A stretch of 64,000 nt of DNA from Anthoceros angustus (taxonomy: Eukaryota; Plantae; Anthocerotophyta), in contig VJWM01000272.1 in the NCBI GenBank assembly GCA_010909165.1, positions 1-64,000 of the forward strand, in the 5' to 3' direction. How positions within the stretch are numbered: position 1 is the stretch's first letter; every line of letters starts with the position of its first letter. Below, one piece after another: positions 1-64,000 of the stretch. The position numbers and the translations under genes were made by a program. The notes beneath the pieces are model-generated. The model was given only the letters and a program-made list of their open reading frames with translations, made no database searches and was not told the DNA's origin.

Positions 1-99
1 ATCACACCTCTCGATTTCTAGATCATTCCAGTAGAGTTACATCGGTGGCATACGTTCCTATGAAGACGCACATCTGAGGAATGCTAGGCCTTGATTGTA

Positions 100-1747
100 C
101 TATATGGAAACACTGTTCGGCACACCTCTCCCTGTCACGCCAGGCACCACCACTTGCTTGCCGTTCTTCTCCACGAACTCCGTCCGCGGGTGCAGCAGGA
201 GGTGGGGATGACAGCTGCGCCTCCTCAGCTTCAGGTCCGGGTTCCTGTTCCTGCGATCTATTTCCGCTCCGACGGCCTGGATGGCGGAGGAGAATCTGTC
301 CAAGGCTGCCAGGGCGCGCTCGTCTTCCGTCCAGTGCGCAGGCCGCTCGCCGATGAATTCCTCGTCTCTAGAATGGGTCGACAGCAGCTGCACTGTGGAC
401 ATCAACTTGGTCGCCTGCACCTGGTTGGGGAGGGTTGCCAGGAAAAACGTCTCCGGTCTGGCCAGGAAGGCTTCGTATTCTGGAGAGTTCTCTTCGGGAA
501 TGAGTCGTCTCGCCAGGGTCGGTCTGTTGGGGACGTATCCGCCGTAGGCATACTGCCCAGTTCACTGCGGCGTGCTGTGCTGAGGAGACCCAGATGACGG
601 TGGTCAGGATGTGGACCAGGGATTCGGTGCTCTTCAGCTCCGGCCACCAGGTCTCGTCTTGTTTGTCTGCGTGCCCATCTCTTCTGATTTCCGTCCACCA
701 GGCCTGCAGTTCGGTGTCCTCAACCACCTTGCTGTCCGTGTAGTAGATGGATACGTACTCTTCGACCCAGGACGTGATAGCGTCCCATATGAGGAGGCCG
801 TCGGCTGCGTAGGGGTAGTCCTCGATGGCAAGCTGTAGTCCCCTTGAGGAGTTTCCTCTGCCATCCCCTGATATCCCGAGCCCTTCAGTCTCCATTTGCA
901 TCACCTATTGTGCACAGGATAACGTTGAAGGAGTATGTACTAACCTTCGAATCAGATCGGCGGGAGGCTTTCCTTGTCGAAACGCCAAGTGTGTTTGTAG
1001 ATAGCCGAGCTGATTTCCATGGAGTACTTACCCGGCGTGAACGTCTGCTCAATCGTACCTCCGGCGGAAATGAGGCGAGTCTGGCCGCTCCATTGATCTG
1101 CAAAGTGTAGCGGAAATGATCGTGAAGTAACTTGGCAATAGGGTGTAAGGCACTCAGTTGCCTCTTGGTGGCGAGGATGTAGGGCTCCGTGCAGGCATGC
1201 GTCCTGAGCCTGGAATTCCCATGTGCATGGGCACAGTTAGAAATGAAGGACCGAGAAGCAGCAGCAAGCAAGGAGGTTCTGGGAAGTGAGATCAACCAAT
1301 GTGACGCCAACTGGTGAATTCCAGCGTCGACTGCACAGAAATGAATCTTGGCGAGTAGCCAGAGCCATGAGTTTGTGGCGCCTTCTCCAGGAGTGAACAC
1401 CTGCTTGCGCCCCTCGGTGCCAGCCACTGGAGGAAGGCTCAGCTCTATAGCCACTGGCTGAAATATCCCTCCAGAAGTGTAAAAGAAGATGACTCGACTT
1501 GCGTACGTTTTCTGTCCTGAAGAGCGTTGATTCTGTTTACGAAAGGCAGATACAGATCATGGTTGTCGACAATGTAGAGCCTTTTGTCTTCAATGGCCTG
1601 AGATAGGAAACAGCCACGGGTATCAGATACAAGCACATCCACCAACTAATGTGACAACGTTCAAGCAGTACCCTGTTCTTACTTGCTCCACAGAGAGACC
1701 CTCTAAGTTCTTCTCCAAGTGTTCCTTGGTCAGTGCTGATTCTTTCC
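100..1747 (-). CDS. LOX: Lipoxygenase, C-terminal catalytic half (5' part missing)
   Basis: Joined exons give [16 protein letters not shown] (Fe ligands; 87-nt in-frame GT-AG intron 1210-1296), [21 protein letters not shown] and the terminal [13 protein letters not shown] (stop at 100). A second intron (1599-1682) joins NLEGLSVEQ|AIEDKRL. There are several 1-nt losses in homopolymers, e.g. the T-run at 1508-1511. Confidence 0.95.
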
Positions 1748-3258
1748 GTCCCTGCGCCCCGGAATCCGAACCAGCCGGCGCCCATGTTCATTGGTCCAAT
1801 TCTCGAAGCTTTGGTGTGGCACACGCCGGATTCGGAGAATCAGGAGGATTGTCATCCTCCTGCTTCTAGAGCCACTTCCAATCGCTCCATCAGCCTGCTT
1901 GTTCTTGAGTGCCCAGGAGGCCAGCAGGCCGTGGAGCCGGGACTGGGAGAAGCCCTGGCTCGGGTGCTGCGCACCAACCGTGCTCTCACTGACCTCAGAC
2001 TTGCCAGCTTCTTCGTCACACGCGGATTGGAAGCGCTACCTGAAAACAGCAGCATCACCCAACTCAAAGTAAGTCACACGCGGAATTCGGAGGATGATGA
2101 CATGGATCCTATGCTGATCACGATTCTTCAGGAGTGCAAGACTGTCCAGCAGCTGAAGCTTCGGTTTCAGAAGCCCTTTGGTCCATCCAGCTTCTCCCAG
2201 GCGTTTTTCCAAGGGTTGCGGGATAATCGTAGCATCAAGACGCTTGTGTTGGATGACTGCGAAGGATTGGATGACTACATGTTCCAGAACTTGATGCGGT
2301 CTCTGGGACGCAACTGCAACAACGTCCTGGAGAACATTTCTATCAAGAAAACAACCTGGGAAAGCGAAGGCAAAGGAATATACATCCAGAATGCTCTCTC
2401 AAGGAACATGCGCAGAAGAAGCGCTGCTCCGCAGGGTAGGTGCCCCAAGCAAGTAGCTAGGTAACCCTGTCCTGATTTGTATCTACAGTCAGAACCCACA
2501 AACTCAGATGTATACTGACCCCTTCTCACTTGTGCAGGTTCGGAAGAAGTGCCACCACCGGTCACGGCAACTGTGGCAACCTCTGGTGCCGCAGCAGGTA
2601 ATGAAACTACATGAATCCATGGATTTGATCCAACCACTGCCAAGCTGTTGTTGTTGTTGCAATTTGTACCGAATGCACCACTTGATGCTGCTGCTGGCAG
2701 GCAGTCTGATGATTGACTGATTGGCTGTTTTCCTTTTCACCACAATTTCCAGTTGCTGTTCCTGAGGAGCTCAGTGCCCTGCTTGCCGAGCTCGACTCGC
2801 CTTCGCCTACACTCAGTACTCTTCCTCATGTGGAAGCGTTTGGGCACTTGTTCAAGAGGGACGTGGAACATCCACAGGTGGAACTTGAACTGCGCATGCG
2901 CCTTATGAAGGCTATCGGAAAATGCCCCACACTCAGATTCATAGATCTCGACCGTCTTGGGCGTCGAAAGTACAGCGTGACGGTGGCAGAGGCGATGGCG
3001 CTGCTAGAAGGCCTGAGCTCGAATGCAATAGTGGAAGAGCTGGACTTGAGTGGCTTCCTTGGTTTTGGAACAAGTGAAGTCTGCGCTGCAATCGCCGCTA
3101 TCTTGCAATCCAGCCGCACCTTGCAATTTCTGAGTATGGGATACACTGGCATGACTGCCGAAGGACTGGCTTGCATTGCCCCAGTGCTGCGACATAATCG
3201 CAGCACTGTGCTTCGCACCTTGCATCTTTCTGGAACACGACTGTGGAGAAGGTGTTGG
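1748..3258 (+). CDS. Fragment of TRN1-like gene: end of terminal LRR module, intron, linker mini-exon, start of divergent LRR module
   Basis: ORFs 1733-2464 and 2713-3312 are near-identical to 11050-12550 and 36430-37950. The fragment is truncated at both ends. Confidence 0.85.
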
Positions 3259-3750
3259 ATAATCTTCTGTTTGTGGCAGCACTTAAGGCTTGTGCCAGTG
3301 CAGAAGATCTGACATCAGGCAGACAGGTCCATTCCGATGTCCTGAGTAGTGTGCTTGAGCCTGATGTGTTTGTTGGGAGCTGCCTGGGGAAATGTATGCA
3401 AGATGTGGGAGGTTGGATGATGCTCGCACAATCTTTGACAAGTTGGACTCGAGAAACGTGGTCACATGGAATACGGTGCTTGGAGGGTATGCTCAGGGTG
3501 GGCGTGGGCAAGAAGCCCTTGCGCTCTATGCAAGTATGCAAGAGGAGGGAATCCACCTGCCTGACCATGTCACGTTTTGTGCCTCCTCAAAGCATGTGCT
3601 AGCAGTGGAACACGACACCAGGAAGGCAGCTTCATTCACAAATACAGGAAGCAGGTGTCGGATCTGAGGTGATGGTGGGGAGCTGCCTCATAGATATGTA
3701 TGCAAGATGTGGAAGCTTGGATGATGCCCGGACTGCCTTTGACAACATGA
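3259..3750 (+). pseudogene. PPR1 internal fragment (PLS-class PPR)
   Basis: LFVAALKACASAED, MYARCGRLDDARTIFDKLDSRNVVTWN. Near-identical to 4940-5430. Confidence 0.85.
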
Positions 3751-4559
3751 CAACAAAGAAGCCTTTTATAGTCCACTTGGACAGAATTTCCTTAACAACT
3801 TGTATCATGGTGCACACCTCAAGAAAAACGTCGTGCTCAACAAAAACAGAACCCCGGAACATGGAGGAACGCCAATCACGCTCGTGTTTGAGTCACGGAT
3901 CTGAGTACTAAGACATGAGTCAAGTCTCCGGGTACTAAGACATGAGTCACATCTTTGAGTACGAAAACAATACTAATAGCTAAAAATGGACAGACTCTTC
4001 TAATGAGGGCCGAATGCAATATATGTATAAACGCCAGTGTGTGGAGCATAGTGGTACAAGAAGATGCCAGTAGGTCAGACTGCATACCCGATCATCGGTA
4101 CATGTACTTGAGCAACAACTGAGGCCCCAGCACAGCATTTGACGGCGAGCATAGACGCATGGGAACAAGTTAGAACTCATCCTGGAAGTCAGCCGTCAGT
4201 GTGTCAACCTTCAGGCTCTCAACATGGAGTTGATTCTTAGGACTTGTAGAAGTCAGCAGAGCAATGCATGTCTGCAACTACCGGTGGTGAGGAACTGCCG
4301 ACCTGGCACCTCCTGATGTTGCAAATCACTGCATGATGCATTCTTTGACAGATGCTATATGCTTGGTTTTGGTTGCAGCGGAGGCATCTGGGCAGGCACG
4401 ATGGCGGGAGAAGTCGCTGGCTAACTCTCCGCAGTGATGCCGGTTCATGTCAGATAAGGTAAATTGGGCACTTGTGGTGATGATGCTCATGTGTTTGCAC
4501 TGTTTGGGGCTGGTGTTTTGATCACGCCCCAATGCAGGCAGCCCCAAGTTCGTGTAATG

Positions 4560-5735
4560 GGTACACAGCAAGGGAGGTAAACCACGTGAAGAGGAACATC
4601 TGAGTAAGGAGTAAGGCCGTTGAGGTCCTGGACCTTCTGGTGCAGCCAGGGTGGTATGTACACGCCCGCATCTTTCTTCCATCAGGTCATCAAGAGGTGC
4701 ATTGCACACAAAGATCTGGGTGCTGGCAGGGGTGTGCAGCAGATTCTTGGCTTATCACGTCATCCGCGTGTATGCTGCCTATGGGAGGTTGGAGGATGCG
4801 TTGCAGGTTTTGAATGGATTGGCTGCTCCCAATGCTTATTCGTGGTCCTCCAGAGTTGAGGCACATGTTGACAATGGACAGGCCAGGCAGGCAATCGAGA
4901 TCTATTTGAGGATGGGACAGTCATCCCCTATGTTGGCAGATAATCATCTGTTTGTGGCAGCACTTAAGGCTTGTGCCAGTGCAGAAGATCTGACATCAGG
5001 CAGACAGGTCCATTCCGATGTCCCGAGTAGTGTGCTTGAGCCTGACGTGTTTGTTGGGAGCTGCCTGGTGGAAATGTATGCAAGATGTGGGAGGTTGGAT
5101 GATGCTCGCACAATCTTTGACAAGTTGGACTCAAGAAACGTGGTCACATGGAATACGCTGCTTGGAGGGTATGCTCAGGGTGGGCGTGGGCAAGAAGGCC
5201 TTGCGCTCTATGCCAGTACGCAAGAGGAGGGAATCACTCTGCCTGACCATGTCACGGTTTTGTGCCTCCTCAAAGCATGTGCTAGCAGTGGAACACTACA
5301 CCAGGGAAGGCAGCTTCATTCACAAATACAGGAAGCAGGTGTCGGATCTGAGGTAATGGTGGGGAGCTGCCTCATACATATGTATGCAAGATGTGGAAGC
5401 TTGGATGATGCCCGGACTGCCTTTGACAACATGACCAGAAGAAATGTGGTGACCTGGAACGTGATGCTCGCAAGACATGCTGATGGTGGGCTAGGTGAAG
5501 AAGCCCTGTCTCTTAAGCAACTATGCAACAGGAGGGCGTTACTTCAGCAGATCACGTAACTTTTGTGTGCCTTCTGAAAGCATGTAAAAGCATCGGGGCA
5601 TTGGAGCAGGGAAGGCAGCTACATGACCAGGTTCAGGAGATGGGGCTGCAAGTTGACGTGGTCATTTCGAGCTGCCTGGTGGACGTGAATGCAAAGTGTG
5701 GGAGCTGAGAGGATGCCCGCAGGGTGTGCCTGCTT
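4560..5735 (+). CDS. PPR1, PLS-class pentatricopeptide repeat protein (frameshifts, in-frame TGA, no E/DYW seen)
   Basis: ORFs 4651-5559 and 5523-5708 contain repeated P/L/S motifs (LVEMYARCGRLDDARTIF, VVTWNTLLGGYAQ, VLCLLKAC, GRQLHSQI). The start is approximate. Confidence 0.88.
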
Positions 5736-6375
5736 CTGGGAAGCTACGTGCATCCACGACTTGCTCCAAAGACAGCTCACCTTGGGAGCATCACGTGGCA
5801 GAGGAATATACCTGTTCTACAAAGCAGTCTTGGTGAGCTCAATGAAAGAGCATCGCTTGACGGGGTCAACAAGAACGTGCCTCATGTTCTGAAGTTCTGG
5901 AGCCCAGCAGACAGTGTACGGATTGGGGCTGGACATCTCGCTTCCTTTCACGGAAGGGCCATCTTCATGGACGAAAGATAGAGAGTGCAGCGCTCCTGAG
6001 GCTGACAGCCACTCACAAGGCATCCGACAAAGCACAGAAAAATGTCGTCCGAAACCACTGGTGTCAGGAATGCCTTGTCGTGCAAAGTCCACAGTGTAGA
6101 CAGGTTGGGAACAAGTAGCTAGAGGGCGCCTTTGCAGGCGTGCAGAAGTTGCTCCACTGCATGCTTCTCCGCGCCGCTGGCCAGCACTGGCCAGCAGAAG
6201 TGGATTCGAATCTCCCAATCACACTTGCACGCTTTTCGTTGCAACTTGCAAGAGCCCATTGATCCATATAAGATAATTGGGATGAGCAGGAAGTGGAGTG
6301 GGACGCCGTTTGCTCTGCTTGCCTTTTCTTGCAAGTCCTCCTGAGAAGGTGGGACGTTGTTGTGGAGGTTGGGCT

Positions 6376-9300
6376 ATGGCTGATCCATCTCTTCCTGCCG
6401 GCGCCCCGCTGGTGGACCTGCTCGAGATCCTCGAGTCCCGCTCGCCGCAGCTGCGTGCGTTGCTTGCAGAGCTGGAGTCCGACTCGCCAAAGCGGCAGGA
6501 ACTGCCATCTTTTGATTCGTGGGGAAGCTACTTCAATTGCGACTGCCAGGACGGGGAATGTCACCACCGCGAGGAGTGGCACTGGGCGGTGCGCTTGCGT
6601 CTGCTCACCGCTATCGGCAGATGCCGTACGCTCAGGAAGATTCAACTGAATCCTCTGTGGAAGAGGGTCACAGCGTGAGGCGGGACGAGGCGTTGGCGCT
6701 CTTTTCAGGCTTGCAACACAACCTTGTGCTGGAGGAGCTGAATCTGTTTGGCTACAAGGGGTTTGGGACGGCAGCAGCGTGCCTCCAGGCACTGAGTGCT
6801 GTCATCGACAGAACTCATCGCTCACTGGACTTCCTCGGTCTGCAATCTGTGGGATTGAGTGCAGAAGGACTGGGTGCCATCGCTGCAGCCCTTGGACGCA
6901 ATGTCAGCTCTTCAGTGCTGTCCAGATTGTCTCTGTGTGGGAACGACATCGGGAATGCTGTCGGGGCGCAACACTTGGCCGACATCCTTACCAAGTCGCC
7001 CAAGCTGCGCAATCTCTGGATGAGCACCATAGGCATGGACGAGGAAGGAGCCGTGGTGATTGCGCAGGCCCTGGCGCATACCACTACACTGGCTGGGCTT
7101 AGAATCGGAGATCCTGCGCCCCGGAATCCAAACCGGCCCGCGCCCATGTTCCTCGTTCCATTGCTCCAAGCTTTGGTGTGGCACACCCTGGCGGATCCTC
7201 CAGCTGCTGTTTCTGGCAATCACTCCATCACACGGCTTGTCCTTGAGTGTCCGGGAGGCCAGGAGGCTGTGGAGCCGGGGCTGGGAGAAGCCCTGGCTCA
7301 GGTGCTTCGCACCAACCGGGCTCTGAAAGACCTCAGACTATCCAGCTTCTTCGTCACACGCGGATTGGGAGCTCTGCGGGAAAACAGCAGCATCACCAAA
7401 CTCCTGGTGTTTCACTCGCGGCAGTCGGAGGATGATGACATGGATCCCATCCTGACCACCATCCTGGATGAGTGCAAGACTGTTGAGGAGGTTCAGATCC
7501 GGTTTGACAAGCCCTTTGGTCCGTCCAGCTTCACCAAGGCGTTTTTCAAGGGTTGCTGCAGAAAACCGCAGCATCAACAGGCTGGTGTTGGATGGCTGGG
7601 ATGGCTGGACGACGAGATGTTTGAAGACCTGATTCAATCCCTGTCTACCAACACCAACACCTCAGGCTGGATCACATCTCCATCAAGGGCACCTCATGGG
7701 AAAAGCAAGGCAGGGGCGAACGTCTGGAGAAAGCGTTGGGAGCTGCGCGAGTGCAGCCGCAGCTGCGTGCGTTGCTCGCAGACTTGGAGTCCGAGTCGCC
7801 AGTGCTGCAAGAACTCCCATCTGTGGATTTGTGGGAAGCTATTTCGATTGCCTTTGCCAGGAGGCCTACAGGAGTGTCAACACCGGGGCAGTGGCAGTGG
7901 TACGTACGCCTGCGCCTGCTCACAGCTATCGGCAAATGCCGGTCGCTGAGGAAGATTCATCTGAATCCTCCGGGAGGAGGGCACTTACAGCGTGAGGGAG
8001 GTAGAGGCGCTGGCTCTGCTATCAGGCTTGCAACACAACCTTGTGCTGGAGGAGCTGAATCTGTATGGCTACAAGGGGTTTGGGAGGGCACCCTGCCTGC
8101 AGGCATTGACTGGCGTCATGGAGAGATGCTATTTCTCATTGGACTTGCTGGGTCTGCAACATCTGGGATTGAGTGCAGAAGGACTGGGTGTCATCGCTGC
8201 AGCCCTTGGACGCAACCGCAGCTCAGTGCTGTCCAGATTGTCTCTTTGTGGGAACGACATCGGGAATGCTGTCGGGCGCAACACTTGGCCGACATCCTTA
8301 CCAACTCGCCCAAGCTCCGCAATCTATGGATGAGCAACATAGGCATGAACGAGGAAGGAGCCGTGGTGATTGCACAGGCCCTGGCGCATACCACTACACT
8401 GGCTGGGCTTAGAATCGGAGATCCTGCGCCCCGGAATCCAAACCAGCCCGCGCCCATGTTCCTCGTTCCATTGCTCCAAGCTTTGGTGTGGCACACCCTG
8501 GCGGATCCTCCAGCTGCTGTTTCTGGCAATCACTCCATCACACGGCTTGTCCTCGAGTGTCCGGGAGGCCAGGAGGCTGTGGAGCCGGGGCTGGGAGAAG
8601 CCCTGGCTCAGGTGCTTCACCAACCGGGCTCTGAAAGACCTCACACTATCCAGCTTCTTCGTCACACGCGGATTGGGAGCTCTGCGGGAAAACAGCAGCA
8701 TCACCAAACTCCTGGTGTTCCACTCGCGGCAGTCGGAGGATGATGACATGGATCCCAACCTGACCGCCATCCTGGATGAGTGCAAGACTGTTGAGGAGGT
8801 GCAGATCCGGTTTGACAAGCCCTTTGGTCCGTCCAGCTTCACCAAGGCGTTTTTCAAGGGTTGCTGCAGAAAACCGCAGCATCAACATGCTGGTGTTGGA
8901 TGGCTGGGATGGGCTGGACGACGAGATGTTTGAAGACCTGATTCAATCCCTGTCCACCAACACCAACACCCACCTCAGGCTGGATCACATCTCCATCAAG
9001 GGCACCTCATGGGAAAAGCAAGGCAGGGGCGAACGTCTGGAGAAAGCGTTGGGAGCTGCGCGAGTGCAGCCGCAGCTGCGTGCGTTGCTCGCAGACTTGG
9101 AGTCCGAGTCGCCAGTGCTGCAAGAACTCCCATCTGTGGATTTGTGGGAAGCTATTTCGATTGCCTTTGCCAGGAGGCCTACAGGAGTGTCAACACCGGG
9201 GCAGTGGCAGTGGTACGTACGCCTGCGCCTGCTCACAGCTATCGGCAAATGCCGGTCGCTGAGGAAGATTCATCTGAATCCTCCGGGAGGATGGGCACTT

Positions 9301-11726
9301 ACAGCGTGAGGGAGGTAGAGGCGCTGGCGCTGCTATCAGGCTTGCAACACAACCTTGTGCTGGAGGAGCTGAATCTGTTGGCTACGTGGGCTTTGGGACG
9401 GCACCCTGCCTGCAGGCATTGACTGGCGTCATGGAGAGAACTATTTCTCATTGGACTTGCTGGGTCTGCAATATCTGGGATTGAGTGCAGAAGGACTGGG
9501 TGCCATCGCTGCAGCCCTTGGACGCAACCGCAGCTCAGTGCTGTCCAGATTGTCTCTTTGTGGGAACGACATCGGGAATGCTGTCGGGCGCAACATTTGG
9601 CCGACATCCTTACCAAGTCGCCCAAGCTCCGCAATCTATGGATGAGCAACATAGGCATGGACGAGGAAGGAGCCGTGGTGATTGCACAGGCCCTGGCGCA
9701 TACCACTACACTGGCTGGGCTTAGAATCGGAGATCCTGCGCCCCGGAATCCAAACCAGCCCGCGCCCATGTTCCTCGTTCCATTGCTCCAAGCTTTGGTG
9801 TGGCACACCCTGGCGGATCCTCCAGCTGCTGTTTCTGGCAATCACTCCATCACACGGCTTGTCCTTGAGTGTCCAGGAGGCCAGGAGGCTGTGGAGCCGG
9901 GGCTGGGAGAAGCCCTGGCTCAGGTGCTGCGCACCAACCGTGCTCTGAAAGACCTCAGACTATCCAGCTTCTTCGTCACACGCGGATTGGGAGCTCTGAA
10001 AACAGCAGCATCACCAAACTCCTGGTGTTCCACTCGCGGCAGTCGGAGGATGATGACATGGATCCCAACCTGACCGCCATCCTGGATGAGTGCAAGACTG
10101 TTGAGCAGGTGCAGATCCGGTTTGACAAGCCCTTTGGTCCGTCCAGCTTCACCAAGGCGTTTTTCCAAGGGTTGCTGCAGAAAACCGCAGCATCAACAGG
10201 CTGGTGTTGGATGGCTGGGATGGCTGGACGACGAGATGTTTGAAGACCTGATTCAATCCTGTCCACCAACACCAACACCCACCTCAGGCTGGATCACATC
10301 TCCATCAAGGGCACCTCATGGGAAAAGCAAGGCAGGGGCGAACGTCTGGAGAAAGCGTTGGGAGCTGCGCGAGTGCAGCCGCAGCTGCGTGCGTTGCTCG
10401 CAGACTTGGAGTCCGAGTCGCCAGTGCTGCAAGAACTCCCATCTGTGGATTTGTGGGGAAGCTATTTCGATTGCCTTTGCCAGGAGGCCCACAGGGAGTG
10501 TGAACACCGGGGGCAGTGGCAGTGGTACGTACGCCTGCGCCTGCTCACAGCTATCGGCAAATGCCGGTCGCTGAGGAAGATTCATCTGAAACGTCCTCCG
10601 AGGAGGAGGGGCACTTCCAGCGTGAGGGAGGTAGAGGCGCTGGCTCTGCTATCAGGCTTGCAACACAACCTTGTGCTGGAGGAGCTGAATCTGTCTGGCT
10701 ACAAGGGGTTTGGGACGGCACCTGCCTGCAGGCATTGACTGGCGTCATGAGATGCTATTTCTCATTGGACTTGCTGGGTCTGCAACATCTGGGATTGAGT
10801 GCAGAAGGACTGGGTGTCATCGCTGCAGCCCTTGGACGCAACCGCAGCTCAGTGCTGTCCAGATTGTCTCTTTGTGGGAACGACATCGGAATGCTGTCGG
10901 GCGCAACATTTGGCCGACATCCTGAGGAATTCGATCGCCCTCCGCAATCTCTGGATGAGCAATATTGGCATGGATGAGGAAGGAGCCGTGCTGATTGCAG
11001 AGGCCCTGGCGAATACCACCACCCTGATCCGTCTCAGAATCGGAGACCCTGCGCCCCGGAATCCAAGCAGCCGGCGCCCATGTTCATTGGTCCAATTCTC
11101 GAAGCTTTGGTGTGGCACACGCCAGATTCGGAGAATCAGGAGGATTGTCATCCTCCTGCTTCTAGAGCCACTTCAATCGCTCCATCAAGCTGCTTGTTCT
11201 TGAGTGCCCAGGAGGCCAGCAGGCCGTGGAGCCAGGACTGGGAGAAGCCCTGGCTCGGTGCTGCGCACCAACCGTGCTCTCACTGACCTCAGACTTGCCA
11301 GCTTCTTCGTCACACGCGGATTGGAAGCGCTACCTGAAAACAGCAGCATCACCCAACTCCAAGTGGGTCACACGCGGAATTCGGAGGATGATGACATGGA
11401 TCCTATGCTGATCACGATTCTTCAGGAGTGCAAGACTGTCCAGCAGCTGCAGCTTCAGTTTTATAAGCCCTTTGGTCCATCCAGCTTCTCCAAGGCGTTT
11501 TTCCAAGGGTTGCAGGATAATCGTAGCATCAAGACGCTTGTGTTGGATGACTGCGAAGGATTGGATGACTACATGTTCCAGAACTTGATGCGGTCTCTGG
11601 GACGCAACTGCAACAACGTCCTGGAGAACATTTCTATCAAGAAAACAACCTGGGAAAGCGAAGGCAAAGGAATATACATCCAGAATGCTCTCTCAAGGAA
11701 CATGCAGAAGAAGCGCTGCTCCGCAG
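6376..11726 (+). repeat. Tandem array of four ~1.31-kb LRR super-modules (copy A)
   Basis: The anchor cgagtgcagccgcagctg recurs at 7748, 9061 and 10370. The first module starts near 6445. Confidence 0.95.
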
Positions 11727-14700
11727 GGTAGGTGCCCAAGCCAGTAGCTAGGTAACCCTGTCCTGATTTGTATCTACAGTCAGAACCCACAAACTCAGAT
11801 GTATACTGACCCCTTCTCACTTGTGCAGGTTCGGAAGAAGTGCCACCGCCGGTCACGGCAACTGTGGCAACCTCTGATGCCGCAGCAGGTAATGAAACTA
11901 CATGAATCCATGATTTGATCCAACCACTTCCAAGCTGTTGTTGTTGTTGCAACTAGTTTGAATGCCTGTACCGAATGCACCACTTGATGCTGCTGCCGGC
12001 AGGCAGTCTGGTGATTGACTGATTGGGTGTTTTTGTTTTCACCACAATTTCCAGTTGCTGTTCCTGAGGAGCTCAGTGCCCTGCTTGCCGAGCTCGACTC
12101 ACCTTCGCCCACACTCAGTAGTCTTCCTCGTGTGAAAGCGTTTGGGCACCTGTTCAAGAGGGACGTGGAACATCCACAGGTGGAACTTGAACTGCGCCTG
12201 CGCCTTATGAAGGCTATCGGAAATGCCCCACACTCAGATTCATAGATCTCGACCCTCTTGGGCGTCGAAATTACAGGGTGACGGTGGCAGAGGCGACGGC
12301 GCTGCTGGAAGGCCTGAGCTCGAATGCAATAGTGGAAGAGCTGGACTTGAGTGGCTTCCTTGGTTTTGGAACAGGTGAAGTCTGCGCTGCAATCGCCGCT
12401 ATCTTGCAATCCAGCCGCACCTTGCAATTTCTGAATATGGGATACACTGGCATGACTGTCGAAGGACTGGCTTGCATTGCCCTGTACTGCGACATAATCG
12501 CAGCACTGTGCTTCGCACCTTGTATCTTTCTGGAAACACGACTGTGGGAGAAGGTGTTGGAGCTCAACACCTGGCTGATATCCTGACCAGCACTCCCGCT
12601 CTTCGCAACCTGGGGATGTGGGATACAGGGATGGATGAGGCGGGAGCATTGATGATAGGGGATGCTCTGGCTCAGAACACCACACTTGACTGGCTGACAT
12701 AGGATTCAATCAAGCGTGGAGGCCAAAGCAGGCAGGGATGTTGGCCACGCTGTTAGCTCGAGCATTCACCCTGGCATGCTGGACGCAGACCAGGAGGCTG
12801 AAGGTGTTGCTCCCAAGCTTCCTTCTGTTAACGAGTCTGTCACACATCTCCAGCTGGAAGTATGGGAGCAGGACAGCAGCCTGTCATCGCTGAGTTGGGA
12901 GAAGCTGTGGCCGCATGCTGCGGTCGAACATGACTTTAAGGCATCTCGATGTATGTAGCTGCTTTATAAGCCAGGATTGGATGACTACATGTTCCAGAAC
13001 TTGATGCGGTCTCTGGGACGCAACTGCAACAACGTCCTGGAGAACATTTCATCAAGAAAACAACCTGGGAAAGCGAAGGCAAAGGAATATACATCCAGAA
13101 TGCTCTCTCAAGGAACATGCGCAGAAGCGCTGCTCCGCAGGGTAGGTGCCCAAGCCAGTAGCTAGGTACCCTTGTCCTGATTTGTATCTACAGTCAGAAC
13201 CCACAAACTCAGATGTATACTGACCCCTTCTCACTTGTGCAGGTTCGGAAGAAGTGCCACCACCGGTCACGGCAACTGTGGCAACCTCTGATGCCGCAGC
13301 AGGTAATGAACTACATGAATCCATGATTTGATCCAACCACTTCCAAGCTGTTGTTGTTGTTGCAACTAGTTTGAATGCCTGTACCGAATGCACCACTTGA
13401 TGCTGCTGCCGGCAGGCAGTCTGATGATTGACTGATTGGCTGTTTTTGTTTTCACCACAATTTCCAGTTGCTGTTCCTGGGGAGCTCAGTGCCCTGCTTG
13501 CCGAGCTCGACTCACCTTCGCCCACACTCAGTAGTCTTCCTCGTGTGAAAGCGTTTGGGCACTTGTTCAAGAGGGACGTGGAACATCCACAGGTGGAACT
13601 TGAACTGCGCATGCGCCTTATGAAGGCTATCGGAAATGCCCCACACTCAGATTCATAGATCTCGACCCTCTTGGGCGTCGAAATTACAGGGTGACGGTGG
13701 CAGAGGCGACGGCGCTGCTGGAAGGCCTGAGCTCGAATGCAATAGTGGAAGAGCTGGACTTGAGTGGCTTCCTTGGTTTTGGAACAGGTGAAGTCTGCGC
13801 TGCAATCGCCGCTATCTTGCAATCCAGCCGCACCTTGCAATTTCTGAATATGGGATACACTGGCATGACTGTCGAAGGACTGGCTTGCATTGCATGCGAC
13901 ATAATCGCAGCACTGTGCTTCGCACCTTGTATCTTTCTGGAAACACGACTGTGGGAGAAGGTGTTGGAGCTCAACACCTGGCTGATATCCTGACCAGCAC
14001 TCCCGCTCTTCGCAACCTGGGGATGTGGGATACAGGGATGGATGAGGCGGGAGCATTGATGATAGGGGATGCTCTGGCTCAGAACACCACACTTGACTGG
14101 CTGACATAGGATTCAATCAAGCGTGGAGGCCAAAGCAGGCAGGGATGATGGCCACGCTGTTAGCTCGAGCATTCACCCTGGCATGCTGGACGCAGACCAG
14201 GAGGCTGAAGGTGTTGCTCCCAAGCTTCCTTCTGTTAACGAGTCTGTCACACATCTCCAGCTGGAAGTATGGGAGCAGGACAGCAGCCTGTCATCGCTGA
14301 GTTGGGAGAAGCTGTGGCCGCATGCTGCGGTCGAACATGACTTTAAGGCATCTCGATGTATGTAGCTGCTTTATAAGCCAGGGATTGGAGGGCTGTGTGA
14401 CAACAGCAGCGTTATCCGTGTGTGACAACAGCAGCGTTATCCGTGTGACAGTCCGACATGGTAGCTCTAGTGCTAAGGAGGACTACTGCAAGCTGATGCC
14501 AATCCTGCAGAGTGCCAGACAGTGGAAAAGTTTACAATTAGCTCAGAACAGTTTGGGACCTTTGGGATCATCCGACCTCCAAGACGTTTTCAAATCGTTG
14601 CAGGACAATCGTTACCTCAACAGGTTGGTGTTGGATGGCTGGAAAGGGTTGGACGACAATATGTTCCAAGACCTGTTGCGGGCTCTGCAAGTGAACACCA

Positions 14701-17700
14701 ATTTGAAGAGTATATCGTTCGAGAACACTGTGTGGAAAAGTCAGGAAAAGGAGCTGCAGTGGATGAACTACTACGCCAAAACAGGGAATACCGGAAAGCT
14801 CTGGCAGGGCTCCAACAATGCCAGTGAAATCATGTCGCCTCGTACTTTGTGGATTTCCATATGCAGGTGACCCATGCTGAACCCAAAGTTTGTACATCCT
14901 CAAATGGCTAGTTTGTGTCAGACTTCACTGCAGTTGTTTCGGTCTTTCACTACAGCTGTTTTCTTGTCTTTATTGCCGTTGTTTTCGTCTCCAGAGTGCA
15001 AACGGTGGTAAATGTTGCTGTTTCAGGAAAACCACGATACGGAATACGTTGATGAGTATGCAAACACACGAAAACGATGTTGAGATGGAGGGTGAAACGA
15101 TTTCAGCACATACCTCGAACCCTTGGGTTTGAGGTTGAGGTGATAAAAGATGGTCCAGCCTTGAGAATTACCGTTTGGGATCTTGCAGGGCACCGGGAGT
15201 TTCATGCTCTTCACGATTTCGTCTTTCCTGCTGTAAACAACTCTTCTCTCTTCTTGTGTGTCTATAACCCGTTCAAATTTGGTGGTAATTATTCAAGTGC
15301 GGAAATGAAGGATAGAAAGGATTTTCGAGATGAATTTATTTATTGGCTTAAATTTATTGCTTCCAACTCGCGGTTAGCTCAACAGGTGAAACCTTATGTT
15401 CATGTGGTGGTAACATTTGGTGACAAGCTTGAAGGTAGGATGTCTTCGTTGCACGGAGGAAGTGTTGGTGATGAAGAAAAGTTCATGGCTGTTGTGGAAA
15501 CATCCAATGAACCCACTTTCATCAATGGACAGAGTTGGAAAGATGTGTATGCACTACGCAGCCTTATAGAGGAAAAGCTACGCCAGCTTGTCAACATTGG
15601 CCCCAATTCCCAATATTTGTGAGCAGACCGTATACATGTACAAAGATGGGCTGAGGATCAACAAGGTATGCCAATCATTTCTGTTGAGAAGTTTAGTGAG
15701 TTGTTTCATAGCACATGTAAGGCGGCAATAGGGCATCCACTCATCTCAGAGGATTACACAAGTTATCTTAGAGACCTCATGGACAAAGAGGATAGTTGGA
15801 AAGTAGTAGCATCATATCTCAAGGATTCAGGGGAGATCATATATTTCCAGGCGTCGCGACTTATGGTCATCAACCTCCGATGGTTAGGAATGGGCGTTTT
15901 TGGTCAGCTGATTAGTATATTTGGTGAACCGGACAATAGGCGAGATTGGCTTCAAGTTCAAAATGGGTTTATCAGCAAATATGGGTTAAGTAGCCTTTTA
16001 AAAATGTCTTTGAACAAGGTAGGGCTTGATGAAACCATTGTGAGTGAGGAACAATTCATCCAATTGATGCTTGAGTTGCACCTTTGCCACGAAAGCAGAG
16101 ATGAGGAAGGAGAAGGGCGTTATTTTGTTCCAATATGTACGTGTAAAGCAGATGTGTCGGGAGTTGACCTTGAGGTATGGCCTTCGCACGGTGGTAATCT
16201 TCATGATTACATCTTTATGGGTTTGCGTCTACAATGTGATGATCAAGATTGTACATTCCTCACACCAGGATTTTTCCCTAGGTTACAGGTTCGTAACTTT
16301 TCTCAAGTTGGCTATCTTTTTCTTTATGTCCTTGGAAACTTCTTCTTTTGTGTATTATTTTTATTGATTGTTAACTAGTCTCATTGTTCCTATATATTGT
16401 AGGTACTTTTATACACATATTGTTTGTCAAAAGGCTGGGTTGATGAGGAAAGACCAATTGATTCAGGAATAAAATTGGAGTCTAATGTCCTTTTAATATC
16501 TGCAGAGGCACTAGATATCTTTGTGGAATTTAATGCTGAATTGGTTGCTACATAGATATATCTTGGCCCGATCTACTCAAGGCTATTTAGAGTCCATGTC
16601 ATTTTGAAGGAACATATTGTATCTGATTCGGGCATTTTGTGCTTCGTATGAGGGTTGTGCAGGTTACATTGGTTGAAGGTGTTCTTCGACATGAATGTGT
16701 GGCATCCCTCACTCTATGCAGACATAGGAGACACGAGTGTATCCTGACAGATAAGCTAGTCAAAGCGGTGGCTGCTGCAAAGGACCGATGCTATGCTCAC
16801 TACACGCAGTCTTGGAGAGCTGTCTTCGATGGCAGCACCGAGCTCGACACTCATTTTAAAGGCCAACATAGAGTATGCAACCGTGGTGGATGGTCATGTC
16901 ATTCTGGGACAAAAAGAGGACCTTGCTAGAGCCGAAGCAGAGTTCCAAGGTTCGAAGCTCTCAATCCTGTGAATAGTCTGTTTCTTGCTGGATGTCCTTG
17001 TTCCGCACATGTAGTTTTTCAGTAGCATTACAAGCTGTTTTCTTCTGGTACTTATTGCGGGATCAAAATCTAGCGGAGAAAAGATGTTGAAACTTCTACA
17101 CATATTGTTTGTCTATAACCCGTTCAAATTTGGTGGTAATCTTCATGAAAGAGCCTATTGTTGGGAGTACTTATCCTAACCATGGTGTAGAAGGAGGAAA
17201 ACGAAGAGGTTTGGCAATGATTGTGAGTATGGAAGAGGACGGACACAGAGGCTAGACGATGACTTAAGCTCTTTTGAGACTTTGGCATTTGATACTATAT
17301 ATTGGCCCGATCTACTCAAGGCTATTTAGAGTCCATGTCATTTTGAAGGAACATATTGTATCTCGATTCGGGCATTTTGTGCTTCGTATGAGGGTTGTGC
17401 AGGTTACATTGGTTGAAGGTGTTCTTCGACATGAATGTGTGGCATCCCTCACTCTATGCGAGACATAGGAGACACGAGTGTATCCTGAGATAAGCTAGTC
17501 AAAGCGGTGGCTGCAAAGGACCGATGCTATGCTCACTACACGCAGCCTTGGAGAGCATGATGGCACACCCAGCTCGACACTCATTTTAAAGGCCAACATA
17601 GAGTATGCAACGTGGTGGATGGTCATGTCATTTTGGGACAAAAAGAGGACCTTGCTAGAGCCAAGCGAGTTCCAAGGTTGAAGCTCTCAATCCTGTGAAT

Positions 17701-18617
17701 AGTCTTTCTTCTTGCTGGATGTCCTTGTTCCGCACATGTAGTTTTTGTAGCATTACACAAGGCTGTTTTCTTGTTAACTCGAGGTACTTATTGCGGGATC
17801 AAAATCTAGCGGAGAAAAGATGTTGAAACTTCTTCTTGTTTGTCTATAACCCGTTCAAATTTGGTGGTAATCTTCATGAAAGAGCCTATTGTTGGGAGTA
17901 CTTATCCTAACCATGGTGTAGAAGGAGGAAAACGAAGAGGTTTGGCAATGATTGTGAGTATGGAAGAGGACAGACTGGAGGAGCTATAGCAGGCGACTTG
18001 AAGCTCTTTTGAGACTTTGGCATTTGATACTATATTAGTGGGAGTTCCGAGAGTGTGAAAGCACGATTTAGGGCTGAAACTCTACCTAGCTAAGGACGAT
18101 TGCTTTCATGTTGCATCAATGCTCATGGGGGATTGAAGAAGATGGCGACATTATCATAAGTGGAGCACGGCGGAGAAGCTATATATTGATGATGACATCT
18201 TGAAGCCCATCTCGAATCCACGTGGTTGAGAGACAAGCCCAAGGTGTTTTGATCAATGCTTGTCGAGCCGTAGCCTTATCACAAGCGAGAAGGCTAAGGA
18301 CTCTAAAGTTGAGAGTAGCCAAATTATGAGCAAGAGAGCCGGAGAAGTCCGATTCCCGATTCGTGAAGGATTGTCTCATCTTCTTCTCGACAAGTCATGG
18401 ACAATCCTTAGAGATGTTGAGAAAGGCACATACTTTATCACGCTTTGATGAAAGCCATCATTGGTCTCAAGAAGGGATGATGTGTAGATTTTAACATCGA
18501 TTGCCGAGGTCACGGAGAGAGAAGTCAAGCTCCCAAGTGAAGTAGGAAGCCGCTAGAAGAGATCCCGTGTCAGTTGTACTCCACACTCACAAAAAGCTTT
18601 GCTGGTCTTTACCGTAA
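6376..18617 (+). CDS. TORNADO1-like LRR-Roc-COR gene copy A with downstream caspase-like domain (frameshifted as written, internal duplications)
   Basis: Starts MADPSLPAG (start tentative). Four LRR super-modules to 11726, divergent LRR module, KSCRLVLCGFPYAG|KTT, VWDLAGHREFHALHDFVFP, YWLKFIASNSR and LQCDDQDCTFLTPGFFPRLQV, which match TRN1 Roc-COR motifs as recalled. Confidence 0.88.
11557..14390 (+). repeat. ~1.42-kb tandem duplication (module end, intron, linker, divergent LRR module)
   Basis: 11557-12975 is repeated at 12976-14390. The junction runs through the shared ggattgga. Confidence 0.9.
14820..16975 (+). CDS. Roc GTPase + COR domains, copy A
   Basis: P-loop split by intron 14867-15026, PRTLG, WDLAG, TFGDK. 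COR with an intron after FPRLQ, then IDILARSTQGY and VTLVEGVLRHEC. Confidence 0.9.
16555..18020 (+). repeat. ~0.74-kb tandem duplication spanning COR end and caspase-like start
   Basis: tggcccgatctactcaaggc occurs at ~16565 and ~17303, and the downstream sequence is repeated through tttggcatttgatac. Confidence 0.85.
17930..18617 (+). CDS. Caspase-like (peptidase C14) domain, copy A
   Basis: KRRGLAMI, CINAHG (His codon 18124), DKPKVF-LINACR (Cys codon 18261), DCLIFFST and STLT-K-LCWSLP* (TAA 18615-18617). Several indels must be assumed. Confidence 0.8.
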
Positions 18618-20351
18618 GTTCACTCACGGAGTTCGGTGTGGCCATGTTCCTTCATCCGTAACAGTTGTAATAGAATCATCGTTCCCAACAAGACACTAAT
18701 GGTGTAAGAAATTGCTTCTAATGCGGCCTTCTCATTTGTCTTTTTGCTCATTTCTTGCTCTGGCTCGCACACAATTTGGAGAAACGACTCTCATCCGTGG
18801 ATGAACCTGTAGGTGAGAGCTCATGGACTTTAGGGAGGAAAGAACAAGGGAGTTATGGAGTCAGTGCACTTTGGTTTCAAGCAAATCCAGATGTAAGCGT
18901 TCCTCGATCGAATGACTTCTAATCCTTGCATACTAGATGTGTGTTCCATCTTGACCCAGGCGACGGGATGTCCCTCACTCAAATCGCGTCGAGGATTGCC
19001 TTTCTTTCACGATGAGAAAAGACAAAGCGCGGACGGTAGCTCACGAGTGGTGCCCAACCCTCGTCTCCGTGTTAGGGCTATGATATTGATGATGACATGC
19101 ATCACCGACAAGACAAACATGATGAGGACAACACAAACTAACATTGTTAGTTTGTGTTGTCCCTCACAATCTTGGTGACAACAGAAAGTCTGCCGTTCAA
19201 GACTTTGAATAGAGGTTCCGCTTAGAGTAAATGGCGAGGTCAGGAACTTGCTTTGTGCTGAAGTTTTAGTTTCTAGATGACACTTAAGTGTGCTTGGAAT
19301 CGTTTGTCTGGAATTTTACAACTGTTGTCGAGCTTGATCGAGGTTGAAGGTGAGATCAATCACCTCAAGGAGGAGCAAAACCGTGGTGGATGGTCATGTC
19401 TTGAAGAGCAAGAGAGCCGGAGAAGCTATATGTTGATGATGACATCTTGAAGCCCATCTCGAATCCACGTGGTTGAGAGACAAGCCCTTTGGTCCGTCCA
19501 GCTTCTTCGTCACACGCGGTGCTTCTACCTTCATGGGTAGCGATATGATCAGATAATCGCCATGTCTATTATGTACCTCTAGACATTCAACACCATGAAG
19601 ATCGGGTCTCCCTTTTCTCTCAAAGAAGAAAAAGGTTGCCAAGTTATTGAAAATAGATAACTCTATGATTTTTATGATGATACCGAAGTCGTTTTGAGAT
19701 ATGATTTCATCTTGTTTTATTTCATCTATTATATCCAATTTGCCTCGATCTAGATAAAGCCGCCGTAATCAATTAGCAAGGGTCAACGTTTACGTGAATT
19801 ACTTAAGCAATCTTAATCGCTCCTCTTGTGGAAGAACAAGTAGCCACTATTTATACCCGAGTAAATGGATATTCGGATGTATTGGAAGTAGAATAAATAA
19901 AGAAATTTCTTGTTCAATTATGTGAATATTTAATACCAAATAAACTTCAATTTGTTGAGTATTCCTAGATAAATTCCTTGAAGAGCAAGGCGACCACATT
20001 TTCCGGTATTCCTTATTGTTAAGCGCTTCATACAAAGGCTCTCCACACCAAGAGCATGTTAGAGGAGTCCTGTAAAGCACATCAAGCGGGGAGCTGCCCG
20101 TCCGTTTTATTTTCTCTGCCCCGCTAGTTAGTTCCTTCTTTTTCACCCTTCTTCTTGCTAGTCAAGCGCTTTATGGGACAATAACTTTCCATCGACCTTC
20201 CGATGTTTTGGCCGTGTTGTTGCAACACAATGGGCAAATGTATCCATCGTTGAAAATGTTCACAGTATGACTCGGCAGTATCCCTACCCTTGTTTAGTAG
20301 GTAGTATTTGAATAACTTATATTGTTATTTTACAACCATAGCTTTTATAAG

Positions 20352-20545
20352 GGTTTAAATTTTTTGGCGGGAAAAGGTTTACAATGGTTTGAATTTTTTG
20401 GCGGGAAAAGGTTTACAACTGTTTGAATTTATAGGGGGAAATATTTACAACTATGGAAACCATTATAATGGTTTGAAGTTTTTTGGGGGGAATATTTACA
20501 ACGATTTGAATTTTTTGTGGGGAAATATTTACAACGATACAAACC
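20352..20545. repeat. AT-rich ~34-bp minisatellite, about 5 degenerate copies
   Basis: Units resemble ggtttgaattttttggcgggaaaaggtttacaat. Confidence 0.8.
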
Positions 20546-20935
20546 ATTTATAACAGAATTTACACCGGTTCATAAGTCCTAAATACTTAACTAAAGTATT
20601 TAATTGTGGTTAATAGAACCCCAGATATAATACCAGAGTTAATATACTATGGTCACTTAACCTCAGTATAATGACTATGATTAGCCTATACAATATGATC
20701 GTATAAAATACTTATATACTATACGTAGGAATATATACATCTAAATATATACACTTTGAGACAATTACAATACAGATTATTAAGGGGTATTTACAATAGT
20801 CATTCTACCGTTGTAGATATTTTCATTCTACAGGTGTTTCATGGAAAAATGGAAACCATTGGAAACACATGGAATGGTGTTCCCCCAAAATGCAAATTAC
20901 ATTCATGGAAATGAATTCCATGTGTTTATGGAAAA

Positions 20936-23900
20936 ATGTGTCGTTTAAATGTGACATCTTGGAATGCCATGGTCTTGGGGTACCACCAGATGAGTTGTGG
21001 TGTGGAGGCTGCTGCTGTTGTGGTCAATGATGCAAGACAAGGGTCAAGGGTGCAAGACCTGGGTCAAGGATTCAAGAGAAGGGTCAAGTCCCGAATGGGA
21101 CAACATGTGCTGGTGAGAGCCACCGACGCCGGCCGATGTCAGTCACAACAAAACTTGGATGTGATTTGTAGGAAGGAAACACGCTTGTGGATGCGTATGC
21201 AAAATGTGGGGACCTCAGGAATGAGTCAAATGCTTGAAGACTTGCCTCTCAAAAGTAATGTGGTTCCGGGGCACACCATGATCTTGGGGTACACCTCCCA
21301 GATCCACAAGGCTGAACAGGAAGCTCTGCTCCTGTACTCACAGATGCAGCAGGAAGGTGTGGTCCCGAATTACCGCACATATGCTGTTGTCCTTAAAGCT
21401 TGCCGTAGCCTGGCAGCATGGGGTGGGCGAAATGGTGGGCATGCACTTGGATCAAGTGTGAGAGAGCAATGCCTGCGAACTGTGAAAGCTGTCCATTCCG
21501 ATGTTGTGAAGGGTAAGTGCAAGTCGGACGTGTTTGTGGCCAACATGCTTGTGGATGCATACTCAAAGTGTGGAAGTGTAGAAGATGCTAGACACGTGTT
21601 TGATAACATGCCTGTCCGTAGTGTGGTTTCTTGGACTGCCATGATTTTGGGGTACGCCCATATGCACAAGGGTGAGGAGGCTTTGAAGTTGTACATGGAG
21701 ATGCGACGAGCAGGTGTTGTTCCCAACGAGAGAACATATGTGGGTGCGCTTAAGGCCTGCAGTACCATGGCAGAGTTGGGAGCTGATGGCGTATCTCCCA
21801 AACGCCAGTTTCTGGAACCTCTTGTGAGAGCCATCCACCAAGATGTCAAGAAGGCGAGGTTGGAGCCAAATGTGTTTGTGGGGAACATGCTGGTGGATGC
21901 TTATGCAAAATGCAGGAGCCTGGAGACTGCCAGGCAGGTGTTTGAGGACATGTCTTACCGCAATGTAGTGGTATGGAATACGATGATCTTTGGTTACTCC
22001 CAGCAAGCGGGGAAGGGTGAAGAAGCTGCTGCTGTTGTGGTCAATGATGCAAGACAAGGGTCAAGGGTGCAAGACCTGGGTCAAGGATTCAAGAGAAGGG
22101 TCAAGTCCCGAATGGGACAACATGTGCTGGTGAGAGCCACCGACGCCGGCCGATGTCAGTCACAACAAAACTTGGATGTGATTTGTAGGAAGGAAACACG
22201 CTTGTGGATGCGTATGCAAAATGTGGGGACCTCCAGGAATGAGTCAAATGCTTGAAGACTTGCCTCTCAAAAGTAATGTGGTTCCGGGGCACACCATGAT
22301 CTTGGGGTACACCTCCCAGATCCACAAGGCTGAACAGGAAGCTCTGCTCCTGTACTCACAGATGCAGCAGGAAGGTGTGGTCCCGAATTACCGCACATAT
22401 GCTGTTGTCCTTAAAGCTTGCCGTAGCCTGGCAGCATGGGGTGGGCGAAATGGTGGGCATGCACTTGGATCAAGTGTGAGAGCAATGCCTGCGAACTGTG
22501 AAAGCTGTCCATTCCGATGTTGTGAAGGGTAAGTGCAAGTCGGACGTGTTTGTGGCCAACATGCTTGTGGATGCATACTCAAAGTGTGGAAGTGTAGAAG
22601 ATGCTAGACACGTGTTTGATAACATGCCTGTCCGTAGTGTGGTTTCTTGGACTGCCATGATTTTGGGGTACGCCCATATGCACAAGGGTGAGGAGGCTTT
22701 GAAGTTGTACATGGAGATGCGACGAGCAGGTGTTGTTCCCAACGAGAGAACATATGTGGGTGCGCTTAAGGCCTGCAGTACCATGGCAGAGTTGGGAGCT
22801 GATGGCGTATCTCCCAAACGCCAGTTTCTGGAACCTCTTGTGAGAGCCATCCACCAAGATGTCAAGAAGGCGAGGTTGGAGCCAAATGTGTTTGTGGGGA
22901 ACATGCTGGTGGATGCTTATGCAAAATGCAGGAGCCTGGAGACTGCCAGGCAGGTGTTTGAGGACATGTCTTACCGCAATGTAGTGGTATGGAATACGAT
23001 GATCTTTGGTTACTCCCAGCAAGCGGGGAAGGGTGAAGAAGCTCTGCTGCTCTACAAACAGATGCAACAAGGTGGTGTGGTAGCTGATTCCCGAACATAT
23101 GTCGGTGCGCTTCAGGCTTGCGGTGCCATTGCAGAACAGGAGAGAAACGAGGGTGACGGAGTTCGTGTCACAAAACAGTGCCTGGAAACCGTGACAACCA
23201 TCCACAGACATGTCTTGAAGAGGAAGTTGGAGTCCGATGTATTTGTAGCAACCATGCTGGTGGACGTGTATGCCAAATGTGGAAGCCTGGAGAAGGCCAG
23301 GAAGTTGTTCGAAAACATGCCTCACCGTGATGCGGTTTCATGGAATGCCATGATCTTGGGATATGCTCAGATGCAGGAGCCTCAAGAGGCCCTGAACCTG
23401 TACGAGTTGATGAGACAGGAATCCGTGGTTCCTGACGACCGCACTTATGTTGCTGTTCTGAAGGCTTGCTGCACCCTTGCCCAACAAGTAGGGGACAGAA
23501 AAATGCATTGCCTGCAGACAGTGGCACGCATCCATGGCGATGTGGGCAAAGGACGGTTTGATTCCAACGTGTTTGTCGCAAACATGCTCGTAAATGCGTA
23601 TGCAAAATGTGGGAACCTGGAGAAGGCCCGGCTGGTGTTTGACAAGATCCCTCATCGTGATGTGGTGGCTTGGACTGCCATGGTTTTAGGGTATGCCCAG
23701 ATGGACAAGGGTGAAGAAGCTTTGCACCTGTACTCGCAGATGCAACAGGAAGGTGTCCTGCCAAACGAGCGCACATTCGTGGCTGCCCTGACAGCCTGCA
23801 GCAGCGTGGCTGGACTGGAGAAGGGAAGCAAATCCACGCTCAGATCCGCGAAGCCGGTGTGGATCTCTGCGCCTCCTCCCATGTGGCCAACAGTCTGATC

Positions 23901-24640
23901 GACATGTATGGCAAGTGCTCCAGCATGGTGGATGCGCGGAAGGTGTTCGACGCCATTGCCACTAACGACATCGTCGCATGGAACGCGTTGCTGTTAGGGT
24001 ACGCGAAGCAAGGGCAGAGCGAGGCTGTGTTCCAATTGTTGGAGAGGATGAAGCAGGAGGAATCCATCCCAACGACATCACCTTCCTCGGCGTGCTCATG
24101 GTATGCAGTCATGTCGGCCTGATGGACACCGGCCAGAAGTTCTTGGATGCCATGAGCAGAGATTACGGCATAGATCCCTCGATCCAGCACCTCAACTGCA
24201 TGGTGGATCTCCTCGGCCGCGCAGGCCGCATCCACCAAGCCATGGCCATGGTCCGCAGCATGCCCTTCCCGGCTGACATGTCCGTGTGGCGGAGCATCCT
24301 CAGCGCCTGCCAGAAGTGGCGAGCCGTGGAGCTCGGAAGGCGGGCCTTCGAATGCGCTGTTCGGCTGGATGCACGAGACGCTGCGCCGTACGTCTTCATG
24401 GCCAACATCTATCTTGCTGCCGGCATGCCGGCCATGGCGGATAAGGTTCAGGCACGGCGTGCGATGGCGCAGGCGTGGAAGGAGCCGGGGCGCAGCTGGT
24501 GGATGGACGGGACCGGAAGGTGCATGTTTTCTGGTGGCGGATGCTGGACATCCCGAGAGCGAGGGCATCTACGCCAAATTAGACGACATTGTTGCCTCTC
24601 TTCGCCGAAACCTGATTTCGTGTAGAAACTTTTCCTTCAG
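20936..24640 (+). CDS. PPR2 copy 1, PLS-class E+ PPR protein (with internal duplication)
   Basis: ORFs 20936-22255, 22498-23898, 23859-24122 and 23978-24625 give P-L-S triplets. These are followed by HLNCMVDLLGRAG, VWRSILSAC, PYVFMANIY, EPGRSWW and E+ HPESEGIYAKL. No DYW domain is seen. Confidence 0.92.
21010..23041 (+). repeat. ~1016-bp tandem duplication inside PPR2 copy 1
   Basis: gctgctgctgttgtggtcaatgatgcaagac occurs at ~21008 and ~22025. The duplication is absent from copy 2 (46166-48885). Confidence 0.92.
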
Positions 24641-24769
24641 TGCTTCTCCGTTCGTGACGAAAGGAGGTCACGGAAGGAGAAGCATCAAACGGCATAGTTT
24701 CTTCCCGCCTCCTTCGAGTTCTTCTTTTCGTCCTCTTTGGCTGTCGGAGCTTTCGTCGAGGTGCTGGCT

Positions 24770-24949
24770 ATGGCGGCGGAGGAAGGAAGGCGCGGCCGGG
24801 GTGCTGCTGGCGGTGCGGGTGAGCGAGCACCTGGAGGAGGCGCTGGAGAGCAGGTACGCGCTGCACCGGCTGTACGCGGTGCCATTGAGGAGGCGGAGCG
24901 GGCGGAGTGGCTTGGCGCCATCGCTCCGGCGGTGCGCGCGGTGGCTGGG
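24770..24949 (+). pseudogene. 5' fragment of glyoxylate/hydroxypyruvate reductase-like (HPR2/HPPR family) gene
   Basis: MAAEEG..PGVLLAVRVSEHLEEALESRYALHRLY..AVRAVAG resembles the HPPR N-terminus (GVLMxxPMSxYLExELxKRFxLxRxW..IRAVVG, recalled). Frameshifted, and it ends at the LRR junction. Confidence 0.6.
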
Positions 24950-27267
24950 ATGGGCTGGACGACGAGATGTTTAAAGACCTGATTCAATCCCTGTCTACCA
25001 ACACCACAGGCTGGAGCACAACTCCATCAAGGGCACCTCATGGGAAAAGCAAGGCAAGGGCGAAGGTTTGGTGAAAGTGTTGAGAGGCATTCCGAGTGCA
25101 GCCGCAGCTGCGTGCGTTGCTCGCAGACTTGGAGTCCGACTCGGCAACGCGGCAGGAACTGCCATCTGTGGATTTGTGGGGAAGCTACCTTAATTGCGAT
25201 TGCCAGGACGGTGAATGTCAACACCGCGAGGAGTGGCACTGGGCGGTGCGCTTGCGCCTGCTCACAGCCATGGGCAGATGCCGTACGCTCAGGAAGATTC
25301 AACTCAATCCTCTGTGGAAGAGGGTCACAGCGTGAGGCAGGACGAGTCGGTCGCGCTGCTCTCAGGCTTGCAACACAACCTTGTGCTGGAGGAGCTGAAT
25401 CTGTTTGGCTACAAGGGTTTTGGGACGGCAGCAGCCTGCCTGGAGGCACTGAGTGCCGTCATCCACAGAACTCACCGCTAATTGGCCTTCCTCGGTCTGC
25501 AATCTGTGGGATTGACTCCAAAAGGCCTGGGTGCCATCGCTGCAGCCCTTGGACGCAATGTCAGCTCTTCAGTGCTGTCCAGATTGTCTCTGTGTGGGAA
25601 CGACATCAGGAATGCTGTCGGGGCGCAACACTTGGCCGACATCCTTACCACGTCGCCCAAGCTGCGCAATGTCTGGATGAGCAACATTGGCATGGACGAG
25701 GAAGGAGCCGTGGTGATTGCGCAGGCCCTGGCGCATACCACTACACTGGCTGGGCTTAGAATCGGAGATCCTGCGCCCCGGAATCCAAACCGGCCGCGCC
25801 CATGTTCCTCGTTCCATTGCTCCAAGCTTTGGTGTGGCACACCCTGGCGGATCCTCCAACTGCTGTTTCTGGCAATCACTCCATCACACGGCTTGTCCTT
25901 GAGTGTCCGGGAGGCCAGGAGGCTGTGGAGCCGGGGTTGGGAGAAGCCCTGGCTCAGGTGCTTCGCACCAACCGGGCTCTGAAAGACCTCACACTATCCA
26001 GCTTCTTCGTCACACGCGGATTGGGAGCTCTGCGGGAAAACAGCAGCATCACCAAACTCCTGGTGTTCCACTCGCGGCAGTCGGAGGATGATGACATGGA
26101 TCCCAACCTGACCGCCATCCTGGATGAGTGCAAGACTGTTGAGGAGGTGCAGATCCGGTTTGACAAGCCGTTTGGTCCGTCCAGCTTCACCAAGGCGTTT
26201 TTCCAAGGGTTGCTTCAGAAAAACCGCAACATCAACAGGCTGGTGTTGGATGGCTGGGATGGGCTGGACGACGAGATGTTTGAAGACCTGATTCAATCCC
26301 TGTCTACCAACACCAACACCCACCTCAGGCTGGATCACATCTCCATCAAGGGCACCTCATGGGAAAAGCAAGGCAGGGGCGAACGTCTGGAGAAAGCGTT
26401 GGGAGCTGCGCGAGTGCAGCCGCAGCTGCGTGCGTTGCTCGCAGACTTGGAGTCCGAGTCGCCAGTGCTGCAAGAACTCCCATCTGTGGATTTGTGGGAA
26501 GCTATTTCGATTGCCTTTGCCAGGAGGCCTACAGGAGTGTGAACACCGGGGCAGTGGCAGTGGTACGTACGCCTGCGCCTGCTCACAGCTATCGGCAAAT
26601 GCCGGTCGCTGAGGAAGATTCATCTGAATCCTCCGGGAGGATGGGCACTTACAGCGTGAGGGAGGTAGAGGCGCTGGCGCTGCTATCTGGCTTGCAACAC
26701 AACCTTGTGCTGGAGGAGCTTAATTTGCTTGGCTACGTGGGCTTTGGGACGGGACCCTGCCTGCAGGCATTGACTGGCGTCATGGAGATGCTATTTCTCA
26801 TTGGACTTGCTGGGTCTGCAATATCTGGGATTGAGTGCAGAAGAACTGGGTGTCATCGCTGCAGCCCTTGGACGCAACCGCAGCTCAGTGCTGTCCAGAT
26901 TGTCTCTTTGTGGGAACGATATCGGGAATGATGTCGGGGCGCAACATTTGGCCGACATCCTGAGGAATTCGATCGCCCTCCGCAGTCTCTGGATGAGCAA
27001 TATTGGCATGGACGAGGAAGGAGCCGTGCTGATTGCAGAGGCCCTGACGAGTACCACCACCCTGATCCGTCTCAGAATCGGAGACCCTGCGCCCCGGAAT
27101 CCGAAGCAGCCGGCGCCCATGTTCATTGGTCCAATTCTCGAAGCTTAGGTATGGCACACGCCGGATTTGGAGAATCCCCAGGAGGCCAGCAGGCCGTGGA
27201 GCCGGGACTGGGAGAAGCCCTGGCTCGGGTGCTGCGCACCAACCGTGCTCTCACTGACCTCAGACTT
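24950..27267 (+). CDS. TRN1-like LRR fragment copy B (module tail + ~2 modules, truncated)
   Basis: Module anchors at 25093 and 26411. ORFs 25482-25982, 25802-26542 and 26801-27148. Confidence 0.88.
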
Positions 27268-27719
27268 GTGCAACAACTGAGGCCCCCAGCAGCACAGCAT
27301 TTGACGGCGAGCATAGACGCATGGGAACAAGTTAGAACTCATCCTGGAAGTCAGCCGTCAGTGTGTCAACCTTCAGGCTCTCAACATGGAGTTGATTCTT
27401 CGGACTTGTAGAAGTCAGCAGAGCAATGCATGTCTGCAACTACCGGTGGTGAGGAACTGCCGACCTGGCACCTCCTGATGTTGCAAATCACTGCATGATG
27501 CATTCTTTGACAGATGCTATATGCTTGGTTTGGTTGCAGCGGAGGCATCTGGGCAGGCACGATGGCGGGAGAAGTCGCTGGCTAACTCTCCGCTGTGATG
27601 CCGGTTCATGTCAGATAAGGTAAATTGGGCACTTGTGGTGGTGATGCTCATGTGTTTGCACTGTTTGGGGCTGGTGTTTTGATCACGCCCCAATGCAGGC
27701 AGCCCCAAGTTCGTGTAAT

Positions 27720-28920
27720 GGGTACACAGCACAGCAAGGGAGGTAAACCACGTGAAGAGGAACATCCGAGTAAGGAGTAAGGCCGTTGAGGTCCTGGACC
27801 TTCTGGTGCAGCCAGGGTGGTATGTACACGTCCGCATCTTTCTTCCATCAGGTCATCAAGAGGTGCATTGCACACAAAGATCTGGGTGCTGGCAGGGGTG
27901 TGCATACCCTGATTGTCAGAAGTGGGTATGTGGCAGCAGATTCTTGGCTAATCACGTCATCGCGTGTATGCTGCCTATGGGAGGTTGGAGGATGCGTTGC
28001 AGGTTTTGAATGGATTGGCTGCTCCCAATGCTTATTCGTGGTCCTCCAGAGTTGAGGCACATGTTGACAATGGACAGGCCAGGCAGGCAATCGAGATCTA
28101 TTTGAGGATGGAACAGTCATCCCTATGTTGGCAGCTAATCTTCTGTTTGTGGCAGCACTTAAGGCTTGTGCCAGTGCAGAAGATCTGACATCAGGCAGAC
28201 AGGTCCATTCCGATGTCCTGAGTAGTGTGCTTGAGCCTGATGTGTTTGTTGGGAGCTGCCTGGTGGAAATGTATGCAAGATGTGGGAGGTTGGATGATGC
28301 TCGCACAATCTTTGACAAGTTGGACTCGAGAAACGTGGTCACATGGAATACGGTGCTTGGAGGGTATGCTCAGGGTGGGCGTGGGCAAGAAGCCCTTGCG
28401 CTCTATGCAAGTATGCAAGAGGAGGAATCCACCTGCCTGACCATGTCACGTTTTGTGCCTCCTCAAAGCATGTGCTAGCAGTGGAACACGACACCAGGAA
28501 GGCAGCTTCATTCACAAATACAGGAAGCAGGTGTCGGATCTGAGGTGATGGTGGGAGCTGCCTCATAGATATGTATGCAAGATGTGGAAGCTTGGATGAT
28601 GCCCGGACTGCCTTTGACAACATGACCAGAAGAAATGTGGTGACCTGGAACGTGATGCTCGCAAGATATGCTGATGGTGGGCTAGGTGAAGAAGCCCTGT
28701 CTCTTTATGCAACTATGCAACAGGAGGGCGTTACTTCAGCAGATCACGTAACTTTGTGTGCCTTCTGAAAGCATGTAAAAGCATCAGGGCATTGGAGCAG
28801 GGAAGGCAGCTACATGACCAGGTTCAGGAGATGGGCTGCAAGTTGACGTGGTCATTTCAGCTGCCTGGTGGACATGAATGCAAAGTGTGGGAGCTGAGAG
28901 GATGCCCGCAGGGTGTGACT
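27720..28920 (+). CDS. PPR1 second copy (multiple frameshifts)
   Basis: ORFs 27964-28188, 28125-28478, 28571-28768 and 28756-29028 match 4560-5735. Confidence 0.85.
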
Positions 28921-30715
28921 GCCATTGCTTCTGGGAAGCTACGTGCATCCACGACTTGCTCCAAAGACAGCTCACCTTGGGAGCATCACGTGGCAGAGGA
29001 ATATACCTGTTCTACAAAGCAGTCTTAGTGAGATGAAAGAGCATCGCTTGACGGGGTCAAGAGGAACGTGCCTCATGTTCTGAAGTTCTGGAGAGCATCA
29101 GACAGTGTACGGATTGGGGCTGGACATCTCGCTTCCTTTCACGGAAGAGCCATCTTCATGGACGAAAGAGAGAGTGCAGCGCTCCTGAGGCTGACAGCCA
29201 CTCACAAGGCATCCGACAAAGCACAGAAAAATGTCGTCCGAAACCACTGGTGTCAGGAATGCCTTGTCGTGCAAAGTCCACAGTGTAGACAGGTTGGGAA
29301 CAAGTAGCTAGAGGCGCCTTTGCAGGCGTGCAGAAGTTGCTCCACTGCATGCTTCTCCGCGCCGCTGGCCAGCACTGGCCAGCAGAAGTGGATTCGAATC
29401 TCCCAATCACACTTGCACGCTTTTCGTTGCAACTTGCAAGAGCCCACATTGATCCATATAAGATAATTGGGATGAGCAGGAAGTGGAGTGGGACGCCGTT
29501 TGCTCTGCTTGCCTTTTCTTGCAAGTCCTCCTGAGAAGGTGGGACGTTGTTGTGGAGGTTGGGCTATGGCTGATCCATCTCTTCCTGCCGGCGCCGCTGG
29601 TGGACCTGCTCGAGATCCTCGAGTCCCGCTCGCCGCAGCTGCGTGCGTTGCTTGCAGAGCTGGAGTCCGACTCGCCAAAGCGGCAGGAACTGCCATCTGT
29701 TGATTCGTGGGAAGCTACTTCAATTGCGACTGCCAGGACGGGGAATGTCACCACCGCGAGGAGTGGCACTGGGCGGTGCGCTTGCGTCTGCTCACCGCTA
29801 TCGGCAGATGCCCGCAGGTGTGACTGCCATTGCTTCTGGGAAGCTACGTGCATCCACGACTTGCTCCAAAGACAGCTCACCTTGGGAGCATCACGTGGCA
29901 GAGGAATATACCTGTTCTACAAAGCAGTCTTAGTGAGATGAAAGAGCATCGCTTGACGGGTCAAGAGGAACGTGCCTCATGTTCTGAAGTTCTGGAGAGC
30001 ATCAGACAGTGTACGGATTGGGGCTGGACATCTCGCTTCCTTTCACGGAAGAGCCATCTTCATGGACGAAAGAGAGAGAGTGCAGCGCTCCTGAGGCTGA
30101 CAGCCACTCACAAGGCATCCGACAAAGCACAGAAAAATGTCGTCCGAAACCACTGGTGTCAGGAATGCCTTGTCGTGCAAGTCCACAGTGTAGACAGGTT
30201 GGGAACAAGTAGCTAGAGGCGCCTTTGCAGGCGTGCAGAAGTTGCTCCACTGCATGCTTCTCCGCGCCGCTGGCCAGCACTGGCCAGCAGAAGTGGATTC
30301 GAATCTCCCAATCACACTTGCACGCTTTTCGTTGCAACTTGCAAGAGCCCATTGATCCATATAAGATAATTGGGATGAGCAGGAAGTGGAGTGGGACGCC
30401 GTTTGCTCTGCTTGCCTTTTCTTGCAAGTCCTCCTGAGAAGGTGGGACGTTGTTGTGGAGGTTGGGCTATGGCTGATCCATCTCTTCCTGCCGGCGCCGC
30501 TGGTGGACCTGCTCGAGATCCTCGAGTCCCGCTCGCCGCAGCTGCGTGCGTTGCTTGCAGAGCTGGAGTCCGACTCGCCAAAGCGGCAGGAACTGCCATC
30601 TGTTGATTCGTGGGAAGCTACTTCAATTGCGACTGCCAGGACGGGGAATGTCACCACCGCGAGGAGTGGCACTGGGCGGTGCGCTTGCGTCTGCTCACCG
30701 CTATCGGCAGATGCC
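28907..30715 (+). repeat. ~0.9-kb tandem duplication (PPR1 end, spacer, start of ROCO gene)
   Basis: The ROCO start at 29566 breaks off at ~29810 (cggcagatgcc|cgcagg) and restarts from the PPR1 3' end. The shared sequence is gatgcc. Confidence 0.9.
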
Positions 30716-33700
30716 GTACGCTCAGGAAGATTCAACTGAATCCTCTGTGGAAGAGGGTCACAGCGTGAGGCGGGACGAGGCGTTGGCGCTCTTTTCAGGC
30801 TTGCAACACAACCTTGTGCTGGAGGAGCTGAATCTGTTTGGCTACAAGGGGTTTGGGACGGCAGCGTGCCTCCAGGCACTGAGTGCTGTCATCGACAGAA
30901 CTCATCGCTCACTGGACTTCCTCGGTCTGCAATCTGTGGGATTGAGTGCAGAAGGACTGGGTGCCATCGCTGCAGCCCTTGGACGCAATGTCAGCTCTTC
31001 AGTGCTGTCCAGATTGTCTCTGTGTGGGAACGACATCAGGAATGCTGTCGGGGCGCAACACTTGGCCGACATCCTTACCAAGTCGCCCAAGCTGCGCAAT
31101 CTCTGGATGAGCACCATAGGCATGGACGAGGAAGGAGCCGTGGTGATTGCGCAGGCCCTGGCGCATACCACTACACTGGCTGGGCTTAGAATCGGAGATC
31201 CTGCGCCCCGGAATCCAAACCGGCCCGCGCCCATGTTCCTCGTTCCATTGCTCCAAGCTTTGGTGTGGCACACCCTGGCGGATCCTCCAGCTGCTGTTTC
31301 TGGCAATCACTCCATCACACGGCTTGTCCTTGAGTGTCCGGGAGGCCAGGAGGCTGTGGAGCCAGGGCTGGGAGAAGCCCTGGCTCAGGTGCTGCACCAA
31401 CCGGGCGCTGAAAGACCTCAGACTATCCAGCTTCTTCGTCACACGCGGATTGGGAGCTCTGCGGAAAACAGCAGCATCACCAAACTCCTGGTGTTCCACT
31501 CGCGGCAGTCGGAGGATGATGACATGGATCCCATCCTGACCACCATCCTGGATGAGTGCAAGACTGTTGAGGAGGTTCAGATCCGGTTTGACAAGCCCTT
31601 TGGTCCGTCCAGCTTCACCAAGGCGTTTTTCAAGGGTTGCTGCAGAAAACCGCAGCATCAACAGGCTGGTGTTGGATGGCTGGGATGGGCTGGACGACGA
31701 GATGTTTGAAGACCTGATTCAATCCCTGTCTACCAACACCCACCTCAGGCTGGATCACATCTCCATCAAGGGCACCTCATGGGAAAAGCAAGGCAGGGGC
31801 GAACGTCTGGAGAAAGCGTTGGGAGCTGCGCGAGTGCAGCCGCAGCTGCGTGCGTTGCTCGCAGACTTGGAGTCCGAGTCGCCAGTGCTGCAGGAACTCC
31901 CATCTGTGGATTTGTGGGGAAGCTATTTCGATTGCCTTTGCCAGGAGGCCTACCGGGAGTGTCAACACCGGGGGCAGTGGCAGTGGTACGTACGCCTGCG
32001 CCTGCTCACAGCTATCGGCAAATGCCGGTCGCTGAGGAAGATTCATCTGAATCCTCCGGGGAGGATGGGAACTTACAGCGTGAGGGAGGTAGAGGCGCTG
32101 GCTCTGCTATCAGGCTTGCAACACAACCTTGTGCTGGAGGAGCTGAATCTGTTTGGCTACAAGGGGTTTGGGAGGGCACCCTGCCTGCAGGCATTGACTG
32201 GCGTCATAGAGAGATGTTGTTTCTCATTGGACTTGCTGGGTCTGCAACATCTGGGATTGAGTGCAGAAGAACTGGGTGTCATCGCTGCAGCCCTTGGACG
32301 CAACCGCAGCTCAGTGCTGTGCAGATTGTCTCTTTGTGGGAACGACATCAGGAATGCTGTCGGGGCGCAACACTTGGCCGACATCCTTACCAAGTCGCCC
32401 AAGCTCCGCAATCTATGGATGAGCAACATAGGCATGGACGAGGAAGGAGCCGTGGTGATTGCACAGGCCCTGGCGCATACCACTACACTGGCTGGGCTTA
32501 GAATCGGAGATCCTGCGCCCCGGAATCCAAACCAGCCCGCGCCCATGTTCCTCGTTCCATTGCTCCAAGCTTTGGTGTGGCACACCCTGGCGGATCCTCC
32601 AGCTGCTGTTTCTGGCAATCACTCCATCACACGGCTTGTCCTCGAGTGTCCGGGAGGCCAGGAGGCTGTGGAGCCGGGGCTGGGAGAAGCCCTGGCTCAG
32701 GTGCTTCGCACCAACCGGGCTCTGAAAGACCTCACACTATCCAGCTTCTTCGTCACACGCGGATTGGGAGCTCTGCGGGAAAACAGCAGCATCACCAAAC
32801 TCCTGGTGTTCCACTCGCGGCAGTCGGAGGATGATGACATGGATCCCAACCTGACCGCCATCCTGGATGAGTGCAAGACTGTTGAGGAGGTGCAGATCCG
32901 GTTTGACAAGCCCTTTGGTCCGTCCAGCTTCACCAAGGCGTTTTTCAAGGGTTGCTGCAGAAAACCGCAGCATCAACAGGCTGGTGTTGGATGGCTGGGA
33001 TGGGCTGGACGACGAGATGTTTGAAGACCTGATTCAATCCCTGTCTACCAACACCAACACCCACCTCAGGCTGGATCACATCTCCATCAAGGGCACCTCA
33101 TGGGAAAAGCAAGGCAGGGGCGAACGTCTGGAGAAAGCGTTGGGAGCTGCGCGAGTGCAGCCAGCTGCGTGCGTTGCTCGCAGACTTGGAGTCCGAGTCG
33201 CCAGTGCTGCAAGAACTCCCATCTGTGGATTTGTGGGAAGCTATTTCGATTGCCTTTGCCAGGAGGCCTACAGGAGTGTCAACACCGGGGCAGTGGCAGT
33301 GGTACGTACGCCTGCTCACAGCTATCGGCAAATGCCGGTCGCTGAGGAAGATTCATCTGAATCCTCCGGGAGGAGGGCACTTACAGCGTGAGGGAGGTAG
33401 AGGCGCTGGCTCTGCTATCAGGCTTGCAACACAACCTTGTGCTGGAGGAGCTGGATCTGTATGGCTACAAGGGGTTTGGGACGGCAGCAGCTGCCTGCAG
33501 GCACTGAGTGCTGTCATCGACAGAACTCATCGCTCACTGGACTTGCTGGGTCTGCAATCTGGGATTGAGTGCAGAAGGACTGGGTGCCATCGCTGCAGCC
33601 CTTGGACGCAATGTCAGCTCTTCAGTGCTGTCCAGATTGTCTCTTTGTGGGAACGACATCAGGAATGCTGTCGGGGCGCAACACTTGGCCGACATCCTTA

Positions 33701-36700
33701 CCAAGTCGCCCAAGCTCCGCAATCTCTGGATGAGCAACATAGGCATGGACGAGGAAGGAGCCGTGGTGATTGCACAGGCCCTGGCGCATACCACTACACT
33801 GGCTGGGCTTAGAATCGGAGATCCTGCGCCCCGGAATCCAAACCAGCCCGCGCCCATGTTCCTCGTTCCATTGCTCCAAGCTTTGGTGTGGCACACCTGG
33901 CGGATCCTCCAGCTGCTGTTTCTGGCAATCACTCCATCACACGGCTTGTCCTTGAGTGTCCGGGAGGCCAGGAGGCTGTGGAGCCAGGGCTGGGAGAAGC
34001 CCTGGCTCAGGTGCTGCACCAACCGGGCTCTGAAAGACCTCAGACTATCCAGCTTCTTCGTCACACGCGGATTGGGAGCTCTGCGGAAAACAGCAGCATC
34101 ACCAAACTCCTGGTGTTTCACTCGCGGCAGTCGGAGGATGATGACATGGATCCCATCCTGACCACCATCCTGGATGAGTGCAAGACTGTTGAGCAGGTGC
34201 AGATCCGGTTTGACAAGCCCTTTGGTCCGTCCAGCTTCACCAAGGCGTTTTTCCAAGGGTTGCAGAAAACCGCAGCATCAACAGGCTGGTGTTGGATGGC
34301 TGGGATGGCTGGACGACGAGATGTTTGAAGACCTGATTCAATCCCTGTCCACCAACACCAACACCCTCAGGCTGGATCACATCTCCATCAAGGGCACCTC
34401 ATGGGAAAAGCAAGGCAGGGGCGAACGTCTGGAGAAAGCGTTGGGAGCTGCGCGAGTGCAGCCGCAGCTGCGTGCGTTGCTCGCAGACTTGGAGTCCGAG
34501 TCGCCAGTGCTGCAAGAACTCCCATCTGTGGATTTGTGGGAAGCTATTTCGATTGCCTTTGCCAGGAGGCCTACAGGAGTGTGAACACCGGGGCAGTGGC
34601 AGTGGTACGTACGCCTGCGCCTGCTCACAGCTATCGGCAAATGCCGGTCGCTGAGGAAGATTCATCTGAATCCTCCGGGGAGGAGGGCACTTACAGCGTG
34701 AGGGAGGTAGAGGCGCTGGCTCTGCTATCAGGCTTGCAACACAACCTTGTGCTGGAGGAGCTGGATCTGTATGGCTACAAGGGGTTTGGGACGGCAGCAG
34801 CTGCCTGCAGGCACTGAGTGCTGTCATCGACAGAACTCATCGCTCACTGGACTTCCTCGGTCTGCAATCTGTGGGATTGAGTGCAGAAGGACTGGGTGCC
34901 ATCGCTGCAGCCCTTGGACGCAATGCAGCTCAGTGCTGTCCAGATTGTCTCTGTGTGGAACGACATCAGGAATGCTGTCGGGCGCAACACTTGGCCGACA
35001 TCCTTACCAAGTCGCCCAAGCTCCGCAATCTATGGATGAGCAACATAGGCATGGACGAGGAAGGAGCCGTGGTGATTGCACAGGCCCTGGCGCATACCAC
35101 TACACTGGCTGGGCTTAGAATCGGAGATCCTGCGCCCCGGAATCCAAACCAGCCCGCGCCCATGTTCCTCGTTCCATTGCTCCAAGCTTTGGTGTGGCAC
35201 ACCCTGGCGGATCCTCCAGCTGCTGTTTCTGGCAATCACTCCATCACACGGCTTGTCCTTGAGTGTCCGGGAGGCCAGGAGGCTGTGGAGCCAGGGCTGG
35301 GAGAAGCCCTGGCTCAGGTGCTTCGCACCAACCGGGCTCTGAAAGACCTCACACTATCCAGCTTCTTCGTCACACGCGGATTGGGAGCTCTGCGGAAAAC
35401 AGCAGCATCACCAAACTCCTGGTGTTCACTCGCGGCAGTCGGAGGATGATGACATGGATCCCAACCTGACCGCCATCCTGGATGAGTGCAAGACTGTTGA
35501 GGAGGTGCAGATCCGGTTTGACAAGCCCTTTGGTCCGTCCAGCTTCACCAAGGCGTTTTTCAAGGGTTGCTGCAGAAAACCGCAGCATCAACAGGCTGGT
35601 GTTGGATGGCTGGGATGGGCTGGACGACGAGATGTTTGAAGACCTGATTCAATCCTGTCCACCAACACCAACACCCACCTCAGGCTGGATCACATCTCCA
35701 TCAAGGGCACCTCATGGGAAAAGCAAGGCAGGGGCGAACGTCTGGAGAAAGCGTTGGGAGCTGCGAGTGCAGCCGCAGCTGCGTGCGTTGCTCGCAGACT
35801 TGGAGTCCGAGTCGCCAGTGCTGCAAGAACTCCCATCTGTGGATTTGTGGGAAGCTATTTCGATTGCCTTTGCCAGGAGGCCTACAGGAGTGTCAACACC
35901 GGGGCAGTGGCAGTGGTACGTACGCCTGCGCCTGCTCACAGCTATCGGCAAATGCCGGTCGCTGAGGAAGATTCATCTGAATCCTCCGGGAGGAGGGCAC
36001 TTACAGCGTGAGGGAGGTAGAGGCGCTGGCGCTGCTATCAGGCTTGCAACACAACCTTGTGCTGGAGGAGCTGAATCTGTTGGCTACGTGGGTTGGGACG
36101 GCACCCTGCCTGCAGGCATTGACTGGCGTCATGGAGAGATGCTATTTCTCATTGGACTTGCTGGGTCTGCAACATCTGGGATTGAGTGCAGAAGGACTGG
36201 GTGTCATCGCTGCAGCCCTTGGACGCAACCGCAGCTCAGTGCTGTCCAGATTGTCTCTTTGTGGGAACGACATCGGAATGCTGTCGGGCGCAACATTTGG
36301 CCGACATCCTGAGGAATTCGATCGCCCTCCGCAATCTCTGGATGAGCAATATTGGCATGGACGAGGAAGGAGCCGTGCTGATTGCAGAGGCCCTGGCGAA
36401 TACCACCACCCTGATCCGTCTCAGAATCGGAGACCCTGCGCCCCGGAATCCGAAGCAGCCGGCGCCCATGTTCATTGGTCCAATTCTCGAAGCTTTGGTG
36501 TGGCACACGCCGGATTCGGAGAATCAGGAGGATTGTCATCCTCCTGCTTCTAGAGCCACTTCCAATCGCTCCATCAGGCTGCTTGTTCTTGAGTGCCCAG
36601 GAGGCCAGCAGGCCGTGGAGCCAGGACTGGGAGAAGCCCTGGCTCAGGTGCTGCGCACCAACCGTGCTCTCACTGACCTCAGACTTGCCAGCTTCTTCGT

Positions 36701-37119
36701 CACACGCGGATTGGAAGCGCTACCTGAAAACAGCAGCATCACCCAACTCCAAGTAAGTCACACGCGGAATTCGGAGGATGATGACATGGATCCTATGCTG
36801 ATCACGATTCTTCAGGAGTGCAAGAATGTCCAGCAGCTGCAGCTTCAGTTTTATAAGCCCTTTGGTCCATCCAACTTCTCCAAGGCGTTTTTCCAAGGGT
36901 TGCGGGATAATCGTAGCATCAAGACGCTTGTGTTGGATGACTGCGAAGGATTGGATGACTACATGTTCCAGAACTTGATGCGGTCTCTGGGACGCAACTG
37001 CAACAACGTCCTGGAGAACATTTCCATCAAGAAAACAACCTGGGAAAGCGAAGGCAAAGGAATATACATCCAGAATGCTCTCTCAAGGAACATGCGCAGA
37101 AGAAGCGCTGCTCCGCAGG
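30469..37119 (+). repeat. Tandem array of five ~1.31-kb LRR super-modules (copy C)
   Basis: Anchors at 31831, 33152, 34453 and 35764 (spacings 1321, 1301, 1311). Confidence 0.95.
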
Positions 37120-40100
37120 GTAGGTGCCCAAGCCAGTAGCTAGCTACCCTTGTCCTGATTTGTATCTACAGTCAGAACCCACAAACTCAGATGTATACTG
37201 ACCCCTTCTCACTTGTGCAGGTTCGGAAGAAGTGCCACCACCGGTCACGGCAACTGTGGCAACCTCTGATGCCGCAGCAGGTAATGAAACTACATGAATC
37301 CATGGATTTGATCCAACCACTTCCAAGCTGTTGTTGTTGTTGCAACTAGTTTGAATGCCTGTACCGAATGCACCACTTGATGCTGCTGCTGGCAGGCAGT
37401 CTGATGATTGACTGATTGGCTGTTTTGTTTTCACCACAATTTCCAGTTGCTGTTCCTGAGGAGCTCAGTGCCCTGCTTGCCGAGCTCGACTCACCTTCGC
37501 CCACACTCAGTAGTCTTCCTCGTGTGAAGCGTTTGGGCACTTGTTCAAGAGGGACGTGGAACATCCACAGGTGGAACTTGAACTGCGCATGCGCCTTATG
37601 AAGGCTATCGGAAATGCCCCACACTCAGATTCATAGATCTCGACCCTCTTGGGCGTCGAAATTACAGGGTGACGGTGGCAGAGGCGATGGCGCTGCTGGA
37701 AGGCCTGAGCTCGAATGCAATAGTGGAACGGCTGGACTTGAGTGGCTTCCTTGGTTTTGGAACAGGTGAAGTCTGCGCTGCAATCGCCGCTATCTTGCAA
37801 TCCAGCCGCACCTTGCAATTTCTGAATATGGGATACACTGGCATGACTGTCGAAGGACTGGCTTGCATTGCCCTGTACTGCGACATAATCGCAGCACTGT
37901 GCTTCGCACCTTGTATCTTTCTGGAAACACGACTGTGGGAGAAGGTGTTGGAGCTCAACACCTGGCTGATATCCTGACCAGCACTCCCGCTCTTCGCAAC
38001 CTGGGGATGTGGGATACAGGGATGGATGAGGCGGGAGCATTGATGATAGGGGATGCTCTGGCTCAGAACACCACACTTGACTGGCTGAACATAGGATTCA
38101 ATCAAGCGTGGAGGCCAAAGCAGGCAGGGATGATGGCCACGCTGTTAGCTCGAGCATTCACCCTGGCATGCTGGACGCAGACCAGGAGGCTGAAGGTGTT
38201 GCTCCCAAGCTTCCTTCTGTTAACGAGTCTGTCACACATCTCCAGCTGGAAGTATGGGGAGCAGGACAGCAGCCTGTCATCGCTGAGTTGGGAGAAGCTG
38301 TGGCCCGCATGCTGCGGTCGAACATGACTTTAAGGCATCTCGATGTATGTACCTGCTTTATAAGGCAGGGATTGGAGGGGCTGTGTGACAACAGCAGCGT
38401 TATCCGTGTGACAGTCCGACATGGTAGCTCTTGTGCTAAGGAGGACTACTGCAAGCTGATGCCAATCCTGCAGAGTTGCCAGACAGTGGAAAAGTTTACA
38501 ATTAGTTCAGGACGGTTTGGGACCTTTGGGATCATCCGACTTCCTCAAGACGATTTTCGAATGGTTGCAGGACAATCCTCGCCTCAACAAGTTGGTGTTG
38601 GATGGCTGGAAAGGGTTGGACGACCATATGTTCCAAGACCTGTTGCGGGCTCTGCAAGTGAACACCAATTTGGAGAAAATATCGTTCGAGAACACTGTGT
38701 GGAAAAGTCAGGGAAAAGGAGCTGCAGTGGATGAGGTACTACGGCAAAACAGGGAATACCGAAAAGCTCTGGCAGGGGCTCCAACAATGCCAGTGAAATC
38801 ATGTCGCCTCGTACTTTGTGGATTTCCATATGCAGGTGAGCCACGTGCTGAACCCAAAGTTTGTACATCCCCAAATGGCGTAGTTGTGGCAGACTTCACT
38901 GCAGTTGTTTCTGTCTTCTACATCTGTTTTCTTGTCTTAACGTTGTTTTCGTCTCCGGAGTGTAATCGGTGGTAAATGTTGCTGTTTCAGGAAAACCACG
39001 ATACGGAATACGTTGATGAGTACGCAAACACACGAAAACGATGTGGAGATCGAGGGTGAAACGATTTCGAAACGTATACCTCGAACTCTTGGGTTTGAGG
39101 TTGAGGTGATAAAAGATGGTCCATCCTTGAGAATAACCGTTTGGGATCTTGCAGGGCACAGGGAGTTTCATGCTCTTCACGATGTGGTCTTTCCTGCTGT
39201 GAATAGCTCCTCTCTCTTCTTGTTTGTCTATAACCCGTTCAAACTTGGTGGTAATTATTCAAGTGCGGGAATGAAGGAGAGAAAGGATTTCCGAGATGAA
39301 TTTATTTATTGGCTTAAATTTATTGCTTCCAACTCGCGGTTAGCTCAACAGGTGAAACCTTATGTTCATGTGGTGGTAACATTTGGTGACAAGCTTGAAG
39401 GTAGGATGTCTTGAAGGTTGCACGGAGGAAGTGTTGGTGATGAAGAAAAGTTCATGGCTGTTGTGGAAACATCCAATGAACCCACTTTCATCAATGGACA
39501 GAGTTGGAAAGATGTGTATGCACTACGCAGCCTCATAGAGGAAAAGCTACAACTTGTCAGCAAATTGGCCCCAATTCCCAATATTTGTGAGCAGACCCGT
39601 ATACATGTGCAAAGATGGGCTGAGGATCAACAAGGTATGCCAATCATTTCTGTTGAGAAGTTTAGTGAGTTGTTTCATAGCACATGTAAGGCGGCAATAG
39701 GGCATCCACTCATCTCGAGGATTACAAGATTTCTTAGAGACTTCATGGACAAAGAGGATAGCTGGAAAGTAGTAGCATCATATCTCAAGGATTCGGGAGA
39801 TCATATATTTCCAAATGTCACAGCTTATGGTCATCAACCTCCGATGGTTAGGAATGGGCGTTTTGGTCAGCTGATTAGTATATTTGGTGAACGGACAATA
39901 GGCAAGATTGGCTTCAAGTTCAAAATGGGTTTATCAGCAAATATGGGTTGAGTAGCCTTCTAAAATGTCTTTGAACAAGGTAGGGCTTGATGAAACCATT
40001 GTGAGCGAGGAACAATTCATCCAATTGATGCTTGAGTTGCACCTTTGCCACGAAAGCAGAGATGAGGAAGGAGAAGTGCGTTATTTTGTTCCAATATGTA

Positions 40101-41870
40101 CGTATAAAGAAGATGTATCGAGTTGATCAGTTAGTATGGCCTTCACGGTGGTAATCTTCATGATTATATCTTTATGGGTTTGCGTCTACAATGTGATGAT
40201 CAAGATTGTACATTCCTCACACCAGGATTTTTCCCTAGGTTACAGGTTTGTAACTTTTCTCAAGTTGGCTATCTTTTGTTTTATGTCCTGAAACTTCTTC
40301 TTTTGTTTTATGTCCTTGAAACTTCTTCTTTTGTTTTATTATTATTATTGATTGTTAACTAGTCTCATTGTTCCTATATATTGTAGGTACTTTTATACAC
40401 ATATTGTTTGTCAAAAGGCTGGGTTGATGAGGAAAGACCAATTGATTCAGGAATAAAATTGGAGTCTAATGTCCTTTTAATATCTGCAGAGGCACTAGAT
40501 ATCTTTGTGGAATTTAATGCTGAATTGGGTTGCTACATAGATATACTGGCCCGATCTACTCAAGGCTATTTAGAGTCCATGTCATTTTTGAAGGAACATA
40601 TTGTATCTCAGATTCGGGCATTTTGTGCTTCATATGAGGGTTGTGCAGGGGTCACACTGGTTGAAGGTGTTCTTCGACATGAATGTGGCATCCCTCACTC
40701 TATGCGACATAGGAGACACGAGTGTATCGACGATAAGCTAGTCAAAGCGGTGGCTGCTGCAAAGGACCGATGCTATGCTCACTACACGCATCTTGGAGGC
40801 TCTTGATGGCGGCAGAGCTCGACACTCATTTTAAAGGCCAACATAGAGTATGCAACGTGGTGGATGGTCATGTCATTTTGGGACAAAAGAGGACCTTGCA
40901 AGCGAGTTCCAAGGTTGAAGCTCTCAATCGTGAATAGTCTTTCTTCTTTTGTTTTATGTCCTTGTTCACATGTAGTTTTTAGCATTACACAAGCGGTGCT
41001 TTCTTGCAAACTCGATGTACTGCAGGATCAAAATCTAGCAGGAGAAAAGATGCTGAAACTTCTAGACACCTATCCCTGCAAGTAGTGCAAGCTGTGCTGA
41101 AAGAAGAGCCTATTGTTGGGAGTATTTATCCTAACCATGGTGTAGAAGGAGGAAAACGAAGAGGTTTGGCAATGATTCTGAGTATGGAAGAGGACAGACC
41201 TGGAGGAGCTGTAGACAGAGGGCGACTTGAAGCTCTTTTTGAGACTTTGGCATTTGATACTGATATATTATTGGACGGTTCTGAGAGTGTGAAAGCACGA
41301 TTTAGGAGCGTTGCCAAACTCCTACCTAGCTAAGGACGATTGCTTTCATGTTGCATCAATGCTCATGGGGGATTGAAGAAGATGGCGGCATACATTATCA
41401 TAAGTGGAGCACGGCGGAGAAGCTATATGTTGATGATGACATCTTGAAGCCCATCTGAATCCACGTGGTTGAGACAAGCCCAAGGTGTTTTGATCAATGC
41501 TTGTCGAGCCGTAGCCTTATCACAAGCGAAAGCTAAGGACTCTGAAGTTGAGAGTAGCCAAATGGTGAGCAAGAGAGCCGGAGAAGTCCGATTCACGCAT
41601 GAAGGATTGTCTCATCTTCTTCTCGACGTCATGGACAACAATCCTTTAGAGATGTTGAGAAAGGCACAAACTTTATCACAGCTTTGATGAAAGCCATCAT
41701 TCGGGGTCTCAAGAAGGGATGATGTGTGCATTTTAACATCGGTGATTGCCGAGGTCACGGAGATAGAAGTCAAGCTCCCAAGTGAAGCAGGAAGGCGCCC
41801 TGAGAAGAGATCCCAGTGTCCAGAGTTGTACTCCACACTCACCAAAAAACTTTGCTGGTCTTTACCATAA
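30469..41870 (+). CDS. TORNADO1-like LRR-Roc-COR gene copy C with downstream caspase-like domain (most complete copy; frameshifted as written)
   Basis: Five super-modules to 37119, intron/linker/intron, divergent LRR module to 38835, P-loop intron 38836-38990, Roc-COR to ~40929, candidate intron 40930-41025, caspase-like domain to TAA 41868-41870. Confidence 0.9.
41154..41870 (+). CDS. Caspase-like (peptidase C14) domain, copy C
   Basis: KRRGLAMILSMEEDRPGGAVDRGRLEALFETLAFD in one frame (ORF 41004-41333). CINAHG has its His at 41364 and NACR its Cys at 41502. 41718-41870 reads DDVCILTSVIAEVTEIEVKLPSEAGRRPEKRSQCPELYSTLTKKLCWSLP*. Confidence 0.85.
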
Positions 41871-41936
41871 GTTCACTTTTTGGCCAACGGGAATTCGGTG
41901 TGGCCATGTTCCTTCATCCGTAACCAGACTGCAATA

Positions 41937-43190
41937 CAATCATCGTTCCCAACAAGACATTGTTGGTGAAGCAAATTGCTTATAATGCGACCTCATTTGT
42001 CCTTTTCTCCTCATTTCTTGTTTAGTGGCTCGCATACAATTTGGAAGAGAAACGACTCCTTCTGTGGATGAACCTGTAGGTGAGAGCTCATGGACTTTAG
42101 GGAGGAAAGAACAAGGGAGTTGTGGAGCTGTAGCTGTACTCTTTGGTTTCAAGAAGCAAGTCCAGATGTAAGCGTTCCTCGATCGAATGACTTCTAGTCC
42201 TTTTGCATATTAGATGTGTGTTCCATCTTCTTGAGCGGCCCAGGCTGGGACAGGATGTCCCTCACTCAAATCGCGTTTGAGGCTTGCCTTTCTTTCACGA
42301 TGAGAAAACACAAAGCGCGGACAGTAGCTCACAGTAGCTGGTGCCAAACCCTCATCTCTGGTGTTAGGGTTATGACATTTTCGCTGTTGAAATCTAGATT
42401 AGGTTACTTTTCATGCATCACCGACAACACAAACATGTATGTAAATTTGTGTTGTCCTTCCAATGTGCCGGTGAGAATGTTGCGTGCCTAGGACTTTGAG
42501 CAGTTCCGCTTAACAAATGGCGAGGTCTAGGTGGGAACTTGCTTTTTGTGAACCTTCTTGGATGACACTTACTGTAGAATCATCGTTCCCAACAAGACAT
42601 TGTTGGTGAAGCAAATTGCTTCTAATGCGTCTCATTTGTCCTTTCTCCTCATTTCTTGTTTAGTGGCTCGCATACAATTTGGAAGAGAAACGACTCCGTG
42701 GATGAACTGTAGGTGAGAGCTCATGGACTTTAGGGAGGAAAGAACAAGGGAGTTATGGACAGGCATACTCTTTGGTTTCAAGAAGCAAGTCCGGATGTAA
42801 GCGTTCCTCGATCGAATGACTTCTAGTCCTTTTGCATATTAGATGTGTGTTCCATCTTCTTGGCGGCCAGTGAGACGGGATGTCCCTCACTCAAATCGCG
42901 TTTGAGGCTTGCCTTTCTTTCACGATGAGAAAACACAAAGCGCGGAGCTCATGAGTGTGCCAAACCCTCATCTCCGGTGTTAGGGCTATGACATTTTCGC
43001 TTGAAATCTAGATTAGGTTACTTTTCATGCATCACCGACAACACAAACATGTATGTAAATTTGTGTTGTCCTTCAGGTGATGTGAGAATGTTGCGTGCCT
43101 AGGACTTTGAACAATGGTTCCGCTTAACAAAGAAATGGCGAGGTCTAGGTGGGAACTTGCTCAACTTCTGGATGACACTTACATTTAGAA
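41937..43190. repeat. ~640-bp tandem duplication in the 3' flank
   Basis: aatcatcgttcccaacaagacattgttggtgaagc occurs at 41937 and 42579. Confidence 0.88.
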
Positions 43191-46165
43191 TCATTTGTGC
43201 GAATTTTAGAACTTGTTGTCACAAGATAAGGAAAAATCCACATTAGGGAGGTGCACAAAAAGGGTTGAAAACGCCAAAAGGAACCATTTAAAACAATAAA
43301 TTTATCAAAATAAATACAAAATAAGCTCCAAAAATGCCAAAATTTTAAAACAAGTGCGTGCACTTGTGCGCGCATTTGTCTCAAAAACTTGGATTTTTTT
43401 TTTTTGGACTTTTCGTATTTTTTAGATTTTTTACTTTTTTTTTCTTTGAATGAACCGTCTGGGAATGCACTAGGAGACATGAACCCTATGGGTTCATGCC
43501 CCTAAAGCTTCTTGACCCTACGTGTGCACCTAGGCCCCTTTGGTGTGCACACAAGTGCGCGCATCTTCACTTAGGGTTTTCTCTTTTCCGATTCTATTAT
43601 TGCGAATTTGCTCGAAAGAAATGTGAAAATAAGAACCAACCACATTCAACTTTTCAACTTACGGATATTTGATTATGCTTCATCAATAGTCTCTAGGGCG
43701 ACTCAAAAAGCGATTAATTTTCATTATGCCCTATGTGCCTCTGTCCGTCACGTGCGGAAATTCGTCCTTAGTGGACTTAAATAAAATTCTTCTTCTTCTT
43801 CTTCTTACATCAAAACTCCATGATTAAGCGCCCTTGGGCGGATTGGTGACCTCCGGGAAGTCCGTCTTGCATGCACCCGCCGTCTCATCTTTTCTTCCAC
43901 TCCTTTTTTTTTTTTTCCCCTTCTTCTTCTTCTTTCCATTTTGAGCTCTAGAGTTCTTTGCTTTCCTTTCCCCGAATTTTATTGAAGTCCACTAAGAACG
44001 GATTTCCTTCATGTGACTCATTTGACAGAGTTACACAGAGGGCATAATGAGAATTAACTGCTATTCTGAGTCTGGCCTTCAAACTAGTGTTGTGAAGCAT
44101 AATCAAATATTTGGCAGGTTGAAAAATTGAATATGTTGCGTTCTTATTTCCCACAATTTGTTTCAAGCAAACTCTTGCAATAATAGGGTCAAGAACAGAG
44201 AGAAAACCCCGGAGTGAAGATTGAGTTGTTGTAAGTAGATTGATAAAAGTATGCTTGACATCATCATAAATGGGATAGAGGAACACAAAGTGGTCTTCAG
44301 TCTCAACACCCCTGTTGCATAACTTGCAAATTCTGGACTCCCTTGGTGGCTTTGGACGTACCCGTCTATCAGTCTCAATTCAATTCCCGAGACGATGAGA
44401 CCCGATACGAATATGACCCGTAATCATCCTAAGCTTGAAAGACACATGGGTGCGAAGATAGAGAGAAAGCAAAGGTTTCCAGTTGGGAGCGATCTAAAAA
44501 ATTGTTTGTAGGTCTTGAGCTTAGTGGGTAAGGAGAGAGGAGACCAAGTATAGGACAAATAGGTAGTCAACAACAAATAGGTAGTCAAATATGTAGGCAT
44601 AGCTCATCAACAAAACCAAACCAACTCCTTTCTCCTTCTTACATAACGCATTACATGTGCACCTATGCTCATTCCTAAAGCCAACTCATTCAATCTCGTC
44701 ATCTAATGAGTGCTCCTCACCTTCGCATTTGTCCAAAGCCCTTTTTTTTTGCACTATGTGGCCCCGCCCAAGCGCCATGCATGATACATCCACTTGTCCT
44801 TGAAGGCCCTCGGCACAGGTGACCCAATGGCCACGATCTCCATACTCCGCACTCCAACTTCATTCCACCTCATCAATATGTAGGCCAAACAAGTTTGGAG
44901 AAGATGATCCCCATGGCGGACTACCATATTACAAGGTAAATCCAAGAGGCATGAGGTAGTGCGGTCAAAAGCAACATGAGGTAGTAGTAGTAGTGTGTAG
45001 CGCGGATCTACAAGCAAAATCCTAATATTCCAGTGAACAAATCGTACTTGAAAGTAATTGTCATGCATGAAAGAAAAGGGCCAGCAGTCACCCGGGGGAC
45101 CGTCCACGGCCACTCCGGCGAAGGCGAAGGCTAAAGTTAAGGCTTTGTATCAATGCTTGTGAGTTACGGATCCCCATCCCCGGTATGATTGGAGACAAGG
45201 ACGCTCAACCCCGACGTTCTTTTGCGGCCATGGATAGGTGCACGATTGCGGTATGCTGGTGAGGGGATGAAGTTTGCTTGGTCTTTAAGACTTTATGTAC
45301 GTCGACGTCCACACCACAGAGACAAAGGCTCAATCGTATGAAGAAGAGGAGAAGAATTTTATTCAACTCTGTTTCTTACGTCTGTATGTTTCTTACGCCT
45401 TTGTGCACAATCGCGTTTCATCCACTACCACGAATTGCGTCGTCAGATTTATTATTCACGATCAAGGGAGTCCCAAGTTGGTGATCTCCAATATTTATCT
45501 ATGGGGTATAGCCGACGCGACGGCAGCTGAGTGAGAGCCTGCTTGTCTCAGAAGAACTCAGAAGTGAGTGAAGGCTTCAGAGCCTGGGGTGCCCCAATGT
45601 CAAGTGGAAGATGACAACGTGCTAATATCTATGCACTCAACAAAGTAGTCAGGGACCTGATTCTCGTAGGAAGAAGCTCGCTACACCTCAAGTTCCCCGA
45701 AAGGGAATCACTCCCTGCAAACAGAAACGTTCACAGTTACCAGTTGCTGGACGTAAAGGACAGCATTGGCATGCAAACAAGGGACGTGGTAAGATGTGGC
45801 ATTCCACAGAAACGAACAGAGTCAAAACCAAAAACACGCGAGGCGGCAATGACTCAGATTATGGGTGGTGATCCATTAGAATTGTCGGCACGGGTTCAAG
45901 GACAATCATGAACTGGAGAGAGAGGAAGAGAACGGGAATGGGAAGGATGCCCCGGGTGACCGACGAGGTGAACTAGCGAATTGAGGTCGTGTGTGAACTT
46001 TGCATCGGTTCGTATGGCTTCTGCTTGGCGTGGCCTTGGAGAGGCATTCCATGAGGTTGACGTATCCTTGGCAAGGCATTCCACGTTTGCTCCCTGCATA
46101 TATGCTGGGATGTACGCACGGTTTTACGTTCATAGGTCAGTAGGATCCTGCGTTACCTGGCGCAG

Positions 46166-48885
46166 GTGTTTCATGGAAAAATGTGTCGTTTAAATGTGAC
46201 ATCTTGGAATGCCATGGTCTTGGGGTACCACCAGATGAGTTGTGGTGTGGAGGCTGCTGCTGTTGTGGTCAATGATGCAAGACAAGGGTCAAGGGTGCAA
46301 GACCTGGGTCAAGGATTCAAGAGAAGGGTCAAGTCCCGAATGGGACAACATGTGCTGGTGAGAGCCACCGACGCCGGCCGATGTCAGTCACAACAAAACT
46401 TGGATGTGATTTGTAGGAAGGAAACACGCTTGTGGATGCGTATGCAAAATGTGGGACCTCCAGGAATGAGTCAAATGCTTGAAGACTTGCCTCTCAAAAG
46501 TAATGTGGTTCCGGGGCACACCATGATCTTGGGGTACACCTCCCAGATCCACAAGGCTGAACAGGAAGCTCTGCTCCTGTACTCACAGATGCAGCAGGAA
46601 GGTGTGGTCCCGAATTACCGCACATATGCTGTTGTCCTTAAAGCTTGCCGTAGCCTGGCAGCATGGGGTGGGCGAAATGGTGGGCATGCACTTGGATCAA
46701 GTGTGAGAGAGCAATGCCTGCGAACTGTGAAAGCTGTCCATTCCGATGTTGTGAAGGGTAAGTGCAAGTCGGACGTGTTTGTGGCCAACATGCTTGTGGA
46801 TGCATACTCAAAGTGTGGAAGTGTAGAAGATGCTAGACACGTGTTTGATAACATGCCTGTCCGTAGTGTGGTTTCTTGGACTGCCATGATTTTGGGGTAC
46901 GCCCATATGCACAAGGGTGAGGAGGCTTTGAAGTTGTACATGGAGATGCGACGAGCAGGTGTTGTTCCCAACGAGAGAACATATGTGGGTGCGCTTAAGG
47001 CCTGCAGTACCATGGCAGAGTTGGGAGCTGATGGCGTATCTCCCAAACGCCAGTTTCTGGAACCTCTTGTGAGAGCCATCCACCAAGATGTCAAGAAGGC
47101 GAGGTTGGAGCCAAATGTGTTTGTGGGGAACATGCTGGTGGATGCTTATGCAAAATGCGGAGCCTGGAGACTGCCAGGCAGGTGTTTGAGGACATGTCTT
47201 ACCGCAATGTAGTGGTATGGAATACGATGATCTTTGGTTACTCCCAGCAAGCGGGGAAGGGTGAAGAAGCTCTGCTGCTCTACAAACAGATGCAACAAGG
47301 TGGTGTGGTAGCTGATTCCCGAACATATGTCGGTGCGCTTCAGGCTTGCGGTGCCATTGCAGAACAGGAGAGAAACGAGGGTGACGGAGTTCGTGTCACA
47401 AAACAGTGCCTGGAAACCGTGACAACCATCCACAGACATGTCTTGAAGAGGAAGTTGGAGTCCGATGTATTTGTAGCAACCATGCTGGTGGACGTGTATG
47501 CCAAATGTGGAAGCCTGGAGAAGGCCAGGAAGTTGTTCGAAAACATGCCTCACCGTGATGCGGTTTCATGGAATGCCATGATCTTGGGATATGCTCAGAT
47601 GCAGGAGCCTCAAGAGGCCTTGAACCTGTACGAGTTGATGAGACAGGAATCCGTGGTTCCTGACGACCGCACTTATGTTGCTGTTCTGAAGGCTTGCTGC
47701 ACCCTTGCCCAACAAGTAGGGGACAGAAAATGCATTGCCTGCAGACAGTGGCACGCATCCATGGCGATGTGGGCAAAGGACGGTTTGATTCCAACGTGTT
47801 TGTCGCAAACATGCTCGTAAATGCGTATGCAAAATGTGGGAACCTGGAGAAGGCCCGGCTGGTGTTTGACAAGATCCCTCATCGTGATGTGGTGGCTTGG
47901 ACTGCCATGGTTTTAGGGTACGCCCAGATGGACAAGGGTGAAGAAGCTTTGCACCTGTACTCGCAGATGCAACAGGAAGGTGTCCTGCCAAACGAGCGCA
48001 CATTCGTGGCTGCCCTAACAGCCTGCAGCAGCGTGGCTGGACTGGAGAAGGGAAGCAAATCCACGCTCAGATCCGCGAAGCCGGTGTGGATCTCTGCGCC
48101 TCCTCCCATGTGGCCAACAGTCTGATCGACATGTATGGCAAGTGCTCCAGCATGGTGGATGCGCGGAAGGTGTTCGACGCCATTGCCACTAACGACATCG
48201 TCGCATGGAACGCGTTGCTGTTAGGGTACGCGAAGCAAGGGCAGAGCGAGGCTGTGTTCCAATTGTTGGAGAGGATGAAGCAGGAGGAATCCATCCCAAC
48301 GACATCACCTTCCTCGGCGTGCTCATGGTATGCAGTCATGTCGGCCTGATGGACACCGGCCAGAAGTTCTTGGATGCCATGAGCAGAGATTACGGCATAG
48401 ATCCCTCGATCCAGCACCTCAACTGCATGGTGGATCTCCTCGGCCGCGCAGGCCGCATCCACCAAGCCATGGCCATGGTCCGCAGCATGCCCTTCCCGGC
48501 TGACATGTCCGTGTGGCGGAGCATCCTCAGCGCCTGCCAGAAGTGGCGAGCCGTGGAGCTCGGAAGGCGGGCCTTCGAATGCGCTGTTCGGCTGGATGCA
48601 CGAGACGCTGCGCCGTACGTCTTCATGGCCAACATCTATCTTGCTGCCGGCATGCCGGCCATGGCGGATAAGGTTCAGGCACGGCGTGCGATGGCGCAGG
48701 CGTGGAAGGAGCCGGGGCGCAGCTGGTGGATGGACGGGACCGGGAAGGTGCATGTTTTTCTGGTGGCGGATGCTGGACATCCCGAGAGCGAGGGCATTTA
48801 CGCCAAATTAGACGACATTGTTGCCTCTCTTCGCCGAAACCTGATTTCGTGTAAAACTTTTCCTTCAGTGCTTCTCCGTTCGTGA
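46166..48885 (+). CDS. PPR2 copy 2, PLS-class E+ PPR protein
   Basis: ORFs 46166-47212, 47155-47820, 47694-48125, 48086-48349 and 48205-48885 end with E1/E2/E+ (EPGRSWWMDGTGKVHVFLVADAGHPESEGIYAKL). No DYW. Confidence 0.93.
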
Positions 48886-48997
48886 CGAAAGGAGGTCACG
48901 GAAGGAGAAGCATCAAACGGCATAGTTTCTTCCCGCCTCCTTCGAGTTCTTCTTTTCGTCCTCTTTGGCTGTCGGAGCTTTCGTCGAGGTGCTGGCT

Positions 48998-59968: not shown

Positions 59969-62900
59969 TGTGGTGCGACTTTCGCTAATGGTCGATTAGG
60001 CGCGCACAATCCGTGTCGTTGTAGTAAGGAGTCCGTTCCCAAGGGAATGATAGGCTCCGTTCGCGTTCAATCAATTCTCGCCTCCCTGCGTCCGTTCGGA
60101 CTCAATACACACAAGCATTAGTTTACGCCTATCTATTCGCAACGTTCACCGTACAGGCCCGGTGTGGCCAAATGTTTAAGGACCCGTTCGCGTCCGTATC
60201 GTTCTCGTTCGTCAAACGTTCCTCTAGTCCGTTCCTCTCACTACTCTCACTACACTCGTCGTCTCTTGGGAAGAAACGTGGGTGACTGCGCAGTTCGGAC
60301 CTCCTCCGTCGTTCTACCAGGCCTCTCCGTCCGGGCTCTACACGCCCTCCCGAAGTCCCTCTGGCTCACTCGTTCCAGTCCTTGGCTGACTCACGGCAGC
60401 AAGGGTCTGTGTCACTCTTCCCTACACACACCACCACACGTTAGGGTCCGTCACCAGGACCGGGATCAGTCTCTCCGGGGCTGTCGTGCCTGCTCAGTGA
60501 CTCAGGCCTCACGTTAGCAAGAAGACTCACAAGGGTCTGCAAGAAAACGCGGCTTCTACCCCAAGAGAAAGATGATTTATTCCGAGCAGCCTCGGCCCTC
60601 TTATACTACGCCCAAGTCGGCGTCTTTATTACACCTATTACGGTGGTGGCCAGCTCACTCGCTAATCGGCCGCCTACCATCCTATTCCTCCTCCTATCTC
60701 CTTCGTCGGTGGTGGGTGGGAAGGTCCCGGGTTCCGCCTCGGGGGTGGTCCAATCTCCGTCACGGCGGTTGCGCACCCAATCGGATGATCCGCGGGACCC
60801 CTTCCTCTTCCGAAATCACATCGGGTTGGGCTCGAGTCTCCTGCGGTCTTCCATCTCCTTGGCATGGCCGCCCGTTATCACAACGTCGTCCCCCCCTGGC
60901 CCCCCAGTGGGTCCCCTTCCGGTAGGGCCACCGACTGTCTGCTCCCCCAGCGTAAGTCGGAGGGGGCTCCTCCTTACTTCCTGAGTCCGGACCTCGAGGT
61001 CCGGTCTCGACTCCAAGTCGAACTTGAGTCATCTTATTCTGAGTCGGTCCAGGGTCCGGTCTCATCTCGGGGTTCGGACCTCGGGGTCGAACTTATTCTG
61101 AGTCCGGTCCCAAGCTCGGACCCTTGTTGCGGACCTCTTCTTAGGTCCTCATCCCTTCCACCGACCCTTGTCTTGGGTCGGTTTGGCTCCTCCTTCCACT
61201 TTCCCTTGGACCGCCGCCTCTATCTTCCGGCGGTTGCAGCGGACTTACCACAGGATTCGTTGTATTGGCGCGTCTGCTCCTCCCGAGGCTCTTCTCCCCG
61301 TCGTCTCCAAACAGGCCACTAGGGTCCCTGTCTCTCCATGCCCTTCATCTCCTTGAGCCTTCCAGGGTCCGTCACGGCGGTTGCGGGCTTGCCTTAAGGA
61401 GCTCGGCGTGGTAATAGGCAAAGTCTGAATCAACTTGAATTGCCTCTTCCACGTGTGCGAACACCGATACTCCTTCGCCATAGGTGCTCAGGAGCATCTT
61501 TGCCGGTTTGTTGAACCACCTCCCTGCCGGTTTGGCCGGGCCGGGCGCATCACGCGAGGCTACAAGGGAAGCCTCGGTCACCTCCCTGCGTCCGGTGCTC
61601 TCGCTTCCCGTTCATTCGGCGTTAGCTCGCCATCTCCTTGGCCTCGGCTTTCACCGCCATAACGCAGCGTTCCCCTTCCGCCTTCCTTAACTGGACCAGC
61701 AGCTTCTTTTCTGCGTCCAGTGCTCTCGCTTCCCCGTTCATTCTGGCCGTTAGCTCTGCCATCTCCCTCTCCAGGCGATCGGGCAACTCTGCGGTGCGGG
61801 CTTCGCCAGTCCTTCTCCATTTGGCGTCACGCTCCTGTTCCATCGCCTTACTTCCTCCACCCGACAACAGGGCTGGAGCCGCTCTATTTCTCGTTCGTGA
61901 TCCGAGATCACGCCATTCCGTTTCTCAATTGTAACTGGGCTCTCCGGACCTCGAGGTCTCCTGCGGTCTTCCATCTCCTGCCGCTGTTGCTCAACCTCAC
62001 GCAATTGAGCCCGGAGATCCCCTATCTCCTTGTCGTGGGCTGCTTCTCCTTGGCATGGCCGCCGCCTCCTCCCGAGGCTCTTCTCCCCGCCTCCGCCTTC
62101 AAGCTGGCCTCGGCTTTTCCGGCCGTCTCCCTCCACCGGTTTCGATCACGCCGATAGTGATCCCGGTCGATCTTAGACTTCGCCTCCTCGCCTCCGCCTT
62201 CACAGGCCGCCTCCTGCAGGTCTTGGTCGGTCGGCCGCCTCCGCGGTCGCGAGCCTTCTCTGCTTGCGCTCGGGCCTCCTCCGACTCTTTCTGCGCTACC
62301 CCTCTCCTCCTGCAGAGGTCTTGACCAGCAGCCTCCTGCACCTTGGTGCTCCTCCGGTGAAGAAACTTAGTCCGTCTGTCGAATGGACTAGACTTCTCTT
62401 CGGCCTCCGGCGCTTCCCCTCTTGATGCGGCCGAGCTTCCTTCCTTCGCCTCTGGGCCGCCTCAATGCTCTGGAGGAGCACCATGCGCCTCCTTGTGGCT
62501 TCTACCTCACAGGTCTTCTCCATGATTCCACAGGTCCCTAGAGCATACCGTCCATGGCAGTGGCACCCGCCGTGTTTCTTCCACGGCCGCCAGTGAGACC
62601 CCAGAAAGTCCGTAGTGGGAGGCGGGCATCTCACGGTCCGCCAAGGTCCATCGCTGGGATCCTCCCGAGTCCGGACTGGGCTCTCGGACCTAATCGGGAC
62701 CCTTAGGTCACAGTGGTGAGGTCGAGCTTCACCCTCTTGGCCCTTTTGGCGCGAGCTCCTTTGCCTCTTTCTCCGGGGCTCGGAGGAGGTGAGGGGTCAG
62801 GAGCTAGCCCTTTTGCCCCTTCCCGCCTTGAGGGGCTGCGGGACTCGCCCTCTTCCCAGTCCGCCCTCTTCCTCCTTTGGGCGGTTGTAGGCCGCCTCCG

Positions 62901-64000
62901 CCTCCTTGCGCCTCTTGACCTCTTGCCACTCAGGTGGGTAGGGGTAAGGCAGCACCGTCAGGGTCTTTGCGTTGGTAGCGGTCTTGCGCCTCTTGACTCC
63001 CGAGTCCGGACCTCCTGCTGCGTTGATTGCTCGGAGGAGCACCATGCGCCTCCTTGTTGGCCGCCAACTCTCGCTCGTCGCTCCCTCCTGCTGCGTTGAT
63101 TGCTCGGAGGCACGGGAGAAGGGAAGCGGGATATCTTCCCATACTTCCCTAGGTGGTGAGGGGTCCGCTCGACGTATGGAGTCAGGAATCCTCCCAATCG
63201 TCCTCCTCCGAGTCCGTTTGGCCTTGGGGGTGGCCCCACCTCGGGTGCCCTTGCAGCTCGCTACGGCAAGGCCTCGGTCTTACGCCGCCGCTCGATCTCC
63301 CTCCACCGGTTTCGATCACGCGATAGTGATCCGAGATCACGCCTGTAGATTCCGTTCTCAATTGTAACTTGGGCTGCGGGACTCGCCCTCCTTGCGGTCT
63401 TCCATCTCCGCGTTGCTCAACCTCACGCAATTGAGCCGGAGATCCCTATCTCCTTGTCGTGGGCTGCTTCTCCTTGGCATGGCCGCCCGCCTCCTCGCCT
63501 TCTTCTCGCCTCTGGGCGCCTCGGCTTTTCCGTCTCCCTCCACCGGTTCGATCACGCGATAGTGATCCCGGTCGATCTTAGCGGCTTCGCCTCCTCGCCT
63601 TCACAGGCCGCCCGCCTCTTCCTCCTTTGGGCGGTTGTAGGCCGCCTCCGGTCGCGAGCCTTCTGCTTGCGCTCGGGCCTCCTCCGACTCTTCTGCGCTA
63701 CCCCTCTCCTCCTGCAGGTCTTGACCCGCCTCCTTGCGCCTCTTCCTCCTTTGGGCGGTTGTAGGCCGCCTCCGGTGAAGAAACTTAGTCCGTCTGTCGA
63801 ATGGACTAGACTTCTCTTCGGCCTCCGGCGCTTCCCCTCTTGATGCGGCCGAGCTTCTTCTCGCCTCTGGGCGCCTCCATGCTCACGGAGGAGCACCATG
63901 CGCCTCCTTGTGGCTTCTACCTCACAGGTCTTCTCCATGATTCCAGGTCCCTAGAGCATACCGTCCATGGCAGTGGCGAGCACCCGCCGTGTTTCTTCCA
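59969..64000 (-). mobile_element. Probable LTR retrotransposon (3' LTR ~59969-60880 plus GC-rich internal region, Ty3/gypsy-like)
   Basis: Abrupt start with TG at 59969 inside a COR exon. The minus strand has TATAAGAGGG followed by AATAAA (~60575-60607), and fragmented coiled-coil/low-complexity ORFs. No RT or integrase lies in the window, so the class is inferred. Confidence 0.6.
61890..64000. repeat. ~1.43-kb-spaced imperfect direct repeat inside the retroelement region
   Basis: ctcaattgtaac...ttggcatggccgc occurs at 61925 and 63357. gtggcttctacctcacaggtcttctccatgattcca occurs at ~62495 and ~63910. Confidence 0.85.

Follow-up and report, generated by a model that had tools for sequence, protein, structure and literature searches.

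The window (the whole 64,000-nucleotide stretch of Anthoceros angustus contig VJWM01000272.1 that was analysed) holds several copies of a very large gene. On the + strand, copy C runs from 30469 to 41870 and presents, in this order, an ATG, an array of leucine-rich repeat (LRR) super-units, a Roc GTPase, the COR-A/COR-B region, and a caspase domain. A sequence-only reading of this DNA had named these same parts (LRR, Roc, COR, and caspase), and each of them was found on the + strand at the coordinates given below. The gene model of copy C has six exons that sum to ~10.7 kb, or ~3,575 codons, close to the ~3,500 residues that had been claimed for its protein.

Exon 1 (30469..37119) starts with the ATG at 30469 and carries five ~1.31-kb (~438-codon) LRR super-units of the ribonuclease-inhibitor (RNI) type. 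It is followed by intron 1 (37120..37220; 101 nt, GT..AG), by the 60-nt exon 2 (37221..37280), which is in phase 1 at both ends, and by intron 2 (37281..37446; 166 nt, GT..AG). In exon 3 (37447..38835) there is a sixth LRR super-unit that is not repeated, along with the first half of the Roc P-loop (G-F-P-Y-A-G). The joins of exons 1, 2, and 3 are in frame and need zero corrections. Intron 3 (38836..38990) divides the P-loop, and exon 4 (38991..40245) carries the Roc GTPase (GKTT, DLAG, TFGD, and ETS) and COR-A, with an in-frame TGA at 39412-39414. Intron 4 (40246..40386; 141 nt, GT..AG) separates this exon from exon 5 (40387..40913), which encodes COR-B as far as a Y-x-H-T-W-like motif and ends on E-F-Q-G directly before a GT, in phase 1. 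The LRR, Roc, and COR exons are linked by spliced RNA contigs over these four GT..AG introns. The four RNA joints (run X1) have depths of 525–622 and the introns a depth of about zero; they lie at 37118>37220 (cut +1, depth 525), 37277>37444 (cut +3), 38835>38990 on a 980-nt contig, and 40243>40385 (cut +2, depth 560). At the joint over intron 3 the RNA has one G beyond the window, which gives G-F-P-Y-A-G-K-T in frame.

The LRR array of copy C consists of the five 1.31-kb super-units and the sixth, variant unit. Its repeat families have a period of 1306–1320 nt, and the unit junctions in exon 1 are located near 31648, 32963, 34268, and 35578 on the + strand. The unit at 31630-32952 is a single open frame. 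In a phmmer search against the PDB it matches ribonuclease inhibitor, the NLRP1 LRR, and LRRC16A/34 (E down to 7e-10), and its ESM Atlas neighbours are LRR_6 clusters. The super-unit of exon 3 matches Pfam LRR_6 with an E of 0.003, and the LRR ends of related proteins align to 38517-38846. Differences at the unit junctions are in homopolymer length only (C/CC, AAAA/AAAAA), and the unit at 50463 reads in frame. A majority consensus over nine units gave no single open frame and was not used; such a consensus is unreliable because the units are mosaics.

The Roc stretch (38941-39411) matches Pfam Roc with an E of 2e-5 and 25.1 bits, just below the 27-bit cut-off, the exon having been scored without the first half of the P-loop. 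The P-loop, DxxG, and TxxD motifs of a GTPase are all there (G-F-P-Y-A-G-K-T over intron 3, D-L-A-G, T-F-G-D, and E-T-S), and a tblastn search with TORNADO1 (TRN1) gives 39% identity on Roc with an E of 1e-17. With the COR ORF as query, phmmer found 104 proteins, and the long matches that were scanned show Pfam Roc together with COR-A and/or COR-B. By tblastn these relatives map onto 38517-40870, where 39400-40870 is the COR stretch, and their COR-B parts align to 40423-40869. On the window's ORF pieces Pfam COR had no match at E < 0.01. Pfam found almost nothing on the stop-to-stop ORFs of copy C because of frame fragmentation and weak LRR profiles. The product of copy C is a predicted ROCO-type protein in which COR-A/COR-B come directly after Roc. 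No ORF piece of 30469-41870 has a Pfam match to NB-ARC or NACHT, and Roc is the sole NTPase; the protein would therefore be NLR-like in logic, but not an NLR.

Exon 6 (41026..41870) comprises a short linker and the entire caspase domain, with the first strand at 41151, an S1 Arg at 41193, the N-A-H-G-G motif at 41358, I-N-A-C-R-A at 41493, S-F-R-D at 41642, and the TAA stop at 41868-41870. Between the last COR exon and the first caspase strand lie 238 nt in copy C, 251 nt in copy A, and 240 nt in copy D, which bears out the earlier claim of a caspase within ~200–250 nt of COR on the same strand in three copies. The RNA depth over the junction, counted at ≥94% likeness, stops at 40913, before a GT donor at 40914, is zero over 40914-41045, and is back by 41070; it is continuous over 41070-41925 and similar over COR and caspase. 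Intron 5 would span 40914..41025, or end at 41049 with the second of the two AG acceptors that are in phase with exon 5.

The domains, their order, and the LRR-Roc-COR splicing of the proposed LRR-Roc-COR-caspase protein hold up; the splicing of exon 5 (COR-B) in phase to the caspase exon, and with it the fusion, is something that we infer, because no RNA contig joining the two (over 40914-41069) was recovered. The missing joint would also be expected if an LRR-Roc-COR gene were followed, ~150 nt downstream, by a separate caspase gene, as neighbours and not a fusion, and the unspliced COR frame does meet a TGA two codons past 40913. However, the RNA ends exactly at a consensus AG/GT donor without run-on into a 3' UTR, and in-phase acceptors exist. 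Upstream, the caspase frame stays open as far as 40983 and has no ATG before the first strand in copies C and D. The spacing and the strand are constant in three copies as well, and we consider two separate genes quite improbable.

Judged by its motifs and matches, the C-terminal domain is a real caspase-type C14 domain. The ORF at 54662-54952 in copy D matches Pfam Peptidase_C14 with an E of 1.1e-10 (42.1 bits against a cut-off of 21.4), and the DNA of copy C is 88% identical to copy D over this stretch. The Pfam call is on copy D only because the domain of copy C is split across frames, and the caspase pieces of copy C on their own had no Pfam match. The unbroken caspase ORF pieces are only 97–116 residues long. 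The best solved relatives in the PDB are caspases-4/11/3/1 and also caspase-2; the best 60 PDB matches are all caspases (60/60), with no metacaspase among them, and the Atlas neighbours are animal caspase clusters. The His motif N-A-H-G-G (41358 in C, 18118 in A, 54575 in D) and the Cys motif I-N-A-C-R-A (41493 in C, 18252 in A, 54713 in D) recur in the three copies, and the Cys strand aligns to the Cys strand of caspase-4/11. Both S1 arginines align to those of caspases, D-R-P-G-G to F-R-S-G-G of caspase-2 and S-F-R-D to S-Y-R-D of caspase-4, and the S1 Gln is Asn in this domain. The C-terminal 59-residue piece alone had no caspase match in the PDB; it presumably resembles the C-terminus of caspase-3. 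A search for relatives of the 97-residue caspase ORF, with a length window that leaves out full-length proteins, gave no candidate, and the caspase and COR pieces had no matches in PADLOC and NCBIfam. An apparent shared in-frame TAA at 41331 was discarded, because reading the RNA-supported C after 41320 moves it to another frame.

Copies A, C, and D derive from one ~24-kb segmental duplication as seen by self-BLAST, and because they are duplicates they are not independent and count as one event. Copy A (6444..18700, + strand) is the same gene with internal tandem duplications at 11557-12981/12973-14389 and 16557-17300/17296-18035. In copy D (49173..54961, + strand), two LRR units are joined straight to Roc, followed by COR and a caspase that breaks off at 54961; it lacks the equivalent of 37223-38900 and the last ~150 nt of the caspase. 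The D-type junction has been seen as a low-depth contig in RNA run X1. Copy E (57184..59969, + strand) is a fragment with the last LRR unit, Roc, and part of COR, and has no caspase. The same contig holds PLS-type PPR genes with E/E+ motifs and a lipoxygenase gene. Nine ORFs of the spacers 42198-45908 and 18897-19768, themselves fragmented by indel noise, had no Pfam match to Gasdermin.

As assembled, none of the copies reads through as a single open frame. Copy C requires at least 23 frame corrections, i.e. at least 2.1 per kb, a rate to be compared with 6–9.5 per kb in intergenic DNA and 1.2–1.8 per kb in a neighbouring PPR gene. Near-identical duplicates differ by 1-nt gaps with hardly any substitutions (e.g. 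1 mismatch vs 5 gaps, or 0 vs 5), and RNA contigs with 0–2 mismatches have 1–9 extra letters relative to the window. The frame breaks match the 1-nt indel noise of the assembly in number and kind, and are no evidence of decay. An initial candidate explanation, in which the frame breaks and the 1/2/4-nt indels between copies reflect pseudogene decay, was dropped, as both their number and their type are accounted for by the indel noise of the assembly.

The copies of the window, C included, could nevertheless be decaying pseudogenes in a rearranging cluster, with the RNA coming from intact paralogs elsewhere, which we regard as possible but not likely. The in-frame TGA at 39412, which is common to copies C and E and is not a homopolymer slip, would fit such decay, as would the internal duplications of A, the truncation and deletion of D, and the fragmentary state of E. 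Exon divergence nearly equals intron divergence, with a weak codon-position bias, and most RNA contigs are only 90–99% identical to C; because they come from several paralogs at this identity, they show the family and not necessarily copy C. At four positions where extra letters occur in the RNA, the contigs of DNA run X3 also agree with the window, but X3 is not independent because it resembles the noisy long reads from which the assembly was made. On the other hand, the frame-break count in C is that predicted by assembly noise alone, and the breaks lie at homopolymers that vary between otherwise identical repeats. Moreover, 44 contigs of X1 match the copy C stretch at 99% or more, several of them differing by extra letters only, third-codon-position substitutions are in excess (150/151/220), and exons 1–3 splice in frame unaltered. 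If these copies were pseudogenes, the family would still be real and the locus itself would make no protein.

The low base quality of the assembly and the likeness of the caspase domain to animal caspases could also point to contamination or a chimeric misassembly, in which foreign (animal or microbial) caspase DNA has been joined to plant DNA. This is extremely improbable: the PPR and lipoxygenase genes lie on the same contig, the junction recurs in three copies, the caspase stretch is present in both an RNA and a DNA run of the same sample, and the Roc-COR part is closest to streptophyte proteins.

The best sequence relatives of the copy C product are TRN1 and the TRN1-like proteins of liverworts, moss, and Chara, which have the same order of RNI-type LRR, Roc, COR-A, and COR-B and show 33–40% identity over COR. 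In tblastn searches they cover 38517-40870, as far as the Y-x-H-T-W motif, and several of them likewise have separate exons for the LRR, for Roc-COR-A, and for COR-B. The window differs from them in having six LRR super-units of ~438 residues each, against a single LRR block of ~500 residues in the relatives. It differs also at the C-terminus: the TRN1-like proteins end in a conserved domain of ~350 residues in which C-E, Q-x-G, and W-x-C are invariant, and the window has the caspase instead. The TRN1-type domain is common to 34 retrieved relatives and lies in the downstream ORF of five or six of the eight related loci (L004–L007 by tblastn; L001 and L003 by eye), and tblastn did not find it in the window (best E 7.8). 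Conversely, BLAST with the caspase pieces found no caspase in 108 retrieved relatives and the eight related loci. TRN1 had been said to lack such a protease, and indeed TRN1 and all 104 COR relatives have other C-terminal domains. No hidden caspase fold was found in the TRN1 C-terminal domain: its AlphaFold model (pLDDT 77.6), compared by Foldseek with the PDB, had no match at E ≤ 0.001. In liverwort relatives, other C-terminal enzymes (DUF676, alpha/beta-hydrolase) occupy the same position. From the sequences compared, the domain switch at the exon boundary looks like exon shuffling. The TORNADO1-type LRR-Roc-COR scaffold appears able to swap its C-terminal domain between the TRN1 domain, an alpha/beta-hydrolase or DUF676 in liverworts, and a caspase, and this exchange hints that the whole TORNADO1-type family may be a sensor platform and not a developmental factor only.

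Our best reading, to which we give a probability of roughly 60%, is that copy C is the most complete member in the window of a young, multi-copy, transcribed plant family with a product of ~3,600 residues. In a possible mechanism, the LRR array would sense a ligand or keep the protein inactive, and GTP binding by Roc would alter the COR-mediated dimer state. The altered dimer state may unite two caspase domains and activate them, as proximity does for initiator caspases, and the active protease could cleave substrates driving immunity or cell death. From this domain logic we infer a putative receptor for immunity or cell death, akin to an NLR or to the apoptosome.

It is also conceivable, if unlikely, that the gene is intact and fused but serves a developmental or trafficking role like that of TORNADO1, with the caspase as a processing or scaffold module rather than an effector of death or immunity. 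The closest named relative, TORNADO1, is a patterning gene, and the QACxG motif has N for Q and A for the final G; the specificity or activity may therefore differ from that of caspases. However, the TRN1-specific C-terminal domain is absent, liverwort relatives have other enzyme domains at the same position, and the cluster shows tandem duplication, LRR-module copy-number change, and truncated copies. Such features characterise fast-evolving receptor clusters rather than developmental genes present as a single copy.

The receptor reading has a bolder form, which we hold to be doubtful, in which a land plant has a single-chain "inflammasome" whose LRR and Roc-COR directly activate a fused Asp-specific, animal-type caspase and cause pyroptosis-like death. 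If so, plants would have a true caspase-based immunity that arose when exon shuffling placed a single-exon caspase on a TORNADO1-like scaffold. Textbooks and recent reviews describe plants as lacking true caspases and as having only metacaspases and unrelated proteases with caspase-like activity (PMC9104976, PMC13272413). A transcribed plant family with a caspase-type domain would qualify this statement, and with a caspase in cis with a sensor and a GTP switch, plant caspase-based death or immunity and its gating become directly testable questions.

Among known systems, the ROCO family (LRRK2, DAPK1, and the Dictyostelium and bacterial Roco proteins) shares with copy C the central Roc-COR switch, the N-terminal LRRs, and a C-terminal output domain. 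The known ROCO output domains are kinases, death domains, or none. No report of a Roc-COR-caspase protein in plants or eukaryotes was found in the literature, in keeping with the earlier remark that the architecture is unfamiliar from plants. The LRR-ROCO proteins of brown algae, in which the LRR exons vary, have been proposed as immune receptors (PMC11378527); there the variation concerns single-LRR exons, whereas in the window whole 1.31-kb modules vary within one exon.

The plant metacaspases (C14B) belong to the same clan and the same Pfam family, Peptidase_C14, as the window domain. Metacaspases cleave after Arg or Lys and are stand-alone proteins. The window domain differs from them in that its best 60 PDB matches and its Atlas neighbours are caspases of the animal type. 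With the animal caspases (C14A) it shares the His and Cys motifs, both S1 arginines, the p20/p10 order, and the position of the domain at the end of the protein. It is set apart from them by its Cys motif, N-A-C-R-A in place of Q-A-C-x-G, and by the entire domain lying in one exon.

For the bacterial NTPase-centred conflict systems, Roc-type AP-GTPases are listed among the modules (Kaur et al. 2020, PMC7159879). These systems share with copy C the combination of an NTP switch with repeat or sensor modules and with effector peptidases of caspase-like type, but they are prokaryotic and multi-gene, and the Roc-COR of the window is of the streptophyte type. The apoptosome and the inflammasomes share the logic of a sensor, an NTP switch, and a proximity-activated caspase. 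In animals, the caspase is a separate protein that is recruited via CARD or death folds to a STAND ATPase. Unlike in animals, the caspase of the window would be fused in cis to a Roc-COR GTPase, without CARD, DED, NACHT, or NB-ARC.

The architecture of LRR, Roc-COR and caspase proposed by the sequence-only reading holds in copy C (30469-41870, + strand), the most complete copy of the gene, and the encoded product is, with a probability of about 80%, a ROCO protein whose output domain is a caspase. In copy C, the GC-rich stretch at 30.5-37 kb consists of tandem units that repeat every 1306-1320 nt, in which Pfam finds no match. The unit at 31630-32952 is open throughout its 441 codons and matches solved structures of ribonuclease inhibitor, the NLRP1 LRR, LRRC16A and LRRC34 (E down to 7e-10), and its Atlas neighbours are LRR_6 clusters. 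Pfam places Roc at 38941-39411 (E 2e-5). A phmmer comparison of copy A's COR ORF with 1.84 billion cluster representatives yielded only 104 matches, all at ≤40% identity; those with names are TORNADO1 (TRN1) and COR-domain proteins of Riccia, Marchantia, Ceratodon and Chara, and the long matches that were scanned contain Pfam Roc plus COR-A and/or COR-B. Aligned to the window by tblastn, the COR relatives cover 38517-40870 and nothing past it. GC content jumps inside the one gene, with 57-60% in the LRR array (and in the PPR genes) versus 42-47% in Roc, COR and caspase; this contrast, compared over 30000-37000 versus 38000-42000, may reflect biased gene conversion in tandem arrays or separate histories of the two halves.

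The caspase domain is recognised by Peptidase_C14 on the copy D ORF 54662-54952 with 42.1 bits (cut-off 21.4 bits; E 1.1e-10). The closest solved relatives of this ORF are caspases-4, -11, -3 and -1, animal caspase clusters make up 92 of its 100 Atlas neighbours, and copies C and D share 88% DNA identity over the stretch. Translation of the + strand of copy C gives the first caspase strand G-K-R-R-G-L-A-M-I-L (41151), D-R-P-G-G (41193), the His motif N-A-H-G-G (41358) and S-F-R-D (41642); the Cys motif K-P-K-V-F-L-I-N-A-C-R-A (41493) is in frame in copy D. The arginine of D-R-P-G-G aligns to the S1 arginine of caspase-2 and that of S-F-R-D to the S1 arginine of caspase-4, while Asn takes the place of the Gln of Q-A-C-x-G in copy C. 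The caspase pieces match no prokaryotic defence or NCBIfam model. The first caspase strand begins 238 nt past the last COR exon in copy C, 251 nt in A and 240 nt in D, bearing out the earlier estimate of about 200-250 nt on the same strand in three copies.

The RNA run X1 (labelled "RNA?"), which shares its source sample with the assembly, contains the copy C stretch. Its contigs define four GT..AG introns on the + strand, at 37120-37220, 37281-37446, 38836-38990 and 40246-40386 (introns 1 to 4). Depth is 525-622 at the joints and near zero within the introns, so transcripts of this family occur in X1 in spliced form. As assembled, copy C keeps one frame through exons 1, 2 and 3, and the P-loop, divided by intron 3, reads G-F-P-Y-A-G-K-T in the RNA, which has one G more than the window. 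The ATG at 30469 and the stop at 41868-41870 agree with the limits first proposed, and the six exons total ~10.7 kb, or ~3,575 codons, in line with the very large product of roughly 3,500 aa claimed for copy C. One RNA joint (41866-42026) leaves out 159 nt exactly at the stop codon, and copy A has the donor G-T-A-A-G-T where copy C has A-T-A-A-G-T, a change that creates the TAA of copy C; on this basis, some paralogs may splice on a short extra C-terminal exon of ~15 codons ending at 42070.

No RNA contig among those listed bridges exon 5, which encodes COR-B, and the caspase exon. Counted at ≥94% likeness, RNA depth drops from 743 in the last bin preceding 40914 to zero over 40914-41045 and has returned by 41070. 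The GT at 40914-40915 belongs to a consensus C-A-A-G/G-T donor, exon 5 ends in phase 1, and AG acceptors ending at 41025 and 41049 keep the caspase frame with no correction needed. This evidence, consistent but indirect, makes it probable that the COR-B exon is spliced to the caspase exon as a fusion in one gene. The caspase frame is open back to 40983 in copy C and has no ATG before the first caspase strand in copies C and D, and RNA covers the caspase exon without a break to 41925, at a depth similar to that of Roc-COR; that the caspase is a separate gene downstream of the LRR-Roc-COR gene is considered very unlikely.

As assembled, copy C needs at least 23 frame corrections. These were first read as decay, but the results argue that most are assembly errors. 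Almost identical segments are separated by 1-nt gaps with hardly any substitutions: the pair 20919-22034/46163-47277 differs by 1 mismatch and 5 gaps, and the pair 28901-29812/29807-30715 by 5 gaps with no mismatch. Comparison of the copies gives 0.7-1 gap events per substitution, far more than evolution would produce. X1 contigs that show 0-2 mismatches to the window have 1-9 additional letters, and missing letters are very rare. Only a C run and an A run vary in length between the LRR unit junctions, which are otherwise identical, and the sole unit with both runs full, at 50463, reads through in frame. The 2.1 corrections per kb of copy C equal the error rate estimated from duplicates and are close to the 1.2-1.8 per kb of the PPR gene, against 6-9.5 per kb in intergenic DNA; that copy C itself is dead is judged rather unlikely. 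Pointing towards a dead copy is an in-frame TGA at 39412-39414, in the loop linking Roc motifs G4 and G5, which recurs at the same place in copy E (~58835) and is not a homopolymer slip; the counterpart is 3 nt shorter and without the stop in copy A, and 7 nt shorter in copy D. At four sites with additional letters in the RNA, the DNA run X3 also follows the window. It contains many low-depth 58-nt contigs differing by indels at one place and resembles the noisy long reads from which the assembly was made; this agreement has therefore not been counted as independent. Selection signals on the copies are weak, with a third-position excess of substitutions (150/151/220 by codon position) and exon divergence only slightly under intron divergence. 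A dead copy C would leave the reality of the family unaffected. Across the assembly, 1-nt indel errors are dense and mostly missing letters, often in homopolymers, at ~2 per kb in GC-rich DNA and more in AT-rich 3' parts, and ORF-based readings of this genome will meet false frameshifts.

The host DNA is that of a plant, as indicated by the PLS-type pentatricopeptide-repeat (PPR) genes with E and E+ motifs and the lipoxygenase gene on it. The former (20915-24971 and 46136-48900, + strand) are likely organelle RNA-editing factors and run straight into 1.7 LRR super-units (24942-27176 and 49173-51864); further PPR fragments lie at 3198-5556 and 27929-28800. The lipoxygenase gene occupies the left edge (100-1560, - strand; Pfam Lipoxygenase E 1e-45 on 888-1556). 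Aligned with itself, the window proves to repeat a single ~24-kb segmental duplication, whose units each run from a PPR gene through a few LRR modules and PPR fragments to a copy of the gene described here. Copies A, C and D are a single duplicated event, not three independent ones. On the + strand, copy A (6444-18700) carries internal tandem duplications, a deletion in copy D (49173-54961) puts Roc directly after the LRR array, the last ~150 nt of the caspase are gone from D, and copy E (57184-59969) ends within COR. In copy A, 11557-14389 repeats the last LRR unit and 16557-18035 repeats COR-B plus the caspase start, with a short Roc-like insert, F-V-Y-N-P-F-K-F-G-G, in the linker of the latter. 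The mismatch-free 906-nt tandem duplication at 28901-29812/29807-30715 spans the start codon and first ~250 nt of copy C, leaving an orphan second start at 29566, and could be real or an assembly artefact. No gene has been recognised in 60000-64000, a strongly skewed, low-complexity stretch of 59-63% GC with an internal ~1.43-kb repeat (61897-62583 versus 63326-64000).

TORNADO1 and 33 other retrieved relatives have instead a common C-terminal domain of ~350 residues with invariant C-E, Q-x-G and W-x-C. Downstream ORFs at the related loci L004-L007 match this domain by tblastn, those at L001 and L003 show its motifs by eye, and tblastn does not find it in the window. Its model (residues 1020-1379 of the relative P0014; alignment A3; pLDDT 77.6) has no PDB match at E 0.001 or better in Foldseek, which argues against a disguised caspase and agrees with the earlier statement that TRN1 has no such protease. 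The fold of this domain is uncharacterised, and its invariant residues are Cys, Glu, Gln, Gly and Trp. The TRN1-like proteins are homologous to the window as far as a Y-x-H-T-W motif near 40800, and this homology stops at the exon 5 boundary, after which a single caspase exon comes next in copy C; this fits a gain of the caspase by exon shuffling. Two liverwort relatives, P0037 (Marchantia paleacea) and P0063 (Riccia sorocarpa), have DUF676 or alpha/beta-hydrolase and thioesterase-like domains after COR, which suggests that the scaffold tolerates different C-terminal enzymes. From these sequences, the TORNADO1-type scaffold seems to swap its C-terminal enzymes in bryophytes; a caspase is present in none of the 108 relatives and none of the eight related loci.

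During GTP turnover by Roc, Roco proteins alternate between monomer and dimer by way of COR; initiator caspases become active when they are forced to dimerise. Based on these two properties, the caspase straight after COR-B could be switched by the Roc GTPase cycle, with the very large, variable LRR region acting as a sensor or brake. The tandem duplication, change in LRR module copy number and truncated copies of the cluster resemble fast-evolving receptor clusters, a likeness that supports, but does not prove, an immune or cell-death role. A literature search found no Roc-COR-caspase protein reported in a plant or other eukaryote, and this is the first caspase-type domain wired to Roc-COR that could be found in a plant. 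Bacterial conflict systems pair Roc-like GTPases with caspase-like peptidases (PMC7159879).

What the first reader, a model, noticed from the sequence alone, without database searches (positions are those of the whole stretch)
41154..41870. Animal-type caspase-like protease domain encoded in a plant locus
Seen: three copies (17930-18617, 41154-41870, 54374-54957) give, in order, KRRGLAMI..EEDRPGGAVD..LEALFETLAFD, DDCF-CCINAHG, DKPKVFLINACRA, KDCLIFFSTNHGQQSFRDVEKGTNFITVL and ILTSVIAEV..SQCPELYSTLTKKLCW*. Known (recalled): caspase-8 has DCFICCILSHG, GKPKVFFIQACQG, VSYRN..EGTWYIQSL and ILTEVN..KQMP..TLRKKL. The p20 and p10 motifs appear in the same order, with the His/Cys dyad. Plant metacaspases instead use D-S/A-C-H/Y-S-G, and true caspases are generally considered absent from plants. 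Caveat: the His region needs two 1-nt homopolymer corrections.
Basis: partly seen in the sequence, partly recalled or inferred. Interest (0 to 1): 0.95.

Follow-up and report, generated by a model that had tools for sequence, protein, structure and literature searches.

The report
Broken caspase-type domains in a plant
Three decayed copies of a protease domain of the animal caspase type sit at the tail of broken LRR-Roc-COR receptor genes in a land-plant (probably hornwort) genome. These copies are dead, but intact expressed relatives exist in the same plant, and mosses carry the same domain on their NLR immune receptors, although plants are usually said to lack caspases.

Summary
The quoted motifs are real, and the homology to caspases is significant. 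One uninterrupted 97-aa piece of copy 3 passes Pfam Peptidase_C14 (E 1e-10) and hits only caspases among the PDB rows shown.

No copy is an open gene.
- Copy 2 (41151-41870) needs 11 frame corrections, not two.
- Copy 1 needs 22 and has two stop codons.
- Copy 3 needs 19, has one stop codon and is cut off.
- At least two lesions around the His motif are shared by all three copies.
- Contigs of an independent DNA-labelled run carry copy 2's deleted states.
- RNA contigs of the same sample mostly carry the missing bases. Intact paralogs therefore appear to be expressed elsewhere in the genome.

The locus is plant DNA (PLS-class PPR genes with E/E+ motifs lie in each unit). The domain ends a decayed LRR-Roc-COR gene.

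Read through, the domain falls in a plant clade, split 100/100 from animal caspases. That clade also holds a hornwort COR-caspase transcript and moss caspase-NB-ARC-LRR proteins (Ceratodon purpureus KC19_5G008800 and KC19_5G008700). It keeps the His/Cys dyad and the Arg/Asn(for Gln)/Arg S1 pocket, and its members fold like caspase-7, -8 and -6.

I found no paper that describes this. The scan has noted the same fusion elsewhere in this genome.

The parts
41151..41870 (+). Caspase-type domain, copy 2 (best preserved): p20 start, His motif, Cys motif NACRA, p10, stop at 41868-41870. It is broken by 11 small deletions, at about 41320, 41324, 41348, 41366, 41453, 41470, 41491, 41599, 41627, 41702 and 41710.
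   Evidence: Frames. Read-through test. Lesion table. Read contigs. The read-through scores 197 bits against the plant-family profile.
17927..18617 (+). Caspase-type domain, copy 1: 22 frame-breaking indels, 8 in-frame 3-nt deletions and 2 in-frame stop codons (18485, 18554).
   Evidence: Alignment. Lesion table. tblastn with family proteins.
54371..54960 (+). Caspase-type domain, copy 3: holds the longest open piece (54662-54952, Cys motif to start of p10). It has 19 frame-breaking indels and one stop, and similarity ends at about 54960, so the C-terminal third is lost.
17196..17303 (+). Fragment holding only the start of the caspase-type domain, left by a partial tandem duplication of the COR-end/caspase-start segment in unit 1.
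   Evidence: Motif search and self-BLAST. Two COR-end matches in unit 1.
40385..40803 (+). Last COR exon of unit 2. Its end aligns with the start of hornwort transcript P0041, which continues into the caspase domain. It is followed by an in-frame stop and a frame-shifted linker (40804-41150).
   Evidence: tblastn with P0041: 40579-40686 at 50% identity, then 41127 onward. Translation.
40244..40384 (+). Intron (about 141 nt, GT..AG allowing for the +2 offset of the cut). It is skipped only in contigs of the RNA-labelled run, and removing it joins the two COR exons in frame.
   Evidence: Joint 40243>40385, X2 depth 560, none in X1. In-frame junction ..FFPRLQ|VLLYTYCL...
38941..40243 (+). Roc GTPase-like piece (38941-39411) and COR region (39415-40243) of unit 2, interrupted by stops and frameshifts.
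   Evidence: Pfam Roc E 2.1e-5, 25.1 bits, below the cut-off of 27. LRRK2 Roc domain E 0.007. COR-A E 3.4e-5 on the unit-1 equivalent 15668-16375, below cut-off. The COR piece itself found nothing in PDB.
30469..37136 (+). Array of about five 1.31-kb ribonuclease-inhibitor-type LRR super-modules, the sensor part of the unit-2 gene. Similar arrays lie at about 6440-11600, 25100-27200 and 49140-51850.
   Evidence: Repeat families with 1306-1320 nt spacing. RNI-like LRR matches, best E 2.9e-8. Weak LRR_6 match.
20936..24974 (+). PLS-class PPR gene pieces with E and E+ motifs. The same is found at 46166-48885 and 4651-5559. This context shows that the locus is land-plant nuclear DNA.
   Evidence: Pfam PPR_2 E 4.9e-73, E_motif E 2.9e-6, Eplus_motif.

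Best explanation
The window is a segmentally duplicated array of units that recur at spacings from about 6 to 24 kb. There are two fuller units and two shorter ones, in a land-plant genome that is probably a hornwort.

Each fuller unit holds PLS-type PPR gene pieces and one large gene on the + strand. That gene runs: 1.3-kb RNI-type LRR super-modules, a Roc GTPase, COR, a linker, and a C-terminal caspase-type (MEROPS C14A-like) protease domain.

The caspase-type domains here are pseudogene remnants. They carry shared and private frameshifts, stop codons, a truncation and a partial duplicate.

They descend from a real plant family of caspase-type domains. That family keeps the His/Cys dyad and a basic S1 pocket (Arg, Asn in place of caspase Gln, Arg). 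It predicts cleavage after acidic residues.

Inferred, not shown: in intact paralogs the LRRs sense a ligand, the Roc-COR switch drives dimerisation or oligomerisation, and the caspase domains are activated by induced proximity to cut substrates. That would be a one-protein analogue of an inflammasome or apoptosome, for immunity or cell death.

The copies in this window do nothing as proteases.
For: Homology:
- Pfam Peptidase_C14 E 1.1e-10 on an unedited 97-aa piece.
- All 60 PDB rows shown are caspases.
- ESM Atlas features point to Peptidase_C14, score 0.93.
- In a search of 1.84 billion representatives, the named hits I checked were mostly animal caspases, with two chitin-binding proteins among them. 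The other checked hits were a hornwort transcript and unnamed caspase-domain proteins that proved to be this plant family.

Family:
- The read-through of copy 2 matches the plant family at 32-36% identity over about 250 aa, E down to 7e-39. The best animal caspase is at E 5e-17.
- It scores 197 bits against the family profile.
- The tree splits 15 plant rows from 17 animal rows at 100/100.
- The family profile matches caspase-6, -7, -8 and -3 over their full length, E 5.9e-35.
- The AlphaFold model of member P0008 has pLDDT 81 and pTM 0.83. The top 50 Foldseek hits are all caspases, the best at E 1.1e-20.
- The dyad and S1-pocket columns are kept.

Architecture:
- Hornwort transcript P0041 is collinear with the window's COR end and caspase domain.
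- Roc, COR and LRR pieces were detected.

Decay:
- Lesion counts per copy.
- At least two lesions around the His motif (after 41324 and 41348 in copy 2) are shared by all three copies.
- At all ten listed lesion sites of copy 2, contigs of the DNA-labelled run X1 mostly or wholly carry the deleted state, for example 0 of 447 depth with the extra G at 41366.
- Contigs of the RNA-labelled run X2 mostly carry the extra bases.
- Adding those ten insertions, plus one T that copy 3 has, opens one frame from 41094 to the stop.

Plant origin: PPR with E/E+ motifs in the same units.
Against: - Indels are nearly as many as substitutions (22-30 against 25-37) and are mostly short deletions. That pattern looks like unpolished long-read assembly error.
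- The platforms of runs X1 and X2, and their DNA/RNA labels, are guesses.
- The Roc and COR matches are below Pfam cut-offs.
- No outgroup (metacaspase, bacterial C14) could be brought into the tree, so the plant clade's position relative to animal caspases is unrooted.
- Protease activity, specificity and any immune role are inferred from residues and architecture only.
- The last Gly of the Cys motif is Ala in all three copies, whereas it is invariant in the moss family.
Confidence: 0.8

Rival explanations
1. The genes are intact in the organism. The frameshifts are indel errors of a long-read assembly that short reads could not polish in this multi-copy region.
For: The indel-to-substitution ratio is near 1:1 with a strong deletion bias, and many lesions are 1-nt losses in short runs. 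RNA-run contigs carry the missing bases at ten of copy 2's eleven sites. Other agents met 'frameshift-riddled' genes elsewhere in this genome.
Against: Contigs built independently from another run (X1, depths of tens to hundreds) carry the deleted state at all ten listed sites, exclusively so at six. The lesion after 41348 is not in a homopolymer and is shared by all three copies. Copies 1 and 3 also have substitution stop codons, copy 3 is truncated, and unit 1 has a partial duplicate. The RNA contigs also differ by many substitutions, which fits paralogs.
Confidence: 0.13
2. The caspase-like sequence is animal DNA: contamination of the assembly, or a very recent transfer from an animal.
For: The nearest named proteins in public databases are animal caspases.
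Against: It sits three times on one contig between plant PLS-PPR genes and is fused to the same Roc-COR gene. It is at most about 31% identical to the animal caspases compared. It belongs to a clade with hornwort and moss sequences, split 100/100 from animals by a branch of 1.39. The gene has a plant-side relative that is expressed (P0041).
Confidence: 0.03
3. It is a divergent plant metacaspase, or another non-caspase C14/clan-CD protease, that only mimics caspase motifs.
For: Pfam PF00656 covers caspases and metacaspases alike, so the Pfam hit alone does not discriminate.
Against: The S1-pocket columns are basic (Arg/Asn/Arg), as in caspases. The 60 best profile matches and 50 best fold matches in PDB are all caspases, over both p20 and p10.
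Confidence: 0.03

Closest known systems
Animal caspases (MEROPS C14A; caspase-6, -7, -8, -3, -4)
   Same: Same p20-p10 fold order. Catalytic His in xHG and Cys in xACRx. Both S1 arginines kept. GT/S-x-F-[IV] p10 motif and TL-x-KKL C-terminus. Full-length profile matches at E 6e-35 and fold matches at TM 0.7-0.8 for intact family members.
   Different: Only 25-31% identity. The plant sequences form a separate clade on a long branch. Asn replaces the pocket Gln. There is no CARD or DED prodomain; the domain is instead fused to Roc-COR (C-terminally) or NB-ARC (N-terminally). The copies in this window are pseudogenes.
Moss caspase-NB-ARC-LRR proteins (Ceratodon purpureus KC19_5G008800 and KC19_5G008700; unnamed relatives on contigs L001-L003)
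   Same: Closest intact relatives of the window's domain: 32-36% identity, the same motifs, the same clade.
   Different: There the domain is the N-terminal exon of an NLR. Here it is the C-terminal end of an LRR-Roc-COR gene. The last Gly of the Cys motif is kept there and is Ala here.
Hornwort transcript TRINITY_DN2499 of Nothoceros aenigmaticus (P0041, P0006, P0042)
   Same: Same COR-end-plus-caspase layout in one open reading frame, collinear with the window.
   Different: Only 33-50% identical in the aligned blocks. It has a long acidic insert in the p20 region. It is a partial transcript, so the upstream LRR-Roc part is not seen.
ROCO proteins (LRRK2, DAPK1, plant TORNADO1, bacterial Roco)
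   Same: LRR, then Roc GTPase, then COR, with an output domain after COR.
   Different: The output is a caspase-type protease rather than a kinase or no domain. The Roc and COR matches here are weak and the gene is broken.
Plant metacaspases (C14B)
   Same: Same clan CD and the same Pfam family PF00656.
   Different: They have a different Cys motif and an acidic S1 pocket with Arg/Lys specificity (established knowledge). No metacaspase appeared among the best profile or fold matches shown.

Membership tests
Caspases proper (MEROPS C14A) | Significant sequence match to the caspase domain over both p20 and p10 | tested here: met
   Unedited 97-aa piece: PF00656 E 1.1e-10, and the PDB rows shown are all caspases. 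Intact family profile: caspase-6 E 5.9e-35 over profile positions 14-263 of 282. The whole domain of the window could be tested only as a read-through.
Caspases proper (MEROPS C14A) | Catalytic His (xHG) and Cys (QACxG-type) in order | tested here: met
   INAHG and INACRA align with SHG and QACRG of animal caspases. In the window they are separated by out-of-frame stretches.
Caspases proper (MEROPS C14A) | Basic S1 pocket (Arg-Gln-Arg; caspase-1 Arg179, Gln283, Arg341) giving Asp specificity | tested here: inconclusive
   Both Arg columns are kept, but Gln is Asn throughout the plant clade. Specificity was not measured.
Caspases proper (MEROPS C14A) | Caspase fold, closest to solved caspases | tested here: met
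   Tested on family member P0008, not on the window's broken copy: pLDDT 81; top 50 Foldseek PDB hits all caspases, E down to 1.1e-20.
Caspases proper (MEROPS C14A) | Phylogenetic position inside or sister to C14A rather than C14B or bacterial C14 | tested here: inconclusive
   The plant clade is cleanly split from animal caspases (100/100), but no metacaspase or bacterial outgroup could be obtained. A motif scan of 185,579 prokaryotic genomes found no relative.
Caspases proper (MEROPS C14A) | An open reading frame that can make the enzyme | tested here: not met
   11, 22 and 19 frame-breaking indels in copies 2, 1 and 3, plus stops and a truncation. The deleted states are seen in independent contigs.
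Metacaspases (C14B) | D-[SA]-C-[HY]-S-G Cys motif and an acidic S1 pocket | tested here: not met
   The motif is NACR[A/G] and the pocket columns are Arg/Asn/Arg.
ROCO proteins | Roc GTPase directly followed by COR, usually after LRRs | tested here: inconclusive
   Roc 25.1 bits (cut-off 27) and COR-A 24.2 bits (cut-off 35.3), in the right order after RNI-type LRRs. The pieces are frame-shifted.

The most novel reading that the evidence does not exclude
Bryophytes keep a functional clade of true caspase-type (C14A-like, acid-specific) proteases that has been wired directly into two kinds of intracellular receptor: C-terminally onto LRR-Roc-COR proteins in hornworts and N-terminally onto NB-ARC-LRR immune receptors in mosses. 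Some land plants would then run a receptor-fused, caspase-driven death or immune pathway comparable to inflammasomes. The textbook statement that plants have only metacaspases would be wrong for non-seed plants. This window would be a decayed part of the hornwort gene family.
Probability: 0.5. Interest if true: 0.9.

Novelty: new variant of a known kind. Interest (0 to 1): 0.6.

Why it matters
Plant cell-death research has looked for decades for the enzymes behind 'caspase-like' activities, on the premise that plants lack caspases. A plant clade with caspase-type catalytic residues and S1 arginines, fused to receptor modules, would make that question testable in bryophytes: express an intact paralog and measure its P1 specificity.

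This window adds three things. The family sits in plant DNA next to PPR genes. It belongs to a Roco-type gene. It turns over by duplication and decay.

The window is not the place to study function, because its copies are dead.

Tried and rejected
- Pfam on most single in-frame pieces found nothing, because the pieces are too short. Only the 97-aa copy-3 piece passes.
- The window's lineage has no close relative (over 50% identity) among 1.84 billion representative proteins. Intact paralogs of this genome could therefore not be fetched.
- A motif-based scan of prokaryotic genomes and a tblastn against plasmids gave no bacterial relatives, so no outgroup was available.
- Applying all RNA-supported insertions at once fails. 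The one at 41415 breaks the frame and must belong to another paralog. Leaving it out and adding one T that copy 3 has gives one frame.
- Nine full-text literature searches found no description of caspase domains in hornworts or mosses, or on plant NLR or Roco proteins. Two NLR surveys were read and mention none.
- A search for runs whose library description names Illumina listed none, so the read platform stays unknown.
- No gasdermin-like ORF caught the eye between the units, but no profile search for one was made.
- The PDB search with the COR piece gave nothing meaningful.

Full report
WHAT IS IN THE SEQUENCE

The window is built of repeated units on the + strand. Arrays of 1.31-kb repeats (12-13 copies in several blocks) alternate with unique segments that recur at spacings of about 24, 13 and 6 kb.

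Each fuller unit holds:
- PLS-class PPR gene pieces (PPR_2 E 4.9e-73; E and E+ motifs);
- a block of ribonuclease-inhibitor-type LRR super-modules (best PDB match E 2.9e-8);
- a Roc-like GTPase piece (Pfam Roc E 2.1e-5; LRRK2 Roc E 0.007);
- a COR-like region (COR-A E 3.4e-5 in unit 1);
- the caspase-like stretch.

The E/E+ PPR motifs mark land-plant nuclear DNA. Other notes of this scan call the genome a probable hornwort. I did not test that directly. The closest expressed look-alike of the COR-caspase junction is a hornwort transcript (see below).

THE OBSERVATION

The quoted peptides exist, but they are stitched from different copies and frames.

The best unedited evidence is the 97-aa open piece of copy 3 (54662-54952, from the Cys motif to the start of p10):
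- Pfam Peptidase_C14 at 42.1 bits, E 1.1e-10, cut-off 21.4.
- phmmer against PDB gives 112 matches. The 60 shown are all caspases, the best being caspase-4 at E 1.1e-4.
- ESM Atlas features give Peptidase_C14 clusters at 0.93.
- A full phmmer scan of 1.84 billion representatives gives 24 hits at E<=1e-3. The named hits I checked were mostly animal caspases, with two chitin-binding proteins among them. The other checked hits were a hornwort transcript and unnamed caspase-domain proteins that proved to be a plant family. None was above 42% identity.

The N-terminal piece of copy 2 hits caspase-2 only weakly (E 0.045).

THE COPIES ARE BROKEN

The three copies differ by many indels.

Contigs of two public runs from one sample of the same organism were laid on copy 2.
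- Contigs of the RNA-labelled run X2 mostly carry extra bases after 41320, 41324, 41348, 41366, 41453, 41470, 41599, 41627, 41702 and 41710.
- Contigs of the DNA-labelled run X1 mostly or only carry the window's shorter state: 0 of 95.6 depth at 41348, 0 of 446.9 at 41366, 112 of 486 at 41453.

Adding those ten insertions, plus one T that copy 3 has at the run ending at 41491, turns copy 2 into one open frame from 41094 to the stop at 41868-41870. An eleventh RNA-supported insertion, at 41415, breaks the frame and must come from another paralog.

Measured against this read-through:
- copy 2 has 11 frame-breaking deletions;
- copy 1 has 22 frame-breaking indels and two in-frame stops;
- copy 3 has 19 and one stop, and it loses similarity at about 54960.

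Lesions at read-through nucleotides 232, 257 and 276 are shared by all three copies. The one at 257 (missing G after 41348, between DDCF and CCINAHG) is not in a homopolymer. Decay therefore began before the units duplicated.

A further fragment (17196-17303) is a partial tandem duplicate. The upstream LRR, Roc, COR and linker parts are also out of frame, and an in-frame stop follows the COR exon at 40804.

CAVEAT: COULD THESE BE ASSEMBLY ERRORS?

Indels are almost as frequent as substitutions and are nearly all deletions. This resembles residual long-read error.

I rate that rival at about 0.13, for four reasons:
- independently built contigs hold the deleted states;
- copies 1 and 3 also have substitution stops;
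- copy 3 is truncated;
- a shared lesion lies outside any homopolymer.

The DNA/RNA labels and the platforms of the runs are guesses.

One joint speaks for X2 being RNA. It skips 40244-40384 (GT..AG with the stated +2 offset) and is seen only in X2. Removing that stretch joins the two COR exons in frame.

WHAT FAMILY IT IS

The representative search led to a set of unnamed proteins, P0008, P0013, P0020 and P0029-P0039 (alignment A2), and to hornwort transcripts P0006 and P0041.
- The read-through of copy 2 matches the A2 family at 32-36% identity over about 250 aa (E down to 7e-39). The best animal caspase is at E 5e-17.
- It scores 197 bits on a profile that it did not help to build.
- In a maximum-likelihood tree, 15 plant rows are split from 17 animal caspase rows at 100/100 by a branch of 1.39. 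The tree is unrooted and the window row is long-branched.
- The A2 profile matches caspase-6, -7, -8 and -3 end to end (E 5.9e-35).
- An AlphaFold model of P0008 (pLDDT 81, pTM 0.83) has caspases as all of its top 50 PDB fold matches, the best being caspase-7 at E 1.1e-20, TM 0.69/0.80.
- Motif columns show the p20 Arg, His in AHG, Cys in NACR[G/A], the p10 Arg in S-F/G-R and the TL-x-KKL tail aligned with animal caspases. The pocket Gln is Asn in every plant sequence.

This is a caspase-type domain, not a metacaspase-type one.

ARCHITECTURES

Hornwort transcript P0041 (412 aa) aligns first with the window's COR end (40579-40686, 50% identity) and then with the caspase domain from 41127 on. 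So COR-caspase is one reading frame in a hornwort.

The A2 proteins are first exons. They end where the ORF runs into a GGTAAG/GGTAAT splice donor. They lie directly upstream of NB-ARC-LRR ORFs on contigs L001-L003.

A search with one of those NB-ARC ORFs found annotated full-length fusions in the moss Ceratodon purpureus: KC19_5G008800 (Peptidase_C14 30-241, NB-ARC 308-549, LRR) and KC19_5G008700, which UniProt names 'Caspase family p20 domain-containing protein'. The caspase part of KC19_5G008800 is 64% identical to A2 member P0032.

The domain therefore occurs in at least two bryophyte lineages, in two receptor contexts.

HOW IT LIKELY WORKS

Shown: homology, conserved catalytic and pocket residues in the family, fusion to receptor-type modules, expression of paralogs, and decay of the copies here.

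Inferred: in intact proteins the LRRs sense, the Roc-COR module (or NB-ARC in mosses) switches and multimerises, and the caspase domains activate by proximity and cut after acidic residues, leading to immunity or cell death.

The window's copies have no protease function.

NOVELTY

Nine full-text searches and two NLR surveys gave no description of this. The moss proteins are nevertheless already in public databases with automatic names.

The scan has noted the same Roco-caspase fusion elsewhere in this genome, and one follow-up reached a similar reading.

I file it as a new variant of a known kind. The interest lies with the family. This particular locus is a dead copy array.

Noticed in passing
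L002:10001-13596 and 14712-19931; L001:139-5957; L003:10001-12501: On moss-like contigs the caspase-type ORF is a first exon ending in a GGTAAG/GGTAAT splice donor, directly upstream of NB-ARC-LRR ORFs. Annotated Ceratodon purpureus proteins KC19_5G008800 and KC19_5G008700 confirm a caspase-NB-ARC-LRR fusion. I found no paper on caspase-NLRs in plants.
   Followed up: partly
window 6440-11600, 25100-27200, 30469-37136, 49140-51850: Arrays of 1.31-kb ribonuclease-inhibitor-type LRR super-modules (about 437 aa per module) with copy number differing between units. Several long ORFs run in more than one frame of this GC-rich DNA, and Pfam sees almost nothing in them.
   Followed up: partly
window 40244-40384: A 141-nt GT..AG intron in the COR region is skipped only in contigs of the RNA-labelled run, and its removal keeps the frame. 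The Roco-caspase genes are therefore not intronless.
   Followed up: yes
window 4651-5559, 20936-24974, 28068-28475, 46166-48885: PLS-class PPR genes with E and E+ motifs are duplicated together with the Roco-caspase units. They are split over several ORFs and frames, so they too may be decayed.
   Followed up: partly
window 60000-64000: There is an abrupt change to 59-63% GC with strongly negative AT skew (-0.27 to -0.38) and negative GC skew. No tandem repeat was found and its nature was not determined.
   Followed up: partly
window 57184-59744: A fourth, partial LRR-Roc-COR unit (93.6% identical to 37726-40311) ends before any caspase part.
   Followed up: partly
window 17860-18640, 41094-41870, 54300-54975: Between copies, indel events are about as many as substitutions and are nearly all deletions. 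Copy 1 also has eight clean 3-nt deletions. This is an unusual spectrum for pseudogene decay and is worth checking against raw reads genome-wide.
   Followed up: partly
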